Assembly: GCA_000091205.1 (NCBI GenBank)
Contig: AP006499.2
Strand: one strand, 5' to 3'
From: Cyanidioschyzon merolae
Taxonomy: Eukaryota
DNA: 64,000 nucleotides
Shown here: one piece after another, positions 1 through 64,000 of the stretch
How positions within the stretch are numbered: the stretch's first letter is position 1
How the letters are laid out: each line of letters starts with the position of its first letter
Program-made: the position numbers and the translations under genes
Notes under the pieces: model-generated
The model's database searches: none
What the model saw: the letters and a program-made list of their open reading frames with translations, nothing else
Told to the model about the DNA's origin: nothing

Positions 1-77
1 CGTTCATTACATCGCCTGCAGGTGGCTTTTTACGGCGCGCTCTCGAACGTCAACTAGCGGACGACTGGAATGATTAC

Positions 78-944
78 ATGCAATCGATGCTGGACGCTGT
101 GGAGAGGCGCCTCTGGCCTGCGGTATTCCGAGAGAAGGATCAGGCCGTTGCACCTACGGGGCAAGCTGAAACCAGTGGGATTCGTCATACGACGGTAGAG
201 ACGACAGCGACGCCCGAAGCGTCATGCGTATGCGAGAAGACGTCGGCCGCGGAAACTGGACCTCCTGAAGAAGTATTGGACACAACTGATGTAGTAGTAG
301 TGAAGACGAAGAACGGTTCGGCAAGTCGTCGGCATCGTTCGGGACCGCGTTTGACGGCAGCAACTGAAGAGAATCGACGTCGCCTGTCGCAGATTATGAC
401 CCATCTGCGTCTGCGGCACTGGCGAGCGATCCTTGGACTCGTACCTGTTTTAGCGCTCTTTTACGCTCGAGTTGTCCTGGCGGTCGCTTGGCGAGTCCTC
501 GAACGACTTGGATTTGATCTGGGAATGCTTTTGATGCTGGGATGGCGGGCACTTGGAAACCTGCGACCACTAGCGTTAGTTAGCAGGGATCGCTCTGCTC
601 AGGAAACGTCCCCATTGATGGACGGTTCTGCAGCAGACACCGACAATGGTCTACGTGCTGCAGCAAAGCGATCACACATCACGAATGCTGCTGGCAACGG
701 CGCTGCAGAAGCGCAGACGCTCGGTAGCGATATCGTTCCCAGCACCTTGAACGGACGCGTTGCCGAGGATCGCCAAGTCACCGATACTGCGCGGAGCCGG
801 TCCAATGGGGTAGCCAACTCCACGAAATACGCACCAAACGGCGTGCAGCTGCAGCGTGCCTCAACAAGAGGCCGCCGCCGCAGCGGCGCTGTGCCGGACA
901 CCAGCACCGCGGACGACAACGACAACGAGCGCAAGCGGTCATGA
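78..944 (+). CDS. hypothetical protein with two predicted TM helices (AILGLVPVLALFYARVVLAVAW, GFDLGMLLMLGW); no recognised domain
   Basis: 288-aa ORF that begins after an in-frame stop at 54-56. It has a hydrophobic core flanked by low-complexity S/T/R-rich sequence. Confidence 0.25.
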   Translation: MQSMLDAVERRLWPAVFREKDQAVAPTGQAETSGIRHTTVETTATPEASCVCEKTSAAETGPPEEVLDTTDVVVVKTKNGSASRRHRSGPRLTAATEENRRRLSQIMTHLRLRHWRAILGLVPVLALFYARVVLAVAWRVLERLGFDLGMLLMLGWRALGNLRPLALVSRDRSAQETSPLMDGSAADTDNGLRAAAKRSHITNAAGNGAAEAQTLGSDIVPSTLNGRVAEDRQVTDTARSRSNGVANSTKYAPNGVQLQRASTRGRRRSGAVPDTSTADDNDNERKRS

Positions 945-1465
945 CATACGCGGTCGATGCATGTCGCCGCTGATGTTCCAGCTACATCTTCATCGTGTAG
1001 CTGAGGGCAAATCTTGTACTCCATAAAGCGAAGGGGTATCGAGCTCGCCCTAGACTTGTTTTATGTGGACCGAGAACAGCACGGCCACGTACAAGTTGTG
1101 TCTGTTGGCAGCGTGCCGCAGCAGCGTACGACGCTGCCTGGCCATTTTTTGCATCGCTGGACGAGTTCCGCGGCTGGGTAGCTGACGGCCTCCGTTCCTA
1201 TTGCGGCCGCAGGAAACAGCGAACACGCCTATGCCGCGAATAGCATTGCTTCGCGGATTTCGTGGTCGACACGGTGATTCAGCGTATTGCTTAACTAGGA
1301 ACAGATGACTCGTTGAACTGCAAGCGCTCGAATGCTGAACATGTAGAGACGGTTGCCTGTGCAAGCTGCCTGATCTAGTGTGCAACCACGAGCAGTACGC
1401 ATTAGGCGGTTTGAGTCGGTGTTCCGGACCTACAATATCGGTTGCTGTCAGCTGCACTGAGAACA

Positions 1466-1822
1466 CGCTTCCAACTGCATCCTTACATGATCAGAGGATG
1501 CTGGCGATAGAGCGCTTGCGATTGTGCATGCTTCCCGCCAAATGTGCTGCACGCATCGATCCAACAGACAGCACATACGCCGAACGCTTCCAACTGCATC
1601 CTTACATGATCAGAGGATGCTGGCGATAGAGCGCTTGCGATTGTGCATGCTTCCCGCCAAATGTGCTGCACGCATCGATCCAACAGACAGCACATACGCC
1701 GAACGCTTCCAACTGCATCCTTACATGATCAGAGGATGCTGGCGATAGAGCGCTTGCGATTGTGCATGCTTCCCGCCAAATGTGCTGCACGCATCGATCC
1801 AACAGACAGCACATACGCCGAA
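1466..1822. repeat. tandem minisatellite, 119-bp unit x ~3 (near-identical)
   Basis: The unit cgcttccaactgcatccttacatgatcagaggatgctggcgatagagcg... recurs at 1466, 1585 and 1704. It produces the repeated 70-83 aa ORFs in the ORF track. Confidence 0.9.
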
Positions 1823-1847
1823 AGCGCTGCGTCGATCCGTGTACGTT

Positions 1848-4800
1848 TCACGTAGATGAGCGCATCGCAGGTGCGCCCTCACCTAGAAGTAGACGGAGCT
1901 GCTCAAAGTCGCTTGGATCGTTGACAAGCCTTTGCAGCTCCGTCTGAATTTGTTGGAGTTCTACGGAATGCTGCGGTTGGCGGGCAATCAGAGCAAGACG
2001 GTAGTATCGTTTCATCTGTTGGAAAATTAGCGAAAAGGTACGATCACCGACTCGAGCACGAATGCGTTCCATGATCGTTTTGCTGATCATTTGAGAGCCA
2101 CGTGCAAGAGCTGCATCCTTGTGCACAGCGGATACAGCTCGACGCTCGGCTTTCGCCTTCCAGACCAAGCCTGGTTCAGCGGTCGACGTCGACGAGACGG
2201 CCGTGGCGGCCACGTTGGTCTCGCGGAGTCTTTTCGACGACTGCGATGACAACGATAGCGAGCGCGCTCGCCGTGCATCGCATGTTCCCGTTTTTCCTGC
2301 CTGATCATACTCTTGGGACTGTCGCCCGATCATAGCTGCATGTTGCGCCATCGACTGGAGACGCGGTTGCTCGTCCTTGCTCGCCTGAAACGGATCAACA
2401 GGTGTGCGAACTGGCGGTACCGAGGTTGCGAGTTCCAACTGCGCCGCTGAGAGTTGGCGAATTCGCTCCGAGTGCCAGAAGCCGCACAGATTCGACATGA
2501 AGGTTCCAAAGCGCTCAAAAACTTGGATATTGTGCGTTGCTCGCGGATCCGCATCCGATGAAGCTGCACTCAGCCAGCGCGGGAGGTCTCTCAGATGAGC
2601 TCGAAACCGCTCGTCACAGAGGAGAATCGCTCCAAAGTCCTGCGCGTGACGAATCACCCGACCCATGGCCTGGTTTGCTGCTCGTAGGCATTGCTGCACG
2701 TACCAGAGGCGACCAGTGATCGTCTTGCCGTGATCCCTGAGGTGAAGCGCCTGACGTTCCAGATAATCGCGTTTCAGGATGATGCGCGGATCTGTTGTCG
2801 AAGGAAACGGAAGACCGACTAGAATCACCGTTCGTCCAAAGTCGTCAGCGAAATCGATCCCCTCGCCGGTGCGTCCTCGACAAACCGCGAAGAGGCATGC
2901 GTCGCGGCCGCTGGAAATCCATTGGCGGTAGGCGTCCACGGTTTGCCGAGAGGCGTCAGCGTCGCGAGGCTCCATAAAGATGCGCTTCACGGCATTGAGA
3001 CGATCCCAGACAGTCGCCTGGGTAGGCTGACGGCCACGATGAGCGGGATTCAACGGGTTGTTGTGATGAAAGGCGCCCGTCTGCCAGATTTCTACGAACC
3101 GAGCGAGCAGCACATAGGACGGAAAGAAGACGAGCATGCCACGCGGTGAGACGCGAGCGATATTGACCAGCGCGCTACCGAGATCCGAGATATACTCGCG
3201 ATTGTGTCGATTCGCATACGAGCTGTTCAGTTGAATATCCCGCGGCCCTTTGGTAAGGATCCCCGCGAATACCTGAGTTGCTGGATCGACGACATGGGAG
3301 TTCTGGAGACGAACTGGAAACGAAGCACCCATCTCCGATGCAACGGATTCTAGGGGGCTCAGCGTCCCTGAGGTCAACAGCACTGCATGTGCATTCGAGG
3401 TGGCTCGACGGAGCGCGAGACCCGGCCAAAGGCACCAGAATGAGAGCGTGTATCCTGTAGAGGAGCGATGTTCACGTGCGGATTGGTGTACGTACTTGCC
3501 AGAGGCAGCCTCTGCCGCTGCGGTGCCGCTCAAGGGTGGGCGCTGCTGCGACGGTGTTTGCCTCGGCCATCCGACACCATCGTACGCGGAGGGCGTCTTC
3601 AGACGACTGGGATTCATCGCCTGGTGGGTAGTACCAGCGGTGCCCTTCGCCGGCTCGTGCACACAGATCGCGAACGTGGACGCCGTCTCTGGTTTCCCGA
3701 ACAGACGAGATAGCTCCAGCACCTGACTGAGCTGCTCTAGCGCGTGCACCTGAGCGGCCCATGCTGCCGCTGACGTGCGCTGTGTAGTCCGTACTTGTCG
3801 GTGAAGCAGCCCCGTATAAGGATCACCCTGATCCCGTGTCTCTATGGCATCTGCTTCCGGCGCCTGTGAATGATCGAGCGCAGCAGCGGTCCCGTCAGGG
3901 AATTGTTGCCGCAATTGTGTGAGTGCACGGATCGCCGCTTCTACGCCGCGGAGCAGACGCTCATACGCTTCCTCGGTGAGCGTTGCGTCTTTCGAAGAGC
4001 ACTGCAAAAATGATTCAATAGCATGACCAGGAAGCACCACGCCATCAATCCCTTCAATCCGACGCCGCTGCCCAAAACACACCGTGCCTCCATTCTCTGC
4101 ACCAGGGCGCGCATGAGACGCCTTGGCGTCCGCCTGGGAAACCAGCGATATGCGCTCTTCAAGTGCGACCATGATTTCGAGCAGAGCGTGGAGATCAGAC
4201 GCGTGTAGCGCGGGCTCCGTGTTGGATCCTTCGCGCCCGTCGCGGTTCAGAAGACCCGAGGATAGCGCACTTGCCAATTGCTGAATAGCGCTGACGCACC
4301 TTTGACGCTCCGCAGCGGTAAAATCGAAGCTGAGACTATCACAGCAGATGCTCTCCAGATTGTGTGCCTCGTCGCCGATGATGATATCGCCTTCGACGCT
4401 GAGCCCCAGCGAACGCCGACACTTGCCATCGAACAAATAATTGTAGGGCATGAAGATGATTTCGGCCTCGGCAGATGCCTCACGACTGAGAAAATAAGGG
4501 CACATCGCATGCTGATGCCCGTACGCTGCCAAGTCCTCGAGGTCTCGTGGGCGCCGTCCCGGAAGCGCTAGCGTCGAGGTGCTGTCGACGGCGATGAAGA
4601 AAAAGTCATCGCCAACCTCCTTGAACTTTTGTTCGGCATTCAGATAAAAGCTGCAGCGTCGCTCTTTAGTCAACTGGGTACAACGAACGTTCTGCATTGT
4701 GGCGTTTTCGAGTCGAGATACAACCGGGTGGACGCAGAGGTGCTGGCGGGAGCCGAGGACCACGGTCCGAACGCTCGCACCATATGCGGTTCTGCTGAGC

Positions 4801-5276
4801 TCTCGCACTGCCTGCTTGATCTGACTATGCGTTCGCGTCAGGTAGATGATTCTGGGAACCGACTGCAGGGGCGTTGGGCCCGGCCCGTTTTCAGAGCTGG
4901 CCGCAGGTACGAGGCCACGAAGGCTGGCCTCCGGTGCCACGACTGCACCGGCTGCACCCTGCACCCCCTGGAGCAAGCGCTCACCATAATCGTTCTTCGG
5001 GCTGTCATCGGCTAGTGATTTGGATATGCGCTGAGTGCTAGCCTGACCTTGAACTTGGGCAACGAGCAACGAGCGCCAGGCTAGTGCCGCACACAAGAGT
5101 CCGAGTGTTTTGCCCGTGCCCGTCGGAGACTCCAAGAGCGCGTTTTGTCCGGTTTGCAGCGCTTCGATCACATGTTCCATATACCGAACTTGACATGGAT
5201 ATGGCTCGAAGGGAAATTCTACGGGGACTTGGCGAATAAACAGCGTTCGGCCCGGAGCGGGGCTACTGGAAGCCAT
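1848..5276 (-). CDS. RTEL1: Rad3/XPD-family Fe-S DNA helicase, RTEL1-like
   Basis: N-terminal signature VEFPFEPYPCQVRYMEHVIEALQTGQNALLESPTGTGKTLGLLCAALAWR (Walker A). The DEAH box is IIIGDEAHN. There are four Fe-S cysteines (LCVHP, VRCTQL, RRCSFY, AMCPYF). Helicase-C motifs are CRGRTGEGIDFADDFGRTVILVGLPFP. The likely start is M (MASSSPAPGRTLF) at 5276; the ORF track extends to 5393. Confidence 0.85.
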   Translation of the reverse strand: MASSSPAPGRTLFIRQVPVEFPFEPYPCQVRYMEHVIEALQTGQNALLESPTGTGKTLGLLCAALAWRSLLVAQVQGQASTQRISKSLADDSPKNDYGERLLQGVQGAAGAVVAPEASLRGLVPAASSENGPGPTPLQSVPRIIYLTRTHSQIKQAVRELSRTAYGASVRTVVLGSRQHLCVHPVVSRLENATMQNVRCTQLTKERRCSFYLNAEQKFKEVGDDFFFIAVDSTSTLALPGRRPRDLEDLAAYGHQHAMCPYFLSREASAEAEIIFMPYNYLFDGKCRRSLGLSVEGDIIIGDEAHNLESICCDSLSFDFTAAERQRCVSAIQQLASALSSGLLNRDGREGSNTEPALHASDLHALLEIMVALEERISLVSQADAKASHARPGAENGGTVCFGQRRRIEGIDGVVLPGHAIESFLQCSSKDATLTEEAYERLLRGVEAAIRALTQLRQQFPDGTAAALDHSQAPEADAIETRDQGDPYTGLLHRQVRTTQRTSAAAWAAQVHALEQLSQVLELSRLFGKPETASTFAICVHEPAKGTAGTTHQAMNPSRLKTPSAYDGVGWPRQTPSQQRPPLSGTAAAEAASGKYVHQSAREHRSSTGYTLSFWCLWPGLALRRATSNAHAVLLTSGTLSPLESVASEMGASFPVRLQNSHVVDPATQVFAGILTKGPRDIQLNSSYANRHNREYISDLGSALVNIARVSPRGMLVFFPSYVLLARFVEIWQTGAFHHNNPLNPAHRGRQPTQATVWDRLNAVKRIFMEPRDADASRQTVDAYRQWISSGRDACLFAVCRGRTGEGIDFADDFGRTVILVGLPFPSTTDPRIILKRDYLERQALHLRDHGKTITGRLWYVQQCLRAANQAMGRVIRHAQDFGAILLCDERFRAHLRDLPRWLSAASSDADPRATHNIQVFERFGTFMSNLCGFWHSERIRQLSAAQLELATSVPPVRTPVDPFQASKDEQPRLQSMAQHAAMIGRQSQEYDQAGKTGTCDARRARSLSLSSQSSKRLRETNVAATAVSSTSTAEPGLVWKAKAERRAVSAVHKDAALARGSQMISKTIMERIRARVGDRTFSLIFQQMKRYYRLALIARQPQHSVELQQIQTELQRLVNDPSDFEQLRLLLGEGAPAMRSST

Positions 5277-5699
5277 CCAAGCGAAACGCCCCGCTCGAGG
5301 ACAGACGTATACGTCCGTCTGAGCGCTGCATGCTGAATGGCGCCAAGTCACTGCACTGCGACTGGTATCGGTACCCTGGGGCCTTGCAAGCACCCTGGTG
5401 CTGAGTTTGAAGGCTTGTTTTCGGGGCTTTTATAGCAAAGGAACATGCTATGGGAAATGTGACGATCGTCCATAGAATAGTTTGGGAGCGTTCTCTTTCA
5501 GTCGGGAAACTGCTGGCGTCTTCCCGCACCCGTGTGTGCGGTGAGTGGACCGCTGGTGGCGCTTTGTAGACGTCGCTACGCCTATGCGAGGGCGTTTCGG
5601 GGTGACTCGAGGATCGCTTCTCTTCGACGCGTTTTCCTCATGGAGCAGAGGCATGGTAATGTGTCCGTTTTTAAGGTTCAGCGCACCGTTGGAAAGACA

Positions 5700-7376
5700 T
5701 CACCAGCACCACCACCGCCTATCACACGGACGATGCCGCCCGTGTACAGTAGTGGCGAGAAACCCGCCCTGGACAAAACGTCTCCAACCGAGGTGCAGAC
5801 GTCTCCTAGTCCTTTTGGACCGGCCATCTACTACTGCTTCCAACGTTGTCTCATATAGTTCGACTTTGAGAGGTTGTCCCAAAAAATTCTCTCTTGTCGA
5901 CTCTGGAGGTCTCGTCTCCAGCACCGCACATTTCCTTGTATTGATTGCGGCGTTAAAGTCTCGGTTCACGAATTCCATACGTTTCTCCCCGTTGGTAGTT
6001 GTGCTTACTAGTGCGCCTAGTCCTCGAACTTTCGCCCTCCTTTCCGTTTGCTCCTCCGTCAGCGCTCCGTACTTTTTTATATCCTCAGGGGTCCGTTGGC
6101 ACTTTTCCATCTCCACGCTCTGAAGTGTACACCCCAGTTCATGGTGTGTATGCAATGCTCGGAACTCATCTACAGGTATTGTAACAAAACACCTCGCGCA
6201 CTCCTTGGATGTTCTTGTCGTTGGAGCTGGCGTAGTTCCTTTTTGTATCTTCCGGCGCCCTGCTCCATATGCCACTACGAGCCTCTGATTTTCATCCTCT
6301 TTCAGGGCACTCAACTCATTGAAAAAGTCCGCGAACGCCCGCTGCCTCCCACCGTACAGATTCATCCGCAAACGAGCCCGCCGGGGCTTGGTATACTCCT
6401 CCCACAGCGCATCCCAATGGGCAACACGAACTTCCATGAATTTCCGAAAAGCTTCAAAGTCGGCTCTTCGGCTGGTCACCTCGCTCAAAGCCTCCAGGTG
6501 ATCCTTCATTCCTGCGTTCCACTTCTCAGTTTTCTTCCTCGCATTCATCATTCCCGATTCTCGACAGTATCTCGCTCTCGAGAACCTCAAAAGACGCATG
6601 TCTTTCTGACGGAAGTTGCCGTCAGCACCATCTTCCGCACGCTTCGGTGCTGCGATGGTGATGATATTTGTGTTTCGGGGGTCCGCGCCAACGACAAGGT
6701 CGTTATCCTGCACTTTCTGCGTCTCAAGACTCGCCTCCTTCTTTTCTTCATGCTTCATCGCGTCAACGACAAGCACGTTATCCTGCACTTTCTGCGTCGC
6801 ATGTTCCGCCTCCTTCTCATCTTCATACTTCGTCACGCCAACGACAAGGTCGTTATCCTCCATCTCCTGCATCGCAGGATCCCCCTCTTTGTTTTCTTCA
6901 TCCTTCGTCACGGGCGCAGCCGAGGGCCGAACTGGACGATCTTTCTTCAACCGCCGATAGTGTATACACAAGGCTACTCCATCGGTTTCGATCAACCCAG
7001 TGAACCACTTTTGCTCGCTCACTCTCAGACGTTTGAAATTGAAGATATTCTTCCAGTACGTCTCCCGGTTTTCGCCGGTGAAGTCCTCCCTGCTAACATT
7101 GAACTCCGGACTGATCTCCTTCATGATGCCGTAGAGGACGCCGGAATCGATAGTCACGAAATGTGACTTGATATTGCACATTGGAACGATGTTGAAGCGC
7201 TTCCCCATTAGGAAAGCCTTCCGTCTCTCCCACTCTTCATTTTTGTCCTCACTTAGCTCCACCTCTGCCTTGCGTTCGAGTTCTCGGTCCAGAAACACAA
7301 AATAGCGCAGGATGAGGCGATAGTATCTTTCCTTATCTTTTTTATCTCTGATATCTTGTCTGCTGGATTCGCCCAC
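5700..7376 (-). CDS. TnpB/Fanzor-like RNA-guided-endonuclease-family protein (RuvC-like nuclease with Zn-finger); probably the 3' exon/major part of a longer gene
   Basis: RuvC-I-like motif [17 protein letters not shown] Cys/His cluster follows: CARCF...HTHHELGC...EKCQ. The RuvC-III hallmark is [15 protein letters not shown] (D-x-NAA-x-N). The N-terminus is K/R-rich ([13 protein letters not shown]-like). Upstream ORFs on the same strand in alternating frames (7253-7633, 7618-7812, 7870-8181) suggest extra exons or frameshifts. Confidence 0.6.
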
Positions 7377-8200
7377 CCGAGTACCGCACGGTGCTCTTGT
7401 ATAACCGCACGGATTACAGAAGCTTCATTCGTGCTGCCGTTTGATATCCTCATGTCCACAAATTCGACCTCATCTTCATATCTGCGATCGTTCGTGATGC
7501 CATTGATAATCGCCCATATCCCCTTGCAAGAGATACCCCCGTACAGCGCAAACACGGCGCGTATCATGAAACGTTCGAGGTTCATTGTCAAAAGGTTCTT
7601 CAGGTTCGTGATATACTTCATCGCTCCGTACATGTAAATACCCCGGTCACCCTTGTATCGAGTACCCTCGAACCCGTAAAAGGGATGTCGTTCGTGGAGC
7701 GCGTGAACCCGCCCATTTTACCCCGCGTTTCCTCTGCACCAAACACCAGGTGCCGAATAAAGGTCTTGTCAAAGAACTCGTCTGGAATCTCGACTGTTTC
7801 CACGTGCGCCACGTCTTCTTACATCTCGCGCACCAAATTCATCAGTCTTGACGACACCTTTATAATACTCTAGGAGTACAGATCGACATGCTGTCTGATG
7901 TCGTCTTGCAACTTTTGCTCATCCGAATCCTCGAGGTGTCCATGAGGGCGGGTTACCACTACCGTCCCGTCATAGTCTCGTGTTTCGTGCAGCTTCTGAC
8001 GCCGGGCCTCCCCTTTTGCTTCCGTGTCTTTTCCTGTTCCTCTGCACTTGGCAGTGTTTCTCTTTTTTTTCTGGCAGCCGGCGACACTGCGCCTCCAGGA
8101 TCCTTCATTTCTATGTCCATAACTTTCCTTTGCTATGTTTTTGAAAAAGAACGCATTTTGAACGCTTCCGTTATAAACCACGTAAAATCACTTGAATACA
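5830..8200 (-). mobile_element. putative Fanzor/TnpB-carrying transposable element (approximate bounds)
   Basis: The TnpB-like ORF lies in an AT-richer island (about 7400-8450). DNA and protein homology to the second copy (53125-53950) ends abruptly near 5830-5865, which would be the putative right end. The left bound is uncertain. Confidence 0.35.
6690..6925 (-). repeat. in-frame coding tandem repeat (~78-81 bp x3) inside the Fanzor-like ORF
   Basis: The DNA unit caacgacaag[g/c][t/a]cgttatcct... recurs at ~6690, 6773 and 6846. It encodes ...[11 protein letters not shown]... three times. The last copy is the RuvC-I strand itself. Confidence 0.7.
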
Positions 8201-8605
8201 CTCATGTGAAGATTGAAACACAATTGAATTTAAAGATTATATTATGCTACGACTTGAACGCAAATACAACTTGTGCGTTAGAGCAATACGCTATTGATAA
8301 GGATCGCGTTTCCCTTCAACGGCGAGGTACGCGTCGTATCTCATACCTGCCTGATCTGAAAGTGGGCTTATCGACTGCGCTATTGAAAAAAAGAACAGAG
8401 ACTAGCCCCTATATAGCAACGAAATAACATTTTCTTCTCCCTTCAACGATAAACGTTAAAAGGCGGGAAAGGTTTCCATTTTGTCGAAACTTTACCTTCT
8501 TGGCGGAAGATCTCGCGAGCCGGACGAGTATGCCTGGCGGGTGCTTCATGCTCCCGCACTAGCGGGTGCCGTAGTGAGATCTTGGCAGCTCGTCCGAAAC
8601 CCAAT

Positions 8606-8888
8606 TTTTATTGGAATAGGACTAGAAGTGGACAGCTCTCATCCAAGTGTCGCCTTGGTCGCAGTGATCGCTTATAGTGACCCTTTGCGCGGCCGCACGC
8701 AGAAGCTCTGTCTGCGATAATTGCTGGCTCCCAGATTGATAACGAAACCTGATCCCGTGTCGCGCAAACCACGCCTCTAGTCGACGCCCCCAGTGGTATG
8801 GCAAAACCTTTCTGTCCCCGTGATGCATCCACACAAGCGGTTTAGGCGCTGTAGCGGGTGCTCAGCGCCGGCACTCGGCACACAATAG
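8606..8888 (+). repeat. ~280-bp dispersed non-coding element, copy 1 (candidate ncRNA gene or TE terminus)
   Basis: About 75% identical over its full length to 42343-42618 in the same orientation. Shared blocks are tttatt..aggactagaagtgg, tcatcca.gtgtcg, tggtcgcag, gctggctcccaga.tgataa, cgacgccc..cag.ggt.tggca and gcgggt.ctca. No protein-level conservation was seen in any frame. Confidence 0.65.
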
Positions 8889-9346
8889 ATCGTAAAAAAA
8901 CTACCCGTACATCCGAGAGACATTATAAATAATGGAACATGGGAGTAGGGTTCTCCAGCATGATGAACGCTCTCTCGATTACCAGTACCCATCCATCCCG
9001 CGATTTTAGATCCACGGTCAACGAAAACGTCTTGTGAGCGGAGAGCGGAGCGCCGCGCGGTACGCGCTCCACCGCGCGCCCGTTGATGATCGCGAGCGCG
9101 CCGGTGCGCCGCGCACTGCACCAACGACCGCACAATGCTCACGTCCGCGTTGGATTGTCTGGGTGTTTGTTTTCTTTGCAGTGACGAGGAGGCATACGGG
9201 TTTGCGCTTACAAGTCTAGCGCTCACCGCAAGCACTGGTGGCTGCGTGAGGGCGCAGACGAAATCGGGTGGTTTTTTACCGACAGAAGCGCATTTGATCG
9301 GGGCTGGAACGCTGCGCTGCTTGCGTGTGCTCGTGCCGCTCGTACG

Positions 9347-11611
9347 ATGGCGGCAGTTCGGACGGCAGGGGAACAGTTTGCTCTAGCATCCTGGGTTGCT
9401 GGCGTCCGGGCATTGTCGAGCACGAGCATCGCTTGCGGAGAGGGAGCTACTGGTGGCAATGGGGCCCAGCGCAATCCGCTACAGCGCTGCAGCGCCTCAA
9501 CCGCAGCACGGATGCGATTTGCAGGCACGTTGGACGCCACGAGTGATACATGCAACTCAGATAAGGTCCGTTTGGGAGTAGCTGATGCCAGGCACCTTGA
9601 GCTTGCGTTCGGAGTGCACGTTATGGAGACGAAAACTCTGGTCCGTTCAGCAGCTGCTGCAGGCTCAAGGTGCCCGCTGCAGCCCCTACTGCTGCAGACG
9701 CACTCTACGCGGTTCGAGCATAGATCTATGGCCCTAAATCCGCGCTGGATGATGCCGTTCACTGCGCCACGGAGTCGTAGTCGAAGCCTAGGATGCGCGC
9801 CTAGCCGTCGCTGTAGACTCGTTTGTGCAGGCGTGGATGACCCGATCGGGAAGAGAGCGCGTCAAGAGGACGCATTTAGTGCATCTATCCCGGGTTCACG
9901 ACTTGATGGCGAAAGGCAGCAATCAAGTTCGAATGTGTCGTCAGACGGCTCAGCGCTAGCATATACTGGCGCTTCGTCGGCAGTGGTGCTCGAAGGCGCG
10001 AATCCGCAGTTAGATGCGAAATATCGGCACTGGCGGGTGCGCGTCTTCTACTCCATCTTTCTCGGTTACGCTTTCTTCTACTTTACGCGTAACTCCTTCA
10101 CGTACACGGCACCGGCGCTACGAGCAGCACTGGGGCTTTCACTCGAACAGCTTGGCGTCATCATGTCCGTGTTCCCGTTAGCATACGGCTTCTCTAAGCT
10201 GTTTCTGGGTATCGCAGCGGATCGATTTTCCAGCCGTGTCTTCATGGCGCTTGGGATCTCGCTCACCGGTCTGGTGAATATTTTCTTTGGATTGCAGTCG
10301 AATGTATACGCGATGACAGCGCTCTGGTTCTTAAATGGGATTTTTCAAGGCAGTGGCGCAGCGCCATGTGCGAAGCTGCTCACTCGCTGGTACAGCAAAA
10401 ATGAGCGAGGAACCTGGTGGGGCCTCTGGAATACCTCCCACAATACTGGCGGATTCTTCATTCCATTGATTGTGGGGTACAGCGTCAAGAGGTTTGGGTG
10501 GCGGTATGGCATGATTGTGCCAGGTGTCTTGGGAATCCTCATGGGCATTTTCCTACTGAACAGGCTGCGTGATTGCCCTGAGGAGGTCGGCCTGCCGCCC
10601 ATTGAAATCTACCGCGATGATCACGCCGAAGATGTTCAGCGAAGGAGCACCGCTGCAACCCGTTCAACGAGTCCCAACGGTGCAGCACCGGGCTCGTCGT
10701 CGTCGCCTGCGAATGCGGAAACCCCAAAGACCGCGGGCAAATCAGCATCCGCACGGGAGCAGGCCGCAACGAACAAGTTCTTAGAAGTCATCGGTAATCC
10801 GTATGTGCTGCTGCTAGCGATCAGTTACTTTTTCATCTACTTTTGTCGCCAGGGCATCAGTTCATGGACCGTTATTTACCTGACGAGCATGGGCGTGCCG
10901 CCACAAGAAGCGGCTTTACGTGTCGGTAGCATGGAGATTGGCGGACTCTGTGGCTCCCTGGTCAGTGGTGCAGTCAGTGATCGGCTTGCTCGCGGCCGCC
11001 GCATTCCCGTCATTCTCTTCTGGATGCTGGGTGTGGTGGCGGCGCTCGTGGCCATGTGGCTCTCGCCCGCCTCTCGGCGCTACTTGTCCATGCTCTGCAT
11101 CTTCACGTTCGGCTTTTTCATTTACGGCCCACAGATGCTCGTCGGCCTGGCCGCAAGCGAAATGGTCAGCCCGGACTCGGTGTCGTCGACCATCGGGTTT
11201 CTCGGTTGGATCGCTTACATAGGCGCAGCAACCAGTGGATACCCGCTGACGCGCATTGTATCTGCGTTGGGCTGGGATGCGTATTTCGCAGCGCTTATCT
11301 GTTGTGCCTGTATTGCTATTCTCCTGCTTTTGCCGATGTGGCGAATTGGTGAACGTCAGGCCAAAGCGATCGCTCGCAAATGGCGAGCGCTTGTCGCGGG
11401 TGCAGCGGCGAACTTTCAAGCACTGCATGTGCAAGACGATGGCCAGTACGTCGACTGTGAAGCGTGTGCGGGAGCAGGCACACGCCTCCGCATGGAATGT
11501 GGCCCTGCAACACCCGCTCAAACAGTTTCCTGTAAGCTCGTGGAAACGCCGTGTGAAAAGTGCTTCGGTACCGGAAGCATTCGGCTTCCTGCGGAAGATG
11601 CAACCCGTTGA
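9347..11611 (+). CDS. MFS sugar-phosphate/glycerol-3-phosphate transporter (GlpT/UhpC/SLC37-like) with a long N-terminal extension and a C-terminal CxxCxGxG zinc-finger pair
   Basis: The core reads YRHWRVRVFYSIFLGYAFFYFTRNSFTYTAPAL...GVIMSVFPLAYGFSKLFLGIAADRFSSRVFMALGISLTGLVNIFFG, with about 12 TM helices. The C-terminal tail carries CEACAGAG and CEKCFGTG. The first ~220 aa are R/S/A-rich and non-conserved, so the start codon is uncertain. Confidence 0.8.
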   Translation: MAAVRTAGEQFALASWVAGVRALSSTSIACGEGATGGNGAQRNPLQRCSASTAARMRFAGTLDATSDTCNSDKVRLGVADARHLELAFGVHVMETKTLVRSAAAAGSRCPLQPLLLQTHSTRFEHRSMALNPRWMMPFTAPRSRSRSLGCAPSRRCRLVCAGVDDPIGKRARQEDAFSASIPGSRLDGERQQSSSNVSSDGSALAYTGASSAVVLEGANPQLDAKYRHWRVRVFYSIFLGYAFFYFTRNSFTYTAPALRAALGLSLEQLGVIMSVFPLAYGFSKLFLGIAADRFSSRVFMALGISLTGLVNIFFGLQSNVYAMTALWFLNGIFQGSGAAPCAKLLTRWYSKNERGTWWGLWNTSHNTGGFFIPLIVGYSVKRFGWRYGMIVPGVLGILMGIFLLNRLRDCPEEVGLPPIEIYRDDHAEDVQRRSTAATRSTSPNGAAPGSSSSPANAETPKTAGKSASAREQAATNKFLEVIGNPYVLLLAISYFFIYFCRQGISSWTVIYLTSMGVPPQEAALRVGSMEIGGLCGSLVSGAVSDRLARGRRIPVILFWMLGVVAALVAMWLSPASRRYLSMLCIFTFGFFIYGPQMLVGLAASEMVSPDSVSSTIGFLGWIAYIGAATSGYPLTRIVSALGWDAYFAALICCACIAILLLLPMWRIGERQAKAIARKWRALVAGAAANFQALHVQDDGQYVDCEACAGAGTRLRMECGPATPAQTVSCKLVETPCEKCFGTGSIRLPAEDATR

Positions 11612-12989
11612 ACCTCGTAATCAAATCGAGTACATGAATGATAGCCCGATGGTACCGCATGGCGATCTACCTGCGACCGCATTGCAGAGAACCAGGTGAT
11701 TCACAGGCTCCCGGTGCGCTCATATGTACTATAAGTGAAAGGCTTGCAGGCAGCATGTCCCGAAATATGAATGCGTTCTCTATCTCGCTACCGTCACCCT
11801 CATGAAAACAGCGAAGAACCCGTAAAGCAGTTTCGAACGGATAGCGACGCTTCACTCGCAATCGGTCCACAGGTCCAGTGTCCATAGCAACATACCTGGA
11901 GCGCGTTTCTGGAGACGATATCATACCTGCGCTTATCCGTGCTGTTGCAGACCGGCATGTGAAGCGCCAGCCCGTCACTCGTTCGACGCAAGTCACGCTG
12001 GGATACGGTGCCGTACTCTAGCGAACCGACGCAAAAGCAGTATGCTGTCGTGTGTCGATGGCGCTTGGGACTTGCACTGCTGCGGTTTGGCGTCTCTGGG
12101 GCGCCACGTCCATCGTGACTCCCGGTCCAGTAACCACCTGGACTGGTCTGGGTTCTGAACTACGCAACTTGGTCACCTTGAACAAACGACATCGGAAGCT
12201 CGGCGGTGATCGCGGTGCTCTCGGACAAGAGACTGCAGCGGAACTGTTTAGCGCAGTGGCGCAGCAGCGAGCGTCTGGAGTTTGATCACTTTATCCCCTT
12301 GGTAGCGTCGTCGCATCCCACAGATAAAGACAACACGATCCAGGAAGAATCTCGGTGCCCAGCGTTTCTCGACGAAGAATTGCGCTTTCGGGGTATCGGA
12401 CGATACCTTCAGCCGCTTGAATCATGCACGTGTACACGGTACCGCTCTTGCGACAAGGCCACTGAGGGCAAGTGCGACCACAGGGCGAGCACGACGCAGG
12501 CAGTAAGCACAGATCAGGTGTCTGGAGTCTCGATCACATGCCGCGGCTCCTTTTGCAAGTCTTCAAGCTTGACTCGGTGCAATTGCCTTCATAGATGCAT
12601 TGCTTGTCGTTTCGGTTGTGTGCACTGGCATCGCTCATGTCGCTCAGGATCGCGTTACCAGCGAGTGCGCACCCTGGACCGGATACTTTTGTACATCCGA
12701 AACACGTACACGGGTGCTTGAGCTCGCCAGTCATACCATCGTATGCTAGAGGAAAGGCGTTTCAGACTCGCTCTTTTTCTGCTCGTTCGCCGAAGCTTCG
12801 CTGTGTCCCAGGCACCAAAAGCGCCTTGTGTAAAACGTGCGAAAAACAGATTCACATACGGGGATTTCTATCTGTCGAAAAGTCTCTGTCACACACGGAA
12901 ACTAGGAGTCATCCGCAAACCGAACGATACGCACCCGAAAGCAACAATTAGGGCCAGAATTTCTGCTGTGATGATGCTCTCGAATCATC

Positions 12990-13799
12990 CTAGTCGGGGC
13001 ACATGAGACTCTCCCGGGTGTCTGTATTGGTGAGCGTGTTCATTCCCTTTGCGTCTGAACGCGAGCAGAGCTTCATCTGCCAGGTGGGTTCCAGCAGCGC
13101 ATCTGTCCAGTCGGTATTCTCAATATTCGCTATGGTCAGGACACTCTCGGTCCAGTAGGTGGAACGCAAGACAGCATTTTGGAAGTTGCTGCCTCGCAAA
13201 ACGGTTTGTTCAAGGGACGCTCCGATAAGCTGAGCATTCTCGAAGTTCGCTTCCGTGAGATCCGCTTTGAAAAATCGAGCCCCAGATAGGTCTGACCCAG
13301 AAAAGTTTGTCTTGCGGCAAGTCGATCCTGAAAAGTCCTTCTGCGACAGTTTCCGATGCGAAAGGTCCTGTTCCGAGAGCTGTTGCCCCGCGTAGTCCAA
13401 GCCGCCCCCTGATATGGCCACAGCGTCCTTCGGGAGACCGCACATCAGACACAGGCCGACGAAGAGCGCAGCCAAGGCTCTCTTCTGACTCTCGCCCGAC
13501 TCTGGCTGGGGCCCAGGACCTACGACTCCTCGCAACAACGCTGTTGCCTGTGCACGGCTGCGCACAGCGAAAGCGCAAGTCTTTCGTTGTTTTTCACATA
13601 CAAGTGCCTGCTGCTTTCCAAAACAATACCTGCAACTCGGCGTTGGCTTCTTCGTCTGCGAACTTGGTGAGCAAGCGTTCACAAAACCTGTTTGTAGGGG
13701 TATCGTTGCCAGCTGTCGAGCAGCCGTTTCTGACCAGGAAGTGTAAGTGGCCCTATTGAGTTCCCTAACTGTCCCAGACATGGTGCTGCAGTTAGACAT
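12990..13799 (-). CDS. pentapeptide-repeat protein (thylakoid-lumen TL15/TL17-like) with a bipartite-looking presequence
   Basis: Consecutive A(D/N)LxX-type pentapeptides: KTNFSGSDLSGARFFKADLTEANFENAQLIGASLEQTVLRGSNFQNAVLRSTYWTESVLTIANIENTDWTDALL. The N-terminus has an S/R/A-rich segment, then the hydrophobic stretch ALAALFVGLCLMCGL, then AVA|ISGG (AxA-like cleavage site). Confidence 0.7.
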   Translation of the reverse strand: MSNCSTMSGTVRELNRATYTSWSETAARQLATIPLQTGFVNACSPSSQTKKPTPSCRYCFGKQQALVCEKQRKTCAFAVRSRAQATALLRGVVGPGPQPESGESQKRALAALFVGLCLMCGLPKDAVAISGGGLDYAGQQLSEQDLSHRKLSQKDFSGSTCRKTNFSGSDLSGARFFKADLTEANFENAQLIGASLEQTVLRGSNFQNAVLRSTYWTESVLTIANIENTDWTDALLEPTWQMKLCSRSDAKGMNTLTNTDTRESLMCPD

Positions 13800-14539
13800 G
13801 CATGAGTGTTTTGCTCGAACCTAAACTCTATCAGGCTTTGAGGTACCAACTTTAAGCGCCGAAGTGCTCGTCCAGCGGCACCTGACGCGTTGTCCCAGTG
13901 CCAAGCCAACGAGTTCTCCATTCGAGATGCAGCTGCGCGATGCACTCCAAGCACAGAGGTGTTCGGGATGAGGCTAGTGGAAGCACTTCACACCGTATCG
14001 TCGTGCAAGTTTGGTAGCTTTCATCTCGGGAACAATTTCAATGTCGCTTTTTGGGAATTTGCATCTTAATGAGTCGGGTAGGTGGTTTTGGTGTCCGTAG
14101 CAACATCAGAGACAGCAAAGCTTATGCGAAAAGCTGCTGTGCGTGTAGGCTACGATTCAATGCAGGAGGTGTTCGAGGCTGCATTTGTTTATCGGGTAGT
14201 CGGATACCATTGATGTATGTGAGAATAAAATGAAACGGGTCCACTTATGTGATATGGGTGCACCTGCTGAAGTTTGGGTGGCTTCCCACAGTCATCAACA
14301 CCAGCCTCGGAGTGCCTTCTCTACGACTGCTTCCTCGTTCCTCTCTGTTATCTCGCGCTTTAAAAACGCCGGACTCTCTGTTCTATCCAGTTCCGTTGTC
14401 AGTAGTTGAACGATGTTGATAGCGGTTTCAAGTCACGATTTCGCGGCTTCCAGCTGTTGTCGCGGTATTTGACGCATAGGCGGACCTCGAGATCTAACGC
14501 TCGCATCCCATTTTCATCTTCTTTGAATACATTTCCATT

Positions 14540-15150
14540 GAGGTCCTCGTAGCGGTGACACTTGTCAGGTTTTCCTGTATACCCACAGTAGCTCCTTATG
14601 CTTCGAGGCCGCCCTGTGGCGTATGAAGCCCTGCGTCATCGCTCGGTACTTAACCTTGAAGGGTACCGAAGACTCTCCTCGACGTCATCCTGCGTTACCG
14701 CGCCCGATAGCGTACAATACGATCAGGGGCTTCCTCTGGGCGAGCCCTTCAGCTATCACACTGTCTGCTTCACGAGCAAGCGAACGCTGTTCGATTCAAC
14801 GGAGGATTTCTGGAACGCGATGCTCTCCTTGATGAAACGAGAACCAGAAGGAACATCCAGGCTGGGGAACAGTTCGAGAAACGTCGAGCCGTCTAGACTC
14901 GCTTGCTGCGAAGCGACGATGCACGCCCCATTAGAAGAGAGCCTCGGGATGGTTCGAGTTCGAGTCCAAGACACTTGGATCGAAACCGAAGAGACGAAAG
15001 CCCCCCAAAGCATATCCCGCGACATGTATCGCGCTGCCTTCGGATTGCGTTCCTTCGATGGCCACAACGAAAGCAGGATATACCTTTCGAGCGAAATCGA
15101 TTGCTTGACGTGAAAAGTTCTGGGATGCATCAGCACGAGCGTATGTGCAA
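14540..15150 (+). repeat. ~600-bp dispersed repeat, copy A (inverted partner at 21180-21790)
   Basis: ccttgatgaaacgagaaccagaaggaacatccaggctgg aligns with the reverse complement of 21430-21470 (ccttgatgaaacgagtaccggaaggcaaatccgagctgg). Homology is traceable from gtagcggtgacacttg to ctttcgagcgaaatcgattgcttgacgtgaaaag. Long ORFs are open on both strands but no domain was recognised. Confidence 0.65.
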
Positions 15151-15229
15151 ATCGTGAAGAGACGGCGTGGAGTCTCTCTCTGTATATGCAGCGTCGCGCA
15201 GCGCTGCGCCCATGCTTTTTCTTAAAACC

Positions 15230-15390
15230 GAAAGATCGAAAACTTGAAGCAATCTGTATGTAAGGAAAGGAGAACCGTGGATGCTTTTTTCTACGGACTG
15301 GATAATCATATCGGTTCTGGTACAAACTTCTATTCGAGGGTGTCTCGAAACATCGTGATTCCGGTGACTTGGCGAATTCCAGCGGCAAAA
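15230..15390 (+). repeat. ~190-bp dispersed element family, copy A
   Basis: It shares ordered blocks with 32465-32645 and 46570-46755: gaaagat(c/t)gaaaacttgaag, ggaaagg/gagaa..cgtggat(g/a)c, ..ggat(a/t)..gg, and ..gaattccagcggcaa / gcattccagcggcagcac / gaattctagcggcaac. Confidence 0.6.
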
Positions 15391-16141
15391 TGTCGAAGAA
15401 TCCACTACATAACGACGACCGGGAACCCAAAAACACCATATGAACCCTTAGTCCCTCATTGCTACACCATAACGATCATGGCAGTGGATCTAAAATGGTT
15501 CATAAATGAATGGAAAGCTACGAACCGAGCGCGGAGTTCAATGTTCCGATTTTTATCTGACACTGGAGTATCGAGATGCGGAAGGTTTTGCTTAACAACA
15601 CAGTACGCGCTGTCTTGTAATTTCAACGTGCTTGGGCATGCCTCTTTGACGCATTCGAGCACCAACGAAAGACGCATTTCATTCCTTCTTGATGAAGAAT
15701 ATCGTACCGAAACGATCTGTATCAAAATGACCGATAACGTATCCTGAGGCCGTGTCCAGTTGCGAACGGGCGCTGTCATGGCCCCGAGCCTGTGCACTTC
15801 GTGCTGCTGCGAATACGCAGCTTCTAGAGCACGCCGTGCCTATGCCCGAAGCACCATTCAAAGACGCTCTATTGAGTGGACCCAAGTCCGTGTGAAGGAC
15901 CTGCCGATGATCAGGGAACGCGCCTGACTGGTAGCACAAGGGCTCCTGGCACACGGCTTGGCTGTTGCGGTTTGGCGAGCTTTTCCCAGTTCGAACAGTG
16001 CGTCTGTGAATAGGTCGCTCAAGCGTCGATCACGTTGAATTTCTGTTGCTGACCCCAAACGAAAGCTTTGTAAAGGAGAGGAGCGCGAAAGGTGCCGCTC
16101 GGGAGCTTGTCTTGCGAACAAACACGAGAACCTTTCCAAAC

Positions 16142-19100
16142 ATGTTCATCTTTCACCCGAACGTCGTTCGCGCAGCGCTAGCTGCGAAACTCACCCTGGG
16201 CTTCTTTCTAACTAGCCTGCTGGTCACCGTCAATGATTTCCGGGAGCAACTATCGTGCTGGGCTCCTCTTTTGTACACGATTCTTGTGGGTCCTCTGAGC
16301 GAGTTCAGCTACACGGGTGCCATTCAACGCACAGTATCGGGGTTGTTGTACGGTTCGCTTCTGGGTACGGCTTGTGCTGCTGTGGTGTTTTTCTTGGCAC
16401 GCTATTATGTATGGCTGCGCGTTATCTGCATCTTTGTTATTTTCATACCTATAAGTATACTTCGTCTGAGCGATCAGCATGCGCTGTTCTCAATCTTCAC
16501 CGCAGTCGCGCTTGGTCTCGTGCTCAATGCTGCCCTGGTGTCGCAAGCACTCGAATCCGACACGTCTACAGCGAGCAACATTGGGCGCTCTCTCGCGGAG
16601 ACAACTTCCTCGGTGCAGTCGCTTATGCGACAGTTTTGCATTTCTGCCTCAGTGGCATATGTTGTTGGCGTTTTTATTGGCGTCGTTGTGTTACCAGTGC
16701 CGGCTTCAGCTGCTTTGCGGGATAGACTTGAACGCGTCCTCCAGGAGCTGGGTAAGCAAGCGAGCGCGCTAGCTAGCGAGCTCTTTGGATTGGTAGCACA
16801 GGCCGAGGGCGCATGGCGAGAGATCCAGCGGCATAGCAAGAAAACATCTGGAGAAGCCGCCTCCACAGAAGAGTTGCAGGATTCTGACGGCATGTTATCG
16901 GCAACGACGACGACGATGGCAACCAGCGCGCAGTCGCCGCTGTCCGGCCTGAGGGGGAATGGGAAGCGCGTTGAACAATGTTTCAGCGTTGACTTTACTT
17001 TTTTAGACGAAGAAGACTATGCGGCACTTCACGAGGAGGGCGCTCTCTTCCTACAAGAGCAGGTTTGGGAACTGCAGTCACTTGTCGGATTCGCTTATCG
17101 AGAATGGACCTTTCCGGAAGTTACATGCGATCTTTCGATCACGGCATGGGCACGGATGATTCTTGCTGTTCGAGAGATCGTCTCGCGTCTTGCGGGTGTT
17201 GAATGCATCCTCAGCGAAAGACGCCGACGATCTGGGTACAGTATGGGTCTGGCGCTGGATCAGCTCTTTCGGCAGTCACTCGTTGATGTGATGCGCATGT
17301 GGGCCATCATCTCTGCGAGCTGTTATCAGTTATCGGGAATGCTTGCAGACTCACATTGGCGATGGTATCGTTGGACCGCGCAACGGCACCTGGGGAAGCG
17401 CTCCCGCCATCGAGCATTCTCTGTGTTGAAAACGCTGCTCGAAACGAAGAGCCTTATGCGTATTCGACAAAGCGCGCTCGCTAGTGGGCTTGTCGGCTAC
17501 GAAAAGTACTGGCAGCAAATGATGATGCTTTACCAGCAACAGCAGCAACACGATCATTGCAATGACCGTAATGCGTATAAGCTTGACCGCAACGGATCGC
17601 GCTGCACTGCGCTATTTGCTGAAGACGTTAGCGCTGCCTGGTTCAGCGCCATCATGATGCATCGCATTTTGGATGCAGTGCTAGAAGCGTATCACGCTGC
17701 AGAGGCGTTTGCGCCTCCACCAGAGACTAGTGCACTGCCTCTGTCCGGTCGGCTCCGTTCCGGTGCTGATCGTGTTCGAACACTCTTGTTCAACCTCGTG
17801 AGCGAGTTTTTCGCATTGCCCATCCAGATCGGAACGGATGTTCTACAGCTTGGCCTTCGATTGCGTGTTTTGCGCTGGAACGATGTTCGGGAAATGCTGC
17901 GCACCCATCACTGGCAGGTTGTTTTCTTCTGGAAATTTTTCCTGCTTTCAGCGACAACGCTCTCGGTGGTTACGAGCATTCCAAACAAAACAGCGCTGCG
18001 GAGCGACTGGAACATTATTTGGCTGTACTACTCGGTAATAATCACAGCGAGACCCACAACGGAATCCGCAGTAAGCATTGGTCTCATGCGCGTGAGCGGG
18101 ACCATCATCGGGGCTGCTTTGGGCTTTCTGGTCATGTTTCGACCGGTCATTGGGACCAACGCCTACGCCGTCACCGCTCTAAGCGTTTTTGTCCTCTACA
18201 TTCTCTTCTACCTGGCGCATTTGAATCGCCACAAGTGGTTGCAGTACGCATCGCGAGTCGGAGTTCTAACGTACACGCTGGTGGTGATGTGCCAGTACCA
18301 AGGCGTCAATTACGTCGCCCAATGGCAGTACGCCTTGAGTCGCTGCGTCATGACCTGTGCGGGTGTGCTGCTCGCCGTGCTTGTCGTTGCCGCCTTGTCT
18401 CCACGAATGGCAGTGCGTGAATCGCGCCAAACCCTGGGACAGGTCTTCCGTGCCGCGGCGGAGGCAGCACGCTCCTTTCATGCCGTTTACGTGACCCGCG
18501 ATACTTCGACACAGTTACCCGCTAGATTAGACCCTGCGTTTCTACTGGAACACTATTCGAACTTTAGTTCACTGATGCGTTCACCATCATTAGTGACGCT
18601 GTTGAGAGAACACGACGCTGCGGATGAAACACGACAGCGTCGTGCTGCGCGAGCGACTACCGCCAATGCAGCAGCAGACGCAGAAGCTACGTCCACGCAG
18701 GCACTGAATTCTTTCAGTGACCGGGCAGCGTCGCTATTACTCCAAAGGATAACAACAGATCTTATGGTGGCACGTGCCGCTGTCCGTCCAGCGTTCGGTG
18801 GTAACACACAGTTCACAATGTGGCGCTCAGGATTATTCAGTGCGCCGCAATACATCTTGCGCGGTATAGACAGTTCGTGGCTGCTGTTGCTGCGTTTGGA
18901 AGTTATTGAGGGTGTTCTCGAGCGTCCTCCGATTTATACGAACCGCTACACGGGAGCAGCGATACGTTTATTTATTCAACCGCTCGAGTCGGAGTGGCGC
19001 GCTCTTTTCGATGCACTGCACGCGCTCAGCGAAGCAATTCATGCGTACCTATCAGCGTTTTCGCTTTGGCATGATCTCGGGCTCGAGCGGGCATGCCGAT

Positions 19101-20410
19101 GCGGTTCCTGTTGGCGTCACGACGCAGAAGAGGTGCATGTTGCCTCGACAGCACGTGCAGATGCGCTTTCGGACAGGTCGTTGCCGGCGTCGCAGCAGAC
19201 AACGGAGCTGGACGCAAAGGATGTTCAGTATGGAGGCGAGCGTCTGCGACGTGCAATTGTGGATGCGAGGGGCCATGAGGAGTGGCTGGATGCACACGTC
19301 GCCGATGCTTTGCTGCTCTTTCGGAAGCGACGTGCACGCCTCTGGTCGAGCTTGACAAAGCGTCGCAATCGAGTGCGACGAGTGGCGCTCTCCCGCTCCC
19401 TGAATAAACAGGAACGCCAGGTAGTGGATTTCGTTGGAGCCTTATTTCTTGCGCAGGAGGAAGCTGAGCGTATGAACTTCCCCGGCATGGTGCCTGAGCA
19501 GGATTCAGATCCTGCTATATCCAAGCCAGCAGATGTTGCTTCGGCAATAGCCCGGTTAGATTCAGCGACGGGTAGAATGCGTGCAGTGGAATTGCCTCCG
19601 GGCGAGCCGTCTCCATCGAGCACCACTGCGCGATTGGAGGCAGGCTCGCAGTTGCCAGGCCGACAGTTGCTTGAAATGGAGGACACGGGTACTGCGTCGA
19701 AAATCCAATCGCTTGCGGAATCGACGAGGCGATCAGAAGCGCATACATCTGGAGGCTATGCACCGCAGCAACGCGACGAGCGACAACGACACGACAGTGC
19801 CGTGTCGCCCATGGAGGAAATCGCACCACGGTATAACAGCTCCGCAACAGCAGTAGCTGCTGCTGCTGTTGCTGTTGCAGATGATGATGATGATGCACTC
19901 GACCAAACGACGGGGATCGTAGAGCGCGTGCCTCGTCACGTACCGGGCGGAGAGCATGAAGCGTTGCCGCTCTACCCATCCACGCATTCGGAAATGAAAC
20001 TGCGCATATCAAGCCTGGCGGGTTCGCGGGCAGCTGCCACCGCGGACGCTGGCCTTGGTGTTGCTGCCGAGCATCCAACTGATACCTCGCCCAACGCAAT
20101 CGAACAAGCAGCACAGCCGGTAAGGGAGAAGGGCGGCCGCCGTCGCCATCGGCGCGTCCACCATCGCATACCCCCTGATGAGGAGGAGTCGATCGTGCGG
20201 GAGCTTTCACAGCTGGCGACGTACACAGAGGCGCATCCGCTTTTCGCGTCCTCTATTCAGAAACCAATCCACACCTCCCATGCGATCGGATTGCCGATAG
20301 ATGATTTTGTGCATTTCTCGAGTTACCTTTTCGCTTTACGCGAGACACTGAATGTGTTCGACTTTGCTGCGCGCATGATCGCTCGCCAGCCTGCGATGTC
20401 GTCGCCCTGA
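16142..20410 (+). CDS. large integral membrane protein with two 5-6-TM domains, FUSC/ALMT(ArAE)-like, plus a long disordered C-terminal tail
   Basis: TM cluster 1 spans residues ~35-230 (GFFLTSLLVTVNDF..., YVWLRVICIFVIFIPISIL...). TM cluster 2 (...VVFFWKFFLLSATTLSVV...RVSGTIIGAALGFLVMF...VFVLYILFYLAHL...) resembles the duplicated FUSC fold. The tail is Ala/Asp-rich (AAAAVAVADDDDDA). The ORF track starts at 16046; M at 16142 (MFIFHPNVV) is the likely start. Confidence 0.45.
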   Translation: MFIFHPNVVRAALAAKLTLGFFLTSLLVTVNDFREQLSCWAPLLYTILVGPLSEFSYTGAIQRTVSGLLYGSLLGTACAAVVFFLARYYVWLRVICIFVIFIPISILRLSDQHALFSIFTAVALGLVLNAALVSQALESDTSTASNIGRSLAETTSSVQSLMRQFCISASVAYVVGVFIGVVVLPVPASAALRDRLERVLQELGKQASALASELFGLVAQAEGAWREIQRHSKKTSGEAASTEELQDSDGMLSATTTTMATSAQSPLSGLRGNGKRVEQCFSVDFTFLDEEDYAALHEEGALFLQEQVWELQSLVGFAYREWTFPEVTCDLSITAWARMILAVREIVSRLAGVECILSERRRRSGYSMGLALDQLFRQSLVDVMRMWAIISASCYQLSGMLADSHWRWYRWTAQRHLGKRSRHRAFSVLKTLLETKSLMRIRQSALASGLVGYEKYWQQMMMLYQQQQQHDHCNDRNAYKLDRNGSRCTALFAEDVSAAWFSAIMMHRILDAVLEAYHAAEAFAPPPETSALPLSGRLRSGADRVRTLLFNLVSEFFALPIQIGTDVLQLGLRLRVLRWNDVREMLRTHHWQVVFFWKFFLLSATTLSVVTSIPNKTALRSDWNIIWLYYSVIITARPTTESAVSIGLMRVSGTIIGAALGFLVMFRPVIGTNAYAVTALSVFVLYILFYLAHLNRHKWLQYASRVGVLTYTLVVMCQYQGVNYVAQWQYALSRCVMTCAGVLLAVLVVAALSPRMAVRESRQTLGQVFRAAAEAARSFHAVYVTRDTSTQLPARLDPAFLLEHYSNFSSLMRSPSLVTLLREHDAADETRQRRAARATTANAAADAEATSTQALNSFSDRAASLLLQRITTDLMVARAAVRPAFGGNTQFTMWRSGLFSAPQYILRGIDSSWLLLLRLEVIEGVLERPPIYTNRYTGAAIRLFIQPLESEWRALFDALHALSEAIHAYLSAFSLWHDLGLERACRCGSCWRHDAEEVHVASTARADALSDRSLPASQQTTELDAKDVQYGGERLRRAIVDARGHEEWLDAHVADALLLFRKRRARLWSSLTKRRNRVRRVALSRSLNKQERQVVDFVGALFLAQEEAERMNFPGMVPEQDSDPAISKPADVASAIARLDSATGRMRAVELPPGEPSPSSTTARLEAGSQLPGRQLLEMEDTGTASKIQSLAESTRRSEAHTSGGYAPQQRDERQRHDSAVSPMEEIAPRYNSSATAVAAAAVAVADDDDDALDQTTGIVERVPRHVPGGEHEALPLYPSTHSEMKLRISSLAGSRAAATADAGLGVAAEHPTDTSPNAIEQAAQPVREKGGRRRHRRVHHRIPPDEEESIVRELSQLATYTEAHPLFASSIQKPIHTSHAIGLPIDDFVHFSSYLFALRETLNVFDFAARMIARQPAMSSP

Positions 20411-21179
20411 TCGCCTCTCTGCTTTGCTATGTCAGGTACCCGTGACCTGTTGAGGTCAGCGGTTTGCATCAGATCCTGAGCCGGCGATTGTTTGGTAGGT
20501 TTCTCGTCGTCGTTGGCGCTGCCGCACAATGGGCGCGGCTCTCGAAGCGGCGCGTGCGCACTCACCGCTCATCAGGTATTGCTTCGGGTGCCATAGAGGG
20601 CGCAGCAAATGCGCAGAAAACGCCCAGCTTGCGCTTGGTACCCGCCTGTTTGCCGGGTCGATTGCATCCCGACCCTCGATGGGAACACCGGTCCGAGAGT
20701 AGACCCGTCTGGTGTTATCGGTGGAGGTGCGTTTCTCTCGCTACACTAGTATGGAACTAAAATGGAATACCGAATGACTGGCTCTCTTCCTGCTAGTTCA
20801 AATTTTTACGAACATGGGTAGATATACAGAAAGTCCAAGTCACGCAGTAATGGCTTACGAATTCCTAAGCGGGTGTAGGAATCTCACTCGTGGTTCCGGA
20901 GAATCTGCTTTGACATTTTTGCCCATGGAATTCTTCGCGTCACCGGAATCCATGTGATTTGCAATGTCCTCGAGCACGCGTTCGTAAAATAACCAATAGT
21001 ATGACCCAAATCATATGTGCAAGCGTGCACGCTACTCAATTCCTTACGTAGAGCACGCTCAAATCCCATATGCTTCAATGCTGCGAGTGCTCCATCTTAT
21101 TGCAACGCGGGAGTTCAGCGATTCACGTTGCCAGATTGACGAGGAAGAGTACTCAATGACGTCCCCGGACGATACGATT

Positions 21180-21790
21180 ATAGGCTCACGCTGAAAGATT
21201 CATGAACATTTCAGATCGAGGAGTCGATTGCTCTCGAAAGGCGAATCCTCATCTGTTTGACGCCATCGATGATACGGTACTCTAAAGCAACATGCTACCT
21301 GTAATGGTATAGGTTCCCAAGCACTTGCACATCTTTTGCATGCACGAAACCGGATACTGGACACGGATTTAAGGCATCGCTGGAATCGCATCCACTGGAG
21401 AGCGCGTTACCGCTTTGCCGGATGCGAGCGTAGAGGCATCGAAATTGCTCGATTTGATTTCCAGCTCGGATTTGCCTTCCGGTACTCGTTTCATCAAGGC
21501 CAAGATCGCTTTCCGCAAAACCTCTATCGAAGGACTTGCGTGCTCTTGCGTGTGCAGCGTACAGAGTACTCACGTTGTGCATCGCCCAGAACAAGTCTAT
21601 GATCGTAGGATACGTCACCGGGTAAAGAAATAGAGACGGACTTTGAAGCGATCCTTTTGTGCGCGTCAAGAGCAAGTGCCGGGCGACGAAACAAGGGTTC
21701 ACACCTCCAGCAAGGCGCACAGAGGCCGAGGCACAGTGAACGTACGAGAACACGTGTCTGTTTTCAAGCGTCACCGTACCGAAGGTCGTA
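21180..21790 (-). repeat. ~600-bp dispersed repeat, copy B (inverted relative to copy A)
   Basis: See copy A. The reverse complement of 21181-21240 (ctttcgagagcaatcgactcctcgatctgaaatgttcatgaatc...) aligns with 15082-15140. Confidence 0.65.
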
Positions 21791-22173
21791 TCGAGGCTCC
21801 AAATAAAAATTGATGCAAATATCTGGTGAAGCGTAGATTGCAACTACCGTCCGTGCATTCAATCCGTAGAAATCAACCGGGAGGTGCGAAATCCGGATTT
21901 TGACGCTGCCAACGACGTTTTTCGAGTGCGAACAACAGATGTAGAGGGAAAGGAGACACGGATACGTCCCAAGTCGGGAGTAAACGATTTGGAAAGGACG
22001 CAGCCCCCGAACAATCGACCAAATTCTGGTATCCATGACATAACGAAGAGATCATAGCTTAAGCGTCAACGCTCGTGTTCGGTAAGCAGTCCTTTCCGAT
22101 TTGATGCCGACTCGGGTAAAGGCGTCACAAAATCCGAGCATCTGCGTCTGCGGAGCAATCGGCCCAAGATCAG

Positions 22174-22195
22174 TCGATCGATCGATCGATCGATC
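22174..22195. repeat. (TCGA)n microsatellite, ~5.5 units
   Basis: tcgatcgatcgatcgatcgatc. Confidence 0.9.
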
Positions 22196-22331
22196 ATTCC
22201 AGGTCGATGTCATGGCATTTCTAGATATGTATCTCTTATTCCCAAAAATACATTTATGTACGGAATTTAGCTCAGCATGATGGGTCCCGCTGCCGGGAGC
22301 GCCATCACCGTTCATCTTTGAATGGACGGCT

Positions 22332-23861
22332 ATGAAAGACATCCGCAACCCATGCGGTTTGCTCACCGTCGGACGTGATCCTGCCCCGGGCATATCCACA
22401 ATAACCTCGTTCCTCAAGCCACCGCGCTCCTGTTTTAAGTCAAGTGCGGCACCCTGGCACAAAAACATGGAGAGAGGCGCCTTCGCATTCACGTCCTCGT
22501 CTCCAATGAACCCGGGTGGTCGATTACTTTCATCTGGCTTGGGATCAGAATCACACGCAACGGAACCTGCTGTTCACTACGACGATAGTTTGCGACTCTC
22601 CGCAGTTGGTCTCGACGCTGTGTATCACGTGCGCACTACAAGCGCGTCTGCTGGCCAAAGTGAAAACTCAGCGGACTCGAGATTCATAGGGCCAGCGTCC
22701 GCCATACTACGAGCACGAAGGACGGGAGTCTCTGCCTGGAATAACGGCTCGTCCGTGTACGAAAAGTCTTCGTTCACCCAATCCGGTTGGCTGGGTCGGA
22801 CGGCGCCCTCGGAGGAGAGCGCCGAGCCGGACTCGTCCTCGGTGTCGTCGCTTGCTGTAGCGAACACGGTACGCGCTTTGGTGCACCCGCTGTACGTCTC
22901 GGCGCTGTCGGGACTGCGTTGGTTGGGCACTTTCCGCGGCGTACAAGCGTTCCGCTCGCGCTTGCTTTCCTATAATATGCTGAACAGTGATGAGGCTGTT
23001 GAGCGGGCGGTTACAACCTGCTGTGCGCAAGCTGGTTGCGAGCCGGTCACGCCCACGCTGAAATCAACAACCTCTGTGGATCGCGAGCTGCGCGCACTCA
23101 TCAACAAACTGTTTGTGCGCCACCTGTCTAACGACGGGCGCTGGGTAGACTATCAAGCACTAATGCTGGACAAGGACTTTGTCAATTTTGTGAGTCTGAC
23201 GCGTGGCCTCCGAGACCTGGACGTTCTCGAGATGAGCCGAGCGCGCCGCCTCGCGTTTTTCCTCAATATATATAATGCGCTCCTTATCCATGCGATAACG
23301 ATCCTGGGCCGACCACGTAGCTTCGTTGCACGCTTCCGATTCTTCCAGACTGCTTCGTACTGTATAGGCGGTCATTTGTACAGCTTGAATGATATCGAGA
23401 ATGGCGTTTTACGAGGGAATCGGGCACCTCCGTATCCTTTTGCTTCGAAACCTTTCGGCGAGCTTGGCTCTGGCGACATTAGAGCACAAGCGATGATCAC
23501 TGGCGGCGATCCGCGCATCCATTTTGGCCTCAATTGTGGGGCGCGCTCGTGTCCGCCCATTCGGGCTTACGACGAGTCTAACGTGGACCAGGCGCTGGAG
23601 GCTGCCACCGCGAACTTTATACGGGACAACGTGAAAATAGTCTCCGAGAATCATGTTGAACTCAGTCGAATTTTCTTATGGTACGCATCAGACTTTGGAT
23701 CAAACGTGATCTGGTGGATTCTCAAACACTGGCCCCTGAAAACCGAAGAGGATATGCAGAACTACCGACGAATTGTACAATGGGTAGAGAGCGGCCAACT
23801 CCGTATCACGTATTCAAAGTATGATTGGGCTTTGAACGAGGTCACCGAGAATGAGCGCTGA
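22332..23861 (+). CDS. DUF547 domain-containing protein
   Basis: LAFFLNIYNALLIHAI ... GGHLYSLNDIENGVLRGN ... DPRIHFGLNCGARSCPPIRAY ... SRIFLWYASDFG match the DUF547 consensus. The N-terminal ~250 aa are S-rich and low-complexity, so the start is uncertain. Confidence 0.7.
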   Translation: MKDIRNPCGLLTVGRDPAPGISTITSFLKPPRSCFKSSAAPWHKNMERGAFAFTSSSPMNPGGRLLSSGLGSESHATEPAVHYDDSLRLSAVGLDAVYHVRTTSASAGQSENSADSRFIGPASAILRARRTGVSAWNNGSSVYEKSSFTQSGWLGRTAPSEESAEPDSSSVSSLAVANTVRALVHPLYVSALSGLRWLGTFRGVQAFRSRLLSYNMLNSDEAVERAVTTCCAQAGCEPVTPTLKSTTSVDRELRALINKLFVRHLSNDGRWVDYQALMLDKDFVNFVSLTRGLRDLDVLEMSRARRLAFFLNIYNALLIHAITILGRPRSFVARFRFFQTASYCIGGHLYSLNDIENGVLRGNRAPPYPFASKPFGELGSGDIRAQAMITGGDPRIHFGLNCGARSCPPIRAYDESNVDQALEAATANFIRDNVKIVSENHVELSRIFLWYASDFGSNVIWWILKHWPLKTEEDMQNYRRIVQWVESGQLRITYSKYDWALNEVTENER

Positions 23862-26793
23862 GCTCATGGCGTACTCGAAATATTGCACTGTTTGGAGCCG
23901 AGGCAGGATCGCTCCGTTTGAAGAGAACGCTCATGGAGCATCCCTTTCGGATAGCAGTGGAAGAGTTGTTGGACAAGAAAGCAGGTGCGGCCGCTTTTAC
24001 ATGAGTGTATGCGTGCGTGTCTGTGTAATTTAGCTGAAAACAGCATACCAATGCCAAGTAGTCGAGTGGGGAAATCGCTTCCCTGTCCAATACGACGCTC
24101 GACAGGTTCGTATTCCCGTAGACGCGGTACGTGATGTGGATTCTTGGTGGCAGGCGACGCGCTCACCTTGAGAAAAAGCATGCGGCACGATCTTGCAGTG
24201 CGCTAGCGACAAGCCGCATATGCCGTAAATGAGTTCTCTTCCCAGTATACAAGAAAATGCAACAGAAACTGCACTAGCAAGTGCGCATCGGTCACCGAAG
24301 AGCCCCCATCAAACGCAAAGCGCCGTTCGCTGGTGCGCTTGCACCCGCTTGGTGCCCCCAGGAGACTCGCGACGCTGTGTTGAGAGCGCAGCCTCACATC
24401 GGTACTTGGTACCCGAAATCTGCATGTGTACTGCCGCCTCGTTCTCATGCGTCAGTGAAATCACTGATGCCACTGAGCGCAGGTCGAGCCCGCAACGCTT
24501 CACGCTGCCCAAGCAATTCCGAATGTCGAGTTCGTCTGCGTCGATTCGTCTGATCGCACTGGATACCTGCCGTCGCTGCAAACACGTATTCAGGGATGCG
24601 CACTGCCGTCATCGGAAGGCCACCGAACGGTAAAAACTTTAGCTGGCGTACGGCTTTCTATTGCTCATACGGAGACTAGACAAAACTATCAGAGATATCC
24701 GCTCGGCGCTAACGAGTTCGAGGCATTGGCTGATCTCGAGACTCGTTTCCGTACAATGCAGATGGAATCGAGTGCGCACAAAAATACATTTACACGACAT
24801 GCAGTCATTCGGAATGAAGCCGGTGACGTTTTCATTACAAATAACCGAATGTTACAGCCAGTTTGCGGCATGAGCTGGTGTCGTGAGCGCGCACAGAGAC
24901 TCCATCTGGTGCACGTCGCACCAAAGCAGTGCATGTGACAGCTGAGAAGATGCTTCAGGGCGCACTTTATGCGCTTCATGAGGACGATCTCCGAACCGCA
25001 AACACACGCAACGTCTCCTCCTGCCGCCGCTGTCGATCGATGCTTTGGACCCAATCAAAAATCATCGCTCAAAGTAGCGACCAGGAGCATCTTATGCATT
25101 CGCTTTCCAACCAGAGGATATCGGAAACATGGCCTGTTGGCCTAGAGCGTCGCTATGCTCTTTCGAGGAAAGCGATGCAAACACGAGACCAGACCCGCAC
25201 GCTCGGAGCGTACCAACAGATCACAGGGACGGATCACGCCAACGCAGCAAGTCTTGATGTCGAGCGATTGCATTGCCGGTCTGCAGTGACATCGCATCCA
25301 GGCAGACATCTCTTCTGTAGACGCCTTGTTACCGTCCAGCGAGGCACGATCCAAGCACAGTCCGCTGCATTCACATCGAATGATCGCCCATGCTGTCCTT
25401 GTTATCGAACGCTCACAGCGTACTGTTCTGTGCCTCCTCCAGCAGGCCTATATGCGCATAGCGCGTATCGACCCGGAGCCTGATGTTCTACATCTGGAGC
25501 CAACGCACGCAAAGGCAACAAAAAGCAGTCCTGTTTGCGCACTGCGTCATTGGTGACGTAACTAGTACGTGAGCATGCACGTGCAGTACACGTCACCGCC
25601 ACAGCGTTGCACGAGCAATGCAACCTTAGTACCCAAGGAGTGCATTGCTCGGGAGGACGTGCAACGTGAAAAGGTTTGCGGTGCAGTTGTACAATAATAC
25701 CGTGTCCACCAACGATAAAAGCGGCTCCGGAGAAACTCCAACATATTCACGGTTCGTTCACCAGGAGAAATCTCATCAGTAATGGAGCCATCGATGGCGT
25801 TTCTCGAAACGTGACGTTCTCGGGCCTTCACGCGCGCCCTGAGGCGTTTCAAGAAGCTGAACTCGAGCGTCACTTAGTGTTGAAAAAGGTCTTGTTCTCC
25901 GGCTTGCTTCCCGTATACAGCGCGCGTCGTTCCTGAGCGCTGGAATCAGCCGGAGCAAATTGCAGTGCAATAGCCAACGAGTCTACCGGATACAAATTCC
26001 TGTTTTTCAGGTAGACAGCGGCAGCGGTACCAGTCTGCTCAAGTAGCCGGAATAGCCAGCTCGCACTGTCACTAGACAGGGCAAAAATAAATTTTCCGTT
26101 CCATACTCTGCGGTGTCAGTCTTCGAAATCCGTGAGGGTGCTACCGGCAGCAAGGGGTGCAATTCACGTACGCACGAAGCGTGCCGCTGTTATCACTGAC
26201 ACACGGTGCCGGGAACAACCAGGAGTCCGGCCCGTGCCGTACCCAAAAATCTGCTCCAACTGCTGACCCGCGCACTAAATTTCTTGTCATATGGTTCTTC
26301 AGCTTCATCAAACTCGAGTCGCACTTCCACAAAGGAGTCCACTTTGCCCATATGCTATTTCCTGCACGGGTACACTGCAGAACTTCATCGCGAAGTGCAC
26401 AAGCGTCCAACCTGAGCAAGAGGTCTCCGGCGGGAAACTGCAGCCAGACACCCTTATCTTTATGGTGCACAAATCCTTTTTCGAACCAGGTTCCCACGAG
26501 ATCCGTCAACGCCTCTAGTCCCCGAAAACATGCAAGGCGCGACGCTGGTATGCGTCACCGCTCCGCACGTGGCTACAAACCCGCACGCGCTACGGAAGCC
26601 TGCACAGTGCGTTGGACATGATTTGTCCATGTTGAAACATTTGATATCGTATTAAGACGAATCCACCAGACATGAACAGTTATCTGTCCGTTTCGTATCA
26701 TCATTTTCAGTATTTTCCGATATCAAACTTCTCCGCTGGTGGCGGCCTCCAGGGCGAGACTGCAGCTGGCATCGCGCGGCTCATCGGGGCAGC

Positions 26794-26804
26794 GGAATCT
26801 TCGA
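26794..26804 (+). promoter_or_regulatory. candidate heat-shock element (GGAAtCTTCga, two inverted nGAAn units) ~180 bp upstream of the HSP60 ATG
   Basis: Matches nGAAnnTTCn. Only two contiguous units, so support is weak. Confidence 0.25.
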
Positions 26805-26981
26805 CGGGTTTCCGCGGACGCACGCCGCTGGGACGCCATCCTAGACGGAAGCATTCTAGGTACCGCTGGCCCCAGCACGACCCGGGTGTGTGCGTAGGTG
26901 CATTCGACGTGTGTCGTACGAGGGTACAGAGCTTCAAGTATTTTGCTCGTTGAAGGATCTTTGTTCAGGGTACACAAAACG

Positions 26982-27518
26982 ATGCAAAGCATTGCCTGCT
27001 CTGGTACAGTGCAGTCACTGAGACGCCTGGTCTCCGTCGGTACGCTGGGGTGCGCACAGGCTTCATCACGACGCTGGCTCGCTAGCGGCAAGGACCTTCG
27101 CTTCGGCTCAGAGGCAAGAAACCTGATGCTTCGCGGTGTAGATCTGTTGGCAGACGCCGTCCAGACGACCCTGGGTCCCAAGGGAAGGAACGTGGTCATC
27201 GACATGAGCTACGGATCCCCGAAGATCACCAAGGACGGTGTCACCGTTGCACGAAACATCGAGTTCCGCGACAAGCACCTGAATTTGGGCGCACAGCTCG
27301 TGCGGGCGGTGGCCTCGGCAACGAATGATGCAGCAGGTGACGGAACTACGACGGCGACTGTACTGACACGAGCTATTTTCACGGAAGGTGTGAAAGCGGT
27401 AGCAGCGGGCCTAAATCCTATGGATCTCAAACGTGGCATTGATCTGGCCGTAGAGAAGGTGCTCGAAAAGCTCAAGGAATATTCGAAGGAGATCGGCGGC
27501 AAGAATGAAATCAAACAA
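26982..27518 (+). CDS. HSP60: mitochondrial chaperonin HSP60/CPN60, exon 1
   Basis: [18 protein letters not shown]... presequence, then [51 protein letters not shown]...[16 protein letters not shown]. The exon ends ...GGKNEIKQ and is followed by GTAAGT. Confidence 0.9.
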
Positions 27519-27783
27519 GTAAGTTTACGATGATGCAGCGGGCAACGACTCGACACGAACGATAGGATGGCCGGGGGGCGGCAGCCGTGCTGGGCCCCGC
27601 CGCCTCCCTCCGATGAAATCCTGAAGCGGCTCACTTGACCGCTCATGCAGTTTTGTCATAGTTACGCTGATCGTTCACGTCGACGCGCTGTCTACATGTG
27701 GGATACAAGGCCTTGTAGGGCCTGTACAGAGCAATCGAATCAGAACAAGCAAACTAACCGTGCGTGGGAGAAACGCCTTGTAG
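27519..27783 (+). other. HSP60: spliceosomal intron of HSP60 (GTAAGT ... TAG), 265 nt
   Basis: The donor caa|gtaagt is at 27519 and the acceptor ccttgtag|gtc ends at 27783. Splicing joins ...EIKQ to [20 protein letters not shown], restoring the canonical HSP60 sequence. Confidence 0.85.
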
Positions 27784-29007
27784 GTCGCAACAATCAGTGC
27801 AAATGGTGATGAGAAGATTGGCGAACTCATTGCAGAGGCTATGGACAAGGTTGGTCGCGAAGGAACCATTACGGTTGCGGACGGCAAGACCCTTACCGAT
27901 GAACTGGAAGTCGTCGAAGGCATGCGTTTTGATCGTGGCTACATCTCGCCGTACTTCATCACGGATGCCAAAAGTCAGAAATGCGAACTCGAGGATGTTC
28001 TGATTTTAACAGCGGAAAAGAAGGTGAGCAGCTTACAGTCCATTCTGCCGCTGCTGGAGCAGGTCGTCAAGGCACGACGTCCACTGCTCATCATTGCGGA
28101 AGACGTGGACTCCGAGGCGCTCGCTACCCTCGTTGTGAACAAGCTGCGCGGTGGCATTCAGGTCTGTGCAGTGAAGGCGCCAGGTTTTGGTGATAATCGC
28201 AAAGCGAACCTCATGGACATCGCTACGCTCACCGGTGGTGAAATGGTCTCCGATGAGCTCGATGTCAAGTTAGAGGACATGACCATTCATCGCCTCGGCA
28301 CCGCGAAGAAAGTCACTGTTAGCAAGGATGATACCATCATTCTTGACGGCGGCGGCGACAAGATGCAGGTCCAGAATCGCTGTGAGCAGATCCGTGCGGC
28401 AATCGAGAATGCGACCTCCGAGTATGAGAAAGAGAAACTTCAAGAGCGTTTAGCGAAACTTACCGGTGGCGTCGCCGTCATCAAGGTAGGTGGCGCTAGC
28501 GAAGTCGAGGTCGCTGAAAAGAAGGACCGCATTACGGACGCGCTGAATGCAACGCGTGCTGCCGTCGAGGAAGGTATCGTAGCTGGTGGCGGCACTGCGC
28601 TCCTGCGGGCAGGCAAAGATGCACTCGAGAACCTCCAAGGAAAAACCTTTGACCAGAACGTAGGTATCGATATTGTCCGCAAGGCGTTGCGAGTGCCCTG
28701 TATGGCGATCGCTCAAAACGCTGGCCATGAAGGCTCTGTCGTCGTCGAGAAAGTCCTCACGAGTTCCGATAAGAACCTCGGCTTCGACGCCGCTACCGGC
28801 AAGTATTGTGACCTCATCGCATCGGGTATCATTGATCCAACCAAGGTCGTGCGCACGGCGCTAGAGCGAGCGAGCAGTGTGGCAGGGCTCATGACCACCA
28901 CCGAGTGCATGGTTGTGGAACTCCCCAAGGAGGAAGCGAAAGCGTTTGGAGGTGCTGGCGGCGGCGGTGGCGGCATGGGTGGTATGGACAATATGGATAT
29001 GTATTGA
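27784..29007 (+). CDS. HSP60: mitochondrial chaperonin HSP60/CPN60, exon 2
   Basis: VATISANGD...GREGTITV...[12 protein letters not shown]...[13 protein letters not shown]...[13 protein letters not shown]...GIIDPTKV... with the C-terminal GGM repeat [19 protein letters not shown]. Confidence 0.9.
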
Positions 29008-29892
29008 AGATGCGAATGCATACGATGTTTTACACGTTGTTGATTCTCCGCTAGAAACCCTAGACAGCGCGTAAACTTAGGTACCGGACGCTGTGCGCGG
29101 GTTGCTTTTGTTTCGGCGTCGCTCAGGCCACACGTCTCGATCAGTGTCCATCAGACGGCACTTCCTATTCGTCGGTGGCTCTTGGCATCGTTGAGGCGAT
29201 GACGCGAGCCACTGATATATGTGTGTGTGTACGAAGGTATCCATCATTGCGACTCGGGAGGACGGACCCTGCTGCATGAGCGTGTCTCGGTTGCTGTTGC
29301 TGCCGCGGCGGGGCAGTCGTACGAACGACATACCGCATCCTCTGTTTTTCATTTGTGTGTCGACTGGATCACCCCGCTGTTTCCAGGAATAAGCCAGCGA
29401 CGAATGCGTCGACAGAATTCCACGGTATTCGCTGTCTCCCGCTAACCAGGACGCTACGCCTCGTAACGAGTATCGCCAGAACAAGGTCCACAGATGGAAG
29501 AAAATCCTCAAGATTGCTTGCGTTTGAGGATGCTCTCTCCCGGTGCCTCCAGCAATGCAGAAACCAGCGATGATGGTAGCCATCGTACAATTGTCGATGG
29601 CAATGCATCATGCACCGGCGATGCAGCGACGTTCCGTCTGTAACATATCCTTGGCGACGCATCTGTATCGATTGATACCCATATCGTCTCTAAACAGTGA
29701 CCTGACCTAGTAGCGTGCTGTTGCTCCCGATGTGACTCGAGCTAGAAACTCGCCTCATAACGTCACATCATCTGTAATTGGGACGTTTCACGAACCCTAT
29801 ACGAACCTTGGGTATCGAGTCCAGCAGCAGCGCTCTGCATCCTCGAGAAGCACCGCGCGTTCGATCGCTCGCCACCACAAGCCAGGTCATAC

Positions 29893-30960
29893 TCAACTCG
29901 AGTACGATTCATCAGGTGATCGCTGCCTTTGAGCGTGCGGGTTTCCTTCCAGATACCAAAAGCTTGAGGATATCTCTAGCTTTGGCGGCTGCGAGCTTGC
30001 CTCGCTGGATGCAAGTGTTCCCCTGGCAAGCTGATCCGCCATGCGCAGCGGCTCCGGCAGTCGATGCTCCCTCGCAGCCGCATACACGAGCGCCACTGCT
30101 CTACTGAGGTCTATCCCGTGCCCAATGGACACATAGATGGGGTTCACTGCCCGTTTCCCAGTACGCACCGCCGCCCCTAATACCTCATCCACATAAAGCG
30201 ACGATTCGCCGGGATTCCCGTTCCCGAGTCGCTGCGAAAGCGCGTCTCTGGCTTTGGCATCGCATGGTCGCCAGCGCATACACAACGGTAGCACGGTCAA
30301 CTGTTCCACTTGCATGACATGCCGGATATCTCGCTCGCTCGGGTAGAGCATTCGTCCTTGCCAGGTGCCAGTTACTGGGGAGTTTTGCGACGCCACCAGA
30401 GCCGCCAACGCCGGTATACATGGTGCCCTGTGCCCCTGCAGGGTATTCGCAAACCAGTGATAGGTTTTAGCGACGCCAATGGTGCGAACACCGCACTCAA
30501 CGCCGATAGCGCTCGCTAGTCCAAAGCGACGCGGGTGCAGGATCCCGTTCCCGTCCACGAGCAACACATCCAGGTCCTGTCTGTGCCTCAGCACCAGCGA
30601 CCGCACAAGAGGTGCTTCCCTGTAAGCCAGAAACGCCGGTACGTACGGAGGCACCTGTGCTGGGTTCTGGTGTTCCACGGCACCCAAGCGGCCCGGTATG
30701 ACGAGTGCTGCGGTGCAGGGCACGCGGTCCCAGGCGACGTCCACACCGGCGAGGCGCAGCTGCTCCAGGTCGCTCTTAGTCGTTGCCGGGGCGCTTCCCG
30801 TTGTCTGGATCCAAGATCGTTGCACAAGGTAGCTTTTCTCGATCTGTTCAAGTTCCCAGCCGGTCAAATTGAGTGACGAATCTGCCATAAGTCTCCGAAC
30901 GAATGGAGTAGCGACGGCAGCAGCGCTTCCGTCGGCGCTCGCGCAGGCTTCACCGGACAA
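29893..30960 (-). CDS. endonuclease V (deoxyinosine 3' endonuclease)
   Basis: VDGNGILHPRRFGLASAIGVECGVRTIGVAKT and RSLVLRHRQDLDVLLVDGNG match EndoV catalytic motifs. It is convergent with HSP60. Confidence 0.8.
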   Translation of the reverse strand: MSGEACASADGSAAAVATPFVRRLMADSSLNLTGWELEQIEKSYLVQRSWIQTTGSAPATTKSDLEQLRLAGVDVAWDRVPCTAALVIPGRLGAVEHQNPAQVPPYVPAFLAYREAPLVRSLVLRHRQDLDVLLVDGNGILHPRRFGLASAIGVECGVRTIGVAKTYHWFANTLQGHRAPCIPALAALVASQNSPVTGTWQGRMLYPSERDIRHVMQVEQLTVLPLCMRWRPCDAKARDALSQRLGNGNPGESSLYVDEVLGAAVRTGKRAVNPIYVSIGHGIDLSRAVALVYAAAREHRLPEPLRMADQLARGTLASSEASSQPPKLEISSSFWYLEGNPHAQRQRSPDESYSS

Positions 30961-31610
30961 GTCGTCTGGTCACCAGCACTGTGTTTGTTGGTATGCTCAT
31001 ACAAGCGACGTTCCATACGAAGCCCATTTGGCTACCAGAAATGAATACAACTGAAACATGGAACGCGCAGTCGTAGCTAGACGCAAGTGGAGCGTCAAGA
31101 ACAAGTTCTTTCAATCGTAGTAGTGAACGCGGGTGCTTTGGTTTGTGCGCATATGTTAGGCTGTTTTTGTTTTCGTGGCGGAAGCGTTTTCGGGAGGAAG
31201 CAGCTTGCTCCATCGACAACATCGAGTCGAAAGTCACGATGAATGAAAGACCGCAGGTGCGGTCATCAGGATGACGTCTCAGCGTCCTTCGCGCACGCCT
31301 CCGAGAACAATGTGTCTGGCATAGCATCGCAGCACTGAAGCAGTTTGATGGGCACCCATGTAAGAAGGTAATGGAACGGATCCATTTCTCTAACTCGGAC
31401 GTGCACGCTGAAATTTGTGTCTCTTCCAAGGATCAGCAGCACCAGACGATGCGGACTTTTTTTTCTGCGACTGCATCGTTTTCTACTCCCATATCTCGAG
31501 ATGAGAAAACGCCGGTTATTCCTTTCGCTAACAGCTGCGCTGTCAGCAATGGAAGCGTGTTGACGGCAGTGTTCAAGTCCCAACTTTGCTACGATCGGCT
31601 GTTTTCCATG

Positions 31611-31893
31611 TCATTCCCGCACAGGTACAAGTTGCGATCTACGCTGTGCTCGATACACTCATCTGTTTCGTATACAGGCTCGTCATTCCCGCACAGGTAC
31701 AAGTTGCGATCTACGCTGTACTCGATACACTCATCTGTTTCGTATACAGGCTCGTCATTCCCGCACAGGTACAAGTTGCGATCTACGCTGTACTCGATAC
31801 ACTCATCTGTTTCGTATACAGGCTCGTCATTCCCGCACAGGTACAAGTTGCGATCTACGCTGTACTCGATACACTCATCTGTTTCGTATACAG
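31611..31893. repeat. tandem minisatellite, 72-bp unit x ~3.9 (near-identical)
   Basis: The unit tcattcccgcacaggtacaagttgcgatctacgctgt(g/a)ctcgatacactcatctgtttcgtatacaggctcg recurs at 31611, 31683, 31755 and 31827. Confidence 0.9.
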
Positions 31894-32464
31894 CCTCAGC
31901 GCGCGCTTTGCACTGTCGACCCTTGGCTGCGGTCAGGTGTTTCCGCGTGTCCATCACAGCATCTCCTCGTTCTACGAGCGCCTCGGTATACCACGTGAAC
32001 GCTTGGTTCATCACTCGGTACATGCTCTTCAACGGTACTTCAGGCTCCTCCGATGCCCTTTACCGTATCCGCTCCCGGTACCGTACCGTGGAGTCATGGA
32101 CGAGTGCGGCTGCGGGTTTCTCCGGGCGATGCCCCTGGTGAGTACGCTGCTCGCTGGTTACGCAAGAGTACGCTCTTCCATTCGATCAAGCATTTGCAGA
32201 TAGAAGAATCATCCATGATGGAACAAATCCGGGAAGGAAATACAGGTTTGGAGAACACCTCAAGAACGTTTGATCTGCGTACGCGCCCAACGAGCAACAA
32301 ATAGACGCGTTTCTGTCTCTCTCGAAGGGAATCAATCATGGGACGTCAAGAGGTCAGTGAACTTTCGGATTCCGCTCTTGAAGAATTCGTGAAAAGATAA
32401 TGACGAGAGTTTATCGTCGTCGATCCAAGGGCGCGAATCACGGCATCCACAAGATGCCGTGAAA

Positions 32465-32645
32465 CCAAACATTGAAAACTTGAAGCATGCGTAGCTTGAG
32501 CATGCTACACGTCAGAAAAGGAGAAGCGTGGATACTTGTATGGATGGATTGGATAAGAATAGCGAAAATGTTCTGAACGATTGTTAGAGAACGTCGCGAA
32601 TGATCTTCATGTCAGGTGTCGTTACGAATTCTAGCGGCAACAACT
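32465..32645 (+). repeat. ~190-bp dispersed element family, copy B
   Basis: attgaaaacttgaagcat ... gaaaaggagaagcgtggatac ... ggatggattggataag ... gaattctagcggcaacaac. Confidence 0.6.
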
Positions 32646-32843
32646 CGGAGCCACCCCGAAACGACTCTCGATCATCCTGAAACAATTTCGAGTCCCTTAA
32701 CCTTCATTGCTGCACTTCGGATACTTTTGTTGTCCAACAAAAGAGTTCGGAAACAAACCATCGAAATGCAAGCACAGAACGAGCAGTCCAGGATTCCAGT
32801 TTATGCGGACTCTGGTACACCAGACGACGAACAGACCCAAACG

Positions 32844-35800
32844 CTATGCCGCGTGATGCGTCTGCGTGAGAAAAGCGCCCATTCGACTCCAACTCGCGTA
32901 CTTTGGCCAAAAACGCCTCCCGTGTCTTTTGCTCTTACGATGTTTCGAGGCACCGCTTGTTGCATCGTCTGGCGATGCTGTACCAGCCACGGGGGGTTCC
33001 AGTGACGAGCCCGTCTCTCGTTGGTGCACATTCGGGCCAGTTGCTGTGGCCTTGGTGGGCGCTGGTGACGTATCCGCTGTTCCCAGCGCGGACGAAAGCG
33101 TCTCCAGATGAACTGTCTCAGAGGATGCGTCGACACATGCAAAACGCATCATCTGACGTAACACGCGTGCACACAACACACTCAGCGTCTTGGAGGTAGC
33201 GATAGACCCCGACGATGACGAGCGCTCGCGACTAGCTCCCAGGAGAAGCTCCAGCAACGCCACTACCGTCGGAGCGATCCGCTGCAGCCGCTCCACATCC
33301 CCATGCATGCCGGCGAACTGCACGAGTTGCTCAAGCAGCTGAACGGCAGCAGTCTGGGCATCCGCGATCGATGCCTGCAGGTTTCGCATCGAAAAACAAA
33401 AAGGACCGCTCTCCTCGGCGTACGTCTGCATACGCTGCACCCAGTGGCTGCTCCAGCGGGCTCGTAAATACCACAACGCTGCGAAGACGCATGCGTCCAG
33501 ATAGTCCTGGGTGAAAGCGGCTTCTTCTGGACCGTGTACCGCGGTGAGCGCTGTAGCGATTGCCGTACTCACCGGGGCACTGAGCGCTCGAAAAACAGAC
33601 TGTGCATCAGTGCCAATGCCGCGGAAACCTGCCACCAGTTCGTTTCGGGCATGCTGCTCGAGCACAGCCAACACTAAGCGCAATGTTTCCAGGGCATAGA
33701 CGATGCGATCGATATCGGGACGGGTTATAAACTCCTGGTGATCGTTCAGGATCGGGTACGACTCACACAGCAGCAGGCCGAGTAGCGGCCCCAGGACCAG
33801 TTCAGGTGCCAGACGCACGGCGCTGCGTACGAAACGTTCAGCTTCAATCCGGCTCGCCGAGTTTTCACTGCGCAGCGCATCCAGAGCCAGAAAGAGACAA
33901 TTACTGGAAAGCGACTGGGCTAGCCTGAGTTCCCGTGCGAGGCAGAACGCTTGGCGAAAGATAGCCAAATGCTCGACAGGCGAGCCCCATTCACCTTTCA
34001 GGGCAGCGGCGATGTAAGCCTGACACTCCGTCGGATAGAATTCCTGTAGCGAGTACCAGAGCAGTGCTGCCTGACGTCCATACGGAAGCAGCGACGGATG
34101 CAGGAACAGCCAGCACTGCGGAATGAGAAGATCACGAAACTTCTCGATAGGCACAGACGCAAGCAAGTCCACGGATGCGGTGCACTGTTGAGAGGCGCTA
34201 TCCAGCAAGTCTAGGTAATGATCCAGGCCGAGCAACATAAGCGGGAGCGTTCGGCAAACCGCCAGCTGCACAGCATCCTCAAGTGCACTTGCCACCCGCG
34301 TCTGCAGTAGCACGACGGTATCGGCAGTATCATTCACCGTCATTTCCGAGGACGAGGTAGCCCGCGCCCCATTCGGTGCAGCGGAGACGCCAGCGCTCAC
34401 GTCAGAGCAGGCATCCTCGCCCTCGGCGAAAGCGCAGATGCTCAAGGCAAGCTGGACAAGCTCAGCAATGAGGTCACAGCCAGCACGCGCATCCTCGACG
34501 AGCCACGGCTCGCAAGCGAAACGATACGAGCGTAAGCGTTCGAGGCAGAAGCTGGCAGCTCCTTCGGGCAGATCCCCGTGTGTAAGGCGGTTTCGCTCCA
34601 GCCAGGGTCGCCAGATGCGTTTTTCTACTGTTTCCAAGAGGCGCAGCGCTTGCGTAAAGATGGATAACTTGGTCGCGGGATCAGAGTCACGGAGTGCTAT
34701 CCGAATGGCAGAGACAACTCTGGCTAGCACTGTAAAGTGATGCCGCCACTCCAGTGCAGGCAGCTGCGTTTCGGGGCAGCACGGGCCCTGCAGGCGAGCG
34801 CACAAGATCACTGCGTACCGACAGGTATCGAGCACCTGTCCCAGCATGGACAATGATGGTAGCCCCGCGTACGCTACCACAAAAAGGAGACATTCAAAGA
34901 GCACCCGCAGCGACCTGGGTGGTTCCAGTTGACTCTCCATTTGGTGAAGCTGGTGGTGAAGCATTCCCCAGACCTGATCCGGTCCGAGCAGCTGCAGTGC
35001 TTCCCGCAGAGAATGCTCCACGGCCGACCACATCTTGGCCAGTGCGGGTAGCGCAGCTGTCAAACCAGGGGCCTCAGCTGGCCGCAGTTCGCTTCGTGGC
35101 GCTCCTCCAGGCGGCAAACATCCATGGTGCGGCTCCCGCAACAGCCTCTGGATCGATGGATCCATCTCGATCGGTGCGAATGCCTCTGGTGCTTGCGTCA
35201 GCGGCAACGTCGACGACGACGACGACTGCTGCTGCTGCTGCTGCAGTAGCACCAATCGACCGAGTCGCCAGGTGGTGCTCACGAGAATCCGCTCCAGATG
35301 TTCGCGGAGGCACTGGCGCTGAGCGAGCTTGCGTAAGACTTGCGCGAGTGTCAGCGCAGCATCTGCTATCCAGAGCGGATCCTGGGTAAACGCTGCCGCA
35401 GACACCAGTGATGCCGTTTCACTCGCGCCGTCTGCTAGTGCATCTGAGGCAGCCTTTTTGGGCGCATGAGGACACGCACCTGTTGCAGCTGTTACCGCTG
35501 GCGTGGCGAGACTGACCGCTTTGGTACCCGTGAACACGCTCTGTTCGATGCCCCATGCCCCGATATCCTGCAGAATCTCCTCTACAACCGCTTGGAAAAG
35601 ATGTTCCGCTGGCTGATCTTCCATCCAGGCATAGAGACGCTTTCGCAGGGATGCATCCTCGCGGAGGACGACCAACAACGCCTGGGCTAGAAGCGTTTTC
35701 GATTCCACTTCTGTAAAGAGGATTGCAGTCTCCCTTACGCGCAGCAAGGGAATGTGCTCGAGGCGCACTGGTTGCAGCTTTTCGACCGGCTGGTGCTCCA

Positions 35801-37376
35801 TCGGAACGAATCCGATCGTTTGCAGCATCAGATCTAGGGCTTGGCGAACGACCAGGGCGCTCCCGTCCATTAGAGCCCGCTCTAGTGCTGCAGTAACCAG
35901 CCCCGTGTTACCGAACAACGCAGCCCGGCTGACCGGTGTGACTCCGTCTGGTGTCGACGGAGTGCGGGCCTCGTCGTCGAGTTTCAAAAGATACTGCATC
36001 GTCACAAGCCGGAGACGCGACGCAAGCGACGACTCAGCATGGTGCGTTTGGTCCAAGTCGGCTTGTTGCAGTGCCCGAAATGAAATGAGATTTGCGGTGC
36101 TGACACCCTCTCGCTTTGGTGCAATCCATCGAGCGCTTCGTACTTTTGGGCGAGCGCGTACCGCTCGAGGGCCCCTTGGAGAAGCAGTACGCATCGCCAG
36201 CGATCGATCTGTAGGTGTGGCACTTGCTAACGCTGCGGGCATCCATTCGGATACCATCCAACCATTAAAATCCATGCAGAGCATTGCCCGCCACAATGCT
36301 TCCGCGAAGAACGCATCATCACTGAGGTTCTGTCGAACTTGGGCAAGCAGGTCGCTCGCTTGCACGTCGGAAAGGTCTGTGCTGGAGGCGGCTGGAACCT
36401 CGTCCAGCGCTGGTAGCAGCCCCTGCACCAAACCAGCGATTACAGGCCGCAGTGGGCTCCAGTTGCCAGCAGATGTGTCAAGACGAGCAGGGTCGAATGT
36501 AGCATGCCCTGCAGTGGGTTGCTGGTCGACCGCTATCCAGCTGGTCGTGCGTTTCGGTTCCAGTTCAACGAGGGTGCCCTCTGCGCTCGAGAGCGATTGC
36601 GAGGCACCTTCGAAATTGGATGCTTCCCGCACAGCAGCAGCAGACGACAGGCTCGGCAGAGGATGTTCTCCGGTTGGCACATCGAGCGTGCTGTCGAGGA
36701 GTTTGGCATCTTCAGAGACTGCCGCATGCCTTGATGGAGAAGCACCAGGCCCAGGCAACACGGAAGCAGCTGCTCGCGGCTGCTGAGTGTCGGAACGTGA
36801 CCTCGTGCGGTCGTTTGGCACCGTCCAGCCCGGTGCGACGTCCGACATTGAAGCATCTGGACTCGTTCCTTGCCATGGAGCAGCGGAGACCAAGGTCGAC
36901 TGTGGCTGACTCGCAGGCAGCAGGTGCTCTGCGCGCAGCACGACGATATAGCGACGGTAGATGTCTAGAAGCTTTGGTCGGACCGCCGTCGAGCAGTAGC
37001 TCATGAGCGGAAACAAGCCCACAGCATAGATGCTTAGATCTCTTGCCAGTCTCCTGGCTCCGATTCGCTGAAAGATCAGCTCATAGACCTCCAGCGCTTT
37101 GAGGTGCAAGCCCGCAGGAAAGCCCCCGTACAAGCAGTGTGCAAGCCACTTGGAAAGCGCGTACTTTTCCGGGATGAAGGCGTGCTGCGCGTGTCGATTG
37201 AGGCAACGTCTTACTTCACCCAGTTGCGAGGCATAGTCTGCCCAGTCGCTGGCCTTTTCGAAACGGAGTAGCACCGCGGAAAGCTCCGCACGGAACGCTC
37301 GGTACTTGACCGCCTGTAGTGCAGGCGGTGCGTCATCCTCTGCATCGTACACGGCAGGGTCATACTCTTCAGCCAT
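32844..37376 (-). CDS. DOP1: Dopey (DOP1) family protein
   Basis: The N-terminal Dopey domain reads KYRAFRAELSAVLLRFEKASDWADYASQLGEV...KWLAHCLYGGFPAGLHLKALEVYELIFQRIGARRLARDLSIYAVGLFPLM...LRKRLYAWM, parallel to the metazoan DOP1 N-termini. 1510-aa ORF with a polyQ/polyS insert. Confidence 0.85.
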   Translation of the reverse strand: MAEEYDPAVYDAEDDAPPALQAVKYRAFRAELSAVLLRFEKASDWADYASQLGEVRRCLNRHAQHAFIPEKYALSKWLAHCLYGGFPAGLHLKALEVYELIFQRIGARRLARDLSIYAVGLFPLMSYCSTAVRPKLLDIYRRYIVVLRAEHLLPASQPQSTLVSAAPWQGTSPDASMSDVAPGWTVPNDRTRSRSDTQQPRAAASVLPGPGASPSRHAAVSEDAKLLDSTLDVPTGEHPLPSLSSAAAVREASNFEGASQSLSSAEGTLVELEPKRTTSWIAVDQQPTAGHATFDPARLDTSAGNWSPLRPVIAGLVQGLLPALDEVPAASSTDLSDVQASDLLAQVRQNLSDDAFFAEALWRAMLCMDFNGWMVSEWMPAALASATPTDRSLAMRTASPRGPRAVRARPKVRSARWIAPKREGVSTANLISFRALQQADLDQTHHAESSLASRLRLVTMQYLLKLDDEARTPSTPDGVTPVSRAALFGNTGLVTAALERALMDGSALVVRQALDLMLQTIGFVPMEHQPVEKLQPVRLEHIPLLRVRETAILFTEVESKTLLAQALLVVLREDASLRKRLYAWMEDQPAEHLFQAVVEEILQDIGAWGIEQSVFTGTKAVSLATPAVTAATGACPHAPKKAASDALADGASETASLVSAAAFTQDPLWIADAALTLAQVLRKLAQRQCLREHLERILVSTTWRLGRLVLLQQQQQQSSSSSTLPLTQAPEAFAPIEMDPSIQRLLREPHHGCLPPGGAPRSELRPAEAPGLTAALPALAKMWSAVEHSLREALQLLGPDQVWGMLHHQLHQMESQLEPPRSLRVLFECLLFVVAYAGLPSLSMLGQVLDTCRYAVILCARLQGPCCPETQLPALEWRHHFTVLARVVSAIRIALRDSDPATKLSIFTQALRLLETVEKRIWRPWLERNRLTHGDLPEGAASFCLERLRSYRFACEPWLVEDARAGCDLIAELVQLALSICAFAEGEDACSDVSAGVSAAPNGARATSSSEMTVNDTADTVVLLQTRVASALEDAVQLAVCRTLPLMLLGLDHYLDLLDSASQQCTASVDLLASVPIEKFRDLLIPQCWLFLHPSLLPYGRQAALLWYSLQEFYPTECQAYIAAALKGEWGSPVEHLAIFRQAFCLARELRLAQSLSSNCLFLALDALRSENSASRIEAERFVRSAVRLAPELVLGPLLGLLLCESYPILNDHQEFITRPDIDRIVYALETLRLVLAVLEQHARNELVAGFRGIGTDAQSVFRALSAPVSTAIATALTAVHGPEEAAFTQDYLDACVFAALWYLRARWSSHWVQRMQTYAEESGPFCFSMRNLQASIADAQTAAVQLLEQLVQFAGMHGDVERLQRIAPTVVALLELLLGASRERSSSSGSIATSKTLSVLCARVLRQMMRFACVDASSETVHLETLSSALGTADTSPAPTKATATGPNVHQRETGSSLEPPVAGTASPDDATSGASKHRKSKRHGRRFWPKYASWSRMGAFLTQTHHAA

Positions 37377-39285
37377 AAAATAGTACTTGAAAGGTGTCTA
37401 CGACCAGAATATGCAACTTGACCTAAGGATGTCGGCACTGAACGCTTTTTGCGTCTTCCAGGACGGCACCTGTCTCGTCGGTGACAGTGCAGCGGGTAAC
37501 GGCCTTGCGCCCGCTGGCTGGCATTATGTTTCGCAGAACGCTCGAGGTCTGGTTTGCCTCGTGTGTCGTCGCGGTCGGAAACTGGCGAAACTGCTATTCT
37601 AGATAGACGCTGGCGTTGCATGACGTTCAAGCGGTGCGTTTAACTCGATAACCAGTGCACCAATGGAGCCTGCAAGCCAGGGTGCGTGTTGGAGCTCAAC
37701 GTCGATCAGGGTATACGTTCGTTTCCGGGTGCACTGGTATGTGTACTAGAGGCGTTATTCCGAGACGGGAAGTTGCCGATTATGTGGGGTAACCGTTTTG
37801 CTCGATACAATTTCTTCTGACTCCCGTTGATTCCTCTGCGTCGGACGCGTTTCCGGTACGGTTCGGACGAGGAAAGCTACTGCTCTCCCGGAGCGCTGCG
37901 AGAAAGCGAAGGCGCCTTGTTCGAGTACCTGCTTCGTATCCGCGTTTTCGTGAACAGGGCGCTTATTCTTCAGTGGTCAGAGTGCACTGGGCTGGAGCGT
38001 GCCCGCACCAGGCGACACAACGCAACTAGCACTACCGCAGGCGCGTACGAGCCTGCGAAGTAGGCGAGCACCTTGCGGAAGGTTAGGCGGGAAACAGAGG
38101 AACGCGTCCCATCGAGTCTAGTTTTGGTATGGACCACAGAGGACGCTATATTCTGTGCAGAAAGCATTTGCGTACGAAAATGTTCATTTTGTGGTGTAGG
38201 ACTGACGAATCCACCACGACTGTACTGGACATGCGCATCCAGCGGATTCCCGTCCGTGAGATTTGGGCTTCTGCATCGATGGATACGCGTTTCATTTCAC
38301 AAAGTACAGAGACCTTCCAGGGATGTGAGGCTCGTTGAAACTAGCGATCGTTTGGGCGCTGAGCCTGCCACCAACGCAGTTCGGAGATACGATGGCCTTT
38401 TCGCACCCTGTGGGACGTCGGCTTGGAACGTACCAAGGTGTGAACCCGCGTTTCTGCTCTGCAATAGAGCACTCGCTGCGAATCATTCATGCCGTCGCTG
38501 TCCTGGGAAGCTACAAAGCTGCAGCGCATGGAACCTGCTCGACGCTGGCCTCGTTGCGTTCTGGAAGCTGCAGTACCGATGCGACACTGTGGCAGAGAGG
38601 AATGTGGACACAGCACTACTGATGATGAGCTGCAAGCATGACGATCGCTATCATCATCGTCATCGTCCATATGCGCGATTACCTTCGAATCGGTACTTGT
38701 TGGTGCGCCTTGCAATGGAGAAGCACAAGGCGCATTTACACAAAGAGTTTGACGCGATGTTCATCGAAAGGAAGACACATTTACCTGCTAAGCGTTTTAC
38801 AACGGGGTTGTGGCGACAAGGGTTGCGCGTCTCTCACGAGAAAGTGCCGTAGCAGGTGAGCCCGCTGTAGCAGCCGTCATCGAGTCCGCTAGACAAGCGG
38901 CTCAACACAAACGTCCCAGAATATTCGAATAACGCTTGCTGGGAGATATTTTGCGAGCCTGGTGTCATCCGTCACTGCCAGACCATGCGAACCACCTCCA
39001 CGGAAGCATTCGTAGACGGATCGAAATGGTGCTGACGCTGCCTCGCGTCGCCTCAAGGCACAAGGTAATCTCGAGCCTTAACGTCCCACAGCTGTGCCAG
39101 CAAGCGCGTCAAAGAGACCCAGTCCTGACCCAAGAGATGTGATGCTGTCTCTGTTCCTGGCTGCGCAGTTGGGCGCATCGCTCGATCATTTCCGCCACGT
39201 GATAGCAAATCGTCCTCCATAACGACAGCTGGGAAATGGTTCCTTTTTAGGCACGCAGGCACACCGCTTGGTACCATCCGCTCGC

Positions 39286-40578
39286 TCAGTGCTCGACGTG
39301 AGCGCTCCCATGATGTATTGTGCACACAGCGCTTTCTGCGCTCGCCGGTGGACGCCAAGACTTGGCCATGATCCAGCGATAGACCCGAGTGGGTATCCAG
39401 ACAGCCACTGCCATCACAATGTGATCCATGATCCATGGAAACCCGTAATGGTCGCCCCTGCGTAAGAGTGCCCATATAATATGATCTGCTGCTGCATCTG
39501 GCGAGAGACAGCACGGTTTCCAGTGCCGCTGATGGGCGATCGCAGGCGTGTCTACGAAACCTGGACAAACTGTGACTAATCGTACCCTGTGATCGCCAGC
39601 GATCCGAAGCTCCATGCGGAGGCTCTCTGTGAGGTAATTGAGCGCGGCCTTGGTTGCCCCGTAGAGCGCTCCACCGGGTAACGCCCGATACGCTGCCAGC
39701 GATGACACGACAACCACATCTAGGTTCTCGACAAGTGCAGAGGACTCGTTGGGTGCCGATGCAATGATGTCCTTTGTGGATGCTTGTTGATCGCTCGGAC
39801 GACACGAGGCGGGAATTTTCGTTTGAAGGAGGTCTCGAAAGGCATCTACGATCTTGAGTCGGGCTCGATGCTCGGGGATACCACTGCTACTCGGACTGGG
39901 CTTCGATTTCCGGGCACGAGATCGGGTTCTGTTGACGTCTACGCTGCAGTTGTGTCCTGATGCTTTGGTCGGTTCGTTCGGGGCAGAGAGCAGCTCCCGA
40001 AGAAGCCGATGAAGGATACGCGCTGGTGCCCACAGGTTGGTCTCGAGTACTTCCCGCAGCGTGTCGAGGCTCGTGTCCACAAAGAGACATCCATTCTGGT
40101 TCACGCCGGCGTTCAGAATAACAACGGAAACACCGAGTTGAAGAACACGCTGCAGGACGTGGTCCAGCTCGTTGCCACTTGCCCGCAAGTTCACTGGTTC
40201 GATGACCACAGCCGGTTTGTCCATTTCCCGGGTGTCCGTCGATGCGGTTGCTTTACCCGCGAGTGCCTCTGATACCTGGGCAGCGAGCGACTCTAGCAAC
40301 TCGACGCGTCGTGCACTGACGACGACCCGAGCCCCGTAAAAGACAGCGAGTCGAAAGGCTAGCGCCCTCCCGATCCCAGACGAAGCACCAGTGACCCAAA
40401 CGACTCGTCCTCTTAGGCTCGCTCGACGTGCCCGCAGGTCGTAGTGAACGCTAACTCGCCATAGAACCCAACAAAACGCAAAGATCGCGACGAGTGTCCA
40501 GATGAGCGTCATCGCCGCCAACGTCGTTACCCGACGAAACAGTGGGAGCGCGAAACAGCCGAAACTGTGGAGCAGCAC
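39286..40578 (-). CDS. short-chain dehydrogenase/reductase (SDR) with an N-terminal membrane anchor and a ~90-aa low-complexity insertion
   Basis: VVWVTGASSGIGRALA (TGxxxGxG), NAGV, ...VVVVSSLAAYRALPGGALYGATKAALNYL (YxxxK) and a TM helix MTLIWTLVAIFAFCWVLW. Confidence 0.75.
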   Translation of the reverse strand: MLLHSFGCFALPLFRRVTTLAAMTLIWTLVAIFAFCWVLWRVSVHYDLRARRASLRGRVVWVTGASSGIGRALAFRLAVFYGARVVVSARRVELLESLAAQVSEALAGKATASTDTREMDKPAVVIEPVNLRASGNELDHVLQRVLQLGVSVVILNAGVNQNGCLFVDTSLDTLREVLETNLWAPARILHRLLRELLSAPNEPTKASGHNCSVDVNRTRSRARKSKPSPSSSGIPEHRARLKIVDAFRDLLQTKIPASCRPSDQQASTKDIIASAPNESSALVENLDVVVVSSLAAYRALPGGALYGATKAALNYLTESLRMELRIAGDHRVRLVTVCPGFVDTPAIAHQRHWKPCCLSPDAAADHIIWALLRRGDHYGFPWIMDHIVMAVAVWIPTRVYRWIMAKSWRPPASAESAVCTIHHGSAHVEH

Positions 40579-42342
40579 GCGAGCTCGTAGAAACAGCTTC
40601 TCCCACCGACTACCGGTATCCGAGACACTGCAAGCCGTTCCGCGGGCGTAGCAAGCCGGTACCCATACCTAGTCGCTGCAACAACTGAAGCTGCTCGCTC
40701 TGATACCAGATCCAGCAAAGGGATGACGTGTTGCACTGGGATGCCTCAAGCGCCCTATTCCCGACGCGGGTATCCATGCACCGGGGCTTGCTGCTGGAGC
40801 AAAAAGTCGTTTACAGACTATCATATCATAGAAGGCTCCAAAGAGAGCACCATCTCGCTTTATGATCTTTGACGGCAGTGAAGCTTTGCAACCAGCGGGG
40901 TGCAGTCCGCTCCGATTTGATGATTTTTTGCTGGTGGACAGAAAGTGTGAACCTCTTGCGCACTTGAGTATGGTCTCCTCGCGTTACATAGGCAGCCCGG
41001 TGTGAAACATGAGGTCCTGAACGGGCTCCCAAGCACTGTCACACTCGCCAATGGACACACTCGGCTTCCGAGGTACCGCGCATGCCTCACACTGGGCGAC
41101 ATCGAAACGTCGCCGAAAACGAACCCCTCGAGGAACGGTTTTTGGTACTCGCCCCAGAGTCGATGCATCCAGCTGGGCGTGCCGGGAGGCGCAACTGCAG
41201 CCGCAACCGCCAACGTCTATTGGAGGTCATCCTGAACCCGTTCACGGGAATCCACTGGACCATGCAAGGCCCGCGAGATGAAGCAGGTTCGGTGTATAAA
41301 CTGCGCGGTTCTAGGCGTTGAGGAGCGCTCGCGCCCAGTACCCAGGCACCCGAATGATTTTCCAACCTTCTACTCGGGCCTGTCACGAGCCCCGATGAAA
41401 TCTACGGTAAACTGGATGAATTGATGGCATCCTACGGCTGATGGCATTCGAGCCATAGCTCCATGTGGCCTTGGCGTCTCCGAGTCCGGGACTCGTAGAC
41501 GTGCCTCAGGGCGCTCTTTAGATGCGAATGATAGAAAGCATGTGCTTGCGCGTACACCTGTCGAGAACGGTCCTTTTCGGTTCGTGACTCTCGTTCAATA
41601 AAGGCCGCCGAATAAGAAGCGACATGCAAGCAGCCTCGTGCTCAACAGAGTTTCGGCCGCTGCTACAGCTACTGCTGCTGCTGCACCACGCGAACTTTGA
41701 GCATCGGTGTTTCGTGCACTACTGACGATGCTCTGCGTCTTCACTGCATAAGCCTTAACGACACTATCCATGCTGCTGTTTGAGCTAGGCCCCAGCATCT
41801 CCAAACACGAGCAGATGGGTAGGGGCGTCAAGCACACGTGCACAGCACACTCTCTCTCGAACGTAATTTCCAATGAGATGCCGCCCTTGGTGCTTTAAAC
41901 GAATGCTGCCACATTCCATTTTAAGAGTTATCGACTTGTCTTTCCCATTCGTCCCTCGCAGTGGTAGGATCGATGATGCATCTGACCACTTGATTTGATC
42001 GGAGATTCCAGAGGATCGTGGACAGCAGGCAGCGCGGCTCTCGGAATGCCTGTACGGATATAGTTCAAAGAATTCCATCAAGCCGAGCGAGGGGTAAACG
42101 AGGACCCATCGAGTGAGAGGGACCAAAGGCCGGTGAAAAAGAAACAGAAACTGACCACTAAATACCCATGACCCGATGACATTTTCCCCGCGTCTGTGGA
42201 AAGCGTTGCAAAGGGCGAAGTTTTCCGTTTTTTCGAAGGTTTACCGCCTAGGTGCAAGTTCCTGCGAGCTGAACGAGTCCACTGAGCAGTTGCTCTGTGC
42301 GGCTCGGCAGTGGCGAGGCCGTAGCAACACGTCCACAAAGCA

Positions 42343-42618
42343 TTTATTCTAGGACTAGAAGTGGGTAGCGTTCATCCACGTGTCGTCATGGTCGCAGCGG
42401 TTTCCGAGTCTATCGCTTTGTGCTGCCGCATGTTGTAGGTCTGTCTGCAGAGCTTGCCGGCTCCCAGAATGATAATTAGCCGTGATTCCGTGTCAGGCGT
42501 AGGATTCTGCGAGCCGACGCCCTCAGCGGTGTGGCAGAGCCATTCTGTCTCCATGCAGCATCCGTACCAGCGGTATAAGCACCAGTGCGGGTACTCACAA
42601 TAATCACTCGGCGCATAG
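42343..42618 (+). repeat. ~280-bp dispersed non-coding element, copy 2
   Basis: See 8606-8888: ...tttattctaggactagaagtgggtagcgttcatccacgtgtcgtcatggtcgcag...gctcccagaatgataattagccgtgattccgtgtc... Confidence 0.65.
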
Positions 42619-42967
42619 TAGAACGTACAAAATGACCCGTATATCCGAAAGAGAGTTTCCGTCATGGAACTTAAAGATAGCATGTATCATGATGGACGCT
42701 TTCCCGAATGCCATGATTCATCGCGCAACCTCAGATCCCTGCTCAGTGGACGAATTTTTTGTCATCGAAAAAAGGATTCGCAGATGCCGCTACGAGTTGC
42801 AGCCATTGCCAAGTACAGCCTCGAAAGGCATTGTGCAACTGAACCTAACAGCAGCTTCAGGACGTGTCTTTCTTAAAGACGAACGCTTCGGAATCCAGCA
42901 CGATTTTCGAACCCCATAACGCGTCTGCTTTCTGGGGTTATTAGGAGCTTGCGTTCGCCAGGTTGCG

Positions 42968-44548
42968 GTGCGTTTCGACATGCGTGCTGCACTCGCTTTC
43001 CGAGCGCCGTGTCGGGGACTTGTCGTTCCGTCCTGGGAAGCAACTCGAGGTCGGTGTTTGATTTCGCCACGAAAGTGCCCGTTATCGTTGAGTCGTCGAA
43101 GTGTGGCAGGTTTGGTGAGAACGACTCGCCGTCGGGGTCTGTACGGCTGCACGACGCCCGTGGCACAGTCTCGGGACGGTGCCACTGCACCGACGAGCGC
43201 TCCGGTCTACCCCGGAGTGGACGGCAAACCGAATGTCATTCAAGTCCTGGAATCGAGAGGCCTCATTGACGCGGTGACCTCTACTGATGTGTACGCGGTC
43301 TGTGCCCGACCGGTAGCAGTGTACGTCGGCTTCGATCCGACGGCGGACTCGCTCCACATAGGTAACCTCCTGGGTCTACTGGTTCTGCGTTGGTTCCAAA
43401 AACTGGGGCATCGCCCTGTGGCTATCATTGGCGGTGCAACTGCCCGTATCGGTGACCCGTCAGGCAAGAGCGTTGAACGACCGCTCCTTGCTGCGAGTGT
43501 CATTGAAGAGAATGCCGCACGAATCGCTGAAAACCTGCGGCAAGTGCTGGATTTCAGCGGGGATTCTAGTTCAACGACGGAGCCGCTGGTTCTCAACAAT
43601 TACGACTGGCTTGGCAACATGAGATTACTCGACTTTTTGCGTGACGTAGGGAAGCTCGCGCGAGTCGGGACAATGCTGAGCAAGGAATCCGTTCGTCTTC
43701 GGATGCAGAGCGAAGAGGGTCTCTCATTCACCGAGTTTACGTACCAGCTGCTGCAGGGATACGATTTTGCGTATCTCTATAAAAATCACCAAGTCCTGCT
43801 GCAGGCAGGGGGCTCGGACCAATGGGGCAACATTGTGGCTGGACTCGAGCTCACTCGTAAACTTTACGGGGGCACTGTGCATGGTCTGACGTTTCCACTC
43901 CTTACCAGCAAGGATGGCAAAAAGTTGGGAAAGACAGAGAAGGGCGCTGTATGGCTTTCGCCACAGCGCCTGAGCCCGTACGAATTCTACCAATATCTTG
44001 TCAAAGTAGCAGATGATGATGTTTGCAATTATCTGCGGAAGCTCACATTCCTGCCTCTGGAACAAATCGACGCCCTCGAAAACGACATGCGAAACTCGGA
44101 ACGGAGCGGCTACCAAGCAAATACAGCCCAGAAACTCTTGGCTATGGAAGTCACTCGCATAGTTCACGGCGACAAAGGCGTCGAGACGGCATTAGCTGCC
44201 ACCGCGGTCGCTGCACCCGGGCACGTACCCGGCGGTGAACACACCAACGGTAGCACGCGCTTACGAGCTGATGTGTTAGAAGCGGTCTCCAGCAGTCTAC
44301 CGGGTGCGACGCTTCCCCGCACTGCGCTCGTCGGTGTGCCACTGGTCGATGTTATGGTTCGAGCGGGTCTCCAGAAGAGTAAGGGAGAGGCGCGGCGCCT
44401 CATTGCGAACGGTGGTGCCTACGTCAATGACGAAAAAGTGTCCGACAGTGGGAGAACCATCGAAGCAACAGATTTAATTGAGGGACGACTGCTTCTGCTA
44501 GCGGCTGGCAAGAAAAACAAGATGCTCGTTCGGGTGAGCGATACCTAG
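42968..44548 (+). CDS. tyrosyl-tRNA synthetase, bacterial/organellar type, with an N-terminal targeting peptide
   Basis: The HIGH motif is DSLHIGNLLGL and the KMSKS motif is KKLGKTEKG. GGSDQWGNI is also present. The C-terminal S4 domain reads LVDVMVRAGLQKSKGEARRLIANGGAYVND. The first ~75 aa are R/S-rich. Confidence 0.9.
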   Translation: MRFDMRAALAFRAPCRGLVVPSWEATRGRCLISPRKCPLSLSRRSVAGLVRTTRRRGLYGCTTPVAQSRDGATAPTSAPVYPGVDGKPNVIQVLESRGLIDAVTSTDVYAVCARPVAVYVGFDPTADSLHIGNLLGLLVLRWFQKLGHRPVAIIGGATARIGDPSGKSVERPLLAASVIEENAARIAENLRQVLDFSGDSSSTTEPLVLNNYDWLGNMRLLDFLRDVGKLARVGTMLSKESVRLRMQSEEGLSFTEFTYQLLQGYDFAYLYKNHQVLLQAGGSDQWGNIVAGLELTRKLYGGTVHGLTFPLLTSKDGKKLGKTEKGAVWLSPQRLSPYEFYQYLVKVADDDVCNYLRKLTFLPLEQIDALENDMRNSERSGYQANTAQKLLAMEVTRIVHGDKGVETALAATAVAAPGHVPGGEHTNGSTRLRADVLEAVSSSLPGATLPRTALVGVPLVDVMVRAGLQKSKGEARRLIANGGAYVNDEKVSDSGRTIEATDLIEGRLLLLAAGKKNKMLVRVSDT

Positions 44549-45777
44549 AATCCCGACATCCATTCGCCGAGGTAAACGCTTACGGATGATATGCGAACGA
44601 CCTTGGGAGTCCAGAGGCGACCACTCTTAGTGTATCACTTTGCTCCGTGCGCTTGCAAGGCTGAGAGCTCCTCGCAGAGGCTTCGATGCGTTGCGTGATC
44701 GTCCCGCACTGGAACTCCGTCGACGTTGTTGTATAGGCGGGTTTTTTGTGGGTGTATGTTCACGGGTGCGGGTACCTCGTTCCGCTGACTCGGCGGCAGT
44801 CTGCGGTGATTTTCGTTCGAGAGCGTGCCAGAGCGTTCCGCCGGGTGCATCTCTGGTGCAGGACAGCTCATTGAGCGAGCGGCCCATACATGATTCTATG
44901 GTGCGAAGAGCGCCCCACGTCCGACGCTGTAACCTTCGTGCCGCCTCAGCGACTGTTGACGAACGGTGCGCTGGAGCCACAGACGCGCTGACCATGCGGC
45001 AAGGCACTGCGTAGTCGTTGCAACGGAGGTTTCCTCAGACGCAACCACTAGCGACGGAAACGGGACACCACTTCACTCGCCCGTATGAAAGGTTACGGAA
45101 GCGATAGCGCGTGTAGAGCGGATGCGCCCTGTGCCCAACGGATACCACATAACCAGTGCGAGGACGCATGCGGAAACGTCGCTCCAGACACACGGGGTCT
45201 GGCTGGGGCTCGTGGAACACTGCAACTTGTCGTCAGCTGCTGGGTCTCAGTTGTGGTCGACACCCGTGTCAGTGGAAAGTGGAACGGATCCACTTTACTG
45301 ACTCTGGCGAACACCATAACGCTTGAGTATTCGCCATTGGTATCAACAGAAGCCCTTGCGGGCGTTTGCTTACACTGTTTCCTTTGCTTCTCTCTTATTT
45401 CGGCTTTTCAATACGGGGGTCTCTCCTTTCGCTCCAGCTCCATTGCTAACAGTGGCTGAATATAGGTGGCAGCATTCAAGTCCCGATGATGCTGCCTCCA
45501 ACTGGTGTCGATGCGTTTCATACACAGGTGGATGCCACGATCTGTGCTTCGTTCGCTGTTCGCGTCTTCCTTGTACACAGCCTCGAAGAGTCGCTTCGCA
45601 ATGGTGACATTCGATAATGGCGAGGACTTTCCAGGTGTGCACCACACCTTCCTCTCTGAGGGCCTGCATGTGGCGCATAGGGGCTTGTTTCAGCGCTCTG
45701 TTACCGGCAGTTGACGGGCTCAGAAGGCTGCTGGCGAGATCCTCCTCCAGTTCCGTGCCCAGTTCGGTATCGGACGA

Positions 45778-46608
45778 TCACGGGTTTGTTCTGGGCAATC
45801 CATGCATTGGTCTATGACTCTGTCCGCTATACGCACAAGCGCATGCTGTTGCATAGCATTGGTTATCATTCGCTTCCTTGCATGTTCTTCGTTTTCTGAG
45901 TACGCTTTCCGCAAAATATTCCGATGAACGTACCGGGGATCGAAATCTCTTACCGACTTGTGGGCGTAGCGTCGAGGGGTTCCTTCCGTTTTCGGCAATG
46001 GGGCCAAGGCTTGTGATACGCCCTGTTGCGTCGCGCGCTTGCTGGCCCTTGCTGTCATTTTTCTCGTTTCTGAAGACGAAGATGACAGGCGTGCGAGCAG
46101 CATGGATATCGGTAGCTGCCTGTCGAAGTACCGAAGACTCATTGGTAAAGCGTGTCTTCGGTTGCCACGGGGCCTCGTATACTCTCGTTCGGCTCGCGCG
46201 GAAGAACCGGCATAGATGATCGCTCTCCTCGGATGCATACCGTTGCAAATCGCACTGGGGAGCATGTTCACGAAACCGCGCCTCTCCATCACCTGTTGCT
46301 CCTGCGCGTATGCCCCTTTCCGGGAGGAGGTACGTTGGCGCTCTGAGCTGGCGGTAAAGCGTATAGGACTTTCGAGGATGATAACGCTTGGCTTTCTTCC
46401 AGTCGTTTGAGAGTTCCCTGAAATGCTCGCGCGTAAGCTGCGTAGATCGTTTCGTGAACTCGATATCAAGAACCAGCCCCTCATGTTCTCCGCCGCTCTT
46501 CTCGCTCTCCATCGGACGCCTCTGTGCCGCCGTTTCAAGGACGCGCGCATCTATAACGAAGCGAAAAACAGAAAGATTGAAAACTTGAAGAAAGCGTGAT
46601 TCGATCAT
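45778..46608 (-). CDS. hypothetical protein (one of two overlapping 276-aa ORFs in different frames on this strand; possibly a frameshifted or intron-containing gene, or a pseudogene)
   Basis: Mixed-composition ORF (…GLVLDIEFTKRSTQLTREHFRELSNDWKKAKRYHPRK…). Its twin 45720-46550 is in another frame. No domain was recognised. Confidence 0.2.
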   Translation of the reverse strand: MIESRFLQVFNLSVFRFVIDARVLETAAQRRPMESEKSGGEHEGLVLDIEFTKRSTQLTREHFRELSNDWKKAKRYHPRKSYTLYRQLRAPTYLLPERGIRAGATGDGEARFREHAPQCDLQRYASEESDHLCRFFRASRTRVYEAPWQPKTRFTNESSVLRQAATDIHAARTPVIFVFRNEKNDSKGQQARDATGRITSLGPIAENGRNPSTLRPQVGKRFRSPVRSSEYFAESVLRKRRTCKEANDNQCYATACACAYSGQSHRPMHGLPRTNP

Positions 46609-46755
46609 GATTCAGGTATGGAAAGAGGGAGAAAGGAAGCCTGTACATATGAATTGGATACAGACGTTGTGTATCGTTTCTAGAAAACCGTTTTTCATTC
46701 GTGTCGCGACTCATCTGCATTCCTTTTCGGTATTTGCATTCCAGCGGCAGCACGT
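46570..46755 (+). repeat. ~190-bp dispersed element family, copy C
   Basis: gaaagattgaaaacttgaagaaa ... ggaaagagggagaaagg ... gaattggatacagacg ... gcattccagcggcagcac. Confidence 0.55.
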
Positions 46756-47086
46756 CGAAACAGACACGCCGCACCGACGATCGACGATCCGGAAGCAACG
46801 TATGGAACGGATATCCCTTCATGCCGCACTTGGAATGCCCATGCACTGCATCTCAAAAACTTGCGGAAAATTTGAACATAGGGACAAAGCGAGTTGTTCC
46901 GTTTTCCATCCTATTCTGGCGTGGGACTAGCGCAGTTTCCAGAGTCGGTAGCGTCCACTGCCCAGAAGTGCTGCTCTGCCTAGACTGCAATTCATCAGCT
47001 GCGACCCATATTTCAGAGCACAATCCCTGACGGATGCTCGAATAAATACTTTATACGATTGGATATGGTACTCGAGGATACTCGTA

Positions 47087-48841
47087 TCAGCTCGCTCTAG
47101 GGCGTGGCGTAAAAAACTTTCGGATGCCCTGTGGCTCGGCAGATATTCGCGAGTTCACTGAGGTTGCTTCTCTCGGAGCGGGTTCCCTCGCTGGTGTTCC
47201 AGAGGGCGTCTGATGAAGGGTAGACGTCTTCGTTCGGGGGATTCTCGGTGCAGGCAGACGCTCTGTGCTCGCAGGCGCGATCCAGGCTCGTTTTTCCTTG
47301 GTGTCGTTGGCAGGAGCTTGCTCTGGTGCGGCGGCATGACCTTGTCTTGAAGCGTCTGCCAAGCGAACAAGGATTTCCCCGTCAGGCGTGATGGTCTCTT
47401 CTAAAATCTTACCAGCAGCAACGCTCGCTCTCGAATGTTTCTCATTCGAGTGCACGGTTCCCTGCTCGGGGTGTCGACACGTTCCCCGGGATGGGACCAG
47501 CGCGCTCCTCTCGGTCTCGGAGAGCAGGTCATTGGCTCCAGGCGCTTCACAAGTTTGCACAGAAGCAAACTCAGATGCCAGCAGCTTTGGGTCAGTGACG
47601 GATGCATTCGCTGGAGTGTCTAATGCCGGGAAGCACGCCTCAGGCGCTTGGCGATTCCAAGTCGATCTCTCGGCGTTTTGTCCAGAAAGGCATGCCTCCT
47701 CGCATGGTCTGCTCTCGCGAGCATCTGGCCTAACGGGATGTTGTTCGTCTTCGTCGTCACTTGTAACCAGGCGTCGACGAGATCGTCGTGGACTGGCCGG
47801 CATCAGCGGCAGCGTCTCGGTCGTTGAATATCGACGCTGATCTTGCATTCCCGAAGCGCTGTCTCGACCTTGTTCTAAGCTCATCCTATCCGGTGAGGTA
47901 GGGGCACATTCTTCGCTCATTGGCTCTGTATGTCCGGGAACGTCATGTCGACAAGTGCCCGGGTGCTTTGCTTTGCCCGACGCTATGCGCTGAGATGTCG
48001 TTGCAACGATCGTCGCTGTTCGTTCCATTGGTGTTGCTCGCTGATTCTCTATGAAAAGATCCTGCGTCGTCGCGTCTGCTTTGGTACCCTTCACCACTGT
48101 TCTCGAAGCGACGCTAGCAACATCCAATGCCGAAGCGCCCGACGCAGTCGATGCACCTTTGAGGTCAGCGGGAAAGGCCCCCGTTGAGGCGCCAGGGCGC
48201 AGACGTTTTGTTTCAGGTTCTGCAACCATGCCCTCACTGGATCCGTTTCCGTTTAGACTGGAACCAACACAGACTCCGTCTGGAGAGCGTACAGCAGGTG
48301 CGCGCACAACCTCTTGTTCTTCGGTGAGGAAGCGGTACAGTGCTGTTTGGCTGCTATTGGAGGCACTACCTTTCTCGTTAGCAGCGGAAACACCAGACGG
48401 CGCAGCGTTCCGGTGCGGCTCATCAGCCTTCAACGTTTGCCCTAAGAGCAAGGCATTGGATTTAGACTTGCGCCCAGAGGCCTCAGTGAGCGCGTTCACC
48501 CCAGCACCCGCCACAACCGCGGGCAGCTCTGCTTCCGTTATCACGACACCCGGCCGCAGTACACCGTACAGACGATCCCCTGGACCGTTGTACCCGCAGT
48601 GCACCCGAAACCGGAAGCACCGTCGACTCGGGTTATCGGCATCAGCTTGTGGTTCAACAGTTGCAAACACCAGCCGCTCCGATGGTAGTTCGCGAGCATA
48701 GGCCTCGAGTGCTTGTGCGGCCTGCTGTTCGTTCAGATCGAGCGTTCCTGCGACTTGTCGAATTGTTAGTAAACCTGTTGCAGACACATCTTCGTGTAGC
48801 ATACCATCAAGCGCACTTGCAGTTGACAAGATTTCATCCAT
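47087..48841 (-). CDS. largely disordered S/A/P-rich protein; possible DNA polymerase delta subunit 3 (Cdc27/p66)-like
   Basis: The N-terminus LLTIRQVAGTLDLNEQQAAQALEAYARE resembles the POLD3 winged-helix segment (VTYKWLSYTLGVHVNQAKQMLYDYVE, recalled from memory). The rest is long and disordered. The extreme C-terminus EPQGIRKFFTPRPRAS* looks like a PIP box (QxxIxxFF-like). Confidence 0.35.
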   Translation of the reverse strand: MDEILSTASALDGMLHEDVSATGLLTIRQVAGTLDLNEQQAAQALEAYARELPSERLVFATVEPQADADNPSRRCFRFRVHCGYNGPGDRLYGVLRPGVVITEAELPAVVAGAGVNALTEASGRKSKSNALLLGQTLKADEPHRNAAPSGVSAANEKGSASNSSQTALYRFLTEEQEVVRAPAVRSPDGVCVGSSLNGNGSSEGMVAEPETKRLRPGASTGAFPADLKGASTASGASALDVASVASRTVVKGTKADATTQDLFIENQRATPMERTATIVATTSQRIASGKAKHPGTCRHDVPGHTEPMSEECAPTSPDRMSLEQGRDSASGMQDQRRYSTTETLPLMPASPRRSRRRLVTSDDEDEQHPVRPDARESRPCEEACLSGQNAERSTWNRQAPEACFPALDTPANASVTDPKLLASEFASVQTCEAPGANDLLSETERSALVPSRGTCRHPEQGTVHSNEKHSRASVAAGKILEETITPDGEILVRLADASRQGHAAAPEQAPANDTKEKRAWIAPASTERLPAPRIPRTKTSTLHQTPSGTPAREPAPREATSVNSRISAEPQGIRKFFTPRPRAS

Positions 48842-48950
48842 GCTGCAGATCTGGACGCCTCCTCTTCGAGGACACTGCCAACCTGGCTCTCGCGGGAAAC
48901 GCGTACGAGCGCTCGCGCCACTGCCACTGGGGTGCTGCGGCCGCTCCAGG

Positions 48951-50454
48951 CATGCCGCTCGAACCAGTGGGTCACTTTCGATACTTTATAGCCTTTGGTT
49001 CAAACGAGGGTGCCCGCTTGCGAACCATCACAAGTGCTCTACGGAGCTTGTGTGCCATTGGAGAGATAGACGCGACCTCGAACCTATACGAGACTGAGCC
49101 GCTCTATGAGGCATCCCAGCCGGTGTTCCTGAACGGTGTTGTGGCGCTGCAAACAGATCGTGAACCGTTTGAACTTCTTTCAGAACTCCAGCGCATCGAA
49201 AAAGACCATGGTCGAGAGCGCTCGACTGATACGGAAAAGCGCTTCGGGCCTCGCACCCTCGACCTGGACGTGCTGCTTGCGGAGCGGTGGCAACCGAACG
49301 GCTTCCGCGGGTTACCGCCAGTCACCTCGTCGCGTTTAACGATACCGCACCCGAGAATAAAAGAGCGCTCATTTGTTTTGCGGCCATTGAAGGATCTGGG
49401 TATAAGCGTTAGGGACGCGAGACCACTACCTGGTCGAGTGCAGCAGGTGTTGGTGACAGCCAACGAGATGGTGTTGCCGGTGCGACGCTGTGCAGCCGGG
49501 ATGCCGCACGTGATGGGCATCCTCAACGTCACACCGGATAGCTTCAGTGACGGTCACCCAGACAACTTGTCGATGGAGAAAGCGCTGCGTACTGCGGAGC
49601 GCCTGGTGCGACACGGAGCCCGTTTGTTGGATGTTGGTGGACAGAGCACGCGTCCGGGTGCTGTTCGCATCTCGCCTGCTGAGGAGGCGGCTCGTATTTT
49701 GCCGGTTCTCAAGGCACTGCGGGCGCGATTCCCTGCTCAAAAAGGTATCTGGATATCGGTGGACACATTTTATGCCTCAGTTGCGAAGCTAGCGATTGAG
49801 CACGGTGCTGACTGCATCAACGATGTAAGCAGCGGCCGGCTGGATCCGGGAATGTTGCCTTTCCTGGCCGAGGCTCATGTTCCAGCCATATTCATGCACA
49901 TGCGAGGCAACCCGCAAACCATGATGGATCATGCTAACTATCCGGAGGGTGAAGTTGTTGATGTGGTTGCTTCCGAGTTAGCGGAGCGACTTGATGCAGC
50001 TCAGCGAGCAGGCATCTACCGGTTTAACCTTATTGCCGATCCGGGTCTGGGCTTTGCGAAGCACAGCAACCATAATATAGCGCTGTTGAGAGGCTTGGAA
50101 AGATTTCGTGAGCTTCTGAGTCGAGGCCGAGGTGAGTGGCCCATGCTTTTAGGCGTCTCCCGGAAGCGATTTCTGGAGCAGTTCGCGGCTCGTTCGGCAA
50201 CATTGCCCGATGCCGCCGCAACCACATCAGGGAAAGAGGCGCAAAAAGACAACTCCGTGCCGCTGGACGCCGCAGCTCGCGACTTTGCCACGGCTGGGGC
50301 TGTTACCTGGGCCGCCCTGCACGATGTCGATATCGTGCGCGTCCATGAACCTGCCGTCTGCGACGCTGCGCGCTGTTTTCTGTACTTGCAACGAGATGCG
50401 GCTTCCCGCAGTGCAGCCGCTTCCACAGAAAATGAAACGTGTGCTCCGTACTGA
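48951..50454 (+). CDS. bifunctional folate-synthesis enzyme HPPK-DHPS
   Basis: The HPPK half reads FIAFGSNEGA...IDATSNLYETEP...GPRTLDLDVLLA...IPHPRIKERSFVLRPL. The DHPS half reads MGILNVTPDSFSDGH...LDVGGQSTRPGA...DTFYASVA...INDVSSG...ADPGLGFAKH. The probable start M (MPLEPVGHF) is at ~48951; the ORF track starts at 48649. Confidence 0.9.
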
Positions 50455-51197
50455 GCGCCCTGTATGAAAAGATTACAGAGGATGCAAGCCGGCGAAAAAC
50501 GGCACCCGTTCCGAATCAAGTAAGCTTCCTGGCAGACGAGGCTCCTGCAGCTGTTGCAAGGCGCCGTGGAGCTCCCGATTCTCGTGCCCAGTGCCGCACG
50601 TGGCATCCTCCGGGCAAACTTCTATGTTCTTATCAAACGAAATGCATGGGAGGATGCTTGAAGAGCGCCGAATCTCAGAGCACCGGCGTTGCCTCTGCAC
50701 GAATATGAAAAATGCGTGTTGGCACGTGTACCAGAGGTAGCGTTGCGAGACCAAAGTCCGTTTGTATCTCGCTTGAACCTGTTCACCACGAGTTTCTCGG
50801 CATCGAGAAACTTCCAAGAGTACGATAGACGACAACCACTGGCGCGGAAACATGCTGAAACGCAGTCACCACAAACGGCATGGTGCCAGTGCGTCGGCGG
50901 CATCAGTCGGCACAACCCAATCCCTGACGCTAAGTCGCAGTAAGCGGCGTTGTTAGATTGCTCACCTCTTCAAAGTTGCTTGTGGAGCAAAACCGGTTCG
51001 AGAAGCGTTCTCGTACGCGCCTCGGGGCACGCGTGCATCGATGTATAGATCTTTGGAAACCCACCGTGCTACTGCGGTGCACGGAAACGCAGAGGATACC
51101 GAGAAGCTTCCCGCCCTGGACCATGGGCGAAACGCTGGCGCGAAGGGCGAATGCCCCCAACGTCTACGCTCTTCCGATCAATGGTGATGAATCACAT

Positions 51198-52841
51198 TTA
51201 GCACTGAGCTTCGTGTTCAAAGTATGGCTGGTCCTCGTGTGGCATTCGAGGACTTACTGCCGAGCTGAAGTAGTAGAAGCCAGGATAGTCGGCGAGATTA
51301 GAGCACCGCTCCGTGTAGAGATCGGCGAAGAAGCTGACCTGGTGCGCGAAGAGCGTCGTTCGATGTGCCGATCGAAACAAACCACCAAAGTGCGGATTAA
51401 AAGCATCCTCAATGGACTCTCGGACCTTTTGGAGCTCAGCCTGCAGGATTCCTTCTTCATCGGGTCGTTGGCGAGCGGAGGCATCCAAGCCCCGAAACAT
51501 CTCCGCTCGCAAAAACTCCAAAGCGCCCAGTCGGTCGAGAAGCCCTCGCGCTCGAGCCAGAGCACCGATCTCTGCACTGAGTTCGGGGACAACCAGCAAC
51601 GTACGCCAGTGATGCGTCTTCCGCGCGACCAAGACGTCTGCGTAGATGTGGTCACCGACGTAGAGAACAGTGCTTCCTCGAGAGATTCCTGCGAGCTCGT
51701 GAAAGGCGCTAATGGATCCACCTTTGAAGACTCTACCCCGCAGCGGCCGAGCACTCAGTTGGTCAGTGCGCACCTCGTATAACATGGACCTTCCGCTTTT
51801 GGTGTCGATTTCCCGCAGAGCTGTACCCGAACGAAAGAAGAGCGGCTTTTGAGCCCCCACGATGCAAAAGTCGAACGCTTCTCGCCAGCCGGCGTTGGGT
51901 TCCGCCCCGTTCGCAAACCGCCCTAGTATGAACCTGAGCACTGCATCCGTGTACCAGTATTCGGAATTCGTGAGCAGGAACAGCTGTTTCCCGGCATGTC
52001 TAAGCAAACGCAACATTCGATGGATAGCATCATCGTTTGGTAGATAGTCTGCGAGCCGGGCAAGGGTCTCGTTTTTCAGGATGCCGTGGTCGTGGATTCG
52101 ATCCGCTGCAGCTCGAACATCCTGCCATAAGTTGAAAAAGCTCAGGCGGCCGTGGTCACCATCACCGAAACGAGCACCTTCTGCAGATTCCTCTGCGGAC
52201 TGATCGAAGTACTCCACGAGATCAGCGTACAGGTTGGCGATCGGCAGATGGTACAGCGTGTCCATGCTCTGGAACTCCTCCCCGACCTGAGCAGAAGCGA
52301 TGTTTCCCGCTGGATAGGCAGCATCGACTTGTTCCGCGGTTAAGCGTCGGCGACCGTGAACGGCGCGCAGAATGACACCGTAAGCATCGCACTTGACAAA
52401 GTTTCCACGAAGAGCATCCACCAAAAGACCCCGAATGAGAAAACCCTCGTCAAAACGCCATTCCAAGATGCACTCTGGGTAACAAAACTGCTCGACCAGT
52501 TCGCGACATATAAGGTTGTACTGGAGCTGATCAAATGCAGGTCGCAGGTACGCTGCGAGCGTATAGTCCATATCGAAGCCGATGTGTGTAATGTGGTCCA
52601 AGTTCACGTCGCGGTTTGAGTAGACGCGTTGCGCTGCTGCGCGGCGAAACTTGCGAACGGCACCCTGTGCCTTCCAGGAACGAATATCGTCCGCTGTAAT
52701 GACCCGCACGAGATCTGACGCACGCTCTCCTCCAGCCAAGTGGTTCAGAACGCTTTTGGGGCTCATAGGGCTCCGCGTTGCACCACCACCAGGTAAGGTT
52801 GCTCTCGACGTTTCGTCTGAGGGTTCCCCCGACGCTGACAT
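51198..52841 (-). CDS. cytosolic purine 5'-nucleotidase (HAD superfamily, cN-II/NT5C2 family)
   Basis: GFDMDYTLAAY (HAD motif I), KCDAYGVILRAVHG, NSEYWYTD, DFCIVGAQKPLFF, YVGDHIYADV and HHWRTLLVVPELSAEI, collinear with NT5C2. Confidence 0.85.
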   Translation of the reverse strand: MSASGEPSDETSRATLPGGGATRSPMSPKSVLNHLAGGERASDLVRVITADDIRSWKAQGAVRKFRRAAAQRVYSNRDVNLDHITHIGFDMDYTLAAYLRPAFDQLQYNLICRELVEQFCYPECILEWRFDEGFLIRGLLVDALRGNFVKCDAYGVILRAVHGRRRLTAEQVDAAYPAGNIASAQVGEEFQSMDTLYHLPIANLYADLVEYFDQSAEESAEGARFGDGDHGRLSFFNLWQDVRAAADRIHDHGILKNETLARLADYLPNDDAIHRMLRLLRHAGKQLFLLTNSEYWYTDAVLRFILGRFANGAEPNAGWREAFDFCIVGAQKPLFFRSGTALREIDTKSGRSMLYEVRTDQLSARPLRGRVFKGGSISAFHELAGISRGSTVLYVGDHIYADVLVARKTHHWRTLLVVPELSAEIGALARARGLLDRLGALEFLRAEMFRGLDASARQRPDEEGILQAELQKVRESIEDAFNPHFGGLFRSAHRTTLFAHQVSFFADLYTERCSNLADYPGFYYFSSAVSPRMPHEDQPYFEHEAQC

Positions 52842-52924
52842 GTTTCAGGCTTGCTCGTGTGACCTGCTGGTGCACACCTAGCGTCGCGTTAACTCGTCCC
52901 TATGAGAGAAGCGCAAACAAACAC

Positions 52925-53950
52925 TCAAAATTGAGACACGAAGCGACAGGGTGCCAGAAAGCTACGGAACACACCGCGGTTCGTGGAGCGTATCTCCGGG
53001 CGCGCTCGGGCGACACGCGGGGATACGCGACGGTCGTGCAAAATGAATATCCACTCACAGACGCCTCGGGGTCTTTCTTTTTTTGACCAGCCCCCTGCTA
53101 TCGGTATCAGCTTCTCCTTGTAAACCTTGAGCCTGAGAGGTATTCCAATAAAGTTCGATGTCGTCAGCTCCTCAGGTCTCGTCTGCAGCACCGCACATTG
53201 TCTGATATTGATAGCAGCGTTAAAGTACTGCTGTACGAACTCCGCGCGCTTCGTACCGCTGCTTGATCTCACCGTGGCGGGGGTTCCTCGAACTCGTGCC
53301 TTTTGTTCCATTTGGCGCTTTGTCGGCTCTCTGTACTTCCGATCGGCGAAGCGCTCCGCTGGCTTAGCTCCGTTTGGACCGTTTGGAGAGGGCACCCCAG
53401 CTCATCCCTTAATTTTCTAAAATGAATACACTTGTTTATGCCGCTAGGTGAAGACCTTCCTGGAGCGAGAAGGACTTGGGGAAGAAAGACGACATATGTC
53501 TCCGTGGAACCATGTGGTAAACGCTTCAGTGCTTCGCCCGCTGGTGCCATCATTACGTTGCAAGATAGAAATTACTCTTTCGATCGGGTTGAGCCATGGA
53601 GGATACGTAGTAATGAAAAGCAGCTCTACTCCCCGGTAGAATCGGCAAAAACTCGATGGTTAGGGGAATGGTCAATGGCCATGTTCTGTAATTGAAGGTC
53701 GTCACCAGATGTCATGGGAAACGACTTCAGTGCTTCGAAGAAGTCGGGGCTGTTGTACGAGCCTTCGCTACGAGCGAAACGGATGCCGCCAAATGAATCC
53801 ATTGTAGCTAGAACAGATGATGATGTTGTCGTTGTCTTCAAGTTCGATTGCACATACAACGTGCTCCCTTTTCTGCGAGTACCCATATACGCTCCCGAGG
53901 TTGCGTCCGAAGGAAATCTCATCGACTGAAAAAACAAACCGATATCCTTT
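52925..53950 (-). pseudogene. decayed second copy of the TnpB/Fanzor-like gene (frameshifted; RuvC-III Asp lost)
   Basis: ORF 52925-53395 reads EFVQQYFNAAINIRQCAVLQTRPEELTTSNFIGIPLRLKVYKEKL. Copy 1 has [46 protein letters not shown] at the same place. The upstream frame 53269-53553 carries RDELGCPLQTVQTELSQRS, matching [19 protein letters not shown]. It sits in an AT-rich island at 53400-54500. DNA homology between the copies ends near 53125. Confidence 0.5.
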
Positions 53951-55213
53951 GCCTCAAAGTAATCGCGACGTTCCAGGAACGCTGTCGATTCGATTTCGTT
54001 GCCAGAGAGCCGTGACTGAAATCCGACTTGTTTACGAACTGTATCCCAGTGAATTCAGGGTCACACGAAGCAGCTGTTCAGAAACAGAGATGGCCATTGC
54101 GGCTGCAAGCTTCCCTTTTGCCGTCCGTAAGGTGCTCAACGGGTCGTTTTGTACCATGGACCGCAAGCAGTCTTTGAGCATATCGGTTTCCGGCACCGAG
54201 CGCATGTACTTCTTCGTCTCAGTGTTACTCAACCATCAGCGTCCCGTTGTATACTTGACCTCAATGCGGAATGCAGTCCTCCATGCACTGTTCAGTCAAG
54301 AATCTAGGTCGTCCACGATTTATACGGATACATTGCATCGTGATTTCGACTTTCTCCTACACACTGCCAAAAAAAGCATTCGATTACACGCAGCTGGAAT
54401 GGAACAAAACTGAGCTGAAGTTTTTGTAACGACGCCAGTACTTCATTGGAACGCTGACAAAAAAGCATTCTTCCTTTGGTCAGAACGGTACTTGTGGTGC
54501 GGGTGTACGGGCATCACCCGCTATTTTAGGTTGCATGCTTTCGCTCAAAAATAAACGCTATACCAGGAAAAGCAACACATATGACCAGCCTTGCATCGTC
54601 AGAAACGCTCGCAACAGACATTTTGCGTGTGTCGGGCGCCTCGTTTGATACGCACCGTTGACTCGAACTCGAGCCTGCTCTTGATGATTGCCTTTGACAC
54701 GAAGTCCCGAGTGTCCCAGTGATGGGCAAGGTGCGTAGAAACGGTGCACGCTCCGTCTAGGCGAGTAGATGCTCGTGCGTAGTCACGGCATTGCAGACCG
54801 GATGTCGTTGAGCAGGTTCCTCTCAGGACCGAGAACGACACGCCTGCTTGGCGGAAAATGCTTTCACAGACTGTTGACGATGTCACAGCGGAATCCAGCT
54901 CCGACCGATATAGATACATGATCGCTCCTAGAACGGGAGCAGAGGCATGAACCGAGACTGCTCGTGATCTCGTTCTGTTTTCAAGTGCGTGCCACCCCGT
55001 TCGCCCGAGGTTTCCTATCTCCATCTCGCTGCCTAACTTGCTGCAGTTGGCGACCTCGTCCCACTATCTATTATCATGAGACCTCTACCTATCATCCAAG
55101 CGGTATTCCCATTTCTCCATGAGAGCGTCGCCTTTAGCGGACAGCGTCGCCATGAACGATTGTTCCAGAATTACTTGCGTCCTCTTTACGATTGCATATC
55201 CATGTTCATCAGG

Positions 55214-55248
55214 CACCACCACCACCACCACCACCACCACCACCACCA
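55214..55248. repeat. (CAC)n microsatellite, ~11 units
   Basis: caccaccaccacc... in the 3' flank of the 55264-56382 gene. It produces the artefactual poly-His and poly-Val ORFs. Confidence 0.9.
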
Positions 55249-55263
55249 TAATACAGAGCGCGC

Positions 55264-56382
55264 TCAACGTTTGGATCCCGTGTCGGTTGTTTTGGCGGTT
55301 CGGACAGCTCCTTTCGATCCAGTACCTACGATGCTGCGCATCATTTGGTGGTGCTCGATCAACCACTCGTTAGAATGCTCCGCGGCTGCAGCTGTTTCTC
55401 CAGACCTGCTCCTTGCGTCATTCCGCGGCGGTAGTCTGGACCTTCGCATTTTCTGCATTTGTTGCTTCAGCACTTGAATAACCTTGCGATTCAGCGGCGT
55501 ATCGACGCTAATCAGGATTGCAACCAGCATGACTACTGTGCTTGCGACGACGGCGAGGATTGTGAACAGCAAACGATACTCCCGCCCGGATTCGGCTGGG
55601 GTTATTTCAACAACGCCATCCAGCACTTTGATGCTATACCCGAGCATCGAGTTGCGATCCAGGAAAGCCGCAATCGATCCCTCCGGTTGCGTGGACACCA
55701 GTGAGGCGAGCTGCTCTGGGCGGAACCCCAGTTCGATTAAGAGCTCCCGATTTTTCCACTGTCGTTCGAGGAAAACCGTCAAGCGGAGGATGCAAGGTCC
55801 GGGCGGGAATGCAGCATGCACGGCCAGTGGATAGACGAAGGAGAGCTCTTGTCCTCGGGTTAGCGTTCGATTCACCAGCAAGAACGACATGTTTTGGAGA
55901 TGCGCTGACGGGTTTTGTATCGCGTGCAACGCGCCGATAGCACCAACAACCAGATAGGGTTCATGTTCCGTCACATTATCCGCACTATTTCGAGCGTCTT
56001 CAGCGTCCTGGTGTGCCACGGTTACAAGGACGTACTTCGAATCGCCCGCGGCAAGCTTCACGGCGGTTTCTGCTTCGTGTCCAGCCTTGGCGGTCGAATT
56101 GTGTTCCGCACCGCCAACGAACGCGTAAGCGTATTCTATATCTTCCGGAGCGTCAGGCGGGTCCGTAAGAGGGTGCACCTTGGAGATCAGGTGCCGCCGA
56201 ACGAACTTGTCGAAGACACTGAGCACCTCAAGCGCGGTGCTCTCCGAGCTGTCGTCACTTGCTTTTTCGTCACCTCTCACGGATTTCGAGCCCAAAACGA
56301 GCAGACACCGGGTTGAAACCAGTAGCGTACATAGTACGACGGCAAGGAAAACAGTCTTCCCTCCGGATGATACCCTCATCAT
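55264..56382 (-). CDS. hypothetical type-I membrane / secreted protein (signal peptide + C-terminal TM)
   Basis: The N-terminus MMRVSSGGKTVFLAVVLCTLLVSTRCLLVLG looks like a signal peptide. The C-terminal TM helix is LLFTILAVVASTVVMLVAILISV, followed by a basic tail. No domain was recognised. Confidence 0.4.
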   Translation of the reverse strand: MMRVSSGGKTVFLAVVLCTLLVSTRCLLVLGSKSVRGDEKASDDSSESTALEVLSVFDKFVRRHLISKVHPLTDPPDAPEDIEYAYAFVGGAEHNSTAKAGHEAETAVKLAAGDSKYVLVTVAHQDAEDARNSADNVTEHEPYLVVGAIGALHAIQNPSAHLQNMSFLLVNRTLTRGQELSFVYPLAVHAAFPPGPCILRLTVFLERQWKNRELLIELGFRPEQLASLVSTQPEGSIAAFLDRNSMLGYSIKVLDGVVEITPAESGREYRLLFTILAVVASTVVMLVAILISVDTPLNRKVIQVLKQQMQKMRRSRLPPRNDARSRSGETAAAAEHSNEWLIEHHQMMRSIVGTGSKGAVRTAKTTDTGSKR

Positions 56383-56943
56383 ACAGTGTTTTCTTTAGGG
56401 TCCTTCAAACCGCACGGGGAGAAACGAAGCATTCGATGCGATCGGGCGGCCGGTGGCGGGACGTCGCTCCGATGCTCCTCGTCACCGCTGCGTCACCGTT
56501 CGCTCCGCTGAACGCAAACTTTGAGGCGAAGATCAGACACTGCTGTCTTCCTTGAATCGGTTTCGCTGCATAGCCGCGTATCCGAAGCTGCTGGAAACGG
56601 TGCGTGCAAGCTTCGCGCTTTGAAGCTGTGCTCCCGGGAAGGACAGGGGCCCTCAAGCGTTCTTGAGAGACGAGGTTCTCCGTCCGAGCCACAGGGGCTC
56701 GCACTTGAACGGAGTCTTCCGCTGTCACGGTCTCGTAGGGTTTCAACCGGGCCGCAGTTGCTGCTGTGGCTCTAAGGTGAACGAAGCGATCAGCTGGCAC
56801 GTTATCATACTCGTTCGTTTGCGCTGCTCTTGCTGTTTCTCAACGACTCTGGAGACCCTGACGTCTGAGGCGTCCCGAAAGCGTTTCGAGTGCGCCCCAG
56901 TGGACGCAGCGTGCACGTGCGTGCTGCACTTGACTAGCCAAGT

Positions 56944-57381
56944 GTGCCTATGGCGGACCTGGTTCGAGAGCGCCTCGCTCCGGTGTCAACCTACCGAGAT
57001 CGTCAGTACGTTGGCACATATGAACAGCGCGAGGAACAGCTGCTGAAAACGCAAACAGTATACGTGGGAAACTTGTCCGTTTACACGACGGAGGAACAGA
57101 TATATCAAGTTTTTGGCATGGCTGGTGAGGTCAAGCGTGTGGTCATGGGTCTCGATCGTTTCAAGCTGACACCATGTGGGTTCTGTTTTGTGGAATTCAT
57201 GTCCCGAGAGGGCGCTGAATACGCCGTAGAGTTGCTGAATCGCAGCACGCTGGATGACCAGATCATCAAAGTGGACTTTGACGTCGGCTTTCAAGAGGGC
57301 CGCCAATGGGGTCGCGGCATAAGCGGCGGCCAGCGGGCTCAGGATCGGCAGGAAAAACGCGTCGCGCGCAAGTACCGATGA
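56944..57381 (+). CDS. CBP20: nuclear cap-binding protein subunit 2 (CBP20), RRM
   Basis: VYVGNLSVYTTEEQIYQVFGMAGEVKRVVMGLDRFKLTPCGFCFVEFMSREGAEYAVELLNRSTLDDQIIKVDFDVGFQEGRQWGRG is almost collinear with metazoan NCBP2. Confidence 0.85.
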   Translation: MPMADLVRERLAPVSTYRDRQYVGTYEQREEQLLKTQTVYVGNLSVYTTEEQIYQVFGMAGEVKRVVMGLDRFKLTPCGFCFVEFMSREGAEYAVELLNRSTLDDQIIKVDFDVGFQEGRQWGRGISGGQRAQDRQEKRVARKYR

Positions 57382-59374
57382 AAGAATCGCTTTGGATACG
57401 CGTCGCCCGCGAAAAGCCAAGCCAAGCGAAGCGAAGCCAACGCAGTCTTTCCATGAGACCTTCAGATCAAGAATCGCTGTGCGCCCGGAGCAGGGCGGTC
57501 ACATGGTGTCGTTCGATATCGGGTAGCGAATGGGAGAGGCCTTTTGTGCGCTCCCTACCATAGATCGACTTGTTCTATGCGGCGTCGTGAAGTGAACTGC
57601 CTCTGTTCAAGCAACTGCAGTGCTTGGCATAGATGTCTGTAGGAGAAAAGGCTTTTTGGTAATGGCGATGGTCCCCAGGGGCATCCCTTCTGCATGTTGT
57701 GTGAATCCGCAGTGTCAAGGCGTTGAAACGCGACGCACGATGCCATGGTGCGCAGCCGCAGTGCTGCGGTTACACAGCGAGCTCATTCCGGTACCATGGA
57801 TCGATTAGGATGTGGATGCTGCGCACGGCGACCCGCATCGGATGCGTCGACAGGGGAACAGGTCGTATGCGGGTGACTTCGACCTAAGAATGGGCGATGA
57901 TCCCGTAGCCACAGTTCACGCGCATGGTGACCAGGAGGCATCGAGCTGTGGCTCCAGGTACGCTTCCCGGTGTCTCTACACAGCATCTCTGGTCCCGCAA
58001 GATTTTATCGATGGAGGCTTGTCGAGCATTTTCCATGGATGTGCGTTTCGCTCTTAACAATATTGTCATGGCGCTTGGAGCCAAAGCAAAGAACTACAAA
58101 GCGCATCAGCATGAACGATGCGATTGTCTAAACTCTGCGCAAAGTAGACCGAAAGGCATCTCGTGCCGATGCTTTCTCACGGAGTCGCATGGACGACGTT
58201 GTTCTTGATCCATCATGGATTGCAGATGCACTGTATGTAAGGCTGCTACCCATGCTCGTCTAGGAAAATGATGCGATCGACGCGCACGGCGTCAGTACGC
58301 ATCCAGCAGAAGATCTGCACCGGACTGCAATAGGAACCGATCGCAAAACACGCTCTTCGGTTATGAAGGTTTTCCGGTTCGCTGTTCTCGTTGATCCGGA
58401 AACCTTGCGCGCCTTGCCTGTCGTTCCGGTAAAAGTCCGGGGTCGTACCAGACACCTTCGTTCCGAGGTGTGTTTCGGCCGCAGATTGCCTGCGAGTTCA
58501 ACATGAAACCGCCACCGAAGCCAACAACACCCACATCGCGATCTCAGCTCCATCGCAAGCACCCGTCTATGCCTCAGATCCCTCCAGTACTGCGTCTCGA
58601 TAAGCGGGATCCTTCAACCCATTTTCGAGCATCAATGCCGTCATTCCGATGTGTACAGAGCGCTATGCGACGCAAATGCGTGCATTCGCTACACGTGTCC
58701 ACCGGCCGCGCACGCATCTCCAAAAAGTGGACCAGTACCCACTGGAGGCTGCACTGCAACATCGGATTGGGTATTCGATACCCACATCCACAAGCTAAGT
58801 GTTGATCTGTTTTTTCTTCACCCGATGTATCGAGCCAACGCCTGTCCACCAGATTCCATCGAGCGCCAGAATACTGCCCAGTGCCACATAAAGCGCCTTC
58901 TGCACATCCACGACTAGAGACATCCGCTTCCCGATGACTCAGTTCCTCTCTTCTGTGAAGAAATCGGCATGTGATTCCATACATCCTTCAACGCATGCGT
59001 TCCACAACGATGAGCGTCCATTGAGGATGCGATCCTCAGGTAGCACCGTAGCCGCGATGCCGCCGTGACGCCAAGCGCGCCGGTGCCAAAGGGCCATCGG
59101 ATCGATGATCTCCAGGTTAAAAACTACGCAACAAGGTACTCGGAAGTACGTCGAACGACGGCTACTTTCAGTACGATCGATATCGAGTGCAACATCGGGG
59201 ATTCCCGGTCCAAAGCAACCCGCTGATCCACGAAGCAAAAATCGGATTTTTGACGTCAATTTTCCGGGATCGTCGATGGCGCACAGCAATGCGCCGCAAC
59301 GCCGCCTCGCGCACGGATGCCATGATGATGCGTGCAAGGACGACGTCGCTGCTGCTGCTGCTGCTGCTGCTGAA

Positions 59375-59935
59375 CCGGTGCTCATGCAGACGCTTCGGGC
59401 GACTCCGCTACTCTCGCAACTTGGCGAGAGCGACGCTGAGCTCCAACAGCATGCTATCAAAGAGCTTTTACAGATCGTTGATGATTGCTGGCCCGAGATC
59501 GCGTCGCTGTTACCGCGAATCGAGGAACTCTACGAGGATCAGGGCTGGGACGAGGCCTCGCGCCAGCACTCAGCACTGCTCGCGGCAAAGGTATTGTTTC
59601 ATCTGGGTGAGATAGATGAAGCGCTAATGTATGCTATGATGGCTGGAGACTTGTTTGTTGGGGACGATTCGAGTGAGTTTTCGCGAGTGCTGCGTGCACG
59701 TTGTCTGGACAAGTACGTGGCGCGGCGACAGCTCGACGGTGAGTCTGAAAACGCCTCTACCACCACCACCACCACCACCACCACAGAGGCGTATGCGGAA
59801 GATTTGGCGCCTAACGTCCTGGAAGCAGTCGTTAACCAAAGCATCTGGGCTTGCGTCGATGCTGGTGAATATAATGAAGCGCTGGGGATCGCCCTGGAAG
59901 CGCTACGTCTCGACGCCGTCAGTGCCGTACTCGGG

Positions 59936-59968
<33 letters not shown>

Positions 59969-62680
59969 ACTCAGAGCGCTGTTTCGAGTCTACTCGAATA
60001 CGCAATCGTATGCTGTCAGGAGCTCATATCGAAGCGCTGGCGCCGCGAAAAGATTCTGAGACATCTCGTGGAATGGCAAAACTCTCAACCAGAGGATCAA
60101 AGAGACGAGATGATTCTCTGTCGATGCCTGATGCTATTGCGGGATGCTAGCGGCGTGACGCAGATTCTACAGCGACAGTTACGCGAGCGAAAAGAGTCTC
60201 TGGCGTATCAGATAGCATTTGACCTCTGGGACCACGATGATCGGGCGCTTGTAGCACAGGTCCGGAACGACATCGTGGCTGCCATCGAGTCAAGAGATGC
60301 AGTGGCTGCCGCTGATCTCTCACGAACGAATGAGCACGCGATCCTTTTGAGCATTCTGAATGGCCGCATGCCTTCAGAACTCTATCTGGATTTTATGCGG
60401 CGTCGGAACTGCTTCGACAAGCGACTTTTGAAATCGTTGCTGCATCGGCTGGTAGCGCCACCATCACTAGCGCAGTCCGCGATCCTGTTCGCGTATGGGC
60501 TTGGTTTTGCAGGCACAGCGGATGACACGTTTCTCAGGGAGAATGTCGAGTGGCTCATGCGCACTGCAAACTGGACAAAGTTTTCCGCAACGGCGACGCT
60601 CGGCGTGGCGCACATTCGCAATGCCGATCAAGCGTTCGCGCTGCTTGCTCCGTACCTGTCGTCGTCGCATCAGGGGTCCATGGGCAGCTCTGCGTACTCG
60701 GAGGGAGGCGCGCTCTATGCGCTCGGACTCATTGCCGCGAGTGGTGTTGAGGCGCACAAGGTCGCCGAGTTTCGACGTTACTTGTTGGAGGCACTGCGCA
60801 ACGCTGGAACGAATGAAGTAATTCAGCACGGTGCGTGTTTAGCTCTCGGTTTGTGCGCGCTTGCTGACGGAGAACGTGAGACCAACAATGTGAGTCCGTC
60901 AGAGAGCGAATCTTTCCAGGAGCTGCGCAATGTACTTTACATGGATTCGGCTTTGGCAGGTGAAGCGGCAGCCTTGGGCATGGGTATGGCACTCGTCGGT
61001 ACCGGGGACGCGGGAGCGATCGAACAGATGCTCGAGTACGCTCGCGAGACGCAGCATCAGAAAATTATCCGTGGCTTGGCAATCGGTCTTGCCCTGGTGG
61101 TCTACGGCTGCGAGGAAGAGGCGGAACCCCTGATCCACCAGATGCTTGCCTCGGAGGACGGCACCATCCGATATGGAGCCGTCTTTGCTATTGGTCTAGC
61201 ATACTGCGGTTCCGGGAACAATGCGGCAACGAAACGCCTATTGCATGCTGCAGTCAGCGACGTTAACGACGATGTGCGTCGCGCAGCAGTCTTGAATTTG
61301 GGTTTTATCTTCGCTCGTGATAGAGATCAGCTGCCCCAGGTCGTCAGCTTGTTGGCTGAATCCTACAACCCACACGTACGGTACGGAGCGGCGATGGCGC
61401 TCGCCATCGGATGTGCATGCTCTGGGAACCAGGACGCTGCAAAGATTCTCCAAAAGCTGAGCAACGACACGGTTGATTTCGTGAGACAGGGCGCACTCAT
61501 CGCACTGGCGATGCTCTATCAGCACCACAACCAAACTCGCAGCGCGGCGTCAGCTGCACTTCGAAAACGACTAGATACCATAGCGAAAGATAAGCACGAG
61601 GAAATTTTGACGAAGTTCGGCGCGGTGCTTGCGATGGGCATTAGCGATTCAGGCGGACGCAATGCCGAAATAGCCCTGCTTTCCCGACTAACACAGAGTC
61701 TGAGGCCGACCGCAGTGGCGGGCATGGCGCTTTTCATGCAATACTGGTACTGGTATCCCATGGTGCCATTTCTGACCCTATCGCTGCGTCCAGCGGCTTG
61801 TGTTTTTGTGAATCAAGGCATGCAACTGATGCGCCTCAAACTCCAAGTTGAGGGAGATGACGAGCGCCTCGCGCAATTCACCTACGCGCCGATGTTCGAA
61901 GAGGACGACAACAAAATCGAGCGAAAACGGGAGAAAATGGTGCTCTCGGTGACGGCCAAGGCCGATCGCCTCAAGCGAATCCATCCAACATCACAGCAGC
62001 GAAACGACCAGGAAAGCGAGCACGGAACGCGGAAACCCGCCAAATCAAACGCCGCTGCACCGACGAGAGCCCCAGAACAGATGGATGTGATTGCGAACGA
62101 CGTCGTCGAGGAGCCAAAAATGGTCACTGAGCAGACCGCCGGAGATGCCTCTCGAGATCACCACCCGGAGGCGAAAGCGCATACGCCGAAAGCAACGAAT
62201 GCGCTGGCGCTTGCGGCCGTGTCGCTCCTGGAGAATCCCGCGCGGGTGCTGACGGCTCACGAGGGCTGGGTGTCGCTCGACGGTGACGATGCGCTTCGTT
62301 GGCGTCCTCTGCGACGCGGTGCTGGTATTGTTCTCGTGGAACGAGAGCCAGTACGTGATTCTGCATACCCTGATGCGCCCGACGGCGTTGTAGAACGCTT
62401 GCCGCCGCTCGCACCGCCCGTCGCACTGGCGAACGGTGCTCGTGGACGTGACGTATCAGGAGGTAGCGGCGCTGATGCTGGCGTCTCTGGCATTCCCGAA
62501 CATCCTGTTTACGATGATGAGGATCGGGAACCTGCAACACCTGAACCATTTGAATATACAAGCAATACGGCGTCCGCAGAACAAGGCAGTAACCAGAAGC
62601 ATCCTCCATCGCCGCCGAAATCTCCATCGACACACAAGAAAAACGACGATGACGACAAGGACGACGCTGCTGCAGTCTAG
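59375..62680 (+). CDS. RPN2: 26S proteasome regulatory subunit RPN2 (PSMD1) with poly-Ala/poly-Thr inserts and an acidic C-terminal tail
   Basis: The N-terminus reads ATPLLSQLGESDAELQQHAIKELLQIVDDCWPEIASLLPRIEELYED. PC (proteasome/cyclosome) repeats follow: ...GALYALGLIAASG..., ...GACLALGLCALAD..., ...GAVFAIGLAYCGSGN..., ...GAAMALAIGCACSGN.... The ORF track begins at 59105; the conserved N-terminus starts at M 59375. Confidence 0.9.
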
Positions 62681-63852
62681 CATTGCGGTTCGTTTGAGAC
62701 GTGAACGATGGACCCGTAAATGAACTTGTGCAATGTCCCGGGTTCGTCCAGGAGCATCTCTGAATCGACACTAGCAATCGGGGAAGCAAATGTCGTATCC
62801 CTCGAGAATGTCTGGAGCGTTCAAATGGTACCAGCTGTATTGTGGAAAGGCGTGTGCTTCAATGAGCGTCGGTGTTGTTGGGCTATATCAAATCCGTAGC
62901 ATCCCTGCCTATGGTGCTCCCATGTGTCGGAACGTAACATGACGATTCCAAATTCATGCCGTCCTTGGTTCCGGTACTCGTCGAGGTCGGCATGATACCA
63001 GGGGTCTCACAGATCGCCATCTCGACGCCAATGCACATACAGAAGCCACGAAGAAAGCGTATGTATCGTGCAGCAGCAGCGGCAGCAGCAGCGGCAGCAG
63101 CATAAGAAAAAGCATCCACGCCGAACACCCGAAGGCCAACACGCGCCTCGCTGCCCAGCAAAACAACGATACCCTGCGTACAGCCAAGGTCCATGTTCGG
63201 ATTCCGCAGCGCAGTGACTCGTCGCACAGCGATCCGAATGGAACCGAAGCGAAGCGTCACCACTTCAAGGACGCGAACTAGACCCTAAACCTCGCCCGAC
63301 TTGGATGGAATCGCCCATGTCTCGCGCGCACTCGAGGCGTGTGCACTCACCTGAGACCGTGCACAGCCTAGTGAAGCGCCCAGTGATACCGATCGATGCA
63401 GGTGTGCTCTCGGTTCCTTGACATCCACAGATGAGCTGTCGCACAGAGACGTTGCTCGGATGGACGGCTGACGCAGGTGTGCAGTTCTTGGTAAAGGCCC
63501 GCGAGCAGAAACTGAACGCAAAGAACGCTTCTCCTGCAGTTCAATCGTTTCGCAGTGGCGATCACTGGTTTGCATGAATGGTGCAGAGCAGCGTCGCCAG
63601 GATCATCACCATCCGGGTTGACGAGCGCTCGTGCAGTGGAGAAGCTACTGCACATACCTGCTGCGTCCATCGTGTTTGAATCCTGTAAAAGCAGAGCTAA
63701 TGAAAACACACGGAGATGAAAAAGCATCGCTGCGATCCCAACAACTGCAACCGATTCGACTTGAGCATGTGCGCCACGGAAAGCACGGCACCCTCGATAA
63801 CACGAAGAAAGACTCGTACACACACACACACACGAGCTCTGTTGCCAGTTGA

Positions 63853-64000
63853 TCAGCTCGTAAAGTAATAGCACACGCAAATGATGAAATAAACCGCAAG
63901 AAGCTCAATACCCTCGAGCCAGTTGCTCGTGCTGTCCCGCATCGCGTTCGCCAGCACCACCGTCGAAGCGATCAGGGCAAAGCCCCCAAACAACGGGATC
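63853..64000 (-). CDS. C-terminal end of a CaCA-family cation/H+ exchanger (CAX-like); the gene continues beyond the right edge
   Basis: Reverse-strand translation IPLFGGFALIASTVVLANAMRDSTSNWLEGIELLAVYFIICVCYYFTS* parallels the CAX C-terminus ...FMLQEGTSNYFKGLMLILCYLIVAASFF, with a stop at 63853-63855. Confidence 0.45.
   Translation of the reverse strand, partial: IPLFGGFALIASTVVLANAMRDSTSNWLEGIELLAVYFIICVCYYFTS

Follow-up and report, generated by a model that had tools for sequence, protein, structure and literature searches.

The decayed CMe-1A transposable element found in the window, by which we mean the whole 64,000-nucleotide stretch of Cyanidioschyzon merolae 10D DNA analysed here, has its 3' end at about 5701-5712, and we consider it moderately probable that the last ~100 nt of this end encode a putative Fanzor1 omegaRNA scaffold. 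A conserved non-coding region with predicted structure lies at or past the 3' end of the open reading frame (ORF), reaches the right end of the element and gives way to variable flank, which is the arrangement sought in an omegaRNA region. Our literature search returned no paper linking a Cyanidioschyzon Fanzor to an omegaRNA.

Identity and extent of the element

The element is copy 1 of CMe-1A, a known Fanzor1-carrying transposable element, here decayed and shared between strains; the assignment was made by comparison with the published text of PMC3627910, not with the Repbase consensus. The features at the scale of the whole element, together with those of a second copy in the window, are as follows.

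5701-9048, minus strand: CMe-1A copy 1, whole element of ~3.3 kb (coverage, conservation and nhmmer)
~9040-9060 and ~5701-5712, minus strand: left end and right end of copy 1
8330-9048, minus strand: 5' non-coding module, corresponding to TE-N2_CMe, a separate short element
5772-8016, minus strand: Fanzor1 coding remnant (pseudogene) in three frames, with two in-frame stops N-terminally (tblastn)
5700-7376, minus strand: mechanical ORF of 558 aa (ORF list)
6686-6912, minus strand: three in-frame 75-bp (25-aa) repeats within the Fanzor ORF (TRF)
53058-53341, minus strand: copy 2, a decayed C-terminal fragment, aa ~434-531, within ORF 52925-53395 (tblastn)

The interval from ~9050 to ~5710 is covered by 76 related loci according to blastn. 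Copies of CMe-1A are many, at ~75-80% identity, and most of them are decaying pseudogenes. The alignment of left ends contains an exact core, CGCTCACAAGACGTTTTCGTTGACC, at 9040-9016, and a conserved T-rich block, often with GA before it, abuts the left ends of the family. The 5' module is 67% similar to window positions 42134-42670. No transposase was detected, the remaining ORFs of the element matching no Pfam family. The flanking host genes encode a DEAD_2/Helicase_C_2 helicase and a 5'-nucleotidase, as the initial annotation had stated, the latter being an exact match to XP_005538195 (C. merolae 10D).

The nuclease remnant and its Fanzor1 class

Both of the minus-strand TnpB/Fanzor-like sequences described in the initial annotation, copy 1 in ORF 5700-7376 and a copy 2 fragment in ORF 52925-53395, were recovered in our analysis. 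Its further claim, that the gene encodes a TnpB-type nuclease belonging to Fanzor1, is supported by sequence profiles and by fold comparison. When 37 diverse members of the family, the window ORF among them, are combined into a profile, it matches the solved Fanzor1 structures PpFz1 (9cf0, E=1.3e-23), SpuFz1 (8gkh, E=1.4e-15) and GtFz1 (9cer, E=4e-10); a single sequence as query reaches only E=0.15. A shallow family profile had no match in the PDB, matches coming only once distant representatives were added, and a second, word-indexed homologue search returned the same family only, with no added diversity. When the AlphaFold2 model of the near-intact relative P0003 (pLDDT 57, low confidence) was compared with the PDB by Foldseek, the top seven matches were all Fanzor1 structures (E=5e-8 to 5e-5, probability 1.0) and TnpB 8h1j came next; the TM-scores are low (~0.3) because the domain arrangement of the model is poor. 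The C-terminal TNB/zinc-ribbon family PF07282 of Pfam was matched by 9 of the 37 representatives (best E=2e-8) and, as the only family and below threshold, by close paralogues; Pfam searches of the window ORF and copy 2 returned nothing.

P0003 aligns with the window by tblastn in three blocks, each in a different frame: residues 14-111 in frame -2 (8016-7723, two stops), residues 114-240 in frame -1 (7717-7337) and residues 239-752 in frame -3 (7343-5877). ORF 5700-7376 carries the RuvC motifs GADPRNTN (D232), VDEFRAL (E404) and NRDFNAAIN (D473), whose acidic residues, judging from motif position, would be the catalytic ones; across the 37 diverse family representatives, D232 (GADPG), E404 (VDEFRTS) and D473 (NRDFNAA) are invariant. 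The nearly invariant G234 of these representatives is R in the window copy (G234R), and the family-consensus RTS motif has become RAL. With two frameshifts, two in-frame stops and a lost stop codon in addition to these two changes, the nuclease gene of copy 1 is dead, a pseudogene. The exact product of ORF 5700-7376 is absent from public protein sets, and in the best recovered copy (L008/L011, 752 aa) a premature TAA removes the last 36 aa. The number of 75-bp repeats differs between strains, the orthologue P0002 having extra units. Copy 2 is dead as well, its catalytic NRD motif having become QQY with loss of the aspartate.

The right end of copy 1

The right end was defined by comparing 48 non-redundant, independent insertion sites from related metagenomes. 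Conservation per column remains between 0.8 and 0.9 as far as ~5712 and is ~0.4 by 5702, the information content fading 2-12 nt past the inner stem of the terminal hairpin described below, and the flanks are unrelated between CMe-1A copies. The family profile matches the window at 5960-5711 (nhmmer, E=7e-82). The right end of copy 1 is at ~5701-5712, roughly 155 bp downstream of the previously reported break, with an uncertainty of ~10 nt in the exact position because subfamilies differ past the inner stem and no empty insertion site was recovered.

The initial annotation had placed the end where homology between the two window copies appeared to stop, near 5865/53125. The drop in DNA identity at this point is real, since blastn aligns only 5867-5959 with 53134-53226 (77%), but protein homology continues: tblastn extends it to 5784/53051 (aa 434-531, 47% identity, E=6e-20), and the statement that the sequences are unrelated past the break does not hold. 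The peptides quoted for the break also disagree with its coordinates, '...EAVVDG' ending at 5823 and not 5865, and '...PIAGG' at ~53090 and not 53125. Furthermore, a profile made exclusively of the region beyond the break in 47 other copies matches 5864-5712 of copy 1 (E=7.9e-46) and 53115-53058 of copy 2 (E=0.0042); homology of this kind beyond 5830/53125 in additional copies is what the initial annotation had itself named as evidence against its proposed end. The stretches 5712-5865 and 53058-53125, which lie within what it had offered as candidate guide regions, are internal to the element and conserved among independent insertions, and so cannot be guide or flank DNA. The segment 5865-5772 is true conserved coding sequence that finishes with ...KVELYEKKLEAVVGGRSKKTGRRLHVSWRRFV before the stop position, a C-terminus common to many paralogues, and the paralogous proteins finish with ...WRRFV and a stop. 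An element ending at ~5865/~53125, with its scaffold upstream and with 5700-5865 and 52925-53125 as host guide or promoter DNA, is therefore hardly credible, even though the blastn alignment of the two copies does end at 5867/53134. The interval first flagged, 5400-5870, does contain the true right end and the structured tail at the place where Fanzor1 omegaRNAs lie.

In copy 2, the family profile matches 53226-53058 (nhmmer, E=1.7e-25). Searching downstream of 53058 for the tail consensus gave no significant match; a colinear CGAACCGCGGTG at ~52984-52973 is suggestive only and is not significant as a tail remnant. The orientation of the downstream host gene shows no significant bias (24 same versus 16 opposite).

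Predicted structure of the conserved tail

The features of the tail and of the adjoining flank are the following.

5775-5805, minus strand: predicted stem-loop 1, GAGACGUCU pairing with AGACGUUUU (minimum-free-energy fold of consensus and window)
5769-5771, minus strand: family stop codon site, CAG in the window copy where most copies have TAG or TAA (48 tails aligned)
5754-5768, minus strand: predicted stem-loop 2, with a GGCGGG/CUCGCC stem (RNAalifold pairs 198-214)
5742-5757, minus strand: most conserved non-coding block, CGCCACTACTGTACAC (majority fraction 0.92)
5701-5744, minus strand: terminal long imperfect hairpin (stem-loop 3), with the right end at its base
5680-5700, minus strand: hypothetical guide segment in intergenic DNA upstream of an RTEL1-like gene (by analogy with the SpuFz1 omegaRNA)

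In the family, a conserved non-coding tail of ~60-70 nt follows the coding end. The CAG that stands in place of the family stop in copy 1 leads to read-through to the TGA at 5702-5700, so that 5771-5700 is a translated non-coding tail; the earlier remark that both ORFs read on without a stop was accurate.

Three stem-loops are predicted in the family consensus tail, whose fold has -45.2 kcal/mol (z = -4.2) and is equalled in stability by 0 of 200 shuffles. The sense strand of the window tail reaches -50.0 kcal/mol (z = -3.3) and the antisense strand -28.3 kcal/mol (z = -1.1). Sense is the more stable strand in 37 of the 48 copies (p=3e-6), an asymmetry that is partly compositional since the host flanks lean the same way (31/48, p=0.075). 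The stem of stem-loop 1 overlaps the last ~11 codons, with 83% of alignment cells paired; that of stem-loop 2 is near-invariant, with 98% of cells paired, and its apical loop varies between copies. The CGCCACTACTGTACAC block, which occurs once in the window, possibly forms a long-range helix with the coding CAGTAGT; this pairing of CAGTAGT (5836-5830) with ACTACTG (5753-5747) shows compensation in a single case (L009) and several changes that G·U pairing tolerates, and is not significant. Copies of a transposon are alike through common descent, and their conservation alone is no proof of selection.

For the terminal hairpin, the window sequence gives -23.5 kcal/mol (z = -3.4); z averages -1.9 over 47 copies and is below -2 in 22 of them. 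This hairpin occurs in three variants with stems of at least 9-13 bp, CGTCGTTCGA/TCGAACGGCG, AACGTTTTTC/GAAAGACGTT and GGCGAGCACGCGC/GCGCGTGCTCGCC, which pair in different registers. Because of these differences in register between subfamilies, RNAalifold missed the terminal hairpin and recovered, from 260-nt tails, stem-loop 2 and a coding-region stem only. Covariation in P1, SL1 and SL2 was no better than in shuffled controls (38/500 and 133/500 reach the observed values), and alternative helices near the stop codon, checked by hand, showed mostly single, pair-breaking changes. A search of Rfam with positions 5300-6400, both strands, gave no match at E<=10.

Alternative roles of the tail

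Instead of an RNA scaffold, or besides it, the hairpins of the tail could be DNA-level transposition signals for an unknown trans-acting transposase, for which the subterminal hairpins of IS200/IS605 and the 3' hairpin of Helitrons are parallels. The absence of inverted repeats, of a detectable target-site duplication and of an encoded transposase is consistent with such signals, as are the strong hairpin 6-14 nt from the 3' end, kept by different sequences, and the T-rich left-end block (often with a preceding GA), which resembles the IS200/605 target motif. However, no significant hairpin was found at the left end (z = 0.1 to 1.1), the 5'-TC/CTRR-3' termini of Helitrons are not seen at the right end, and several stem positions are G·T wobbles, in the sense strand only, which suit RNA better than DNA extruded from a duplex. 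We regard a purely or partly DNA-level role as unlikely; both roles coexist in IS200/605, and it is thus compatible with an omegaRNA.

Two established element types were compared with CMe-1A and rejected. An IS200/IS605-type element would have subterminal hairpins at both ends and a Y1 (HUH) transposase; CMe-1A has the right-end hairpin, no significant structure at the left end and no match to such a transposase. Helitrons have 5'-TC...CTRR-3' termini, with the hairpin placed 10-12 nt from the 3' end, and insert between A and T; the hairpin of CMe-1A lies 6-14 nt from the end, its right ends read ..GGCGTTTGGTG, ..GTGGTG or ..TTTGTTTCCAGGGG, not CTRR, and the left flanks are T-runs, not A.

As the tail comes right after the stop codon, and 3' ends are commonly structured, it might be a 3' UTR, a termination region or an RNA-processing region of the Fanzor mRNA with no guide-RNA role. 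This is improbable, given that the structure extends exactly to the end of the element, its 3' arm being part of the terminal sequence, and that every experimentally tested Fanzor1 locus yields an omegaRNA from the same position. It is more improbable still that the tail is a functionless relic whose folds are a by-product of G+C-rich, G/T-rich sequence inherited by all copies: the lack of significant covariation and the pseudogene state of most copies agree with this, but the consensus is more stable than all of its shuffles, and three unrelated sequences form the terminal hairpin at one position.

A model for the candidate omegaRNA

If the tail encodes an omegaRNA scaffold, the sense transcript of 5805-5701 would form two short stem-loops followed by the long terminal hairpin, and the RNA would continue from ~5700 toward lower coordinates into host DNA, of which ~15-20 nt would serve as guide. 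The start at ~5700 is placed by analogy and applies only if any guide exists. The partner of this RNA would be an intact Fanzor1 encoded by another copy, which would cut guide-matching DNA once bound to it; the cut would lie beside a short motif, which is probably the T-rich sequence that abuts the left ends of the family. As the nuclease gene is dead at this locus, the RNA could act only in trans, or it is a relic.

The corrected anatomy matters in practice, since RNA-seq checks or guide predictions at the old coordinates would probe the interior of the element and not its end. CMe-1A gains a defined right end, a three-stem-loop candidate omegaRNA and a candidate left-flank motif, and with these a putative RNA-guided function can be tested directly in a red alga that is genetically tractable. 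The locus as such is an ordinary case, a dead member of a catalogued family whose end has been refined, and would not surprise a specialist. C. merolae grows at a temperature of about 42-45 °C and at low pH. A much broader picture, which we find rather improbable as a whole, is that CMe-1A keeps an ancestral IS200/605-like logic in a eukaryote: its ~100-nt right end would be both omegaRNA scaffold and mobility hairpin signal, insertion would occur at T-rich motifs, often within ~100 bp of gene starts, and intact copies from hot, acidic springs would offer a Fanzor1 naturally adapted to heat and acid, with a short guide RNA of three stem-loops.

Comparison with known systems

Fanzor1 omegaRNAs are between 75 and 150 nt long in total and contain 2-4 stem-loops (Xu et al. 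2024, PMC11423790; PDB 9CF0, 9CER). That of SpuFz1 consists of a 75-nt scaffold and a 14-15-nt variable extension (Saito et al. 2023, PMC10432273; PDB 8GKH), and that of GtFz1 overlaps 17 codons of the ORF end (Xu et al. 2024, PMC11423790). CMe-1A resembles SpuFz1 in its profile match (E=1.4e-15), in SpuFz1 being the best fold match and in having stem-loops followed by a variable flank. The two differ in that Spu-1 elements have 30-nt inverted repeats and CA/CATA at the left end, whereas CMe-1A has no such repeats and a T-rich left block; moreover, the RNA of CMe-1A is predicted, and the proteins share little identity (~13% in the structural alignment). The best sequence-profile match is PpFz1 of Parasitella parasitica (E=1.3e-23), and the predicted CMe-1A tail is similar in size and stem-loop number to the RNAs of PpFz1 and of GtFz1 from Guillardia theta; similarity in sequence between these RNA regions is not to be expected. 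The three solved Fanzor1 RNAs are reported to share a 7-bp SL1, to which stem-loop 1 (9 bp) of CMe-1A, or else its stem-loop 2 (6-7 bp), could correspond.

With ISDra2 TnpB, CMe-1A shares the RuvC nuclease superfamily, the lack of inverted repeats and of a detectable target-site duplication, a right-end hairpin and a guide expected from the flank; unlike ISDra2 and other IS200/IS605 elements, it has no Y1 transposase and no significant left-end hairpin, is eukaryotic and encodes a much larger protein (~750 aa).

CMe-1A itself was described in 2013 (Bao & Jurka, Mob DNA 4:12; PMC3627910) as an element of ~3 kb without terminal inverted repeats, whose copies are ~80% identical to the consensus, whose 5' 635 bp equal TE-N2_CMe and which has one Fanzor1 ORF. 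It was left unclassified, its target-site duplications could not be determined and no omegaRNA was given (PMC3627910). The window copy agrees with that description in genome, size, copy divergence, absence of inverted repeats, the 5' TE-N2_CMe module of ~650 bp and the sole Fanzor1 ORF. There is no difference in kind: it is a decayed member of CMe-1A, to which the anatomy of the right end is added here.

The right end of the element

The stretch has a G+C content of 55% and contains two related copies, and their neighboring genes are those given in the initial annotation, an RTEL1/XPD-type helicase near copy 1 and a 5'-nucleotidase near copy 2. The element itself belongs to a known family, to which the analysis adds a defined right end and an omegaRNA candidate that can be tested. 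The main features are:

5700-7376, minus strand: ORF of copy 1, 558 aa, with TnpB-type motifs (from the ORF list)
9040: left-end core of copy 1
5744-5701: whole terminal hairpin of copy 1, -23.5 kcal/mol, z = -3.4
start near 5282, minus strand: DEAD_2/Helicase_C_2 helicase, RTEL1/XPD type
52925-53395, minus strand: ORF that contains copy 2, a second, shorter relative
51198-52841, minus strand, start 52841: 5'-nucleotidase gene, identical to XP_005538195 of Cyanidioschyzon merolae strain 10D

A break in homology between the copies, at about 5865 in copy 1 and 53125 in copy 2, had been proposed as the right end of the element. The underlying observation holds in part, with loose coordinates: blastn self-similarity of the two copies is confined to 5867-5959 versus 53134-53226 (77%), and tblastn carries the protein match on to 5784/53051 (aa 434-531, 47% identity, E=6e-20). 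One scan of metagenome contigs yielded 79 loci, which, after orthologous sites were merged by their flanks, gave 48 independent insertions where the contig continues downstream for 300 bp or more. Their alignment consists of a common tail followed by unrelated flanks, with a column conservation of 0.8-0.9 from 6011 down to about 5712, 0.47 at 5711-5702, and about 0.35-0.45 beyond. The family profile matches copy 1 at 5960-5711 (E=7e-82) and copy 2 at 53226-53058 (E=1.7e-25). A profile made only of sequence after the proposed break, with the window's own row left out, matches 5864-5712 in copy 1 (E=7.9e-46) and 53115-53058 in copy 2 (E=0.0042), which shows that the element does not end at the break; homology of other copies past it, named beforehand as evidence against the proposal, was looked for and found.

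The conserved C-terminus of the paralogous proteins explains this result. It ends at a stop codon, TAG/TAA in most copies, whose family position corresponds to 5771-5769. Because copy 1 reads CAG there, its frame continues from true coding sequence (5865-5772) into the tail (5771-5700), which is translated as well. Since the whole terminal hairpin of copy 1 extends to 5701, we place the right end at 5701-5712.

The right ends of many loci lie within about 100 bp of a same-strand host ORF start (L015, L016, L017, L023, L025, L036, L041, L042, L058, L059, L064, and L069), and automatic gene calls consequently fuse the Fanzor tail to host enzymes, as in proteins P0085, P0092, and P0095 (methyltransferase, inner-membrane protease, and glycerol-3-phosphate dehydrogenase). 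The orientation bias of right ends relative to host ORFs, 24 same versus 16 opposite, is not significant.

Identity and left end of CMe-1A

CMe-1A, about 3 kb long, is the sole Fanzor1 family listed for C. merolae (Bao & Jurka 2013, PMC3627910), where approximately 150 copies show about 80% identity to its consensus. It lacks inverted repeats, its target-site duplications were undetermined, and it was left unclassified; its 5' 635 bp form a separate short element, TE-N2_CMe (PMC3627910). Copy 1 fits this description: the region covered by related loci extends from about 9050 to about 5710, and 8384-8938 is similar to a solo TE-N2_CMe-like copy at about 42100-42775 (minus strand), the short element forming the 5' ~650 bp of CMe-1A. 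The solo copy begins ...CCTTTTTTCGATGACAAAA and finishes ...CTGTTTCTTTTTC, termini which indicate that it has the CMe-1A left end and not the right-end tail. No other ORF of the copy 1 element matched a Pfam family.

In the left flanks, a T-rich run of 6-10 nt adjoins the left-end core, about 20 nt before CGATGACAAAACG (L008, L015, L018, L039, L041, L046, L063, L067, L068, L069, and L075), with GA in front of it in about 10 of 17 copies; copy 1 has CCGCTCTC at this place. The run may belong to the element as its outermost part, or it may serve as a target motif or as one recognized by the nuclease.

The copy 1 gene is a Fanzor of an already known family. It has 95 or more close relatives in hot-spring metagenomes, mostly 65-80% identical, two of them being orthologous loci that share its flanking genes. 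An exhaustive profile search (E<=1e-3) returned 3303 cluster representatives, typically of 600-650 aa. A profile that combines the window ORF with 37 diverse representatives matches the solved Fanzor1 proteins PpFz1 (E=1.3e-23), SpuFz1 (E=1.4e-15), and GtFz1 (E=4e-10). D232, E404, and D473 are invariant among the 37, nine of which match Pfam PF07282. For a low-confidence AlphaFold2 model (pLDDT 57) of the near-intact relative P0003, Fanzor1 structures take the first seven places among the PDB matches, and TnpB comes next.

State of the copies

Copy 1 is a pseudogene. Aligning the near-intact relative to it takes three different reading frames, and two in-frame stops interrupt the N-terminal part of copy 1. 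Copy 1 has also lost its stop codon, carries R at the nearly invariant G234, and has RAL in place of RTS. The insertion is common to Yellowstone strains and is therefore old. Copy 2 is a fragment of about 100 codons in which the catalytic NRD is replaced by QQY, and it shows no significant tail remnant. Among 76 loci, a continuous 752-aa frame occurs only in L008/L011 (L008 2210-4465, L011 773-3028), the one near-intact copy recovered. There, CAA>TAA after ...ENFIG cuts off the last 36 residues, exactly the ORF stretch just upstream of the predicted RNA stem-loops.

Within the Fanzor ORF, in-frame 75-bp (25-aa) repeats at 6686-6912 vary in copy number: the 10D copy differs from the Yellowstone orthologue (P0002/L002), and paralogues differ as well. 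At 45414-45482 (minus strand), the NRDFNAA-coding region that makes up positions 1-57 of the family tail profile has a weak, non-significant match (E=0.33), possibly a third fragment in an advanced state of decay.

Other repeats in the window include a perfect 119-bp x 3 tandem repeat at 1465-1822 (100% matches), shortly past the 3' end of the RTEL1-like gene, where the orthologous Yellowstone contig has three 38-codon ORF calls (L001 15659-16013); a 72-bp x 4 tandem repeat at 31610-31897 (99% identical); an inverted pair of ~200-bp segments, 14718-14915 versus 21607-21411 (69% identity, blastn E=3e-13); and, at about 55200-55260, a trinucleotide run inside overlapping ORF calls whose frames give 12 consecutive His, Val, or Thr.

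Structure and interpretation of the tail

Downstream of the family stop codon, the copies have in common a hairpin, the best-conserved block, and a long terminal hairpin, after which the flank begins. The first hairpin, GGCG(G/C)G-loop-C(x)CGCC, hardly varies in its stem but varies strongly in its loop, and the best-conserved non-coding block is CGCCACTACTGTACAC. The inner stem of the terminal hairpin exists in at least three sequence versions with different registers: CGTCGTTCGA-CTT-TCGAACGGCG, AACGTTTTTC-TTTT-GAAAGACGTT, and GGCGAGCACGCGC-TCGT-GCGCGTGCTCGCC. Past it, positions +1 and +2 are mostly T, and information content fades by +12. Subfamily-specific tails of 6-17 nt (TTTGGTG, GTGGTG, TTCAGCG.., TTTGTTTCCAGGGG) fold back to pair with the CAC(C)G... 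segment at the start of the terminal hairpin. The L081 insertion (~700-800) carries a tandem duplication of the element's final 49 bp (CCGCCACTACTGTACAC...GGCGTTT).

The 101-nt family consensus is predicted to fold into three stem-loops (-45.2 kcal/mol, z = -4.2), with 0 of 200 shuffles as stable. For the copy 1 tail, the fold energy is -50.0 (z = -3.3) in the sense orientation versus -28.3 (z = -1.1) in the antisense, and the sense fold is the more stable in 37 of 48 copies (p=3e-6); host flanks lean the same way, more weakly. Column-wise covariation of the proposed helices was no better than in shuffled controls, RNAalifold found the second stem-loop and nothing else in the tail, and Rfam gave no match, a pattern expected if differences among copies mostly reflect neutral decay after insertion. 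Support for the predicted structure comes from its thermodynamic stability, from the asymmetry between strands, and from the alternative forms of the terminal hairpin.

The hairpins might instead, or in addition, be DNA signals for an unknown transposase. CMe-1A resembles IS200/IS605 in having no inverted repeats, no detectable target-site duplications, and a T-rich block, often with GA before it, adjoining the left end; it differs in that its left end has no significant hairpin and it encodes no Y1 transposase, and the termini of Helitrons are also absent. The tail may otherwise be a plain 3' UTR or lack any function.

The best reading is that a dead CMe-1A copy has its omegaRNA scaffold DNA at 5805-5701 and that any guide would lie below about 5700, read toward lower coordinates. 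The initial interpretation was thus right in kind, since the gene is a Fanzor and a guide-RNA region at its 3' end is likely, but wrong in placement. In published Fanzor1 RNAs, the GtFz1 scaffold overlaps 17 codons, and omegaRNAs total 75-150 nt with two to four stem-loops (PMC11423790); the predicted CMe-1A tail RNA agrees with them in position and size.

Follow-up and report, generated by a model that had tools for sequence, protein, structure and literature searches.

Does the intergenic stretch between two genes of Cyanidioschyzon merolae 10D hold a working gene for an RNA-guided nuclease? The question was raised by a first-pass annotation of a 64,000-nt stretch of contig AP006499.2 (assembly GCA_000091205.1), hereafter called the window, which singled out a 558-aa open reading frame (ORF) on the minus strand as a near-intact TnpB/Fanzor-like RuvC nuclease gene and noted three further ORFs upstream on the same strand at 7253-8181. 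The 558-aa ORF, the protein strings quoted from it and the three upstream ORFs are all present. They lie in a repeat at approximately 5698-9040 that is inserted between two consecutively numbered, divergently transcribed genes, one for a Rad3-like helicase (BAM82147.1) and one for a glycerol-3-phosphate transporter (BAM82148.1); the 10D annotation assigns no gene to this interval. Five ORFs of the window match C. merolae 10D proteins exactly. Coordinates below are those of the window, and all features of the element are on the minus strand.

The limits of the whole repeat (5698..9040), a CMe-1A-like composite of approximately 3.34 kb, were determined using the blastn coverage profile and alignments of the ends. 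Coverage by 80 related loci increases at ~9045 and drops steeply at ~5700. The GC content of 5699-9045 is 0.50, whereas the two flanks have 0.58 and 0.57 and the window as a whole 0.55, in agreement with the AT-richer island described in the first pass. The element is a composite of a non-coding module of approximately 650 bp and a core of approximately 2.7 kb that formerly coded for a Fanzor1 protein approximately 750 aa long. The 5' module (8383..9040, ~650 bp), which resembles TE-N2_CMe, begins CGCTCACAAGACGTTTTCGTTGAC and meets the core via an oligo-T run at 8383-8396. By blastn coverage it is present in just 20-35 of approximately 80 copies, compared with 60-80 for the core. Junction alignments place it in inverted orientation beside the core in other subfamilies, and a solo copy of the TE-N2-like module is located at 42307-42765 of the window.

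The Fanzor1 core unit (5698..8382, ~2.7 kb) corresponds to the homology common to nearly all copies, which begins at ~8320-8380 and stops at ~5699-5745. Its parts follow in the order 5' palindrome, leader of ~200-360 nt, decayed Fanzor1 coding region, conserved 3' region and terminal hairpin. At the 5' start of the core (8360..8382), the inner-boundary alignment showed a small palindrome in other copies (GCGCTC-GGT-GAGCGC or GCGCG-GTCGATA-CGCGC) that is degraded in the window copy. A "conserved flank", GCGATTCTTTTTTT, seen at many 5' junctions was considered as an independent target motif and rejected; it is mostly the reverse complement of the 5' start of the Fanzor core, abutting an inverted TE-N2-like module. 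No terminal inverted repeats (TIRs) were seen in the alignments of the element ends, and no transposase is encoded in the 3.34 kb, which is made up of the Fanzor coding region and non-coding parts. In scans against Pfam and NCBIfam, the four same-strand ORFs showed no other domains.

The element belongs to a large family carried, as in the C. merolae 10D genome, by a multicopy mobile element of a eukaryote. At least 235 paralogous stretches were found in related metagenome contigs, with flanks that are unrelated beyond sharp boundaries, and 3,484 cluster representatives were obtained at E≤1e-3 from a library of 1.8 billion proteins, so that the 558-aa ORF is not a chance ORF. Protein identity among the copies is 58-81%, and in 48 of 56 copies the longest ATG-initiated ORF is shorter than 500 aa. 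A copy of the P0003 type, with a continuous ORF of 752 aa, occurs at 99% identity in two metagenomes. In the RuvC region of the family copies, conservation is higher at the first and second codon positions than at the third, a pattern in the aligned sequences that argues for a past protein function of the family.

The intact relative P0003 (752 aa) was used as the reference for calling lesions in the window copy. The 558-aa ORF (5700..7376), which has a GTG start and lies in frame -3, corresponds by tblastn and the family alignment to P0003 residues 239-752 (75% identity over 514 aa), that is, to part of the REC/WED region, RuvC and a TNB-like region, followed by a read-through tail of 26 residues. 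The remainder of the protein is encoded upstream in pieces: tblastn located a middle segment (7337..7717; P0003 residues 114-240) in a frame that differs from that of the 558-aa ORF, and an N-terminal segment (7723..8016; residues 14-111) in a third frame. The probable true N-terminus, which is K/R-rich and NLS-like, lies in yet another frame at 8013..8174 and was located using P0081, whose residues 1-51 match in frame -3 (41% identity, E 7e-7) and residues 29-146 in frame -2. Two frameshifts, at ~7337-7343 (about 7340) and ~7717-7723 (about 7720), are certain, and a third at ~8013-8082 is probable from the tblastn matches. Three-frame translation against P0003 revealed in-frame stops at 7870-7872 and 7819-7821, where P0003 has Lys and Tyr, respectively. 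The usual family stop TAG has changed to CAG (5769..5771), as determined from 3'-end alignments and translation, and this accounts for the odd C-terminal tail of the 558-aa ORF. Substitutions are found at six invariant or nearly invariant positions of the family, namely a Gly to Arg change at a position invariant in 55 of 55 members and five others.

With two to three frameshifts, two in-frame stops, a lost stop and changes at such residues, the copy can no longer be called near-intact, and a single uninterrupted full-length frame (~600-750 aa) is absent from it. The upstream ORFs had been attributed to spliceosomal introns or frameshifts, of which only the frameshifts survive: neighbouring tblastn segments, among them the matches in frames -1 and -3, either lie within 6 nt of each other or overlap by 7 nt, which is too tight for an intron, and the intact relatives P0003, P0075, P0076 and P0093 are single continuous ORFs. 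An orthologous copy from a metagenome is 98.8% identical to the window copy over 3,451 nt with 0 gaps, so every indel is held in common and the frameshifts are real and shared; since both frameshifts and stops recur in this independent assembly, an assembly error is unlikely. The intact relatives begin with K/R-rich stretches, and the "NLS-like N-terminus" assigned earlier to the 558-aa ORF proved to be internal sequence behind an apparent start made by a frameshift, the real K/R-rich N-terminus being located at ~8013-8174. A 75-bp tandem repeat of 3.0 copies was detected in-frame at 6686..6912 with Tandem Repeats Finder. It encodes a 25-aa unit (...DNDLVVxxxKHEExKEA...TQKVQ) inserted immediately before RuvC-I, and the number of units is not the same in the window copy as in P0002, P0003 and P0012. 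In the structural model this region is predicted to form a disordered insertion (pLDDT <50). We conclude that the window copy makes no functional nuclease and that the 558-aa ORF is its largest surviving fragment; what the first pass had expected of the gene "if active" is inapplicable to a disrupted copy.

The fragment nevertheless retains the residues of a catalytic triad. In the RuvC-I motif D-P-R (6675..6683) the Asp, D232 (6681-6683), is kept, while R234 (6675-6677) occupies the position of the Gly that is invariant in 55/55 members. The rearranged RuvC-II (6165..6266) comprises G371 (6264-6266, in AYGAG) and an alternative Glu, E404 (6165-6167, in VDEFRAL), and the RuvC-III Asp, D473 (5958..5960, in NRDFNAAIN), is conserved in 54/55 relatives. 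D232, E404 and D473 are thus the retained triad residues of the window ORF. In family numbering these are D484, E656 and D725, conserved in 55/55, 55/55 and 54/55 members, and they align with D383, E541 and D606 of SpuFz1. At the canonical position of the RuvC-II Glu the family has G623 (AYGAG), invariant in 55/55, and the equally invariant E656 follows 33 residues downstream in VDEFRT; the published Fanzor pattern is Gly or Pro in place of the canonical Glu and an alternative Glu approximately 45 residues away. The motifs DPG, DEFRTS and NRDxNAAxN line up with the SpuFz1 active site as defined by experiment, and the proposal of a rearranged catalytic site was therefore sound. The Cys/His "zinc-binding cluster" fared differently. 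Its strings are present in the ORF, but "CARC" reads CARR in other copies, of the 55 clade members only 5 keep a CxxC after DEFRT and only 7 the Cys pair that precedes NRD, and the zinc-finger positions of the C. merolae subfamily read THHELGC and RGLLALV. To judge from these alignments, the clade looks to have a degenerate TNB domain, which would be subgroup variation and not exclusion from Fanzor1. As the CCCC zinc finger is absent from the clade, even intact members may differ mechanistically.

Whether the likeness to Fanzor is itself genuine had to be settled, for the ORF might belong to an unrelated repeat-encoded family (the uncharacterised DUF8286) with RuvC-like motifs arisen by chance. 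Direct Pfam and NCBIfam scans of the 558-aa ORF and the three upstream ORFs gave nothing significant; the sole precomputed Pfam tag on the ORF was a weak DUF8286 (PF26935), for which a literature search found nothing; a single-sequence PDB search with the ORF returned only SpuFz1, at E=0.15; and a 10-member profile had no PDB match. These results are all compatible with a spurious resemblance. The Fanzor1 link emerged only once distant members had been obtained from the exhaustive search of 1.8 billion proteins. A profile of 55 members, to which the window ORF is 75-98% identical, was compared with 177,635 PDB sequences and matched PpFz1 (E 2.2e-28), SpuFz1 (3.2e-19) and GtFz1 (1.4e-13). At E≤1 its matches were exclusively Fanzor1 chains, with the active-site motifs in register and no TnpB or Fanzor2 structure among them. 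Foldseek gave only six matches at E≤1e-3, all of them Fanzor1 structures, and the predicted fold resembles the WED/REC/RuvC/TNB architecture of solved Fanzor1 proteins. Although independent fold searches likewise give only Fanzor1, the structural model is modest (pLDDT 57, pTM 0.38; TM-scores 0.23-0.35), so that the fold evidence is supportive and not decisive. The Pfam domain Cas12f1-like_TNB is matched by 15/55 members. In a further word-indexed homolog search, the deep profile recovered for the most part close relatives seen before, and none of the hits was a named protein. The chance of a spurious likeness is accordingly next to nil, and the claim of a TnpB/Fanzor-type RuvC nuclease homolog can be narrowed to Fanzor1. 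An origin from TnpB of IS200/IS605 or from a Fanzor2/IS607-like element was rejected, since no TnpA (Y1 HUH or serine recombinase) accompanies the coding region and the profile matched neither a TnpB nor a Fanzor2 structure at E≤1.

Given that the ORF derives from Fanzor1, two readings would still grant it a function. In one, the Fanzor gene at this locus is close to intact and perhaps active, and the upstream ORFs are its exons, separated by spliceosomal introns or joined by programmed frameshifting. The three acidic catalytic residues are kept, the N-terminal part that the 558-aa ORF lacks is indeed found in the upstream ORFs, and some copies of the family are intact (Bao & Jurka 2013, PMC3627910). 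Two stops nevertheless interrupt the homologous coding sequence in frame, the terminal stop is lost, and an Arg replaces the invariant Gly two residues past the RuvC-I Asp. No intron fits between segments that abut or overlap, introns are in any case very few in C. merolae, the intact relatives are uninterrupted, and the locus carries no gene annotation in 10D. An active gene is for these reasons highly improbable. Scarcely better placed is the reading in which the host has exapted the 558-aa ORF, as a Fanzor derivative truncated at its N-terminus, for a function such as DNA/RNA binding or regulation between the divergent genes without nuclease activity. It draws on the ORF being open both in 10D and in the 98.8%-identical metagenome strain, and on the 10 non-synonymous and 7 synonymous codon differences between the two, a ratio below the ~3:1 of strict neutrality by a difference that is not significant and from numbers too few to interpret. 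Such counts, and an ORF open in two strains, are compatible with weak constraint. The strains are too close for more, since at 1.2% divergence the survival of the ORF is unremarkable. The ORF also begins at a GTG created by a frameshift, with no conserved start, and runs past the normal stop into terminal-repeat sequence; it has the six substituted family positions, is missing some 240 residues from the N-terminus, which form part of the RNA/DNA-binding lobe of Fanzor1, and is unannotated, while many paralogs show similar random decay. We therefore regard exaptation as very unlikely. The region is, with little doubt, a decayed, non-functional CMe-1A copy of a Fanzor1 element, lying in the intergenic space between the helicase and transporter genes.

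A conserved 3' region of approximately 250 nt (5698..5950) overlaps the end of the ORF and has a mean column identity of 77% in 35 non-redundant copies. By analogy with characterised Fanzor systems it is a candidate scaffold region for a guide RNA (omega RNA). Codon periodicity disappears in the last 240-150 nt, a signal that is non-specific because the N-terminal segments are also without periodicity. RNAalifold on the 3' 270 nt of 35 copies gave almost no consensus (6 weak pairs, -0.9 kcal/mol). In four hand-drawn helices, 77.4% of cells were paired, compared with a shuffled mean of 76.9% (80/500 shuffles as high), and 11 pairs changed on both sides, compared with 7.4 (18/500 shuffles), which is not convincing. 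At E≤1, Rfam returned only a chance-level L20_leader (21 bits, compared with a gathering score of 58.7). Folding of independent copies revealed a 3'-terminal palindrome or hairpin of approximately 40 nt (5705..5744): 13 of 16 copies form a single hairpin at this position, the lowest z-score being -6.2, and its stem is preserved in two sequence versions, TTCGA/TCGAA and TTTTC/GAAAG. The hairpin is degraded in the window copy (-16.6 kcal/mol, z -1.8). A TIR-less layout with a hairpin of ~40 nt at the 3' end and a small palindrome at the 5' end recalls single-strand (HUH-type) transposons; the C. merolae genome is not known to contain a transposase. A Replitron/HUH lead was dropped, as the published Replitron paper reports that red algae have none of these proteins.

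A Fanzor1 element was already known in C. merolae. Bao & Jurka (Mobile DNA, 2013; PMC3627910) described CMe-1A as a Fanzor1 element of ~3 kb without TIRs, present in ~150 copies that are ~80% identical to the consensus, and identified its 5' 635 bp as a separate element, TE-N2_CMe. The element in the window fits CMe-1A as described in that paper. It shares with CMe-1A (protein "CMe-1") the organism, the size (~3 kb published, 3.34 kb here), the lack of TIRs, the high copy number (~150 published, at least 235 across related metagenomes here), old and diverged copies of which few are intact (~80% to the consensus published, 58-81% protein identity here) and a 5' part of ~635-650 bp that behaves as a separate repeat. 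Comparison with the published description found no features contradicting this identity. The present analysis adds the exact lesions of the copy, the ~40-nt 3' hairpin, the core 5' palindrome, the oligo-T at module junctions and the lack of a CCCC zinc finger. With the family described from the same genome in 2013, the "poorly sampled lineage" of the first pass is not one.

The result has little discovery value, and its useful outcome is a correction. As the window copy is a pseudogene, the 558-aa ORF is unsuitable as a candidate programmable nuclease, and work on C. merolae Fanzor would be better begun from intact paralogs such as P0003. Minor points worth recording are that the zinc finger is degenerate in this clade, that a TIR-less element ends in a hairpin and that the TE-N2-like module is found in either orientation. 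There is a small but not trivial chance that the CMe-1 lineage retains active members in natural Cyanidioschyzon populations, that is, Fanzor1 nucleases of a thermo-acidophilic alga that work without a CCCC zinc finger, on a TIR-less element with a 3' hairpin and a 5' palindrome. Were this true, the family would supply an RNA-guided nuclease adapted to heat and acid and would shed light on the movement of "orphan" Fanzor elements. By homology with SpuFz1, GtFz1 and PpFz1, intact family members would be RNA-guided double-strand DNA endonucleases, cutting via a RuvC site with the rearranged D-E-D triad. The 3' end of the element would give rise to the guide RNA, whose guide portion would extend into the flanking DNA, and the nuclease would aid persistence or spread of the element rather than catalyse its transposition.

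Among known systems, TnpB of IS200/IS605 (e.g. ISDra2) would share the RuvC chemistry of the C. merolae family, and the "TnpB2" subgroup has the same alternative-Glu arrangement. The C. merolae element is also loosely similar in style to IS200/IS605, with no TIRs, no recognised TSDs and palindromes near its ends, whereas its protein is approximately twice as long as bacterial and archaeal TnpB, has a large N-terminal extension and a eukaryotic host, and is not accompanied by TnpA. The biochemistry and structures of Fanzor1 date from 2023-2024 and allow a closer comparison. Guillardia theta GtFz1 (PDB 9CER-9CET) is matched by the family profile at E 1.4e-13. Parasitella parasitica PpFz1 (PDB 9CF0-9CF3) carries an FRI domain, an insertion of ~100 aa in RuvC, which the C. 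merolae proteins do not have; what they carry instead is the variable 25-aa tandem repeat before RuvC-I. SpuFz1 of Spizellomyces punctatus (PDB 8GKH, 9CEU-9CEZ) has 30-nt inverted repeats on its elements, which the C. merolae element is without, and a CCCC zinc finger, which is mostly absent from the C. merolae clade. It has N385 where the C. merolae family has an invariant Gly, and its omega RNA and CATA TAM are experimentally defined, whereas the C. merolae family is known here from sequence. Sequence identity between the two in structural alignments is 13-15%, yet SpuFz1 is the best Foldseek match (E 3e-7), is matched by the profile at E 3.2e-19 over ~355 profile positions and has its RuvC-II rearranged in the same way. 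The elements of both organisms are alike in being multicopy and transposon-borne, with many copies that are degraded or without an ORF.

The 558-aa ORF (5700-7376, minus strand, GTG start), which carries all of the motifs quoted in the first-pass annotation, and the three ORFs reported upstream of it on the same strand (7253-7633, 7618-7812 and 7870-8181) were all present in the sequence. The locus is also an AT-richer island, as had been stated, with a GC content of 0.50 at 5699-9045, below that of both flanks (0.58 and 0.57) and of the window as a whole (0.55). Five large ORFs of the window match C. merolae 10D proteins exactly; these are encoded on a chromosome of 1,232,258 bp and carry CYME_CMQ locus tags. 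In C. merolae 10D it is flanked by a Rad3-like helicase gene (BAM82147.1; 1848-5276, minus strand) and a glycerol-3-phosphate transporter gene (BAM82148.1; 9347-11611, plus strand), and since these accessions are consecutive, no gene is annotated between them. The exact 558-aa product was absent from a collection of 15 billion proteins. The element has a GC skew of -0.17 to -0.26, and a 372-aa antisense ORF (6048-7166, plus strand) opposite the Fanzor coding region is most likely an artefact of this strand-skewed composition and not a gene.

Direct scans of single sequences against Pfam and NCBIfam gave no significant match, and in a single-sequence search the top PDB match of the 558-aa ORF was SpuFz1, with E=0.15. 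All 95 close relatives of the ORF were metagenomic, no NCBI-source sequence was among the homologs found, and a 10-member profile had no matches in the PDB. When 1.84 billion representatives were searched exhaustively with an HMM, 3,484 of them were assigned to the family at E<=1e-3. A deep profile built from 55 diverse members, whose identity to the reference was 24-40%, matched exactly three PDB sequences, all of them Fanzor1: Parasitella PpFz1 (2.2e-28), Spizellomyces SpuFz1 (3.2e-19), and Guillardia GtFz1 (1.4e-13). Individually, 15 of the 55 members matched the Pfam family Cas12f1-like_TNB (best E 9.8e-9). Absence of a profile match, one of the two outcomes named beforehand as refuting the TnpB/Fanzor-like nuclease, is clearly not the case here, and the Fanzor family assignment is right. 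As to the other, a predicted fold lacking an RNase-H-like RuvC core, the structure model matched Fanzor1 structures only, but its quality was too low to confirm the RuvC core geometry independently.

The ligands of the SpuFz1 metal site, D383, N385, E541 and D606 (Saito et al.), were placed by counting through the HMM alignment, with an offset of 394 for the MBP-fusion chain, and correspond to D484, G486, E656 (the E in VDEFRT) and D725 (the D in NRD) in family numbering. D484, G486, G623, E656, R724, N727 and N731 were invariant in all 55 members, and D725 was found in 54. In the rearrangement described for Fanzors, the canonical RuvC-II Glu is replaced by Gly or Pro and an alternative Glu lies approximately 45 residues downstream (Jiang et al.); the counterpart here is G623, in AYGAG, with E656 33 residues downstream. 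Because these two residues correspond to the published pattern, the earlier inference of a rearranged catalytic site is correct. The window ORF itself keeps the catalytic D232, E404 and D473.

The intact relative P0003, a single continuous ORF of 752 aa, maps onto the window as three minus-strand pieces in three frames: residues 14-111 at 8016-7723, 114-240 at 7717-7337, and 239-752 at 7343-5877. Either introns or frameshifts had been suggested for the upstream ORFs; since the coding pieces abut or overlap, they are separated by frameshifts and there are no introns. A third frame change is probable at approximately 8013-8082. Two in-frame stops (7870-7872 and 7819-7821, minus strand) take the place of a Lys and a Tyr in P0003, respectively, and the usual stop has been lost through a TAG to CAG change at 5769-5771 (minus strand), which accounts for the odd C-terminal tail of the 558-aa ORF. 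The invariant Gly two residues past the RuvC-I Asp is replaced by Arg, and five further substitutions (W to R, T to A, L to G, I to T, and G to R) fall at nearly invariant positions. The start of the ORF, read earlier as a Lys/Arg-rich, NLS-like N-terminus, is internal sequence, the K/R-rich N-terminus of the family lying upstream in another frame. An independently assembled orthologous metagenome locus (L035/L002), with neighbouring genes as in the window, aligns with the window copy over 3,451 nt at 98.8% identity and without gaps, indicating that these lesions are real and older than the strain split. The two copies differ by 10 non-synonymous and 7 synonymous changes, too small a number for interpretation. 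The gene that the first-pass annotation considered near-intact and possibly active is, with these lesions, a pseudogenised transposon copy without prospect of activity.

Decay is common in the family, as the longest ATG-ORF was below 500 aa in 48 of 56 copies; three long ORFs were found, one of which (L018) is partly out of frame. Codon position 3 was less conserved than positions 1 and 2 throughout the RuvC region, and therefore the source copies evolved under protein-level selection. A second CMe-1 (Fanzor1) copy in the window is a 3' fragment at 53058-53338 (minus strand), located between a 5'-nucleotidase gene (BAM82159.1; 51198-52841) and an ORF at 55264-56382, and it contains the last 66 aa of the protein, 57% identical to P0003, together with part of the conserved 3' region. 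On several metagenome contigs (L047, with 3' ends at 3338 and 7277, L046, L041/L042, L063, L059, L043/L050 and L073), two Fanzor elements, or an element and a 3'-end fragment, lie head to tail with a spacing of approximately 3.4-3.9 kb, possibly as tandem or nested insertions.

Homology to 80 related loci begins at approximately 9040 and stops sharply at approximately 5698. The core alone (5698 to ~8382) is common to most copies, while a separate 5' module of approximately 650 bp (8383-9040, minus strand) occurs in a subset, is inverted in other subfamilies, and is also found solo. This TE-N2-like module adjoins the core in either orientation, depending on the subfamily, and always via an oligo-T/oligo-A run (8383-8396 in the window); the junction is approximately 340 bp upstream of the Fanzor ORF in L032, L025, L078, L027, L056, L016 and other loci. 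This arrangement points to two separate elements that share a target junction or target one another. The solo copy of this ~650-bp TE-N2_CMe-like module is located in the window at 42307-42765 (minus strand), between ORFs at 39286-40578 and 42968-44548. It begins ATGACAAAAAATTCG directly after an oligo-T run, and shares 68-74% identity with the 5' portions of composite elements found at L045, L080 and L051. Within the coding region, 75-bp units, each encoding 25 aa in frame, are repeated in tandem directly before the RuvC-I strand (6686-6912, minus strand); the region is predicted to be disordered, and the number of units varies among paralogs, being different in each of the window copy, P0002, P0003 and P0012.

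The core starts with a small palindrome and ends with a hairpin of approximately 40 nt (5705-5744, minus strand; also L017:7275-7314 and other loci). The hairpin formed in 13 of 16 independent copies, with z-scores down to -6.2, and its stem is preserved in two sequence versions, TTCGA/TCGAA and TTTTC/GAAAG; the best-preserved palindrome gives an 18-bp hairpin of -28 kcal/mol (z -6.2). No TIRs were seen at the element ends, and this combination of a 3' hairpin, a small 5' palindrome and no TIRs recalls hairpin-ended single-strand transposons, although no transposase is known. On the model of Fanzor1 and TnpB, a guide RNA would be expected to originate at the element's 3' end, where the terminal ~250 nt show good conservation and a fading of codon periodicity; however, RNAalifold gave essentially no consensus structure for this conserved region, explicit helices in it were no better than shuffle controls, and Rfam gave no match.

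The CCCC zinc finger common to SpuFz1 and ISDra2 TnpB has mostly been lost by this Fanzor1 clade (3,484 representatives, E<=1e-3), with the SpuFz1-type Cys pairs kept by only 5 and 7 of 55 members. The Cys/His zinc cluster read earlier in the window copy is not supported, and its CARC is CARR in relatives. The only precomputed Pfam label of the clade is the uncharacterised DUF8286 (PF26935), which for this reason appears to cover Fanzor1 sequence. The lineage had been thought poorly sampled, but Bao & Jurka (2013, PMC3627910) had already described one Fanzor1 family in C. merolae, CMe-1A, with approximately 150 copies of ~3 kb that are ~80% identical to the consensus, no TIRs, undetermined TSDs, a few intact copies, and a 5' 635 bp corresponding to TE-N2_CMe, itself present in approximately 70 copies. 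Of the later papers searched, only one names both Fanzor and Cyanidioschyzon, and it does not concern this element. The window element agrees with the published description of CMe-1A on every listed point, and is most likely a copy of this transposon family already known from the C. merolae genome.

Follow-up and report, generated by a model that had tools for sequence, protein, structure and literature searches.

Two stretches of similar sequence, at positions 8606-8888 and 42343-42618 of the window (the whole 64-kb stretch of DNA analysed here), raise the question of what such a conserved element might be: a structured RNA, as the earlier note on this DNA had proposed, the terminus of a transposon, which it had also considered, or a regulatory sequence of the adjacent genes. 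The TyrRS encoded in the window is identical to that of Cyanidioschyzon merolae 10D (BAM82156.1), and several JGI and ENA metagenome contigs were found to represent the same species at ~99.4% identity. The two segments are almost certainly copies, now decayed, of the 5′ module (~636 bp) that belongs to the CMe-1A / TE-N2_CMe transposon family. The module and its relation to these two elements are already known, and the main value of this study is a clean negative, the candidate 'novel ncRNA' being a transposon module published in 2013.

Extent and pattern of the homology

MAFFT alignment showed the two segments to be homologous, non-coding, in the same orientation and sited between host genes. 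Self-blastn of the 64-kb window agreed with this, returning a single match of 8384-8938 to 42134-42670 with 66.7% identity (E=1e-36), and the pair reported earlier can thus be regarded as real. Its measurements required correction. The identity of ~75% claimed for the pair was found to be 69.3% in the gapless 280-bp core (8614-8893 / 42347-42626), in which 44 transitions and 42 transversions separate the copies, and the homology is not confined to the ~280 bp then described, as the full unit covers about 630-650 bp (8390-9040 and 42138-42767) and reaches past the previous limits on both sides.

The conservation had also been described as block-wise. When the match/mismatch string was permuted, the longest identical run (15, against a null of 13.1±3.1; P=0.27) and the number of identical runs of at least 9 (four, against 3.0; P=0.35) were both at chance level, so that the apparent blocks are what a uniform identity of 69% yields. 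One of the supposedly perfect blocks, gctggctcccaga, reads gccggctcccaga in copy 2 and is thus one base off, only ggctcccaga being common to the two. Copy 2 by itself contains a perfect 13-nt inverted repeat, GTCCACTGAGCAG / CTGCTCAGTGGAC, at 42277-42289 / 42739-42751, which is absent from copy 1 and from the other copies and is not terminal.

The element was said to be present twice, which holds for the window itself and falls short of the family, since five additional loci came to light. When the spurious minus-strand ORF over copy 1 (8777-9235) served as the query of an exhaustive HMMER search, four weakly similar ORFs were returned on metagenome contigs, and the contigs of all four (L023, L024, L025-27 and L028) each bear a copy of the module; several of these match the profile end to end. 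Seven module loci were examined in all: the two in the window, L023, L024, L025, L028 and L029. Aligned to the CMe-1A consensus, L023 covers positions 3-907 (80.1%) and L028 positions 12-585 (79.9%), both ending at the end of the contig, L024 is a truncated copy (1-405, 79.3%) and L025 a solo copy (8-619, 78.0%). L029 combines a partial module with a Fanzor unit (84-270 plus 648-3145, 78-89%), and a related locus, L030, lacks the 5′ module (670-3145, 84-87%). Pairwise identities among the module copies are star-like, at 58-69% (about 66%). A metagenome scan with the motif GGACTAGAAGTGGN{5,9}TCATCC yielded, apart from six chance matches, nothing but the two window loci, each in several samples, because the pattern is too strict for a family whose members are ~66% alike. 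A protein search with the ORF of copy 2 returned only itself.

A sequence of ~400 bp, 89% identical between L024 (1047-1442) and L029 (9073-9468) and in opposite orientation relative to the module, breaks or truncates the module in both loci and looks like a younger family nested in the old one.

Relation to CMe-1A and TE-N2_CMe

CMe-1A has been described as a Fanzor1-encoding transposon of C. merolae with a consensus of 3,169 bp (Bao & Jurka, 2013, Mob DNA 4:12, PMC3627910, Additional file 2). Its 5′ 635 bp are 95% identical to the whole of a second element, TE-N2_CMe (~635 bp); ~150 copies of CMe-1A and ~70 of TE-N2_CMe were reported, each ~80% identical to its consensus, and both elements lack terminal inverted repeats (TIRs), are unclassified and had no target-site duplications (TSDs) determined (PMC3627910). 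These copy numbers are literature values, the module-bearing loci examined here being seven. No mention of either family was found in the later papers searched.

Blastn and MAFFT placed window positions 9040 to 5716, on the minus strand, against consensus positions 1-3169, with 84.8% identity over 3,157 aligned nucleotides. Copy 1 is the 5′ end of this full-length, pseudogenised CMe-1A. The element begins with the 5′ module that holds copy 1 (8390-9040, minus strand), with consensus position 1 at 9040 and position 636 at 8390 (79% identity). The leader that runs from the module to the Fanzor1 start codon follows at 8121-8389 on the same strand (consensus ~637-905, from the four-locus junction alignment); it is also found in the copies without a complete 5′ module (L029 and L030), with pairwise identities of 71-76%. 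The degenerate Fanzor1 gene and the 3′ end of the element occupy 5716-8120 (minus strand), at 82-89% to the consensus, whose position 3169 falls at 5716. The earlier suggestion of a transposon terminus, the left end of the Fanzor element, is thus borne out for copy 1, which corresponds to CMe-1A positions 1-636; the gap of ~400 bp said to separate it from the Fanzor-like region disappears, as the two are contiguous and copy 1 is the 5′ end of one transposon.

Copy 2 lies in a solo module (42138-42767, minus strand) that matches consensus 1-636 only, at 73.8-75%, its homology ending at both of these limits, and tblastn found no Fanzor remnant beside it or beside L025. Judged by the published statement on the 5′ 635 bp and by this exact extent, copy 2 would be a solo insertion of TE-N2_CMe type. 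Compared by published description, it resembles TE-N2_CMe in being solo, non-coding, free of TIRs and ~75% identical to CMe-1A consensus 1-636. A 3′ fragment without the 5′ module, carrying a Fanzor C-terminus, was located at 53058-53405 (minus strand; consensus 2737-3083, blastn 67.6%), where tblastn with the Fanzor protein gave 47-58% identity. The module ends were also set independently by an alignment of six copies, which defines a unit of ~640 bp outside which similarity drops abruptly. No terminal inverted or direct repeats were found at the mapped ends, and no TSDs could be identified in the flanks.

The window copy of CMe-1A agrees with the published element in its host species, its Fanzor1 motifs, its lack of TIRs and its divergence, for which the published value is ~80% identity to the consensus. 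It differs in being degenerate: frameshifts have occurred, the stop codon is lost, part of the 3′ hairpin is deleted, and a 75-bp tandem repeat within the element has expanded. This repeat (6684-6912, minus strand) consists of three units ~81% alike inside the Fanzor1 ORF (self-blastn, 6684-6837/6759-6912), where they encode repeats in the protein, and the window copy, the consensus, L029 and L030 differ in the number of units. The 3′ end of the consensus bears a GCCGCCA...TGGCGGC hairpin and, beyond it, a T-rich tail; the window counterpart is 5716-5790, where the hairpin is partly deleted. It is in this position that a Fanzor guide-RNA scaffold or a signal marking the transposon end would conventionally be expected.

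The minus-strand ORF 5700-7376 contains the TnpB/Fanzor RuvC motifs GADP...NTN and RDFNAAIN. An intact relative of 752 aa (P0147) maps to 8016-7723, 7717-7337 and 7343-5877, with 70-75% amino acid identity, and since the reading is spread over three frames the window gene is a pseudogene; in addition, the consensus stop codon TAG reads CAG in the window copy. The ORF has 95 homologous clusters, nearly all of them from the same hot-spring metagenomes. A 2025 copy of Pfam-A gave no match to the 5700-7376 protein, and the precomputed annotations of its relatives list only a weak match to PF26935 (DUF8286), which suggests that standard domain scans effectively miss eukaryotic Fanzor1 proteins of this type. 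The earlier call of a Fanzor-like gene was nevertheless right, given the RuvC motifs and the intact relative.

At the junction, the left end of copy 1 directly abuts the Fanzor unit, and L023 shows the same junction (...TTTTTTCA|ATAGCGCAG... compared with ...TTCTAA|ATAGCGCAC...). L029 and L030 match window positions 8379 to 5707 at 79-85% identity. In L029 a partial module lies ~700 bp upstream of the Fanzor unit, in the same relative orientation, and in L030 the Fanzor unit stands without a module, which indicates that the module and the Fanzor part are separable.

Constraint on the module and its possible roles

The module is a non-coding sequence with fixed ends, present in multiple dispersed copies and evolving neutrally, which stands either by itself or joined to the 5′ side of the Fanzor part. 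Within-species population data gave it 1.4-2.6 variable sites per 100 bp, compared with 1.4-1.9 in flanking intergenic DNA and 0.3-0.6 in conserved CDSs; its polymorphism is therefore like that of neutral intergenic DNA and indicates no purifying selection on the element. It may carry 5′ cis-signals for an unclassified, TIR-less transposition mechanism, and it may have been amplified in an old burst, both alone, as a non-autonomous element, and fused to the Fanzor part as CMe-1A. The window copies would then be relics that now lack a host function. The pattern resembles that of non-autonomous derivatives of the MITE or SINE kind, in which a short non-coding unit shares a terminus with a longer coding element and reaches tens of copies, although the module lacks TIRs, TSDs, a tRNA/7SL/5S head and a consistent poly-A tail, and is unclassified. 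Fanzor proteins are RNA-guided nucleases, and given this property the question of how a TIR-less family moved is a legitimate one, but it is not opened by the present finding.

A different arrangement of roles seems improbable: the module would itself be an independently mobile cassette, with the full cis-requirements of an unclassified type of movement free of TIRs and TSDs and with Fanzor1 as a passenger fused to it, or its transcript would serve Fanzor in an unusual role as a 5′-encoded RNA, and its placement near host genes might then reflect promoter-targeted integration. Five of the seven copies are head-to-head with a host gene and 80-340 bp from its start codon, which could hint at an insertion preference or at exaptation; by a rough estimate the one-sided binomial probability is ~0.2, which at seven loci is not significant.

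That the module serves Fanzor1, as its promoter or 5′UTR or as a 5′-encoded RNA partner conserved for expression or guide-RNA production, is very unlikely. The module is in the same sense as the Fanzor leader and directly upstream of it in the window and in L023, and farther off in L029, and the similarity between the CMe-1A and TE-N2_CMe consensus sequences is high, at 95%, all of which would suit such a role. However, the Fanzor unit of L030 begins at consensus 670 with no module, the intact 752-aa gene of L029 has only a module fragment ~700 bp away, the solo copies have no adjoining Fanzor remnant, and no conserved RNA structure was found. Guide RNAs in the TnpB and Fanzor systems characterised so far reportedly overlap the ORF at its 3′ end rather than lying in its 5′ flank. 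The module, at consensus 1-636, lies upstream of the ORF start at ~906 and hence not at the position of such guides (omega or fRNA), which, together with the lack of conserved structure, makes a guide RNA role unlikely. It is like the omega-RNA and fRNA regions in being non-coding DNA that shares a transposon with a Fanzor gene and is physically linked to it, and unlike them in its 5′ location, its lack of conserved structure and its existence apart from the nuclease gene.

Exaptation as a cis-regulatory module, that is, as a promoter or enhancer of the adjacent host genes (the MFS transporter, TyrRS and others), can be given almost no weight. The downstream gene is an MFS_1 transporter (9347-11611) at copy 1 and a bacterial-type organellar TyrRS (42980-44548) at copy 2, which sits in the spacer between adh_short and TyrRS, upstream of the latter. 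The attraction of this reading lies in the five of seven copies in which a host gene starts 80-340 bp past the module 5′ end in head-to-head arrangement, but this proportion is not significant, the adjacent genes are functionally unrelated, the polymorphism of the module is not reduced, and the orthologous genes of relatives do without it. Three relatives were compared at their orthologous TyrRS loci with the use of blastn, nhmmer and the TE consensus, and no trace of the element was detected in Cyanidiococcus yangmingshanensis (76% TyrRS identity), in a relative at 79% or in Cyanidium caldarium (66%); in the last of these the adh_short-TyrRS spacer is ~320 bp, compared with ~2.4 kb in the window. 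Scans for bacterial-type promoters and terminators were uninformative. Segmental duplication was rejected as the origin of the two copies, tblastx similarity being confined to the element and the flanking host genes being unrelated.

The reading first put forward, a lineage-specific structured ncRNA family (a snoRNA, an SRP/MRP-like RNA or another) present in two paralogous copies, retains scarcely any probability and is effectively refuted. It accords with the non-coding nature of the segments, their common orientation and their position between host genes, and the single sequences do fold with ordinary energies. The Rfam/Infernal-type scan that had been proposed gave no family for either copy: Rfam 15 at the gathering threshold had no matches anywhere in the window, and at E<=10 there were only unrelated sub-threshold matches, none of them common to both copies. 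ARAGORN found no tRNA genes in the segments. Compensatory substitutions in stems, the other check that had been suggested, were not in evidence, as the two-copy SCI (~0.45) and the consensus energy equalled those of column-shuffled controls on both strands, with one of ten tests reaching z=-2.1, and RNAalifold, run on the 668 columns of the six-copy alignment, returned -41 kcal/mol and a covariation term of +2.97, which is a net penalty. Polymorphism at the level of neutral DNA, a block pattern at random expectation and the match to a published transposon 5′ end also stand against it, and Rfam, tRNA, SCI, covariation and constraint analyses thus lend no support to a structured or lineage-specific RNA.

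Other repeat classes were considered for the segments and set aside: a SINE, as there is no tRNA/7SL/5S head with Pol III boxes (ARAGORN none, Rfam none); a solo LTR, as there is no TG...CA, the element-sense ends being CGATGAC... and ...TCTGTTCTTT with flanks that do not match (no TSD); and a MITE, as the hallmarks of TIRs and TSDs were not found.

Spurious reading frames and repeat load

The coding reading was ruled out by three observations. Six-frame translation showed each frame to be interrupted by stops in one copy at least, so that no frame is open in both, and the earlier statement that there is no coding constraint is confirmed; the substitution phase counts (38/31/17) are not codon-like and show no third-position excess; and Pfam gave no match for the ORFs that overlie the module. 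The ORFs 7888-8427 (plus strand, 179 aa) and 8777-9235 (minus strand, 152 aa), which cover the CMe-1A leader and 5′ module, are spurious; the stretch 7888-8385 is highly polymorphic, with 3.0 variable sites per 100 bp. Metagenome annotations list such ORFs as genes (P0139-P0144), and spurious ORFs placed on the module by gene finders could pollute annotations.

CMe-1A-derived DNA (5716-9040, 42138-42767 and 53058-53405) amounts to ~4.3 kb, or 6.7% of the 64-kb window, a share that fits the ~150 and ~70 copies reported for the two families. A TE content of 0.7% is often quoted for C. merolae (PMC8504449); set against the share found in this window, this figure probably understates old, diverged repeats. 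A claim of 72% 'dispersed repeats' in the same species (PMC11050394) was set aside as a statistical PWM construct.

Several other repeats were observed in the window. Beside the CMe-1 3′ fragment, a stretch of ~1 kb outside the CMe-1A consensus (53405-54406) is 69.7% identical to L025 5697-6706, the whole match running from 53151 to 54406 against L025 5697-6961; it probably belongs to a further old repeat family or to a subfamily of CMe-1. A diverged dispersed repeat (64-69% identity) occurs at 14718-15140, at 21411-21607 in inverted orientation, and at L023 2055-2469 beside the module copy; at the first of these sites it overlaps a 227-aa ORF (14756-15439, minus strand) without a Pfam match. 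Two near-perfect tandem repeats were also recorded, one at 1465-1825 (119 bp x3, 99%) and the other at 31610-31897 (72 bp x4, 97-99%) inside the ORF 31371-32141.

What the first reader, a model, noticed from the sequence alone, without database searches (positions are those of the whole stretch)
9347..11611. MFS sugar-phosphate transporter fused to a C-terminal CxxCxGxG zinc-finger pair
The GlpT/SLC37-like permease core runs through the last TM helix. It is followed by a ~70-aa tail containing CEACAGAG and CEKCFGTG. These are two copies of the DnaJ/BSD2-type CxxCxGxG zinc-finger motif, with another Cys pair between them. Such DnaJ-like Zn-finger modules act as small chaperone or disulfide-handling domains in plastids (BSD2, LQY1, PSA2). 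Their fusion to a transporter is not a described architecture. There is also a ~220-aa non-conserved R/S/A-rich N-terminal extension that may be a targeting sequence.
Basis: partly seen in the sequence, partly recalled or inferred. Interest (0 to 1): 0.55.

Follow-up and report, generated by a model that had tools for sequence, protein, structure and literature searches.

The report
Red-algal plastid sugar-phosphate transporter with zinc-finger tail
This is the known plastid-envelope UhpC-type sugar-phosphate transporter of the red alga Cyanidioschyzon merolae, and its small cysteine-rich DnaJ-type zinc-finger tail is real, conserved in all red-algal classes sampled, absent from the glaucophyte, Rhodelphis and bacterial relatives examined, and seemingly undescribed.

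Summary
ORF 9347..11611 (+) is exactly C. merolae 10D XP_005538184.1. It has a 12-TM MFS/OPA core, closest to UhpC, with the GlpT catalytic Arg/Lys/His residues conserved.

After TM12 come a linker and a 36-aa module, C-x2-C-x10-C-x10-C-x6-C-x2-C (aa 704-739). It holds the only two CxxCxGxG motifs in all six frames of the 64-kb window.

The fusion is not a gene-model artefact. All 50 distinct tails recovered from the red-algal homologues have identical Cys spacing. They cover Cyanidiophyceae, Bangiophyceae, Florideophyceae, Porphyridium, Rhodosorus and Bangiopsis, and include transcript-derived sequences. Constraint on the tail is close to that on the core.

The module is absent from Cyanophora, Gloeochaete, Rhodelphis and 67 bacterial UhpC. 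A profile search of 1.84 billion proteins found it only on red-algal UhpC.

Best guess, by inference only: a stroma-facing, tethered regulatory or interaction module, possibly thiol-switched.

The distal N-terminal extension is probably not coding. New variant of a known kind; moderate interest.

The parts
9347..11611 (+). Whole ORF (754 aa + stop) = C. merolae 10D XP_005538184.1, UhpC-type plastid sugar-phosphate transporter with C-terminal Zn-finger tail
9347..9733 (+). Distal N-terminal extension (aa 1-129): not conserved and near-neutral. Probably 5' leader rather than protein, at least for aa 1-50.
   Evidence: pN 0.575 vs pS 0.65 against Cyanidiococcus. No significant similarity. Metagenome strain variants have frame-shifted N-termini upstream of about aa 50, and 5 of 7 clean aa polymorphisms lie in aa 1-143.
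9734..9829 (+). Candidate plastid transit peptide (aa 130-161, MALNPRWMMPFTAPRSRSRSLGCAPSRRCRLVCA). It is basic and hydroxylated, has a Phe in an 'FTAP' context as in other red-algal homologues (e.g. P0052 'MAFTAP'), and ends in a V-x-A-type motif. The start codon is not determined.
   Evidence: Sequence. N-termini of homologues. Alignment of Cyanidiales N-termini. Inference only.
10004..10564 (+). MFS N-domain, TM1-6 (aa 220-406). Includes R248, K284 and H365, which correspond to GlpT R45, K80 and H165.
   Evidence: AF2 model. Alignment to 1pw4. Invariant columns.
10565..10744 (+). Central TM6-TM7 loop (aa 407-466), with a Cyanidiales-specific Ser/Ala-rich low-complexity insert of low pLDDT
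10745..11338 (+). MFS C-domain, TM7-12 (aa 467-664). Includes R501, which corresponds to GlpT R269.
11342..11455 (+). Linker (aa 666-703). Helical and conserved within Cyanidiales. In other red algae it is a P/A/V-rich tether of 21-65 aa.
11456..11563 (+). Cys module (aa 704-739), C-x2-C-x10-C-x10-C-x6-C-x2-C: a DnaJ-CR-like beta-hairpin
11456..11479 (+). CxxCxGxG motif 1 (CEACAGAG; C704, C707): first zinc knuckle
11498..11533 (+). Invariant Cys pair C718...C729 closing the loop GPATPAQTVS at the hairpin tip. It occupies the position of DnaJ zinc centre 2 and is a candidate disulfide/dithiol switch or half metal site.
   Evidence: Invariant columns C23, G24, A26, S33, C34. The two Cys are cross-strand neighbours in both AF2 models.
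11552..11575 (+). CxxCxGxG motif 2 (CEKCFGTG; C736, C739): second zinc knuckle

Best explanation
The gene encodes the red-algal UhpC-type organophosphate (probably hexose-phosphate)/phosphate antiporter of the plastid inner envelope.

Its 12-TM OPA-family core is intact and presumably active. Behind TM12, a flexible tether carries a 36-residue DnaJ-cysteine-rich-type beta-hairpin. In this hairpin, the two CxxCxGxG knuckles (C704/C707 and C736/C739) together bind one structural metal ion, most likely Zn.

The hairpin tip is where DnaJ has its second zinc. Here it instead carries an invariant pair of neighbouring cysteines (C718/C729), which close an almost invariant loop, GPATPxQxLS.

Both termini lie on the positive-inside face, so the module should sit in the stroma. 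I propose that it is a tethered regulatory or protein-binding module acquired in the red-algal stem lineage. The most likely specific mechanism is thiol-based: the C718-C729 pair cycles between dithiol and disulfide, or the Zn site is released on oxidation. That change would alter how the tip loop binds either the transporter's own stromal face or a stromal partner, coupling sugar-phosphate exchange to the plastid's light/redox state.

Shown here: the architecture, the conservation, the fold class and the lineage distribution. Taken from the literature: envelope localisation. Inferred: metal binding, stromal orientation, and the regulatory or redox role.
For: Identity and core:
- The ORF is an exact match to XP_005538184.1.
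- MFS_1 scores E 2e-50. UhpC is the best NCBIfam family, 419 bits against 281 for GlpT.
- The AF2 model has pLDDT 87. Foldseek gives G6PT1 at E 2e-20 and GlpT 1pw4.
- The equivalents of GlpT R45/K80/H165/R269 are invariant.

The tail is real and constrained:
- Spacing is identical in 50/50 tails, and the linker varies from 21 to 65 aa.
- pN is 0.088 in the module, against 0.03-0.06 in the core and 0.45-0.58 in the N-extension.
- No polymorphism occurs in the linker or tail among 15 strain variants.
- Transcript-derived orthologues carry the fusion.
- The tail is also encoded in frame in the G. sulphuraria genome.

Fold:
- The tail model has pLDDT 85, with strands 6-8, 17-24, 33-40 and 49-51.
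- Profile search against PDB sequences gives the DnaJ CR domain 1exk at E 1e-4 and anti-TRAP at E 0.003.
- PF00684 is the top Pfam match for 24/26 tails.

Cys pair: C23 and C34 are invariant and cross-strand adjacent, and the loop residues G24, A26, S33, P28 and Q30 are 90% or more conserved.

Lineage specificity:
- The tail is absent from Cyanophora P0172/P0173, Gloeochaete P0171, Rhodelphis P0170 and 67 bacterial UhpC.
- A profile search of 1.84e9 proteins finds the module only on red-algal UhpC fragments.

Topology: 22 K/R lie in loops on the N/C-terminal side against 1 on the other side.

Localisation: Karkar et al. 2015, as cited in PMC5948301.

Precedent, from established knowledge: chloroplast enzymes are regulated by C-terminal extensions carrying a thioredoxin-targeted Cys pair (GapB CTE, NADP-MDH). 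Plastid DnaJ-like Zn-finger proteins act through protein binding and thiol chemistry (PMC5818400; PMC11449065).
Against: - No experiment or computation here shows metal binding, redox activity, orientation in the envelope, or any effect on transport.
- I could not read model coordinates or PAE, so docking of the tail onto the core is untested.
- A search for residues specific to tail-bearing transporters gave no stromal-face signal. There were 16 such positions, nearly all shared by the two tail-less red-algal homologues.
- Two red-algal-type homologues (P0047, P0052) seem to lack the tail, so it is not indispensable for the carrier.
- The known plastid DnaJ-like Zn-finger proteins are assembly factors acting in trans, not regulators in cis.
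- The substrate of red-algal UhpC has not been validated (PMC5948301).
Confidence: 0.4

Rival explanations
1. Trans-acting docking or chaperone module. The tethered Zn hairpin constitutively recruits a stromal client to the envelope, without redox switching and without gating the carrier. Candidate clients are an enzyme of hexose-phosphate or glucan metabolism, an Hsp70-system component, or an assembly intermediate. This would resemble how BSD2, OR, PSA2, LQY1 and FIP bind specific client proteins.
Against: No partner is known. The module has lost DnaJ zinc centre 2. From established knowledge, that centre is the one needed for the DnaK hand-over. Eukaryotic gene neighbourhood gives no hint.
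Confidence: 0.25
2. Biogenesis, stability or oligomerisation element. The Zn hairpin folds after import and serves as a structural cap. It could fix topology, protect against envelope proteases, or dimerise the carrier. In the dimer case, the two 2-Cys tips of two protomers would share a second metal ion.
For: The C718/C729 pair is half of a Cys4 site, located where DnaJ binds its second zinc. The related SLC37A4 is seen as dimers in the PDB (9w1p, 9w1n). Anti-TRAP-type CxxCxGxG modules match the tail; that they oligomerise is established knowledge, not tested here.
Against: Glaucophyte, Rhodelphis and bacterial homologues, and apparently two red-algal ones, fold and presumably insert without it. 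A flexible tether of 21-65 aa is an odd design for a structural cap.
Confidence: 0.2
3. The C-terminus faces the intermembrane space or cytosol. There the module would interact with host-side factors, such as cytosolic floridean-starch metabolism. Alternatively, it binds iron like a rubredoxin knuckle pair and has an electron-transfer or iron-sensing role.
For: Orientation in the envelope was not tested. The second knuckle in most red algae is 'CPxCxG', and about 28 residues separate the knuckles. From memory, both features resemble rubredoxin.
Confidence: 0.1
4. Artefact: the tail is a chance Cys-rich read-through, a separate gene or exon wrongly joined, or an annotation error.
For: None found. 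The only apparent support is that the public G. sulphuraria model P0046 lacks the tail.
Against: The ORF is continuous. The motif is unique in the window. Spacing is conserved in 50/50 tails, including transcriptome sequences. Non-synonymous divergence is low. The G. sulphuraria genome itself encodes TM12 and the tail in the same frame, contiguous with the annotated part, so that public model is truncated.
Confidence: 0.02

Closest known systems
Bacterial UhpC / chlamydial hexose-phosphate transporter; E. coli GlpT and UhpT (OPA family of the MFS)
   Same: The 12-TM fold is the same. Identity to Chlamydiae/Verrucomicrobia UhpC is 42-45%. The TM1/TM7 arginines and the Lys/His of the GlpT site are conserved. 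UhpC is the best NCBIfam family.
   Different: None of the 67 bacterial homologues examined has any Cys-rich tail. The red-algal protein has an N-terminal targeting extension and scores below the curated UhpC cut-off (419 against 564 bits).
Glaucophyte UhpC (Cyanophora paradoxa tig00021108_g18332 and tig00001056_g6623; Gloeochaete) and Rhodelphis marinus homologue
   Same: These are orthologous plastid-type UhpC transporters with N-terminal extensions. They are the 'primordial carbon exporter' discussed in PMC6704402 and PMC4374161.
   Different: They end 10-20 residues after TM12, or in Rhodelphis with about 60 unrelated residues from a transcript ORF that runs into the poly(A) tail, and have no Zn module. 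The tail is therefore a red-algal innovation.
Human G6PT1/SLC37A4 (e.g. 9ll0, 9w1r)
   Same: It is the closest solved structure to the core (Foldseek E 2e-20, TM-score 0.88-0.92 on the target). It is an organellar glucose-6-phosphate/Pi exchanger.
   Different: Identity is 25%. It lies in the ER membrane and has no C-terminal Zn domain.
DnaJ type-I cysteine-rich domain (E. coli DnaJ 1exk; DnaJA2 7zhs; Ydj1 1nlt)
   Different: DnaJ has four repeats and two zinc centres. Here there are two repeats, hence one centre, and a 2-Cys pair replaces centre 2. There is no J-domain. The Pfam score is 16.7 bits against a 32.7 cut-off.
Plastid DnaJ-like zinc-finger proteins (BSD2 6ekb, ZnJ2, PSA2/ZNJ1, LQY1, OR, FIP, EMB2737)
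   Different: They are stand-alone or single-pass-anchored proteins, usually with four motifs. None is fused to a polytopic solute carrier. No sequence-level relationship to any of them was detected beyond the motif.
Anti-TRAP (3lcz, 2bx9)
   Same: It is a small module in which two CxxCxGxG motifs build a single Zn(Cys)4 centre. The profile hit is E 0.003.
   Different: It is a bacterial stand-alone regulator of TRAP. The motifs are adjacent rather than separated by a 28-residue hairpin. It is below the Pfam threshold.
Thioredoxin-regulated C-terminal extensions of chloroplast enzymes (GapB CTE, NADP-MDH C-terminus); functional analogy from established knowledge
   Same: Each is a C-terminal appendage with a conserved Cys pair closing a short loop on a stromal-side protein.
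   Different: There is no sequence or fold relationship. Those extensions are on soluble enzymes and lack a zinc site. The analogy is untested here.

Membership tests
MFS, organophosphate:Pi antiporter (OPA) family | 12-TM MFS fold with two 6-helix halves | tested here: met
   Pfam MFS_1 E 2.3e-50. The AF2 model has 12 TM helices and pLDDT 87. Foldseek hits G6PT1 and GlpT at E about 1e-20.
MFS, organophosphate:Pi antiporter (OPA) family | Substrate-site arginines in TM1 and TM7, plus Lys and His (GlpT R45, R269, K80, H165) | tested here: met
   R248, R501, K284 and H365 align to these residues in 1pw4. They are invariant in 15 homologues.
UhpC subfamily (NCBIfam NF008661) | Score above the curated subfamily cut-off | tested here: not met
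   The score is 419 bits against a cut-off of 564. UhpC is still the best-scoring family, ahead of PgtP-type 349, GlpT 281 and UhpT 195. The protein is therefore UhpC-like, not a certified bacterial UhpC.
UhpC subfamily (NCBIfam NF008661) | Glucose-6-phosphate/Pi exchange or sensing activity | not testable with these tools
   The function of red-algal UhpC 'remains to be validated' (PMC5948301).
Plastid-envelope UhpC of Archaeplastida | Orthology with glaucophyte and red-algal UhpC, and an N-terminal targeting extension | tested here: met
   Red-algal homologues score highest, and Cyanophora, Gloeochaete and Rhodelphis homologues rank among the best non-red hits, level with the top bacterial UhpC. 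Localisation of the C. merolae protein to the chloroplast envelope is reported by Karkar et al. 2015, via PMC5948301. I could not read that paper.
DnaJ central cysteine-rich domain (Pfam PF00684) | Four CxxCxGxG repeats forming two zinc centres | tested here: not met
   There are only two repeats, plus two single invariant Cys.
DnaJ central cysteine-rich domain (Pfam PF00684) | Score above the Pfam gathering threshold | tested here: not met
   The score is 16.7 bits against 32.7. 24 of 26 tails hit at E<=0.1, with a best E of 7.8e-5.
DnaJ central cysteine-rich domain (Pfam PF00684) | Extended beta-hairpin fold with zinc knuckles at its base | tested here: met
DnaJ central cysteine-rich domain (Pfam PF00684) | Zinc binding | not testable with these tools
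   This needs metal analysis of recombinant tail.
Plastid stand-alone DnaJ-like Zn-finger chaperones (BSD2/ZnJ2/PSA2/LQY1 type) | A small soluble or single-pass protein whose main domain is the Zn finger | tested here: not met
   Here the module is the C-terminal 5% of a 12-TM carrier. No stand-alone relative was found among 1.84e9 proteins, apart from one weak phage-contig hit, P0145, at E 4e-4.

The most novel reading that the evidence does not exclude
The tail is a stromal thiol/zinc switch that gates the red-algal UhpC carrier. The C718-C729 disulfide or Zn release would be driven by thioredoxin or oxidants, and would dock or undock the invariant GPATPxQ loop on the transporter. That would make it the first solute carrier regulated in cis by a DnaJ-type zinc finger. 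It would also be a red-alga-specific solution for coupling photosynthate export across the plastid envelope to light.
Probability: 0.2. Interest if true: 0.7.

Novelty: new variant of a known kind. Interest (0 to 1): 0.5.

Why it matters
UhpC is the transporter at the centre of the debate on how the first plastid was plugged into host carbon metabolism (PMC4374161, PMC4916741, PMC6704402). Yet its function in red algae is still unvalidated (PMC5948301).

A strictly conserved appended zinc-finger module is present in every red-algal class sampled. It is absent from glaucophytes, Rhodelphis and bacteria. This points to a red-lineage-specific layer of control or partnership on that carrier.

The module also gives a clean molecular signature for red-algal UhpC. 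It offers a compact set of testable mutations (six Cys and one loop) in a genetically tractable organism.

The work also corrects database records:
- The GenBank product name 'glycerol-3-phosphate transporter' is probably wrong at subfamily level.
- The annotated N-terminus is probably over-extended.
- The public G. sulphuraria model lacks TM12 and the tail, which may explain why the feature has gone unnoticed.

Tried and rejected
- **Karkar et al. 2015 (PNAS):** the paper could not be read by DOI or PMC id. The localisation claim is therefore second-hand.
- **afdb50 fold library:** it was unavailable. Only PDB was searched for the tail fold.
- **Stand-alone origin of the module:** the only non-UhpC protein resembling the whole module is P0145 (66 aa, E 4e-4). 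It sits among small phage-type ORFs and lacks the second tip Cys, so I treated it as unrelated.
- **Docking-surface search:** 16 positions are conserved in tail-bearing transporters but differ in glaucophytes and bacteria. Nearly all are shared by the two tail-less red-algal homologues, and they show no stromal-face pattern. The only tail-correlated site is R549. The result is inconclusive.
- **N-terminal extension:** BLASTP of C. merolae against Cyanidiococcus gives only E 0.15, over aa 170-201. A start at M145/M146 ('MMPFTAP') is attractive because of the red-algal Phe motif. It would leave only about 16 residues before the putative V-x-A cleavage motif, so the start remains undetermined.
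- **dN/dS:** synonymous sites between C. merolae and Cyanidiococcus are saturated (pS 0.65-0.87). Only pN is informative.
- **Gene neighbourhood:** neighbours are ordinary nuclear genes with no functional link.
- **Coordinates and PAE:** those of the AF2 models are not exposed. Cys-Cys distances and tail-core contacts could not be measured, and adjacency of C718/C729 is deduced from strand register only.
- **Green algae:** green-algal UhpC homologues mentioned in the literature did not appear in the listed hits, so their C-termini were not inspected directly.
Full report
**1. Observation**

The window carries an ATG-initiated ORF at 9347..11611 on the + strand, 754 aa long. Its product is identical to Cyanidioschyzon merolae 10D XP_005538184.1/BAM82148.1, annotated 'glycerol-3-phosphate transporter', on a 1.23-Mb chromosome. 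The window is therefore red-algal nuclear DNA of about 55% GC. Its neighbours are ordinary nuclear genes: a DEAD_2 helicase, a pentapeptide protein, FUSC_2, DUF547, Cpn60, Dopey, TyrRS and RPN2.

Pfam MFS_1 covers aa 237-629 at E 2.3e-50. CEACAGAG (nt 11456) and CEKCFGTG (nt 11552) are the only two CxxCxGxG matches in all six frames of the 64-kb window. From the protein's composition, 0.005 matches are expected. The six C-terminal cysteines are C704, C707, C718, C729, C736 and C739.

**2. The transporter core**

The closest relatives are red-algal proteins. These include Cyanidiococcus (80% identity), Galdieria, Pyropia, Gracilariopsis, Gracilaria, Agarophyton, Porphyridium, Rhodosorus, Bangiopsis and Timspurckia. 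They are followed by UhpC of Chlamydiae and Verrucomicrobia at about 43% identity.

NCBIfam ranks UhpC first at 419 bits, below its 564-bit cut-off, ahead of GlpT at 281 and UhpT at 195. An AF2 model of aa 215-754 (pLDDT 87) shows 12 TM helices. Its best structural matches are human G6PT1/SLC37A4 (E 2e-20) and E. coli GlpT.

The GlpT substrate-site residues R45, K80, H165 and R269 correspond to R248, K284, H365 and R501. These are invariant across the family. The core is thus an intact OPA-family organophosphate/phosphate exchanger of the UhpC type.

This is the protein family discussed as the 'primordial' plastid carbon exporter (PMC6704402; PMC4374161; PMC4916741). A review states that Karkar et al. 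2015 localised the C. merolae and G. sulphuraria UhpC proteins to the chloroplast envelope, and that their transport function remains to be validated (PMC5948301). I could not open the primary paper.

**3. The tail is real, conserved and lineage-specific**

In 50 of 50 distinct tails recovered from red-algal homologues, the module has exactly the spacing C-x2-C-x10-C-x10-C-x6-C-x2-C. It sits 21-65 residues (median 46) behind the conserved P-M-W motif that ends TM12, and is followed by 9-25 further residues.

The linker is P/A/V-rich and variable. Within Cyanidiales it is conserved and predicted helical. Beyond the six Cys, G24, A26 and S33 are invariant, and G16, P28, Q30, E38, G46 and G48 are 90% or more conserved. 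The consensus is CxxCAGTGxVMRLECGPATPxQxLSCKYxExxCPxCxGxGY.

Against Cyanidiococcus, non-synonymous divergence varies strongly by region. Synonymous sites are saturated.

| Region | pN |
|---|---|
| Cys module | 0.088 |
| Linker | 0.10 |
| Transporter core | 0.03-0.06 |
| N-terminal extension | 0.45-0.58 |

Fifteen near-identical strain variants from metagenomes show no change in the linker or tail. Several tail-bearing sequences come from transcriptomes: MMETSP Bangiopsis, Porphyridium aerugineum, Timspurckia and Rhodosorus. The fusion therefore exists on mRNA.

The public G. sulphuraria model (P0046, 510 aa) seems to lack the tail. However, the genome continues in the same frame through TM12 and a perfect tail to a stop codon (L005). 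That model is truncated.

The following homologues have no such tail:
- Cyanophora paradoxa (two genes), Gloeochaete wittrockiana and Rhodelphis marinus.
- All 67 bacterial homologues examined.

An HMM of the tail was searched against 1.84 billion representative proteins. It returned only five strong hits (E<=1e-10). One is the full-length red-algal UhpC P0008, and the other four are C-terminal pieces of red-algal UhpC. Everything weaker is generic CxxCxGxG-repeat protein.

Two red-algal-type homologues (P0047, P0052) end shortly after TM12. Nothing tail-like lies within 1.1-1.4 kb downstream, so occasional tail-less copies exist. The simplest reading is a single acquisition in the red-algal stem lineage, after the split from Rhodelphis.

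**4. What the module is**

The sequence evidence is as follows:
- Pfam's DnaJ_CXXCXGXG is the commonest and best match: 24 of 26 tails at E<=0.1, with a best E of 7.8e-5. It is always below the gathering score (16.7 against 32.7 bits for the window's tail).
- The tail profile hits the E. coli DnaJ cysteine-rich domain (1exk, E 1e-4) and anti-TRAP (E 0.003) among PDB sequences. These hits come through the individual knuckles.

By analogy with DnaJ, where repeats 1 and 4 build zinc centre 1, the two outer knuckles should form one Zn(Cys)4 site at the base of the hairpin. The tip is where DnaJ's repeats 2 and 3 build zinc centre 2. Here it retains only C718 and C729. By strand register in both models, these two are direct cross-strand neighbours closing the ten-residue loop GPATPAQTVS.

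The module is therefore a reduced DnaJ-CR-like hairpin. It works like that family's fold, but it fails two of its membership criteria: four repeats, and the Pfam threshold. Metal identity is untested.

**5. Orientation and the N-terminus**

Loops on the side of the N- and C-termini carry 22 Lys/Arg, against 1 on the opposite side. In GlpT both termini are cytoplasmic (established knowledge; 1pw4). With import through an N-terminal transit peptide and an even number of helices, the C-terminal module most likely faces the stroma. This is inference.

The annotated N-terminal 214 residues are not conserved. Several observations suggest that at least the first 50 codons or so are not translated:
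- Residues 1-144 evolve almost neutrally (pN 0.575 against pS 0.65).
- Some strain variants are frame-shifted upstream of about residue 50.
- Five of seven clean amino-acid polymorphisms lie in residues 1-143.

The proximal part, 'MALNPRWMMPFTAPRSRSRSLGCAPSRRCRLVCA', looks like a red-algal transit peptide. It is basic and carries a Phe in an 'FTAP' context, as at the N-termini of many homologues. It ends in a V-x-A-type motif that aligns among Cyanidiales. The true start codon remains open.

**6. Mechanism**

The following are shown:
- An intact UhpC-type carrier.
- A flexibly tethered module under strong purifying selection.
- A DnaJ-CR fold class for that module.
- An invariant 2-Cys-closed tip loop.
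- Restriction of the module to red algae.

The following are inferred:
- One structural zinc.
- Stromal exposure.
- A regulatory or interaction function.

My preferred specific model is a thiol switch. C718/C729 would cycle between dithiol and disulfide, or zinc would be lost on oxidation, changing how the tip loop binds the carrier's stromal face or a stromal partner. This has precedent in C-terminal Cys-pair extensions of chloroplast enzymes (established knowledge). It also fits the thiol chemistry reported for plastid DnaJ-like zinc-finger proteins (PMC5818400; PMC11449065).

I give this 0.4. The rivals are:
- A constitutive trans-docking or chaperone-like module (0.25).
- A structural, oligomerisation or biogenesis element, possibly sharing a metal between two protomers (0.2).
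- The opposite orientation, or iron binding (0.1).
- An artefact (0.02).

An attempt to find a tail-correlated surface on the core was inconclusive.

**7. Novelty**

The transporter is known and its localisation is published. The tail is not mentioned in any paper I could search. There were no hits for UhpC + zinc finger + algae and none among the UhpC + Cyanidioschyzon papers. A survey of the chloroplast DnaJ-like zinc-finger family does not mention transporters or red algae.

I rate it a new variant of a known kind. It is a polytopic solute carrier with a cis-fused, reduced DnaJ-type zinc hairpin, conserved as a red-algal signature. Interest is moderate (0.5). It would surprise plastid-transport specialists mildly, and it offers a sharply testable handle on an unvalidated but much-discussed transporter. 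The mechanism remains speculative.

Noticed in passing
window 5700..7376 (-): A 558-aa ORF lies in a region of strongly skewed composition (GC skew -0.21) with a 75-bp x3 tandem repeat at 6686-6912. It has no Pfam hit in the local library. Its C-terminal part contains '...[14 protein letters not shown]...', which from memory resembles the RuvC-III motif of TnpB/Fanzor. The only PDB sequence hit at E<=1 is Spizellomyces punctatus Fanzor 8gkh, and it is weak (E 0.15). It belongs to a large multi-copy family (95 clusters at 35-98% identity), almost all from JGI metagenomes. Many members carry precomputed Pfam PF26935, and none comes from NCBI protein sets. It may be an unannotated transposon-borne, Fanzor-like gene next to the transporter.
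   Followed up: partly
window 26898..27533 (+) and 27841..29007 (+): A mitochondrial-type Cpn60/GroEL is split into two ORFs about 300 nt apart. The N-terminal part reads '...[22 protein letters not shown]...' and the C-terminal part matches Cpn60_TCP1 profile positions 173-487. This is probably one of the rare spliceosomal introns of this almost intron-less genome.
   Followed up: no
L005 (G. sulphuraria KB454508.1), about nt 4575-4835, same frame as the upstream exon: The public G. sulphuraria protein model P0046 (510 aa) stops at '...LSSLMG'. The genomic reading frame continues without interruption through TM12 ('CGLIAILLLVPMWRLGMG') and a complete Zn tail ('CEFCAGTGTIIRLSCGPATPAQAISCQYVERACPYCGGNG') to a stop codon. 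The database model is truncated by about 95 residues.
   Followed up: yes
L003 (P0052) and L004 (P0047): Two red-algal-type UhpC homologues, with typical 'MAFTAP' and 'MSAFVSS' N-termini, end 15-40 residues after TM12. No tail-like coding sequence lies within 1.1-1.4 kb downstream. They are apparently genuine tail-less copies, from unidentified organisms (SRR23272329, SRR19164831).
   Followed up: partly
L001 3185-3385 (P0145): A 66-aa protein on a 67-kb contig full of small phage-like ORFs has 'CETCDGAGRVECGPAQ...YRCDDCGGTGYV'. It is the only stand-alone sequence resembling the whole module (E 4e-4). It lacks the second tip Cys, so this is probably convergence on the DnaJ-type knuckle.
   Followed up: partly
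window 9347..9500 (5' end of the annotated CDS): Near-identical metagenome variants of the gene have frame-shifted or alternative N-termini upstream of about residue 50. JGI gene calls use a GTG 11 codons further upstream. The open frame extends 54 codons 5' of the annotated ATG. The annotated start is unlikely to be the true one.
   Followed up: partly
window 9347..11611, database annotation: The GenBank/UniProt product name 'glycerol-3-phosphate transporter' does not fit the family scores. UhpC scores 419 bits against 281 for GlpT. The literature treats the protein as a UhpC-type hexose-phosphate transporter.
   Followed up: yes

Follow-up and report, generated by a model that had tools for sequence, protein, structure and literature searches.

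To our knowledge, no mariner–Fanzor element has so far been reported from a red alga. Cyanidioschyzon merolae, a minimal model of a photosynthetic eukaryote, is called almost transposon-free (0.7% of the genome, 26 retroelements and 8 DNA elements, plus the CMe-1A repeats). Mariner elements that carry Fanzor1, e.g., PUl-1, PUl-4 and PGv-1, have been described elsewhere (Bao & Jurka 2013, PMC3627910), and the known Fanzor1 element of C. merolae, CMe-1A, was reported in the same study as ~150 copies with a 3169-bp consensus that lacks both terminal inverted repeats (TIRs) and a transposase. CMe-1A very likely corresponds to the 253 “WSV486-like” interspersed repeats of Nozaki et al. 2007 (PMC1955436). 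Here we analyze 64,000 nt of C. merolae 10D chromosome 17 (contig AP006499.2; hereafter the window), and we conclude with good confidence that it contains ancient, dead copies of a non-autonomous class II transposon that was derived from a mariner–Fanzor element by internal deletion. This family resembles PUl-1, PUl-4 and PGv-1 in that a single element combines a DDE transposase of the mariner type with a Fanzor1 (TnpB-like) gene, in the length of its TIRs (~25 nt, vs. 24-33 bp), in frequent TA at the ends, and in a likewise apparent association with large dsDNA viruses of algae. It differs in that its host is a red alga and in that it survives only as a 1.4-kb chimera of the N-terminal ~235 aa of the transposase and the C-terminal ~215 aa of Fanzor, with all copies dead and no full-length two-gene copy seen.

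The family shares with CMe-1A its genome, its nature as a Fanzor1-bearing dispersed repeat and the C-terminal NRDxNAAINI motif, but it is 1.4 kb long with TIRs, whereas CMe-1A is ~3.2 kb long without them, and it is older (72% vs. ~80% identity to consensus). We rejected membership in CMe-1A, since the CMe-1 protein gave no tblastn match to the family consensus at E<0.01, and since size and TIRs differ. A separate CMe-1A copy is present in the window at 5772-8120 (76% identity, tblastn with CMe-1).

The window contains CMQ267C (16142-20410, + strand), which encodes a FUSC_2/ALMT-like membrane protein 100% identical to BAM82150/XP_005538186 of C. merolae 10D (Pfam FUSC_2, E=1e-12), and which the first-pass annotation had described as bracketed by an inverted pair of ~600-bp repeats of ~75% identity. 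Inverted similarity is present here far above chance: 14222-15576 aligns with 22108-20736 at E=6.6e-92 in a single-sequence nhmmer search, and the two 32-mers that had been offered as an example were located at 14827-14858 (+) and 21468-21499 (-). The identity is lower than claimed, at 61.4% over 601 positions when 14540-15150 and 21180-21790 are aligned with MAFFT (shuffled controls, mean 42.7% and maximum 48.9%); the top ungapped-like BLAST piece reaches 69% over 199 bp, and a seed-and-extend repeat finder missed the similarity entirely. The unit is also longer, at ~1.37 kb, with TIR-defined ends at 14212-15568 (copy A) and 20744-22118 (copy B), and the supposed pair belongs to a set of four, with additional copies at 31353-32817 (copy C) and 45261-46927 (copy D), both oriented like copy A. 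The distances to CMQ267C, described as roughly equal, are 573 bp upstream and 333 bp downstream, and thus similar only roughly.

A motif scan of metagenomes added at least 13 distinct loci, on contigs that resemble C. merolae, with orthologous sets 97-100% identical, and 11 copies were used to build a consensus and an nhmmer model. Column conservation in the 11-copy alignment with flanks rises from 0.50 to 0.72 at both element ends, and a TIR of ~25 nt, CACCCGTGTCAGAATAAAATGGAAC, is seen both in an alignment of 22 ends and in the consensus; the window copies carry 4-8 mismatches to it, at both ends. TA adjoins 7 of 10 transposase-side ends vs. only ~2-3 of 11 Fanzor-side ends, and within the window it flanks copy A on one side, copy B arguably on both, copy D on one side, and copy C ambiguously. 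Elsewhere, copies in either orientation adjoin unrelated genes. The suggestion that the repeats are two fragments of one transposable element family was therefore right about the family, but these are complete non-autonomous elements with their own TIRs. The distribution of the repeat, which it had been proposed to determine, and the flanks agree, as far as they can be tested, with what had been named as the sign of coincidental insertions, i.e., no target-site duplications and copies scattered singly.

Pfam searches of open frames from single copies find no recognisable domain, as had been noted, but searches with the family consensus do. Its minus strand matches DDE_3 above the curated cut-off (E=5e-10; 39.8 bits, cut-off 28.6) as well as HTH_Tnp_Tc3_2 (E=7e-6), HTH_33 and HTH_32, and the stitched consensus product of 412 aa matches DDE_3 at E=1.6e-9. 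This region constitutes the N-terminal half to two-thirds of an IS630/Tc1-mariner transposase, and the intact DDE_3 transposases P0129, P0130 and P0135, which carry PF13358, show 32-40% identity to it over the first 55-58% of the query. The Pfam DDE_3 match ends at profile position 100-117 of 146, and the frame passes to a Fanzor relic ~8 codons past MDNIAFHKS. Paired HTH domains, TIRs, a TA-rich boundary, the first-Asp motif DE(T) in FVAIDETAF and the second-Asp motif MDNxxxHKS are all features of IS630/Tc1-mariner elements (DDE_3, HTH_Tnp_Tc3_2); the differences are that the region of the third catalytic residue (YSPxxNPIE) is deleted here, and that the second Asp is mutated in copies A and B. 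Because this region is deleted, the relic was never capable of autonomy, and because a complete catalytic triad (D, D, E/D) in an intact frame is absent and all frames contain stops, we class the copies as non-autonomous relics and not as active Tc1/mariner-IS630 members. A PDB sequence search with the stitched consensus returned nothing significant.

Immediately after the transposase part, the consensus continues into the C-terminal third of a Fanzor1/TnpB nuclease. Cas12f1-like_TNB (the TnpB zinc ribbon, PF07282) is matched above the curated cut-off by the consensus (E=3.3e-6) and by the stitched product (E=4.6e-6), and the consensus, which reads ...HLTTVKCHRC...FRLCMKC...NRDLNAAINIL, contains the C-terminal signature of Fanzor1/TnpB proteins, i.e., [TS][TS]-x-x-C4 zinc finger-x(5,50)-RD (Bao & Jurka 2013, PMC3627910). 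The Fanzor1-like proteins P0131, P0133, P0134 and P0137 (418-712 aa) are 42-44% identical to the last third of the stitched query, and have PVIIGYGTGRGNGGG...EHxTTxKCHRC...NRDxNAAINIL in common with the consensus. No upstream RuvC-I Asp within an intact full-length Fanzor open reading frame was encountered in the repeats, and copies of the type represented by copy A lack everything before ~residue 300 of P0133. Transposase and Fanzor homologues also match window copies directly by tblastn (cited range, E=1.5e-8 to 1.4e-19). The closest intact Fanzor relatives lie on giant-virus-like metagenome contigs (GC 55%) that encode RPB2, a UvrD helicase, an RNA ligase, a 2OG-Fe(II) oxygenase and a Peptidase_S74 protein of 2625 aa, and whose gene content resembles that of Nucleocytoviricota. 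The 3′ end, TACGCC...GTTCCATTTTT...GGTGTA, is common to three virus-like lineages and includes one compensatory pair; these contigs share this structured 3′ end with the family, but show no 5′ TIR and no adjacent transposase. In OMEGA-type nucleases the guide (omega) RNA is encoded at the 3′ end of the gene and extends to the transposon end; the shared 3′ end and the fold of the 3′ region of the consensus (z=-3.8) would be indirect indications of such an RNA here.

Copy A (14212-15568, 1357 bp, relic gene on the - strand) lies between a pentapeptide-repeat gene (12990-13799, -) and CMQ267C, is 76% identical to the consensus, and is matched by the 11-copy model (positions 13-1405 at 14214-15581, E=0). 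Its Fanzor-proximal (3′) TIR at 14212-14236 (+) has 7 of 25 positions mismatched to the TIR consensus, and is followed inward by its own inverted copy, giving a subterminal hairpin that is seen in the consensus fold; its transposase-proximal (5′) TIR at 15544-15568 (-) is followed by TA at 15569-15570. A DDE_3 core relic occupies 14804-14977 (-; tblastn with P0130 residues 172-229, E=3.7e-4), and the example 32-mer at 14827-14858 codes for DVPSGSRFIKE on the - strand, which aligns to the consensus DFPSGTRFIMDN, the region of the second catalytic Asp, here mutated to E. The Fanzor1 C-terminal relic (RuvC-II side) at 14613-14882 (-) was identified with P0133 residues 297-377 (tblastn, 46% identity, E=1e-10) and also with P0137 (E=2.8e-10). 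Copy B (20744-22118, 1375 bp, relic gene on the + strand, inverted relative to copy A) lies between CMQ267C and a DUF547 gene (22332-23861), with TIRs at 20744-20768 and 22094-22118, 71% identity to the consensus and a model match of positions 5-1405 at 22124-20731 (E=0). Its HTH and DDE_3 relic at 20926-21540 (+; tblastn with P0130 residues 38-236, E=1.5e-8, and with P0129, E=2e-5) is directly abutted by a Fanzor1 C-terminal relic at 21539-21700 (+; P0133 residues 320-373, 43% identity, E=5e-5).

The remaining two copies depart from this layout. Copy C (31353-32817, -), between the EndoV and Dopey genes, is matched in pieces (model positions 7-336, 264-729 and 888-1402) and by P0133 (tblastn, E=2e-5); part of its middle is missing, and 72 bp of its own sequence are duplicated in tandem, with the units of the array at 31610-31897 being 99% identical. 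Its metagenome orthologues are 1365-1366 bp long, i.e., ~145 bp shorter. Copy D (45261-46927, -, 1667 bp; model positions 7-1406, E=3.5e-271), between the TyrRS gene and CMQ277C, consists of the N-terminal HTH part of the transposase followed by Fanzor from ~residue 117; residues 117-398 of P0133 match 46532-45595 (tblastn, E=1.4e-19), with this homology broken by stops and frameshifts, and a search of the window with transposase homologues found no DDE_3 core in this copy. Since copy D keeps these Fanzor residues, its breakpoints differ from those of the A-type copies, which argues that the members of the family are non-autonomous and derive from a mariner–Fanzor composite transposon by internal deletion. 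The Ds elements of the Ac/Ds type and deleted P elements are alike in retaining both ends but not the middle, in having several independent breakpoints (here, A-type vs. D-type), and in needing transposase in trans; they differ in that an autonomous partner of the C. merolae family was not found in the material searched.

We propose that the ancestor was a Tc1/mariner-IS630-type element with two genes between ~25-nt TIRs, one for a DDE_3 transposase with N-terminal HTH domains and one for a captured Fanzor1, a eukaryotic TnpB-like, RNA-guided nuclease. An internal deletion would have removed the end of the transposase, from just past the second catalytic Asp, and the first ~300 Fanzor codons, leaving a 1.4-kb chimera which, as it retained both ends, could still have been moved by transposase supplied in trans. 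This chimera would have spread to many intergenic sites, probably at TA dinucleotides, which may have been duplicated on insertion; the copy D variant presumably arose by an independent second deletion, and all copies have since decayed without selection on coding. The material searched yielded no complete element in which both genes are intact, and the progenitor is therefore a reconstruction and not an observed sequence. It is also possible, although we regard it as rather doubtful, that C. merolae has a second, so far undescribed Fanzor1 lineage that a mariner-type transposon brought in from a giant virus of cyanidiophyte algae. If this were true, the intact relatives would be live RNA-guided nucleases, probably of hot-spring algal viruses, and the 1.4-kb relics would be the trace of an old transfer from virus to host.

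A 21-nt internal block occurs without any change at 13 or more loci, namely in 3 of the 4 window copies and at no fewer than 10 loci elsewhere, a conservation that simple neutral decay does not explain. Such a block, kept in copies now only ~72% identical to the consensus overall, would fit the proposal that the copies were exapted as non-coding functional elements, i.e., regulatory modules or transcribed ncRNAs, and were retained for this reason, as would the 3′ 226 nt of the consensus, whose fold is more stable than that of all 200 shuffles (z=-3.8), and the reported transcription of other known C. merolae repeats of the CMe-1A type (PMC1955436). We consider this improbable for the family, since copies found without regard to the motif (copy B, L069 20-1119 and L036 3-549) have diverged in the block, the remainder of the element diverges evenly at neutral-looking levels, the copies show indels as well as a tandem duplication and a middle that is deleted or replaced, and the repeats have no match in Rfam; the exactly kept block may nevertheless mark exaptation of some copies.

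A host multigene family, whether fast-evolving genes or pseudogenes arising by local duplication, is very unlikely. Each copy does fill a “gene slot” between neighboring genes, open frames are unusually long (up to 277 codons), four copies lie within 33 kb, and the locus numbers seem to skip three between CMQ267C and CMQ277C, where copies B, C and D lie. However, stops occur in every frame of every window copy and of the consensus, and mismatches show no codon periodicity (lag-3 values of -0.03 to +0.04, vs. +0.25 in a real gene pair used as a positive control), demonstrating that the copies lack coding constraint. The sharp ends with inverted repeats, the recovered domains, which belong to a transposase and to a nuclease carried by transposons, and the dispersal of copies over many contigs also argue against a host family and for the deleted mariner–Fanzor element.

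CMQ267C is a bystander outside the element and was not moved by copies A and B. Cyanidiococcus yangmingshanensis and a third lineage of cyanidiophytes share with C. merolae the order helicase - MFS - pentapeptide - FUSC-like - DUF547 - TCP1 - EndoV - Dopey, no repeat could be detected at the syntenic FUSC-like loci of either, and both intergenic spacers are ~1.06 kb in Cyanidiococcus vs. 2.3 and 1.9 kb in C. merolae. The idea in the first-pass annotation that A and B are the TIRs of a large composite transposon which brought the FUSC-like gene here as a single mobile unit, like the variant in which they are IS-like copies at its flanks, thus retains next to no probability. In its favor, A and B are opposed and enclose only one gene, with broadly similar spacing on the two sides. 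Against it, the gene and both neighbors stand in the same order in two lineages without a detectable repeat, and the spacers in Cyanidiococcus fall short of those in C. merolae by about the length of one element. Each copy is complete with a TIR at either end, the other copies in the window and elsewhere adjoin unrelated genes, and the ends of A and B resemble each other no more than they resemble those of other copies. Two copies of the deleted element that happened to insert to the left and right of CMQ267C, one inverted relative to the other, give the look of a bracketing inverted repeat.

The red-algal repertoire gains from this a mariner–Fanzor chimera distinct from CMe-1A, and the intact relatives on virus-like metagenome contigs bear on the spread of Fanzor and on where heat-tolerant Fanzors might occur. 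A good part of the ~2-kb intergenic spacers of C. merolae can be old transposon debris, nameless to single-copy searches, the identity of which is recoverable from a family consensus. In the window, 4 of ~16 intergenic spacers are occupied by this one family.

The inverted similarity on either side of CMQ267C, which encodes a FUSC_2/ALMT-like membrane protein (16142-20410, + strand), is genuine. Both 32-mers quoted in the first-pass annotation were located, at 14827-14858 (+ strand) and 21468-21499 (- strand), and a single-sequence nhmmer search aligned 14222-15576 with 22108-20736 (E=6.6e-92). The repeat is more than twice as long as the ~600 bp first described and, rather than ~75% identical, shows 61.4% identity over 601 aligned positions within those ~600-bp intervals (shuffled controls averaged 43%, with a maximum of 49%). 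Short-word BLAST recovered collinear inverted pieces, one at 69% over 199 bp and three shorter, and a seed-based repeat finder run on the window did not detect the similarity. The nhmmer E-value and the identity relative to the shuffles therefore demonstrate a similarity that is real, but weaker (~60%) and longer than claimed.

Nor is it a two-copy pair, as a profile built from the copies finds two more in the window. With ends placed by terminal repeats, the four copies lie at 14212-15568 (A), 20744-22118 (B), 31353-32817 (C) and 45261-46927 (D), with A and B bracketing CMQ267C and with B inverted relative to the other three, which are in + orientation. All four are housed in intergenic spacers, clustered within 33 kb, and every pair is ~50-58% identical, i.e., a star-like pattern. 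Copy C lacks part of the middle and carries a 72-bp tandem duplication of element sequence (model positions 264-336) at 31610-31897, with four units that are 99% identical; its metagenome orthologues are 1365-1366 bp long, ~145 bp or roughly two units shorter, showing that the array varies in length within the population. In copy D the middle is different and longer.

A 21-nt block, AAASATYGAAAACTTGAAGMA, is identical in copies A, C and D (15231-15251, 32467-32487 and 46572-46592). Scanning public metagenome contigs with this block yielded 66 loci, ~40 of which carry the element; after dereplication these represent orthologues of A-D and at least 13 further distinct loci, and the family is thus dispersed. 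Most metagenome copies are full length (1.35-1.43 kb), with 97-100% identity within orthologous sets. The block is exact in three of the four window copies and at least 10 other genomic loci (among L006-L071), i.e., in at least 13 loci, against an overall copy-to-consensus identity of ~72%; it is diverged in copies recovered independently of it. At several metagenome loci, a fragment of CMe-1A, the known Fanzor1 element of C. merolae, or another, incomplete copy of the element is found no more than a few hundred bases away from it (for example, L036, 4423-4737 beside 4836-6192; also L033, L050 and L071; L069; and L070), suggesting that insertions in some of the spacers are nested or clustered.

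To map the ends of the element, we aligned 11 distinct copies together with their 300-bp flanks. Conservation per column rises from ~0.50 to ~0.72 at one column and drops back at another, and these steps at single columns indicate sharp ends. Comparison of left ends with reverse-complemented right ends identified a terminal inverted repeat (TIR) of ~25 nt, CACCCGTGTCAGAATAAAATGGAAC. A reading of the similarity between the ends as a terminal direct repeat was rejected, since it represents the TIR accompanied, at one end, by a subterminal hairpin. The TIRs are visible only in the 11-copy alignment; seed matching within single copies recovered neither TIRs nor target-site duplications. On one side of the element, 7 of 10 ends are immediately flanked by TA, against ~2-3 of 11 on the opposite side, a pattern that hints at a possible TA target duplication.

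The single copies are no longer coding. Each of the four contains stops in all frames, and mismatches between copies have no lag-3 periodicity (-0.03 to +0.04), against +0.25 at lags 3 and 6 for two real genes that have diverged to a similar degree, used as a positive control. When copies were compared with one another by six-frame tblastn, all frames scored similarly and contained stops, so that the copies by themselves do not allow a coding frame to be chosen. Used as query in a word-indexed protein search, a 171-aa frame of copy A returned only its self-match, and a scan of the window for Rfam families and tRNA found nothing. The first-pass annotation saw no recognizable domain, and this holds for single copies, where Pfam searches of the ten longest open frames gave only noise (a PIN_9 match was rejected, having arisen from the tandem array). 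It does not hold for the consensus of the 11 copies (1409 nt).

Although this consensus has 11-14 stops per frame, its minus strand matches Pfam DDE_3 (E=5e-10), HTH_Tnp_Tc3_2 (E=7e-6) and Cas12f1-like_TNB, the TnpB/OrfB zinc ribbon (E=3e-6). A stitched 412-aa product confirmed the DDE_3 and TNB matches, with the HTH match weak; it had no significant match among PDB sequences. The transposase part contains two HTH domains and two Asp motifs, FVAIDETAF and FIMDNIAFHKS. The earlier 32-mer reads DVPSGSRFIKE on its opposite strand, aligned to consensus DFPSGTRFIMDN beside the second catalytic Asp. The Fanzor part begins in another frame ~8 codons past the second Asp motif and reads ...EQRALACAADRVLAEGIAQNKPMIVGYGTGRGNGGGYRGEPSVPVKSMYRAMKQAF... 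then HLTTVKCHRC...CMKC...NRDLNAAINIL, bearing the Fanzor/TnpB C-terminal signature defined by Bao & Jurka (PMC3627910). Database relatives fall into two groups, with intact DDE_3 transposases (P0129, P0130 and P0135) covering the first 55-58% of the query, and Fanzor1-like proteins of 418-712 aa (P0131, P0133, P0134 and P0137) covering the last third. Using tblastn, the transposase P0130 matches copy B (20926-21540, E=1.5e-8) and the Fanzor1-like P0133 matches copy A (14849-14613, E=1e-10). In copy D, residues 117-398 of P0133 match 46532-45595 (E=1.4e-19); this copy thus holds much more Fanzor and less transposase, and it represents a further internal deletion, independent of the first, in an inferred larger element with two genes. 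We conclude that the repeats are copies of a mariner-Fanzor chimera that is decayed and non-autonomous. As a dead DNA transposon it is of an ordinary kind, but it is not described for C. merolae in the literature searched.

The first-pass annotation had offered two readings, fragments of one transposable element family or the TIRs of a composite element that mobilized the enclosed gene. This gene matches CMQ267C of Cyanidioschyzon merolae 10D at 100% identity, and eight further window proteins exactly match chromosome 17 proteins. In Cyanidiococcus yangmingshanensis and a third lineage (62% and 54% protein identity at the orthologous locus, respectively), the order helicase - MFS - pentapeptide - FUSC-like - DUF547 - TCP1 - EndoV - Dopey is conserved and the repeat is not detectable; mobilization of the gene by the A/B pair is therefore excluded. 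The two spacers are ~1.06 kb in Cyanidiococcus versus 2.34 and 1.92 kb in the C. merolae window, and both A and B are present in a metagenome contig that shares 99.4% identity with the window. The bracketing of CMQ267C is a coincidence of two independent insertions. A search of the literature and supplements for locus IDs CMQ266-276 found no mention of them. In the same region, a TCP-1/cpn60 chaperonin gene is divided between two open frames (26898-27533 and 27841-29007, + strand); its metagenome orthologues are called as two genes, Cyanidiococcus has a single 582-aa product across 2029 bp, and the gene is probably among the few intron-containing genes of C. merolae. A separate tandem array of ~119-bp units (99% identity) occupies 1465-1825.

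The 1.4-kb family also has an interesting link to virus-like contigs. Intact Fanzor relatives sit on contigs of 55% GC with neighboring genes that resemble those of giant viruses, including RNA ligase, 2OG-Fe(II) oxygenase, ATG8, UvrD helicase and RPB2, together with Peptidase_S74 proteins of up to 2625 aa and many ORFans. Earlier work has reported giant viruses in association with cyanidiophyte mats (PMC11003980). Intact Fanzor1-like genes for proteins of 551-712 aa are present in L072 (Ga0399894_004485), L073 (Ga0306901_1000170) and L075-L077, and these proteins, from metagenome samples, are candidate live RNA-guided nucleases. Ga0307963_1000102 also counts among the virus-like contigs. The 3′ end of the element, TACGCC...GTTCCATTTTT...GGTGTA, also occurs downstream of the Fanzor stop on the virus-like contigs, with one compensatory change in its closing stem (ACGCCC/GGGTGT versus ACGCCT/AGGTGT). 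Neither the 5′ TIR nor the transposase was found on these contigs. The 3′ 226 nt of the consensus fold with z=-3.8, and the 3′ end fits a putative relic omega-RNA region.

Nozaki et al. 2007 (PMC1955436) described 26 retroelements and 8 DNA elements in C. merolae, and the 1.4-kb family may correspond to some of those eight "bacterial-type transposase" elements. The same study described 253 interspersed repeats of ~3.2 kb with a truncated ORF resembling WSV486 of WSSV, and Bao & Jurka 2013 (PMC3627910) described CMe-1A (3169 bp, ~150 copies, without TIRs, encoding the Fanzor1 protein CMe-1) and also listed a WSSV Fanzor1. Identity of our family with these repeats is rejected, since CMe-1 matches a separate element in the window but has no match in the 1.4-kb consensus. 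That element is a nearly full-length, frameshifted CMe-1A copy at 5772-8120 (- strand), reaching ~9049, with 76% amino-acid identity to residues 1-734 of the CMe-1 consensus, and very likely belongs to the "WSV486-like" repeats. It coincides with the sequence of low GC and strong GC skew at 6-9 kb, as well as with a 558-aa ORF (5700-7376). Upstream of the 5′-nucleotidase gene, 53051-53403 (- strand) is a solo CMe-1A 3′-end fragment (CMe-1 residues 612-730, 53% identity); this fragment accounts for the 360-bp repeat pair 5780-6143/53047-53406. A 680-bp pair, 8364-9049 and 42102-42776 (both + strand, ~67% identical, nhmmer E=3e-69), has one member at the 5′ end of the CMe-1A copy and one solitary member just upstream of the TyrRS gene. 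This pair fits the description by Bao & Jurka (PMC3627910) of TE-N2_CMe, a 635-bp element said to be identical to the 5′ end of CMe-1A. The CMe-1A copy also contains a tandem array of ~75-bp units (81% identity) at 6684-6912.
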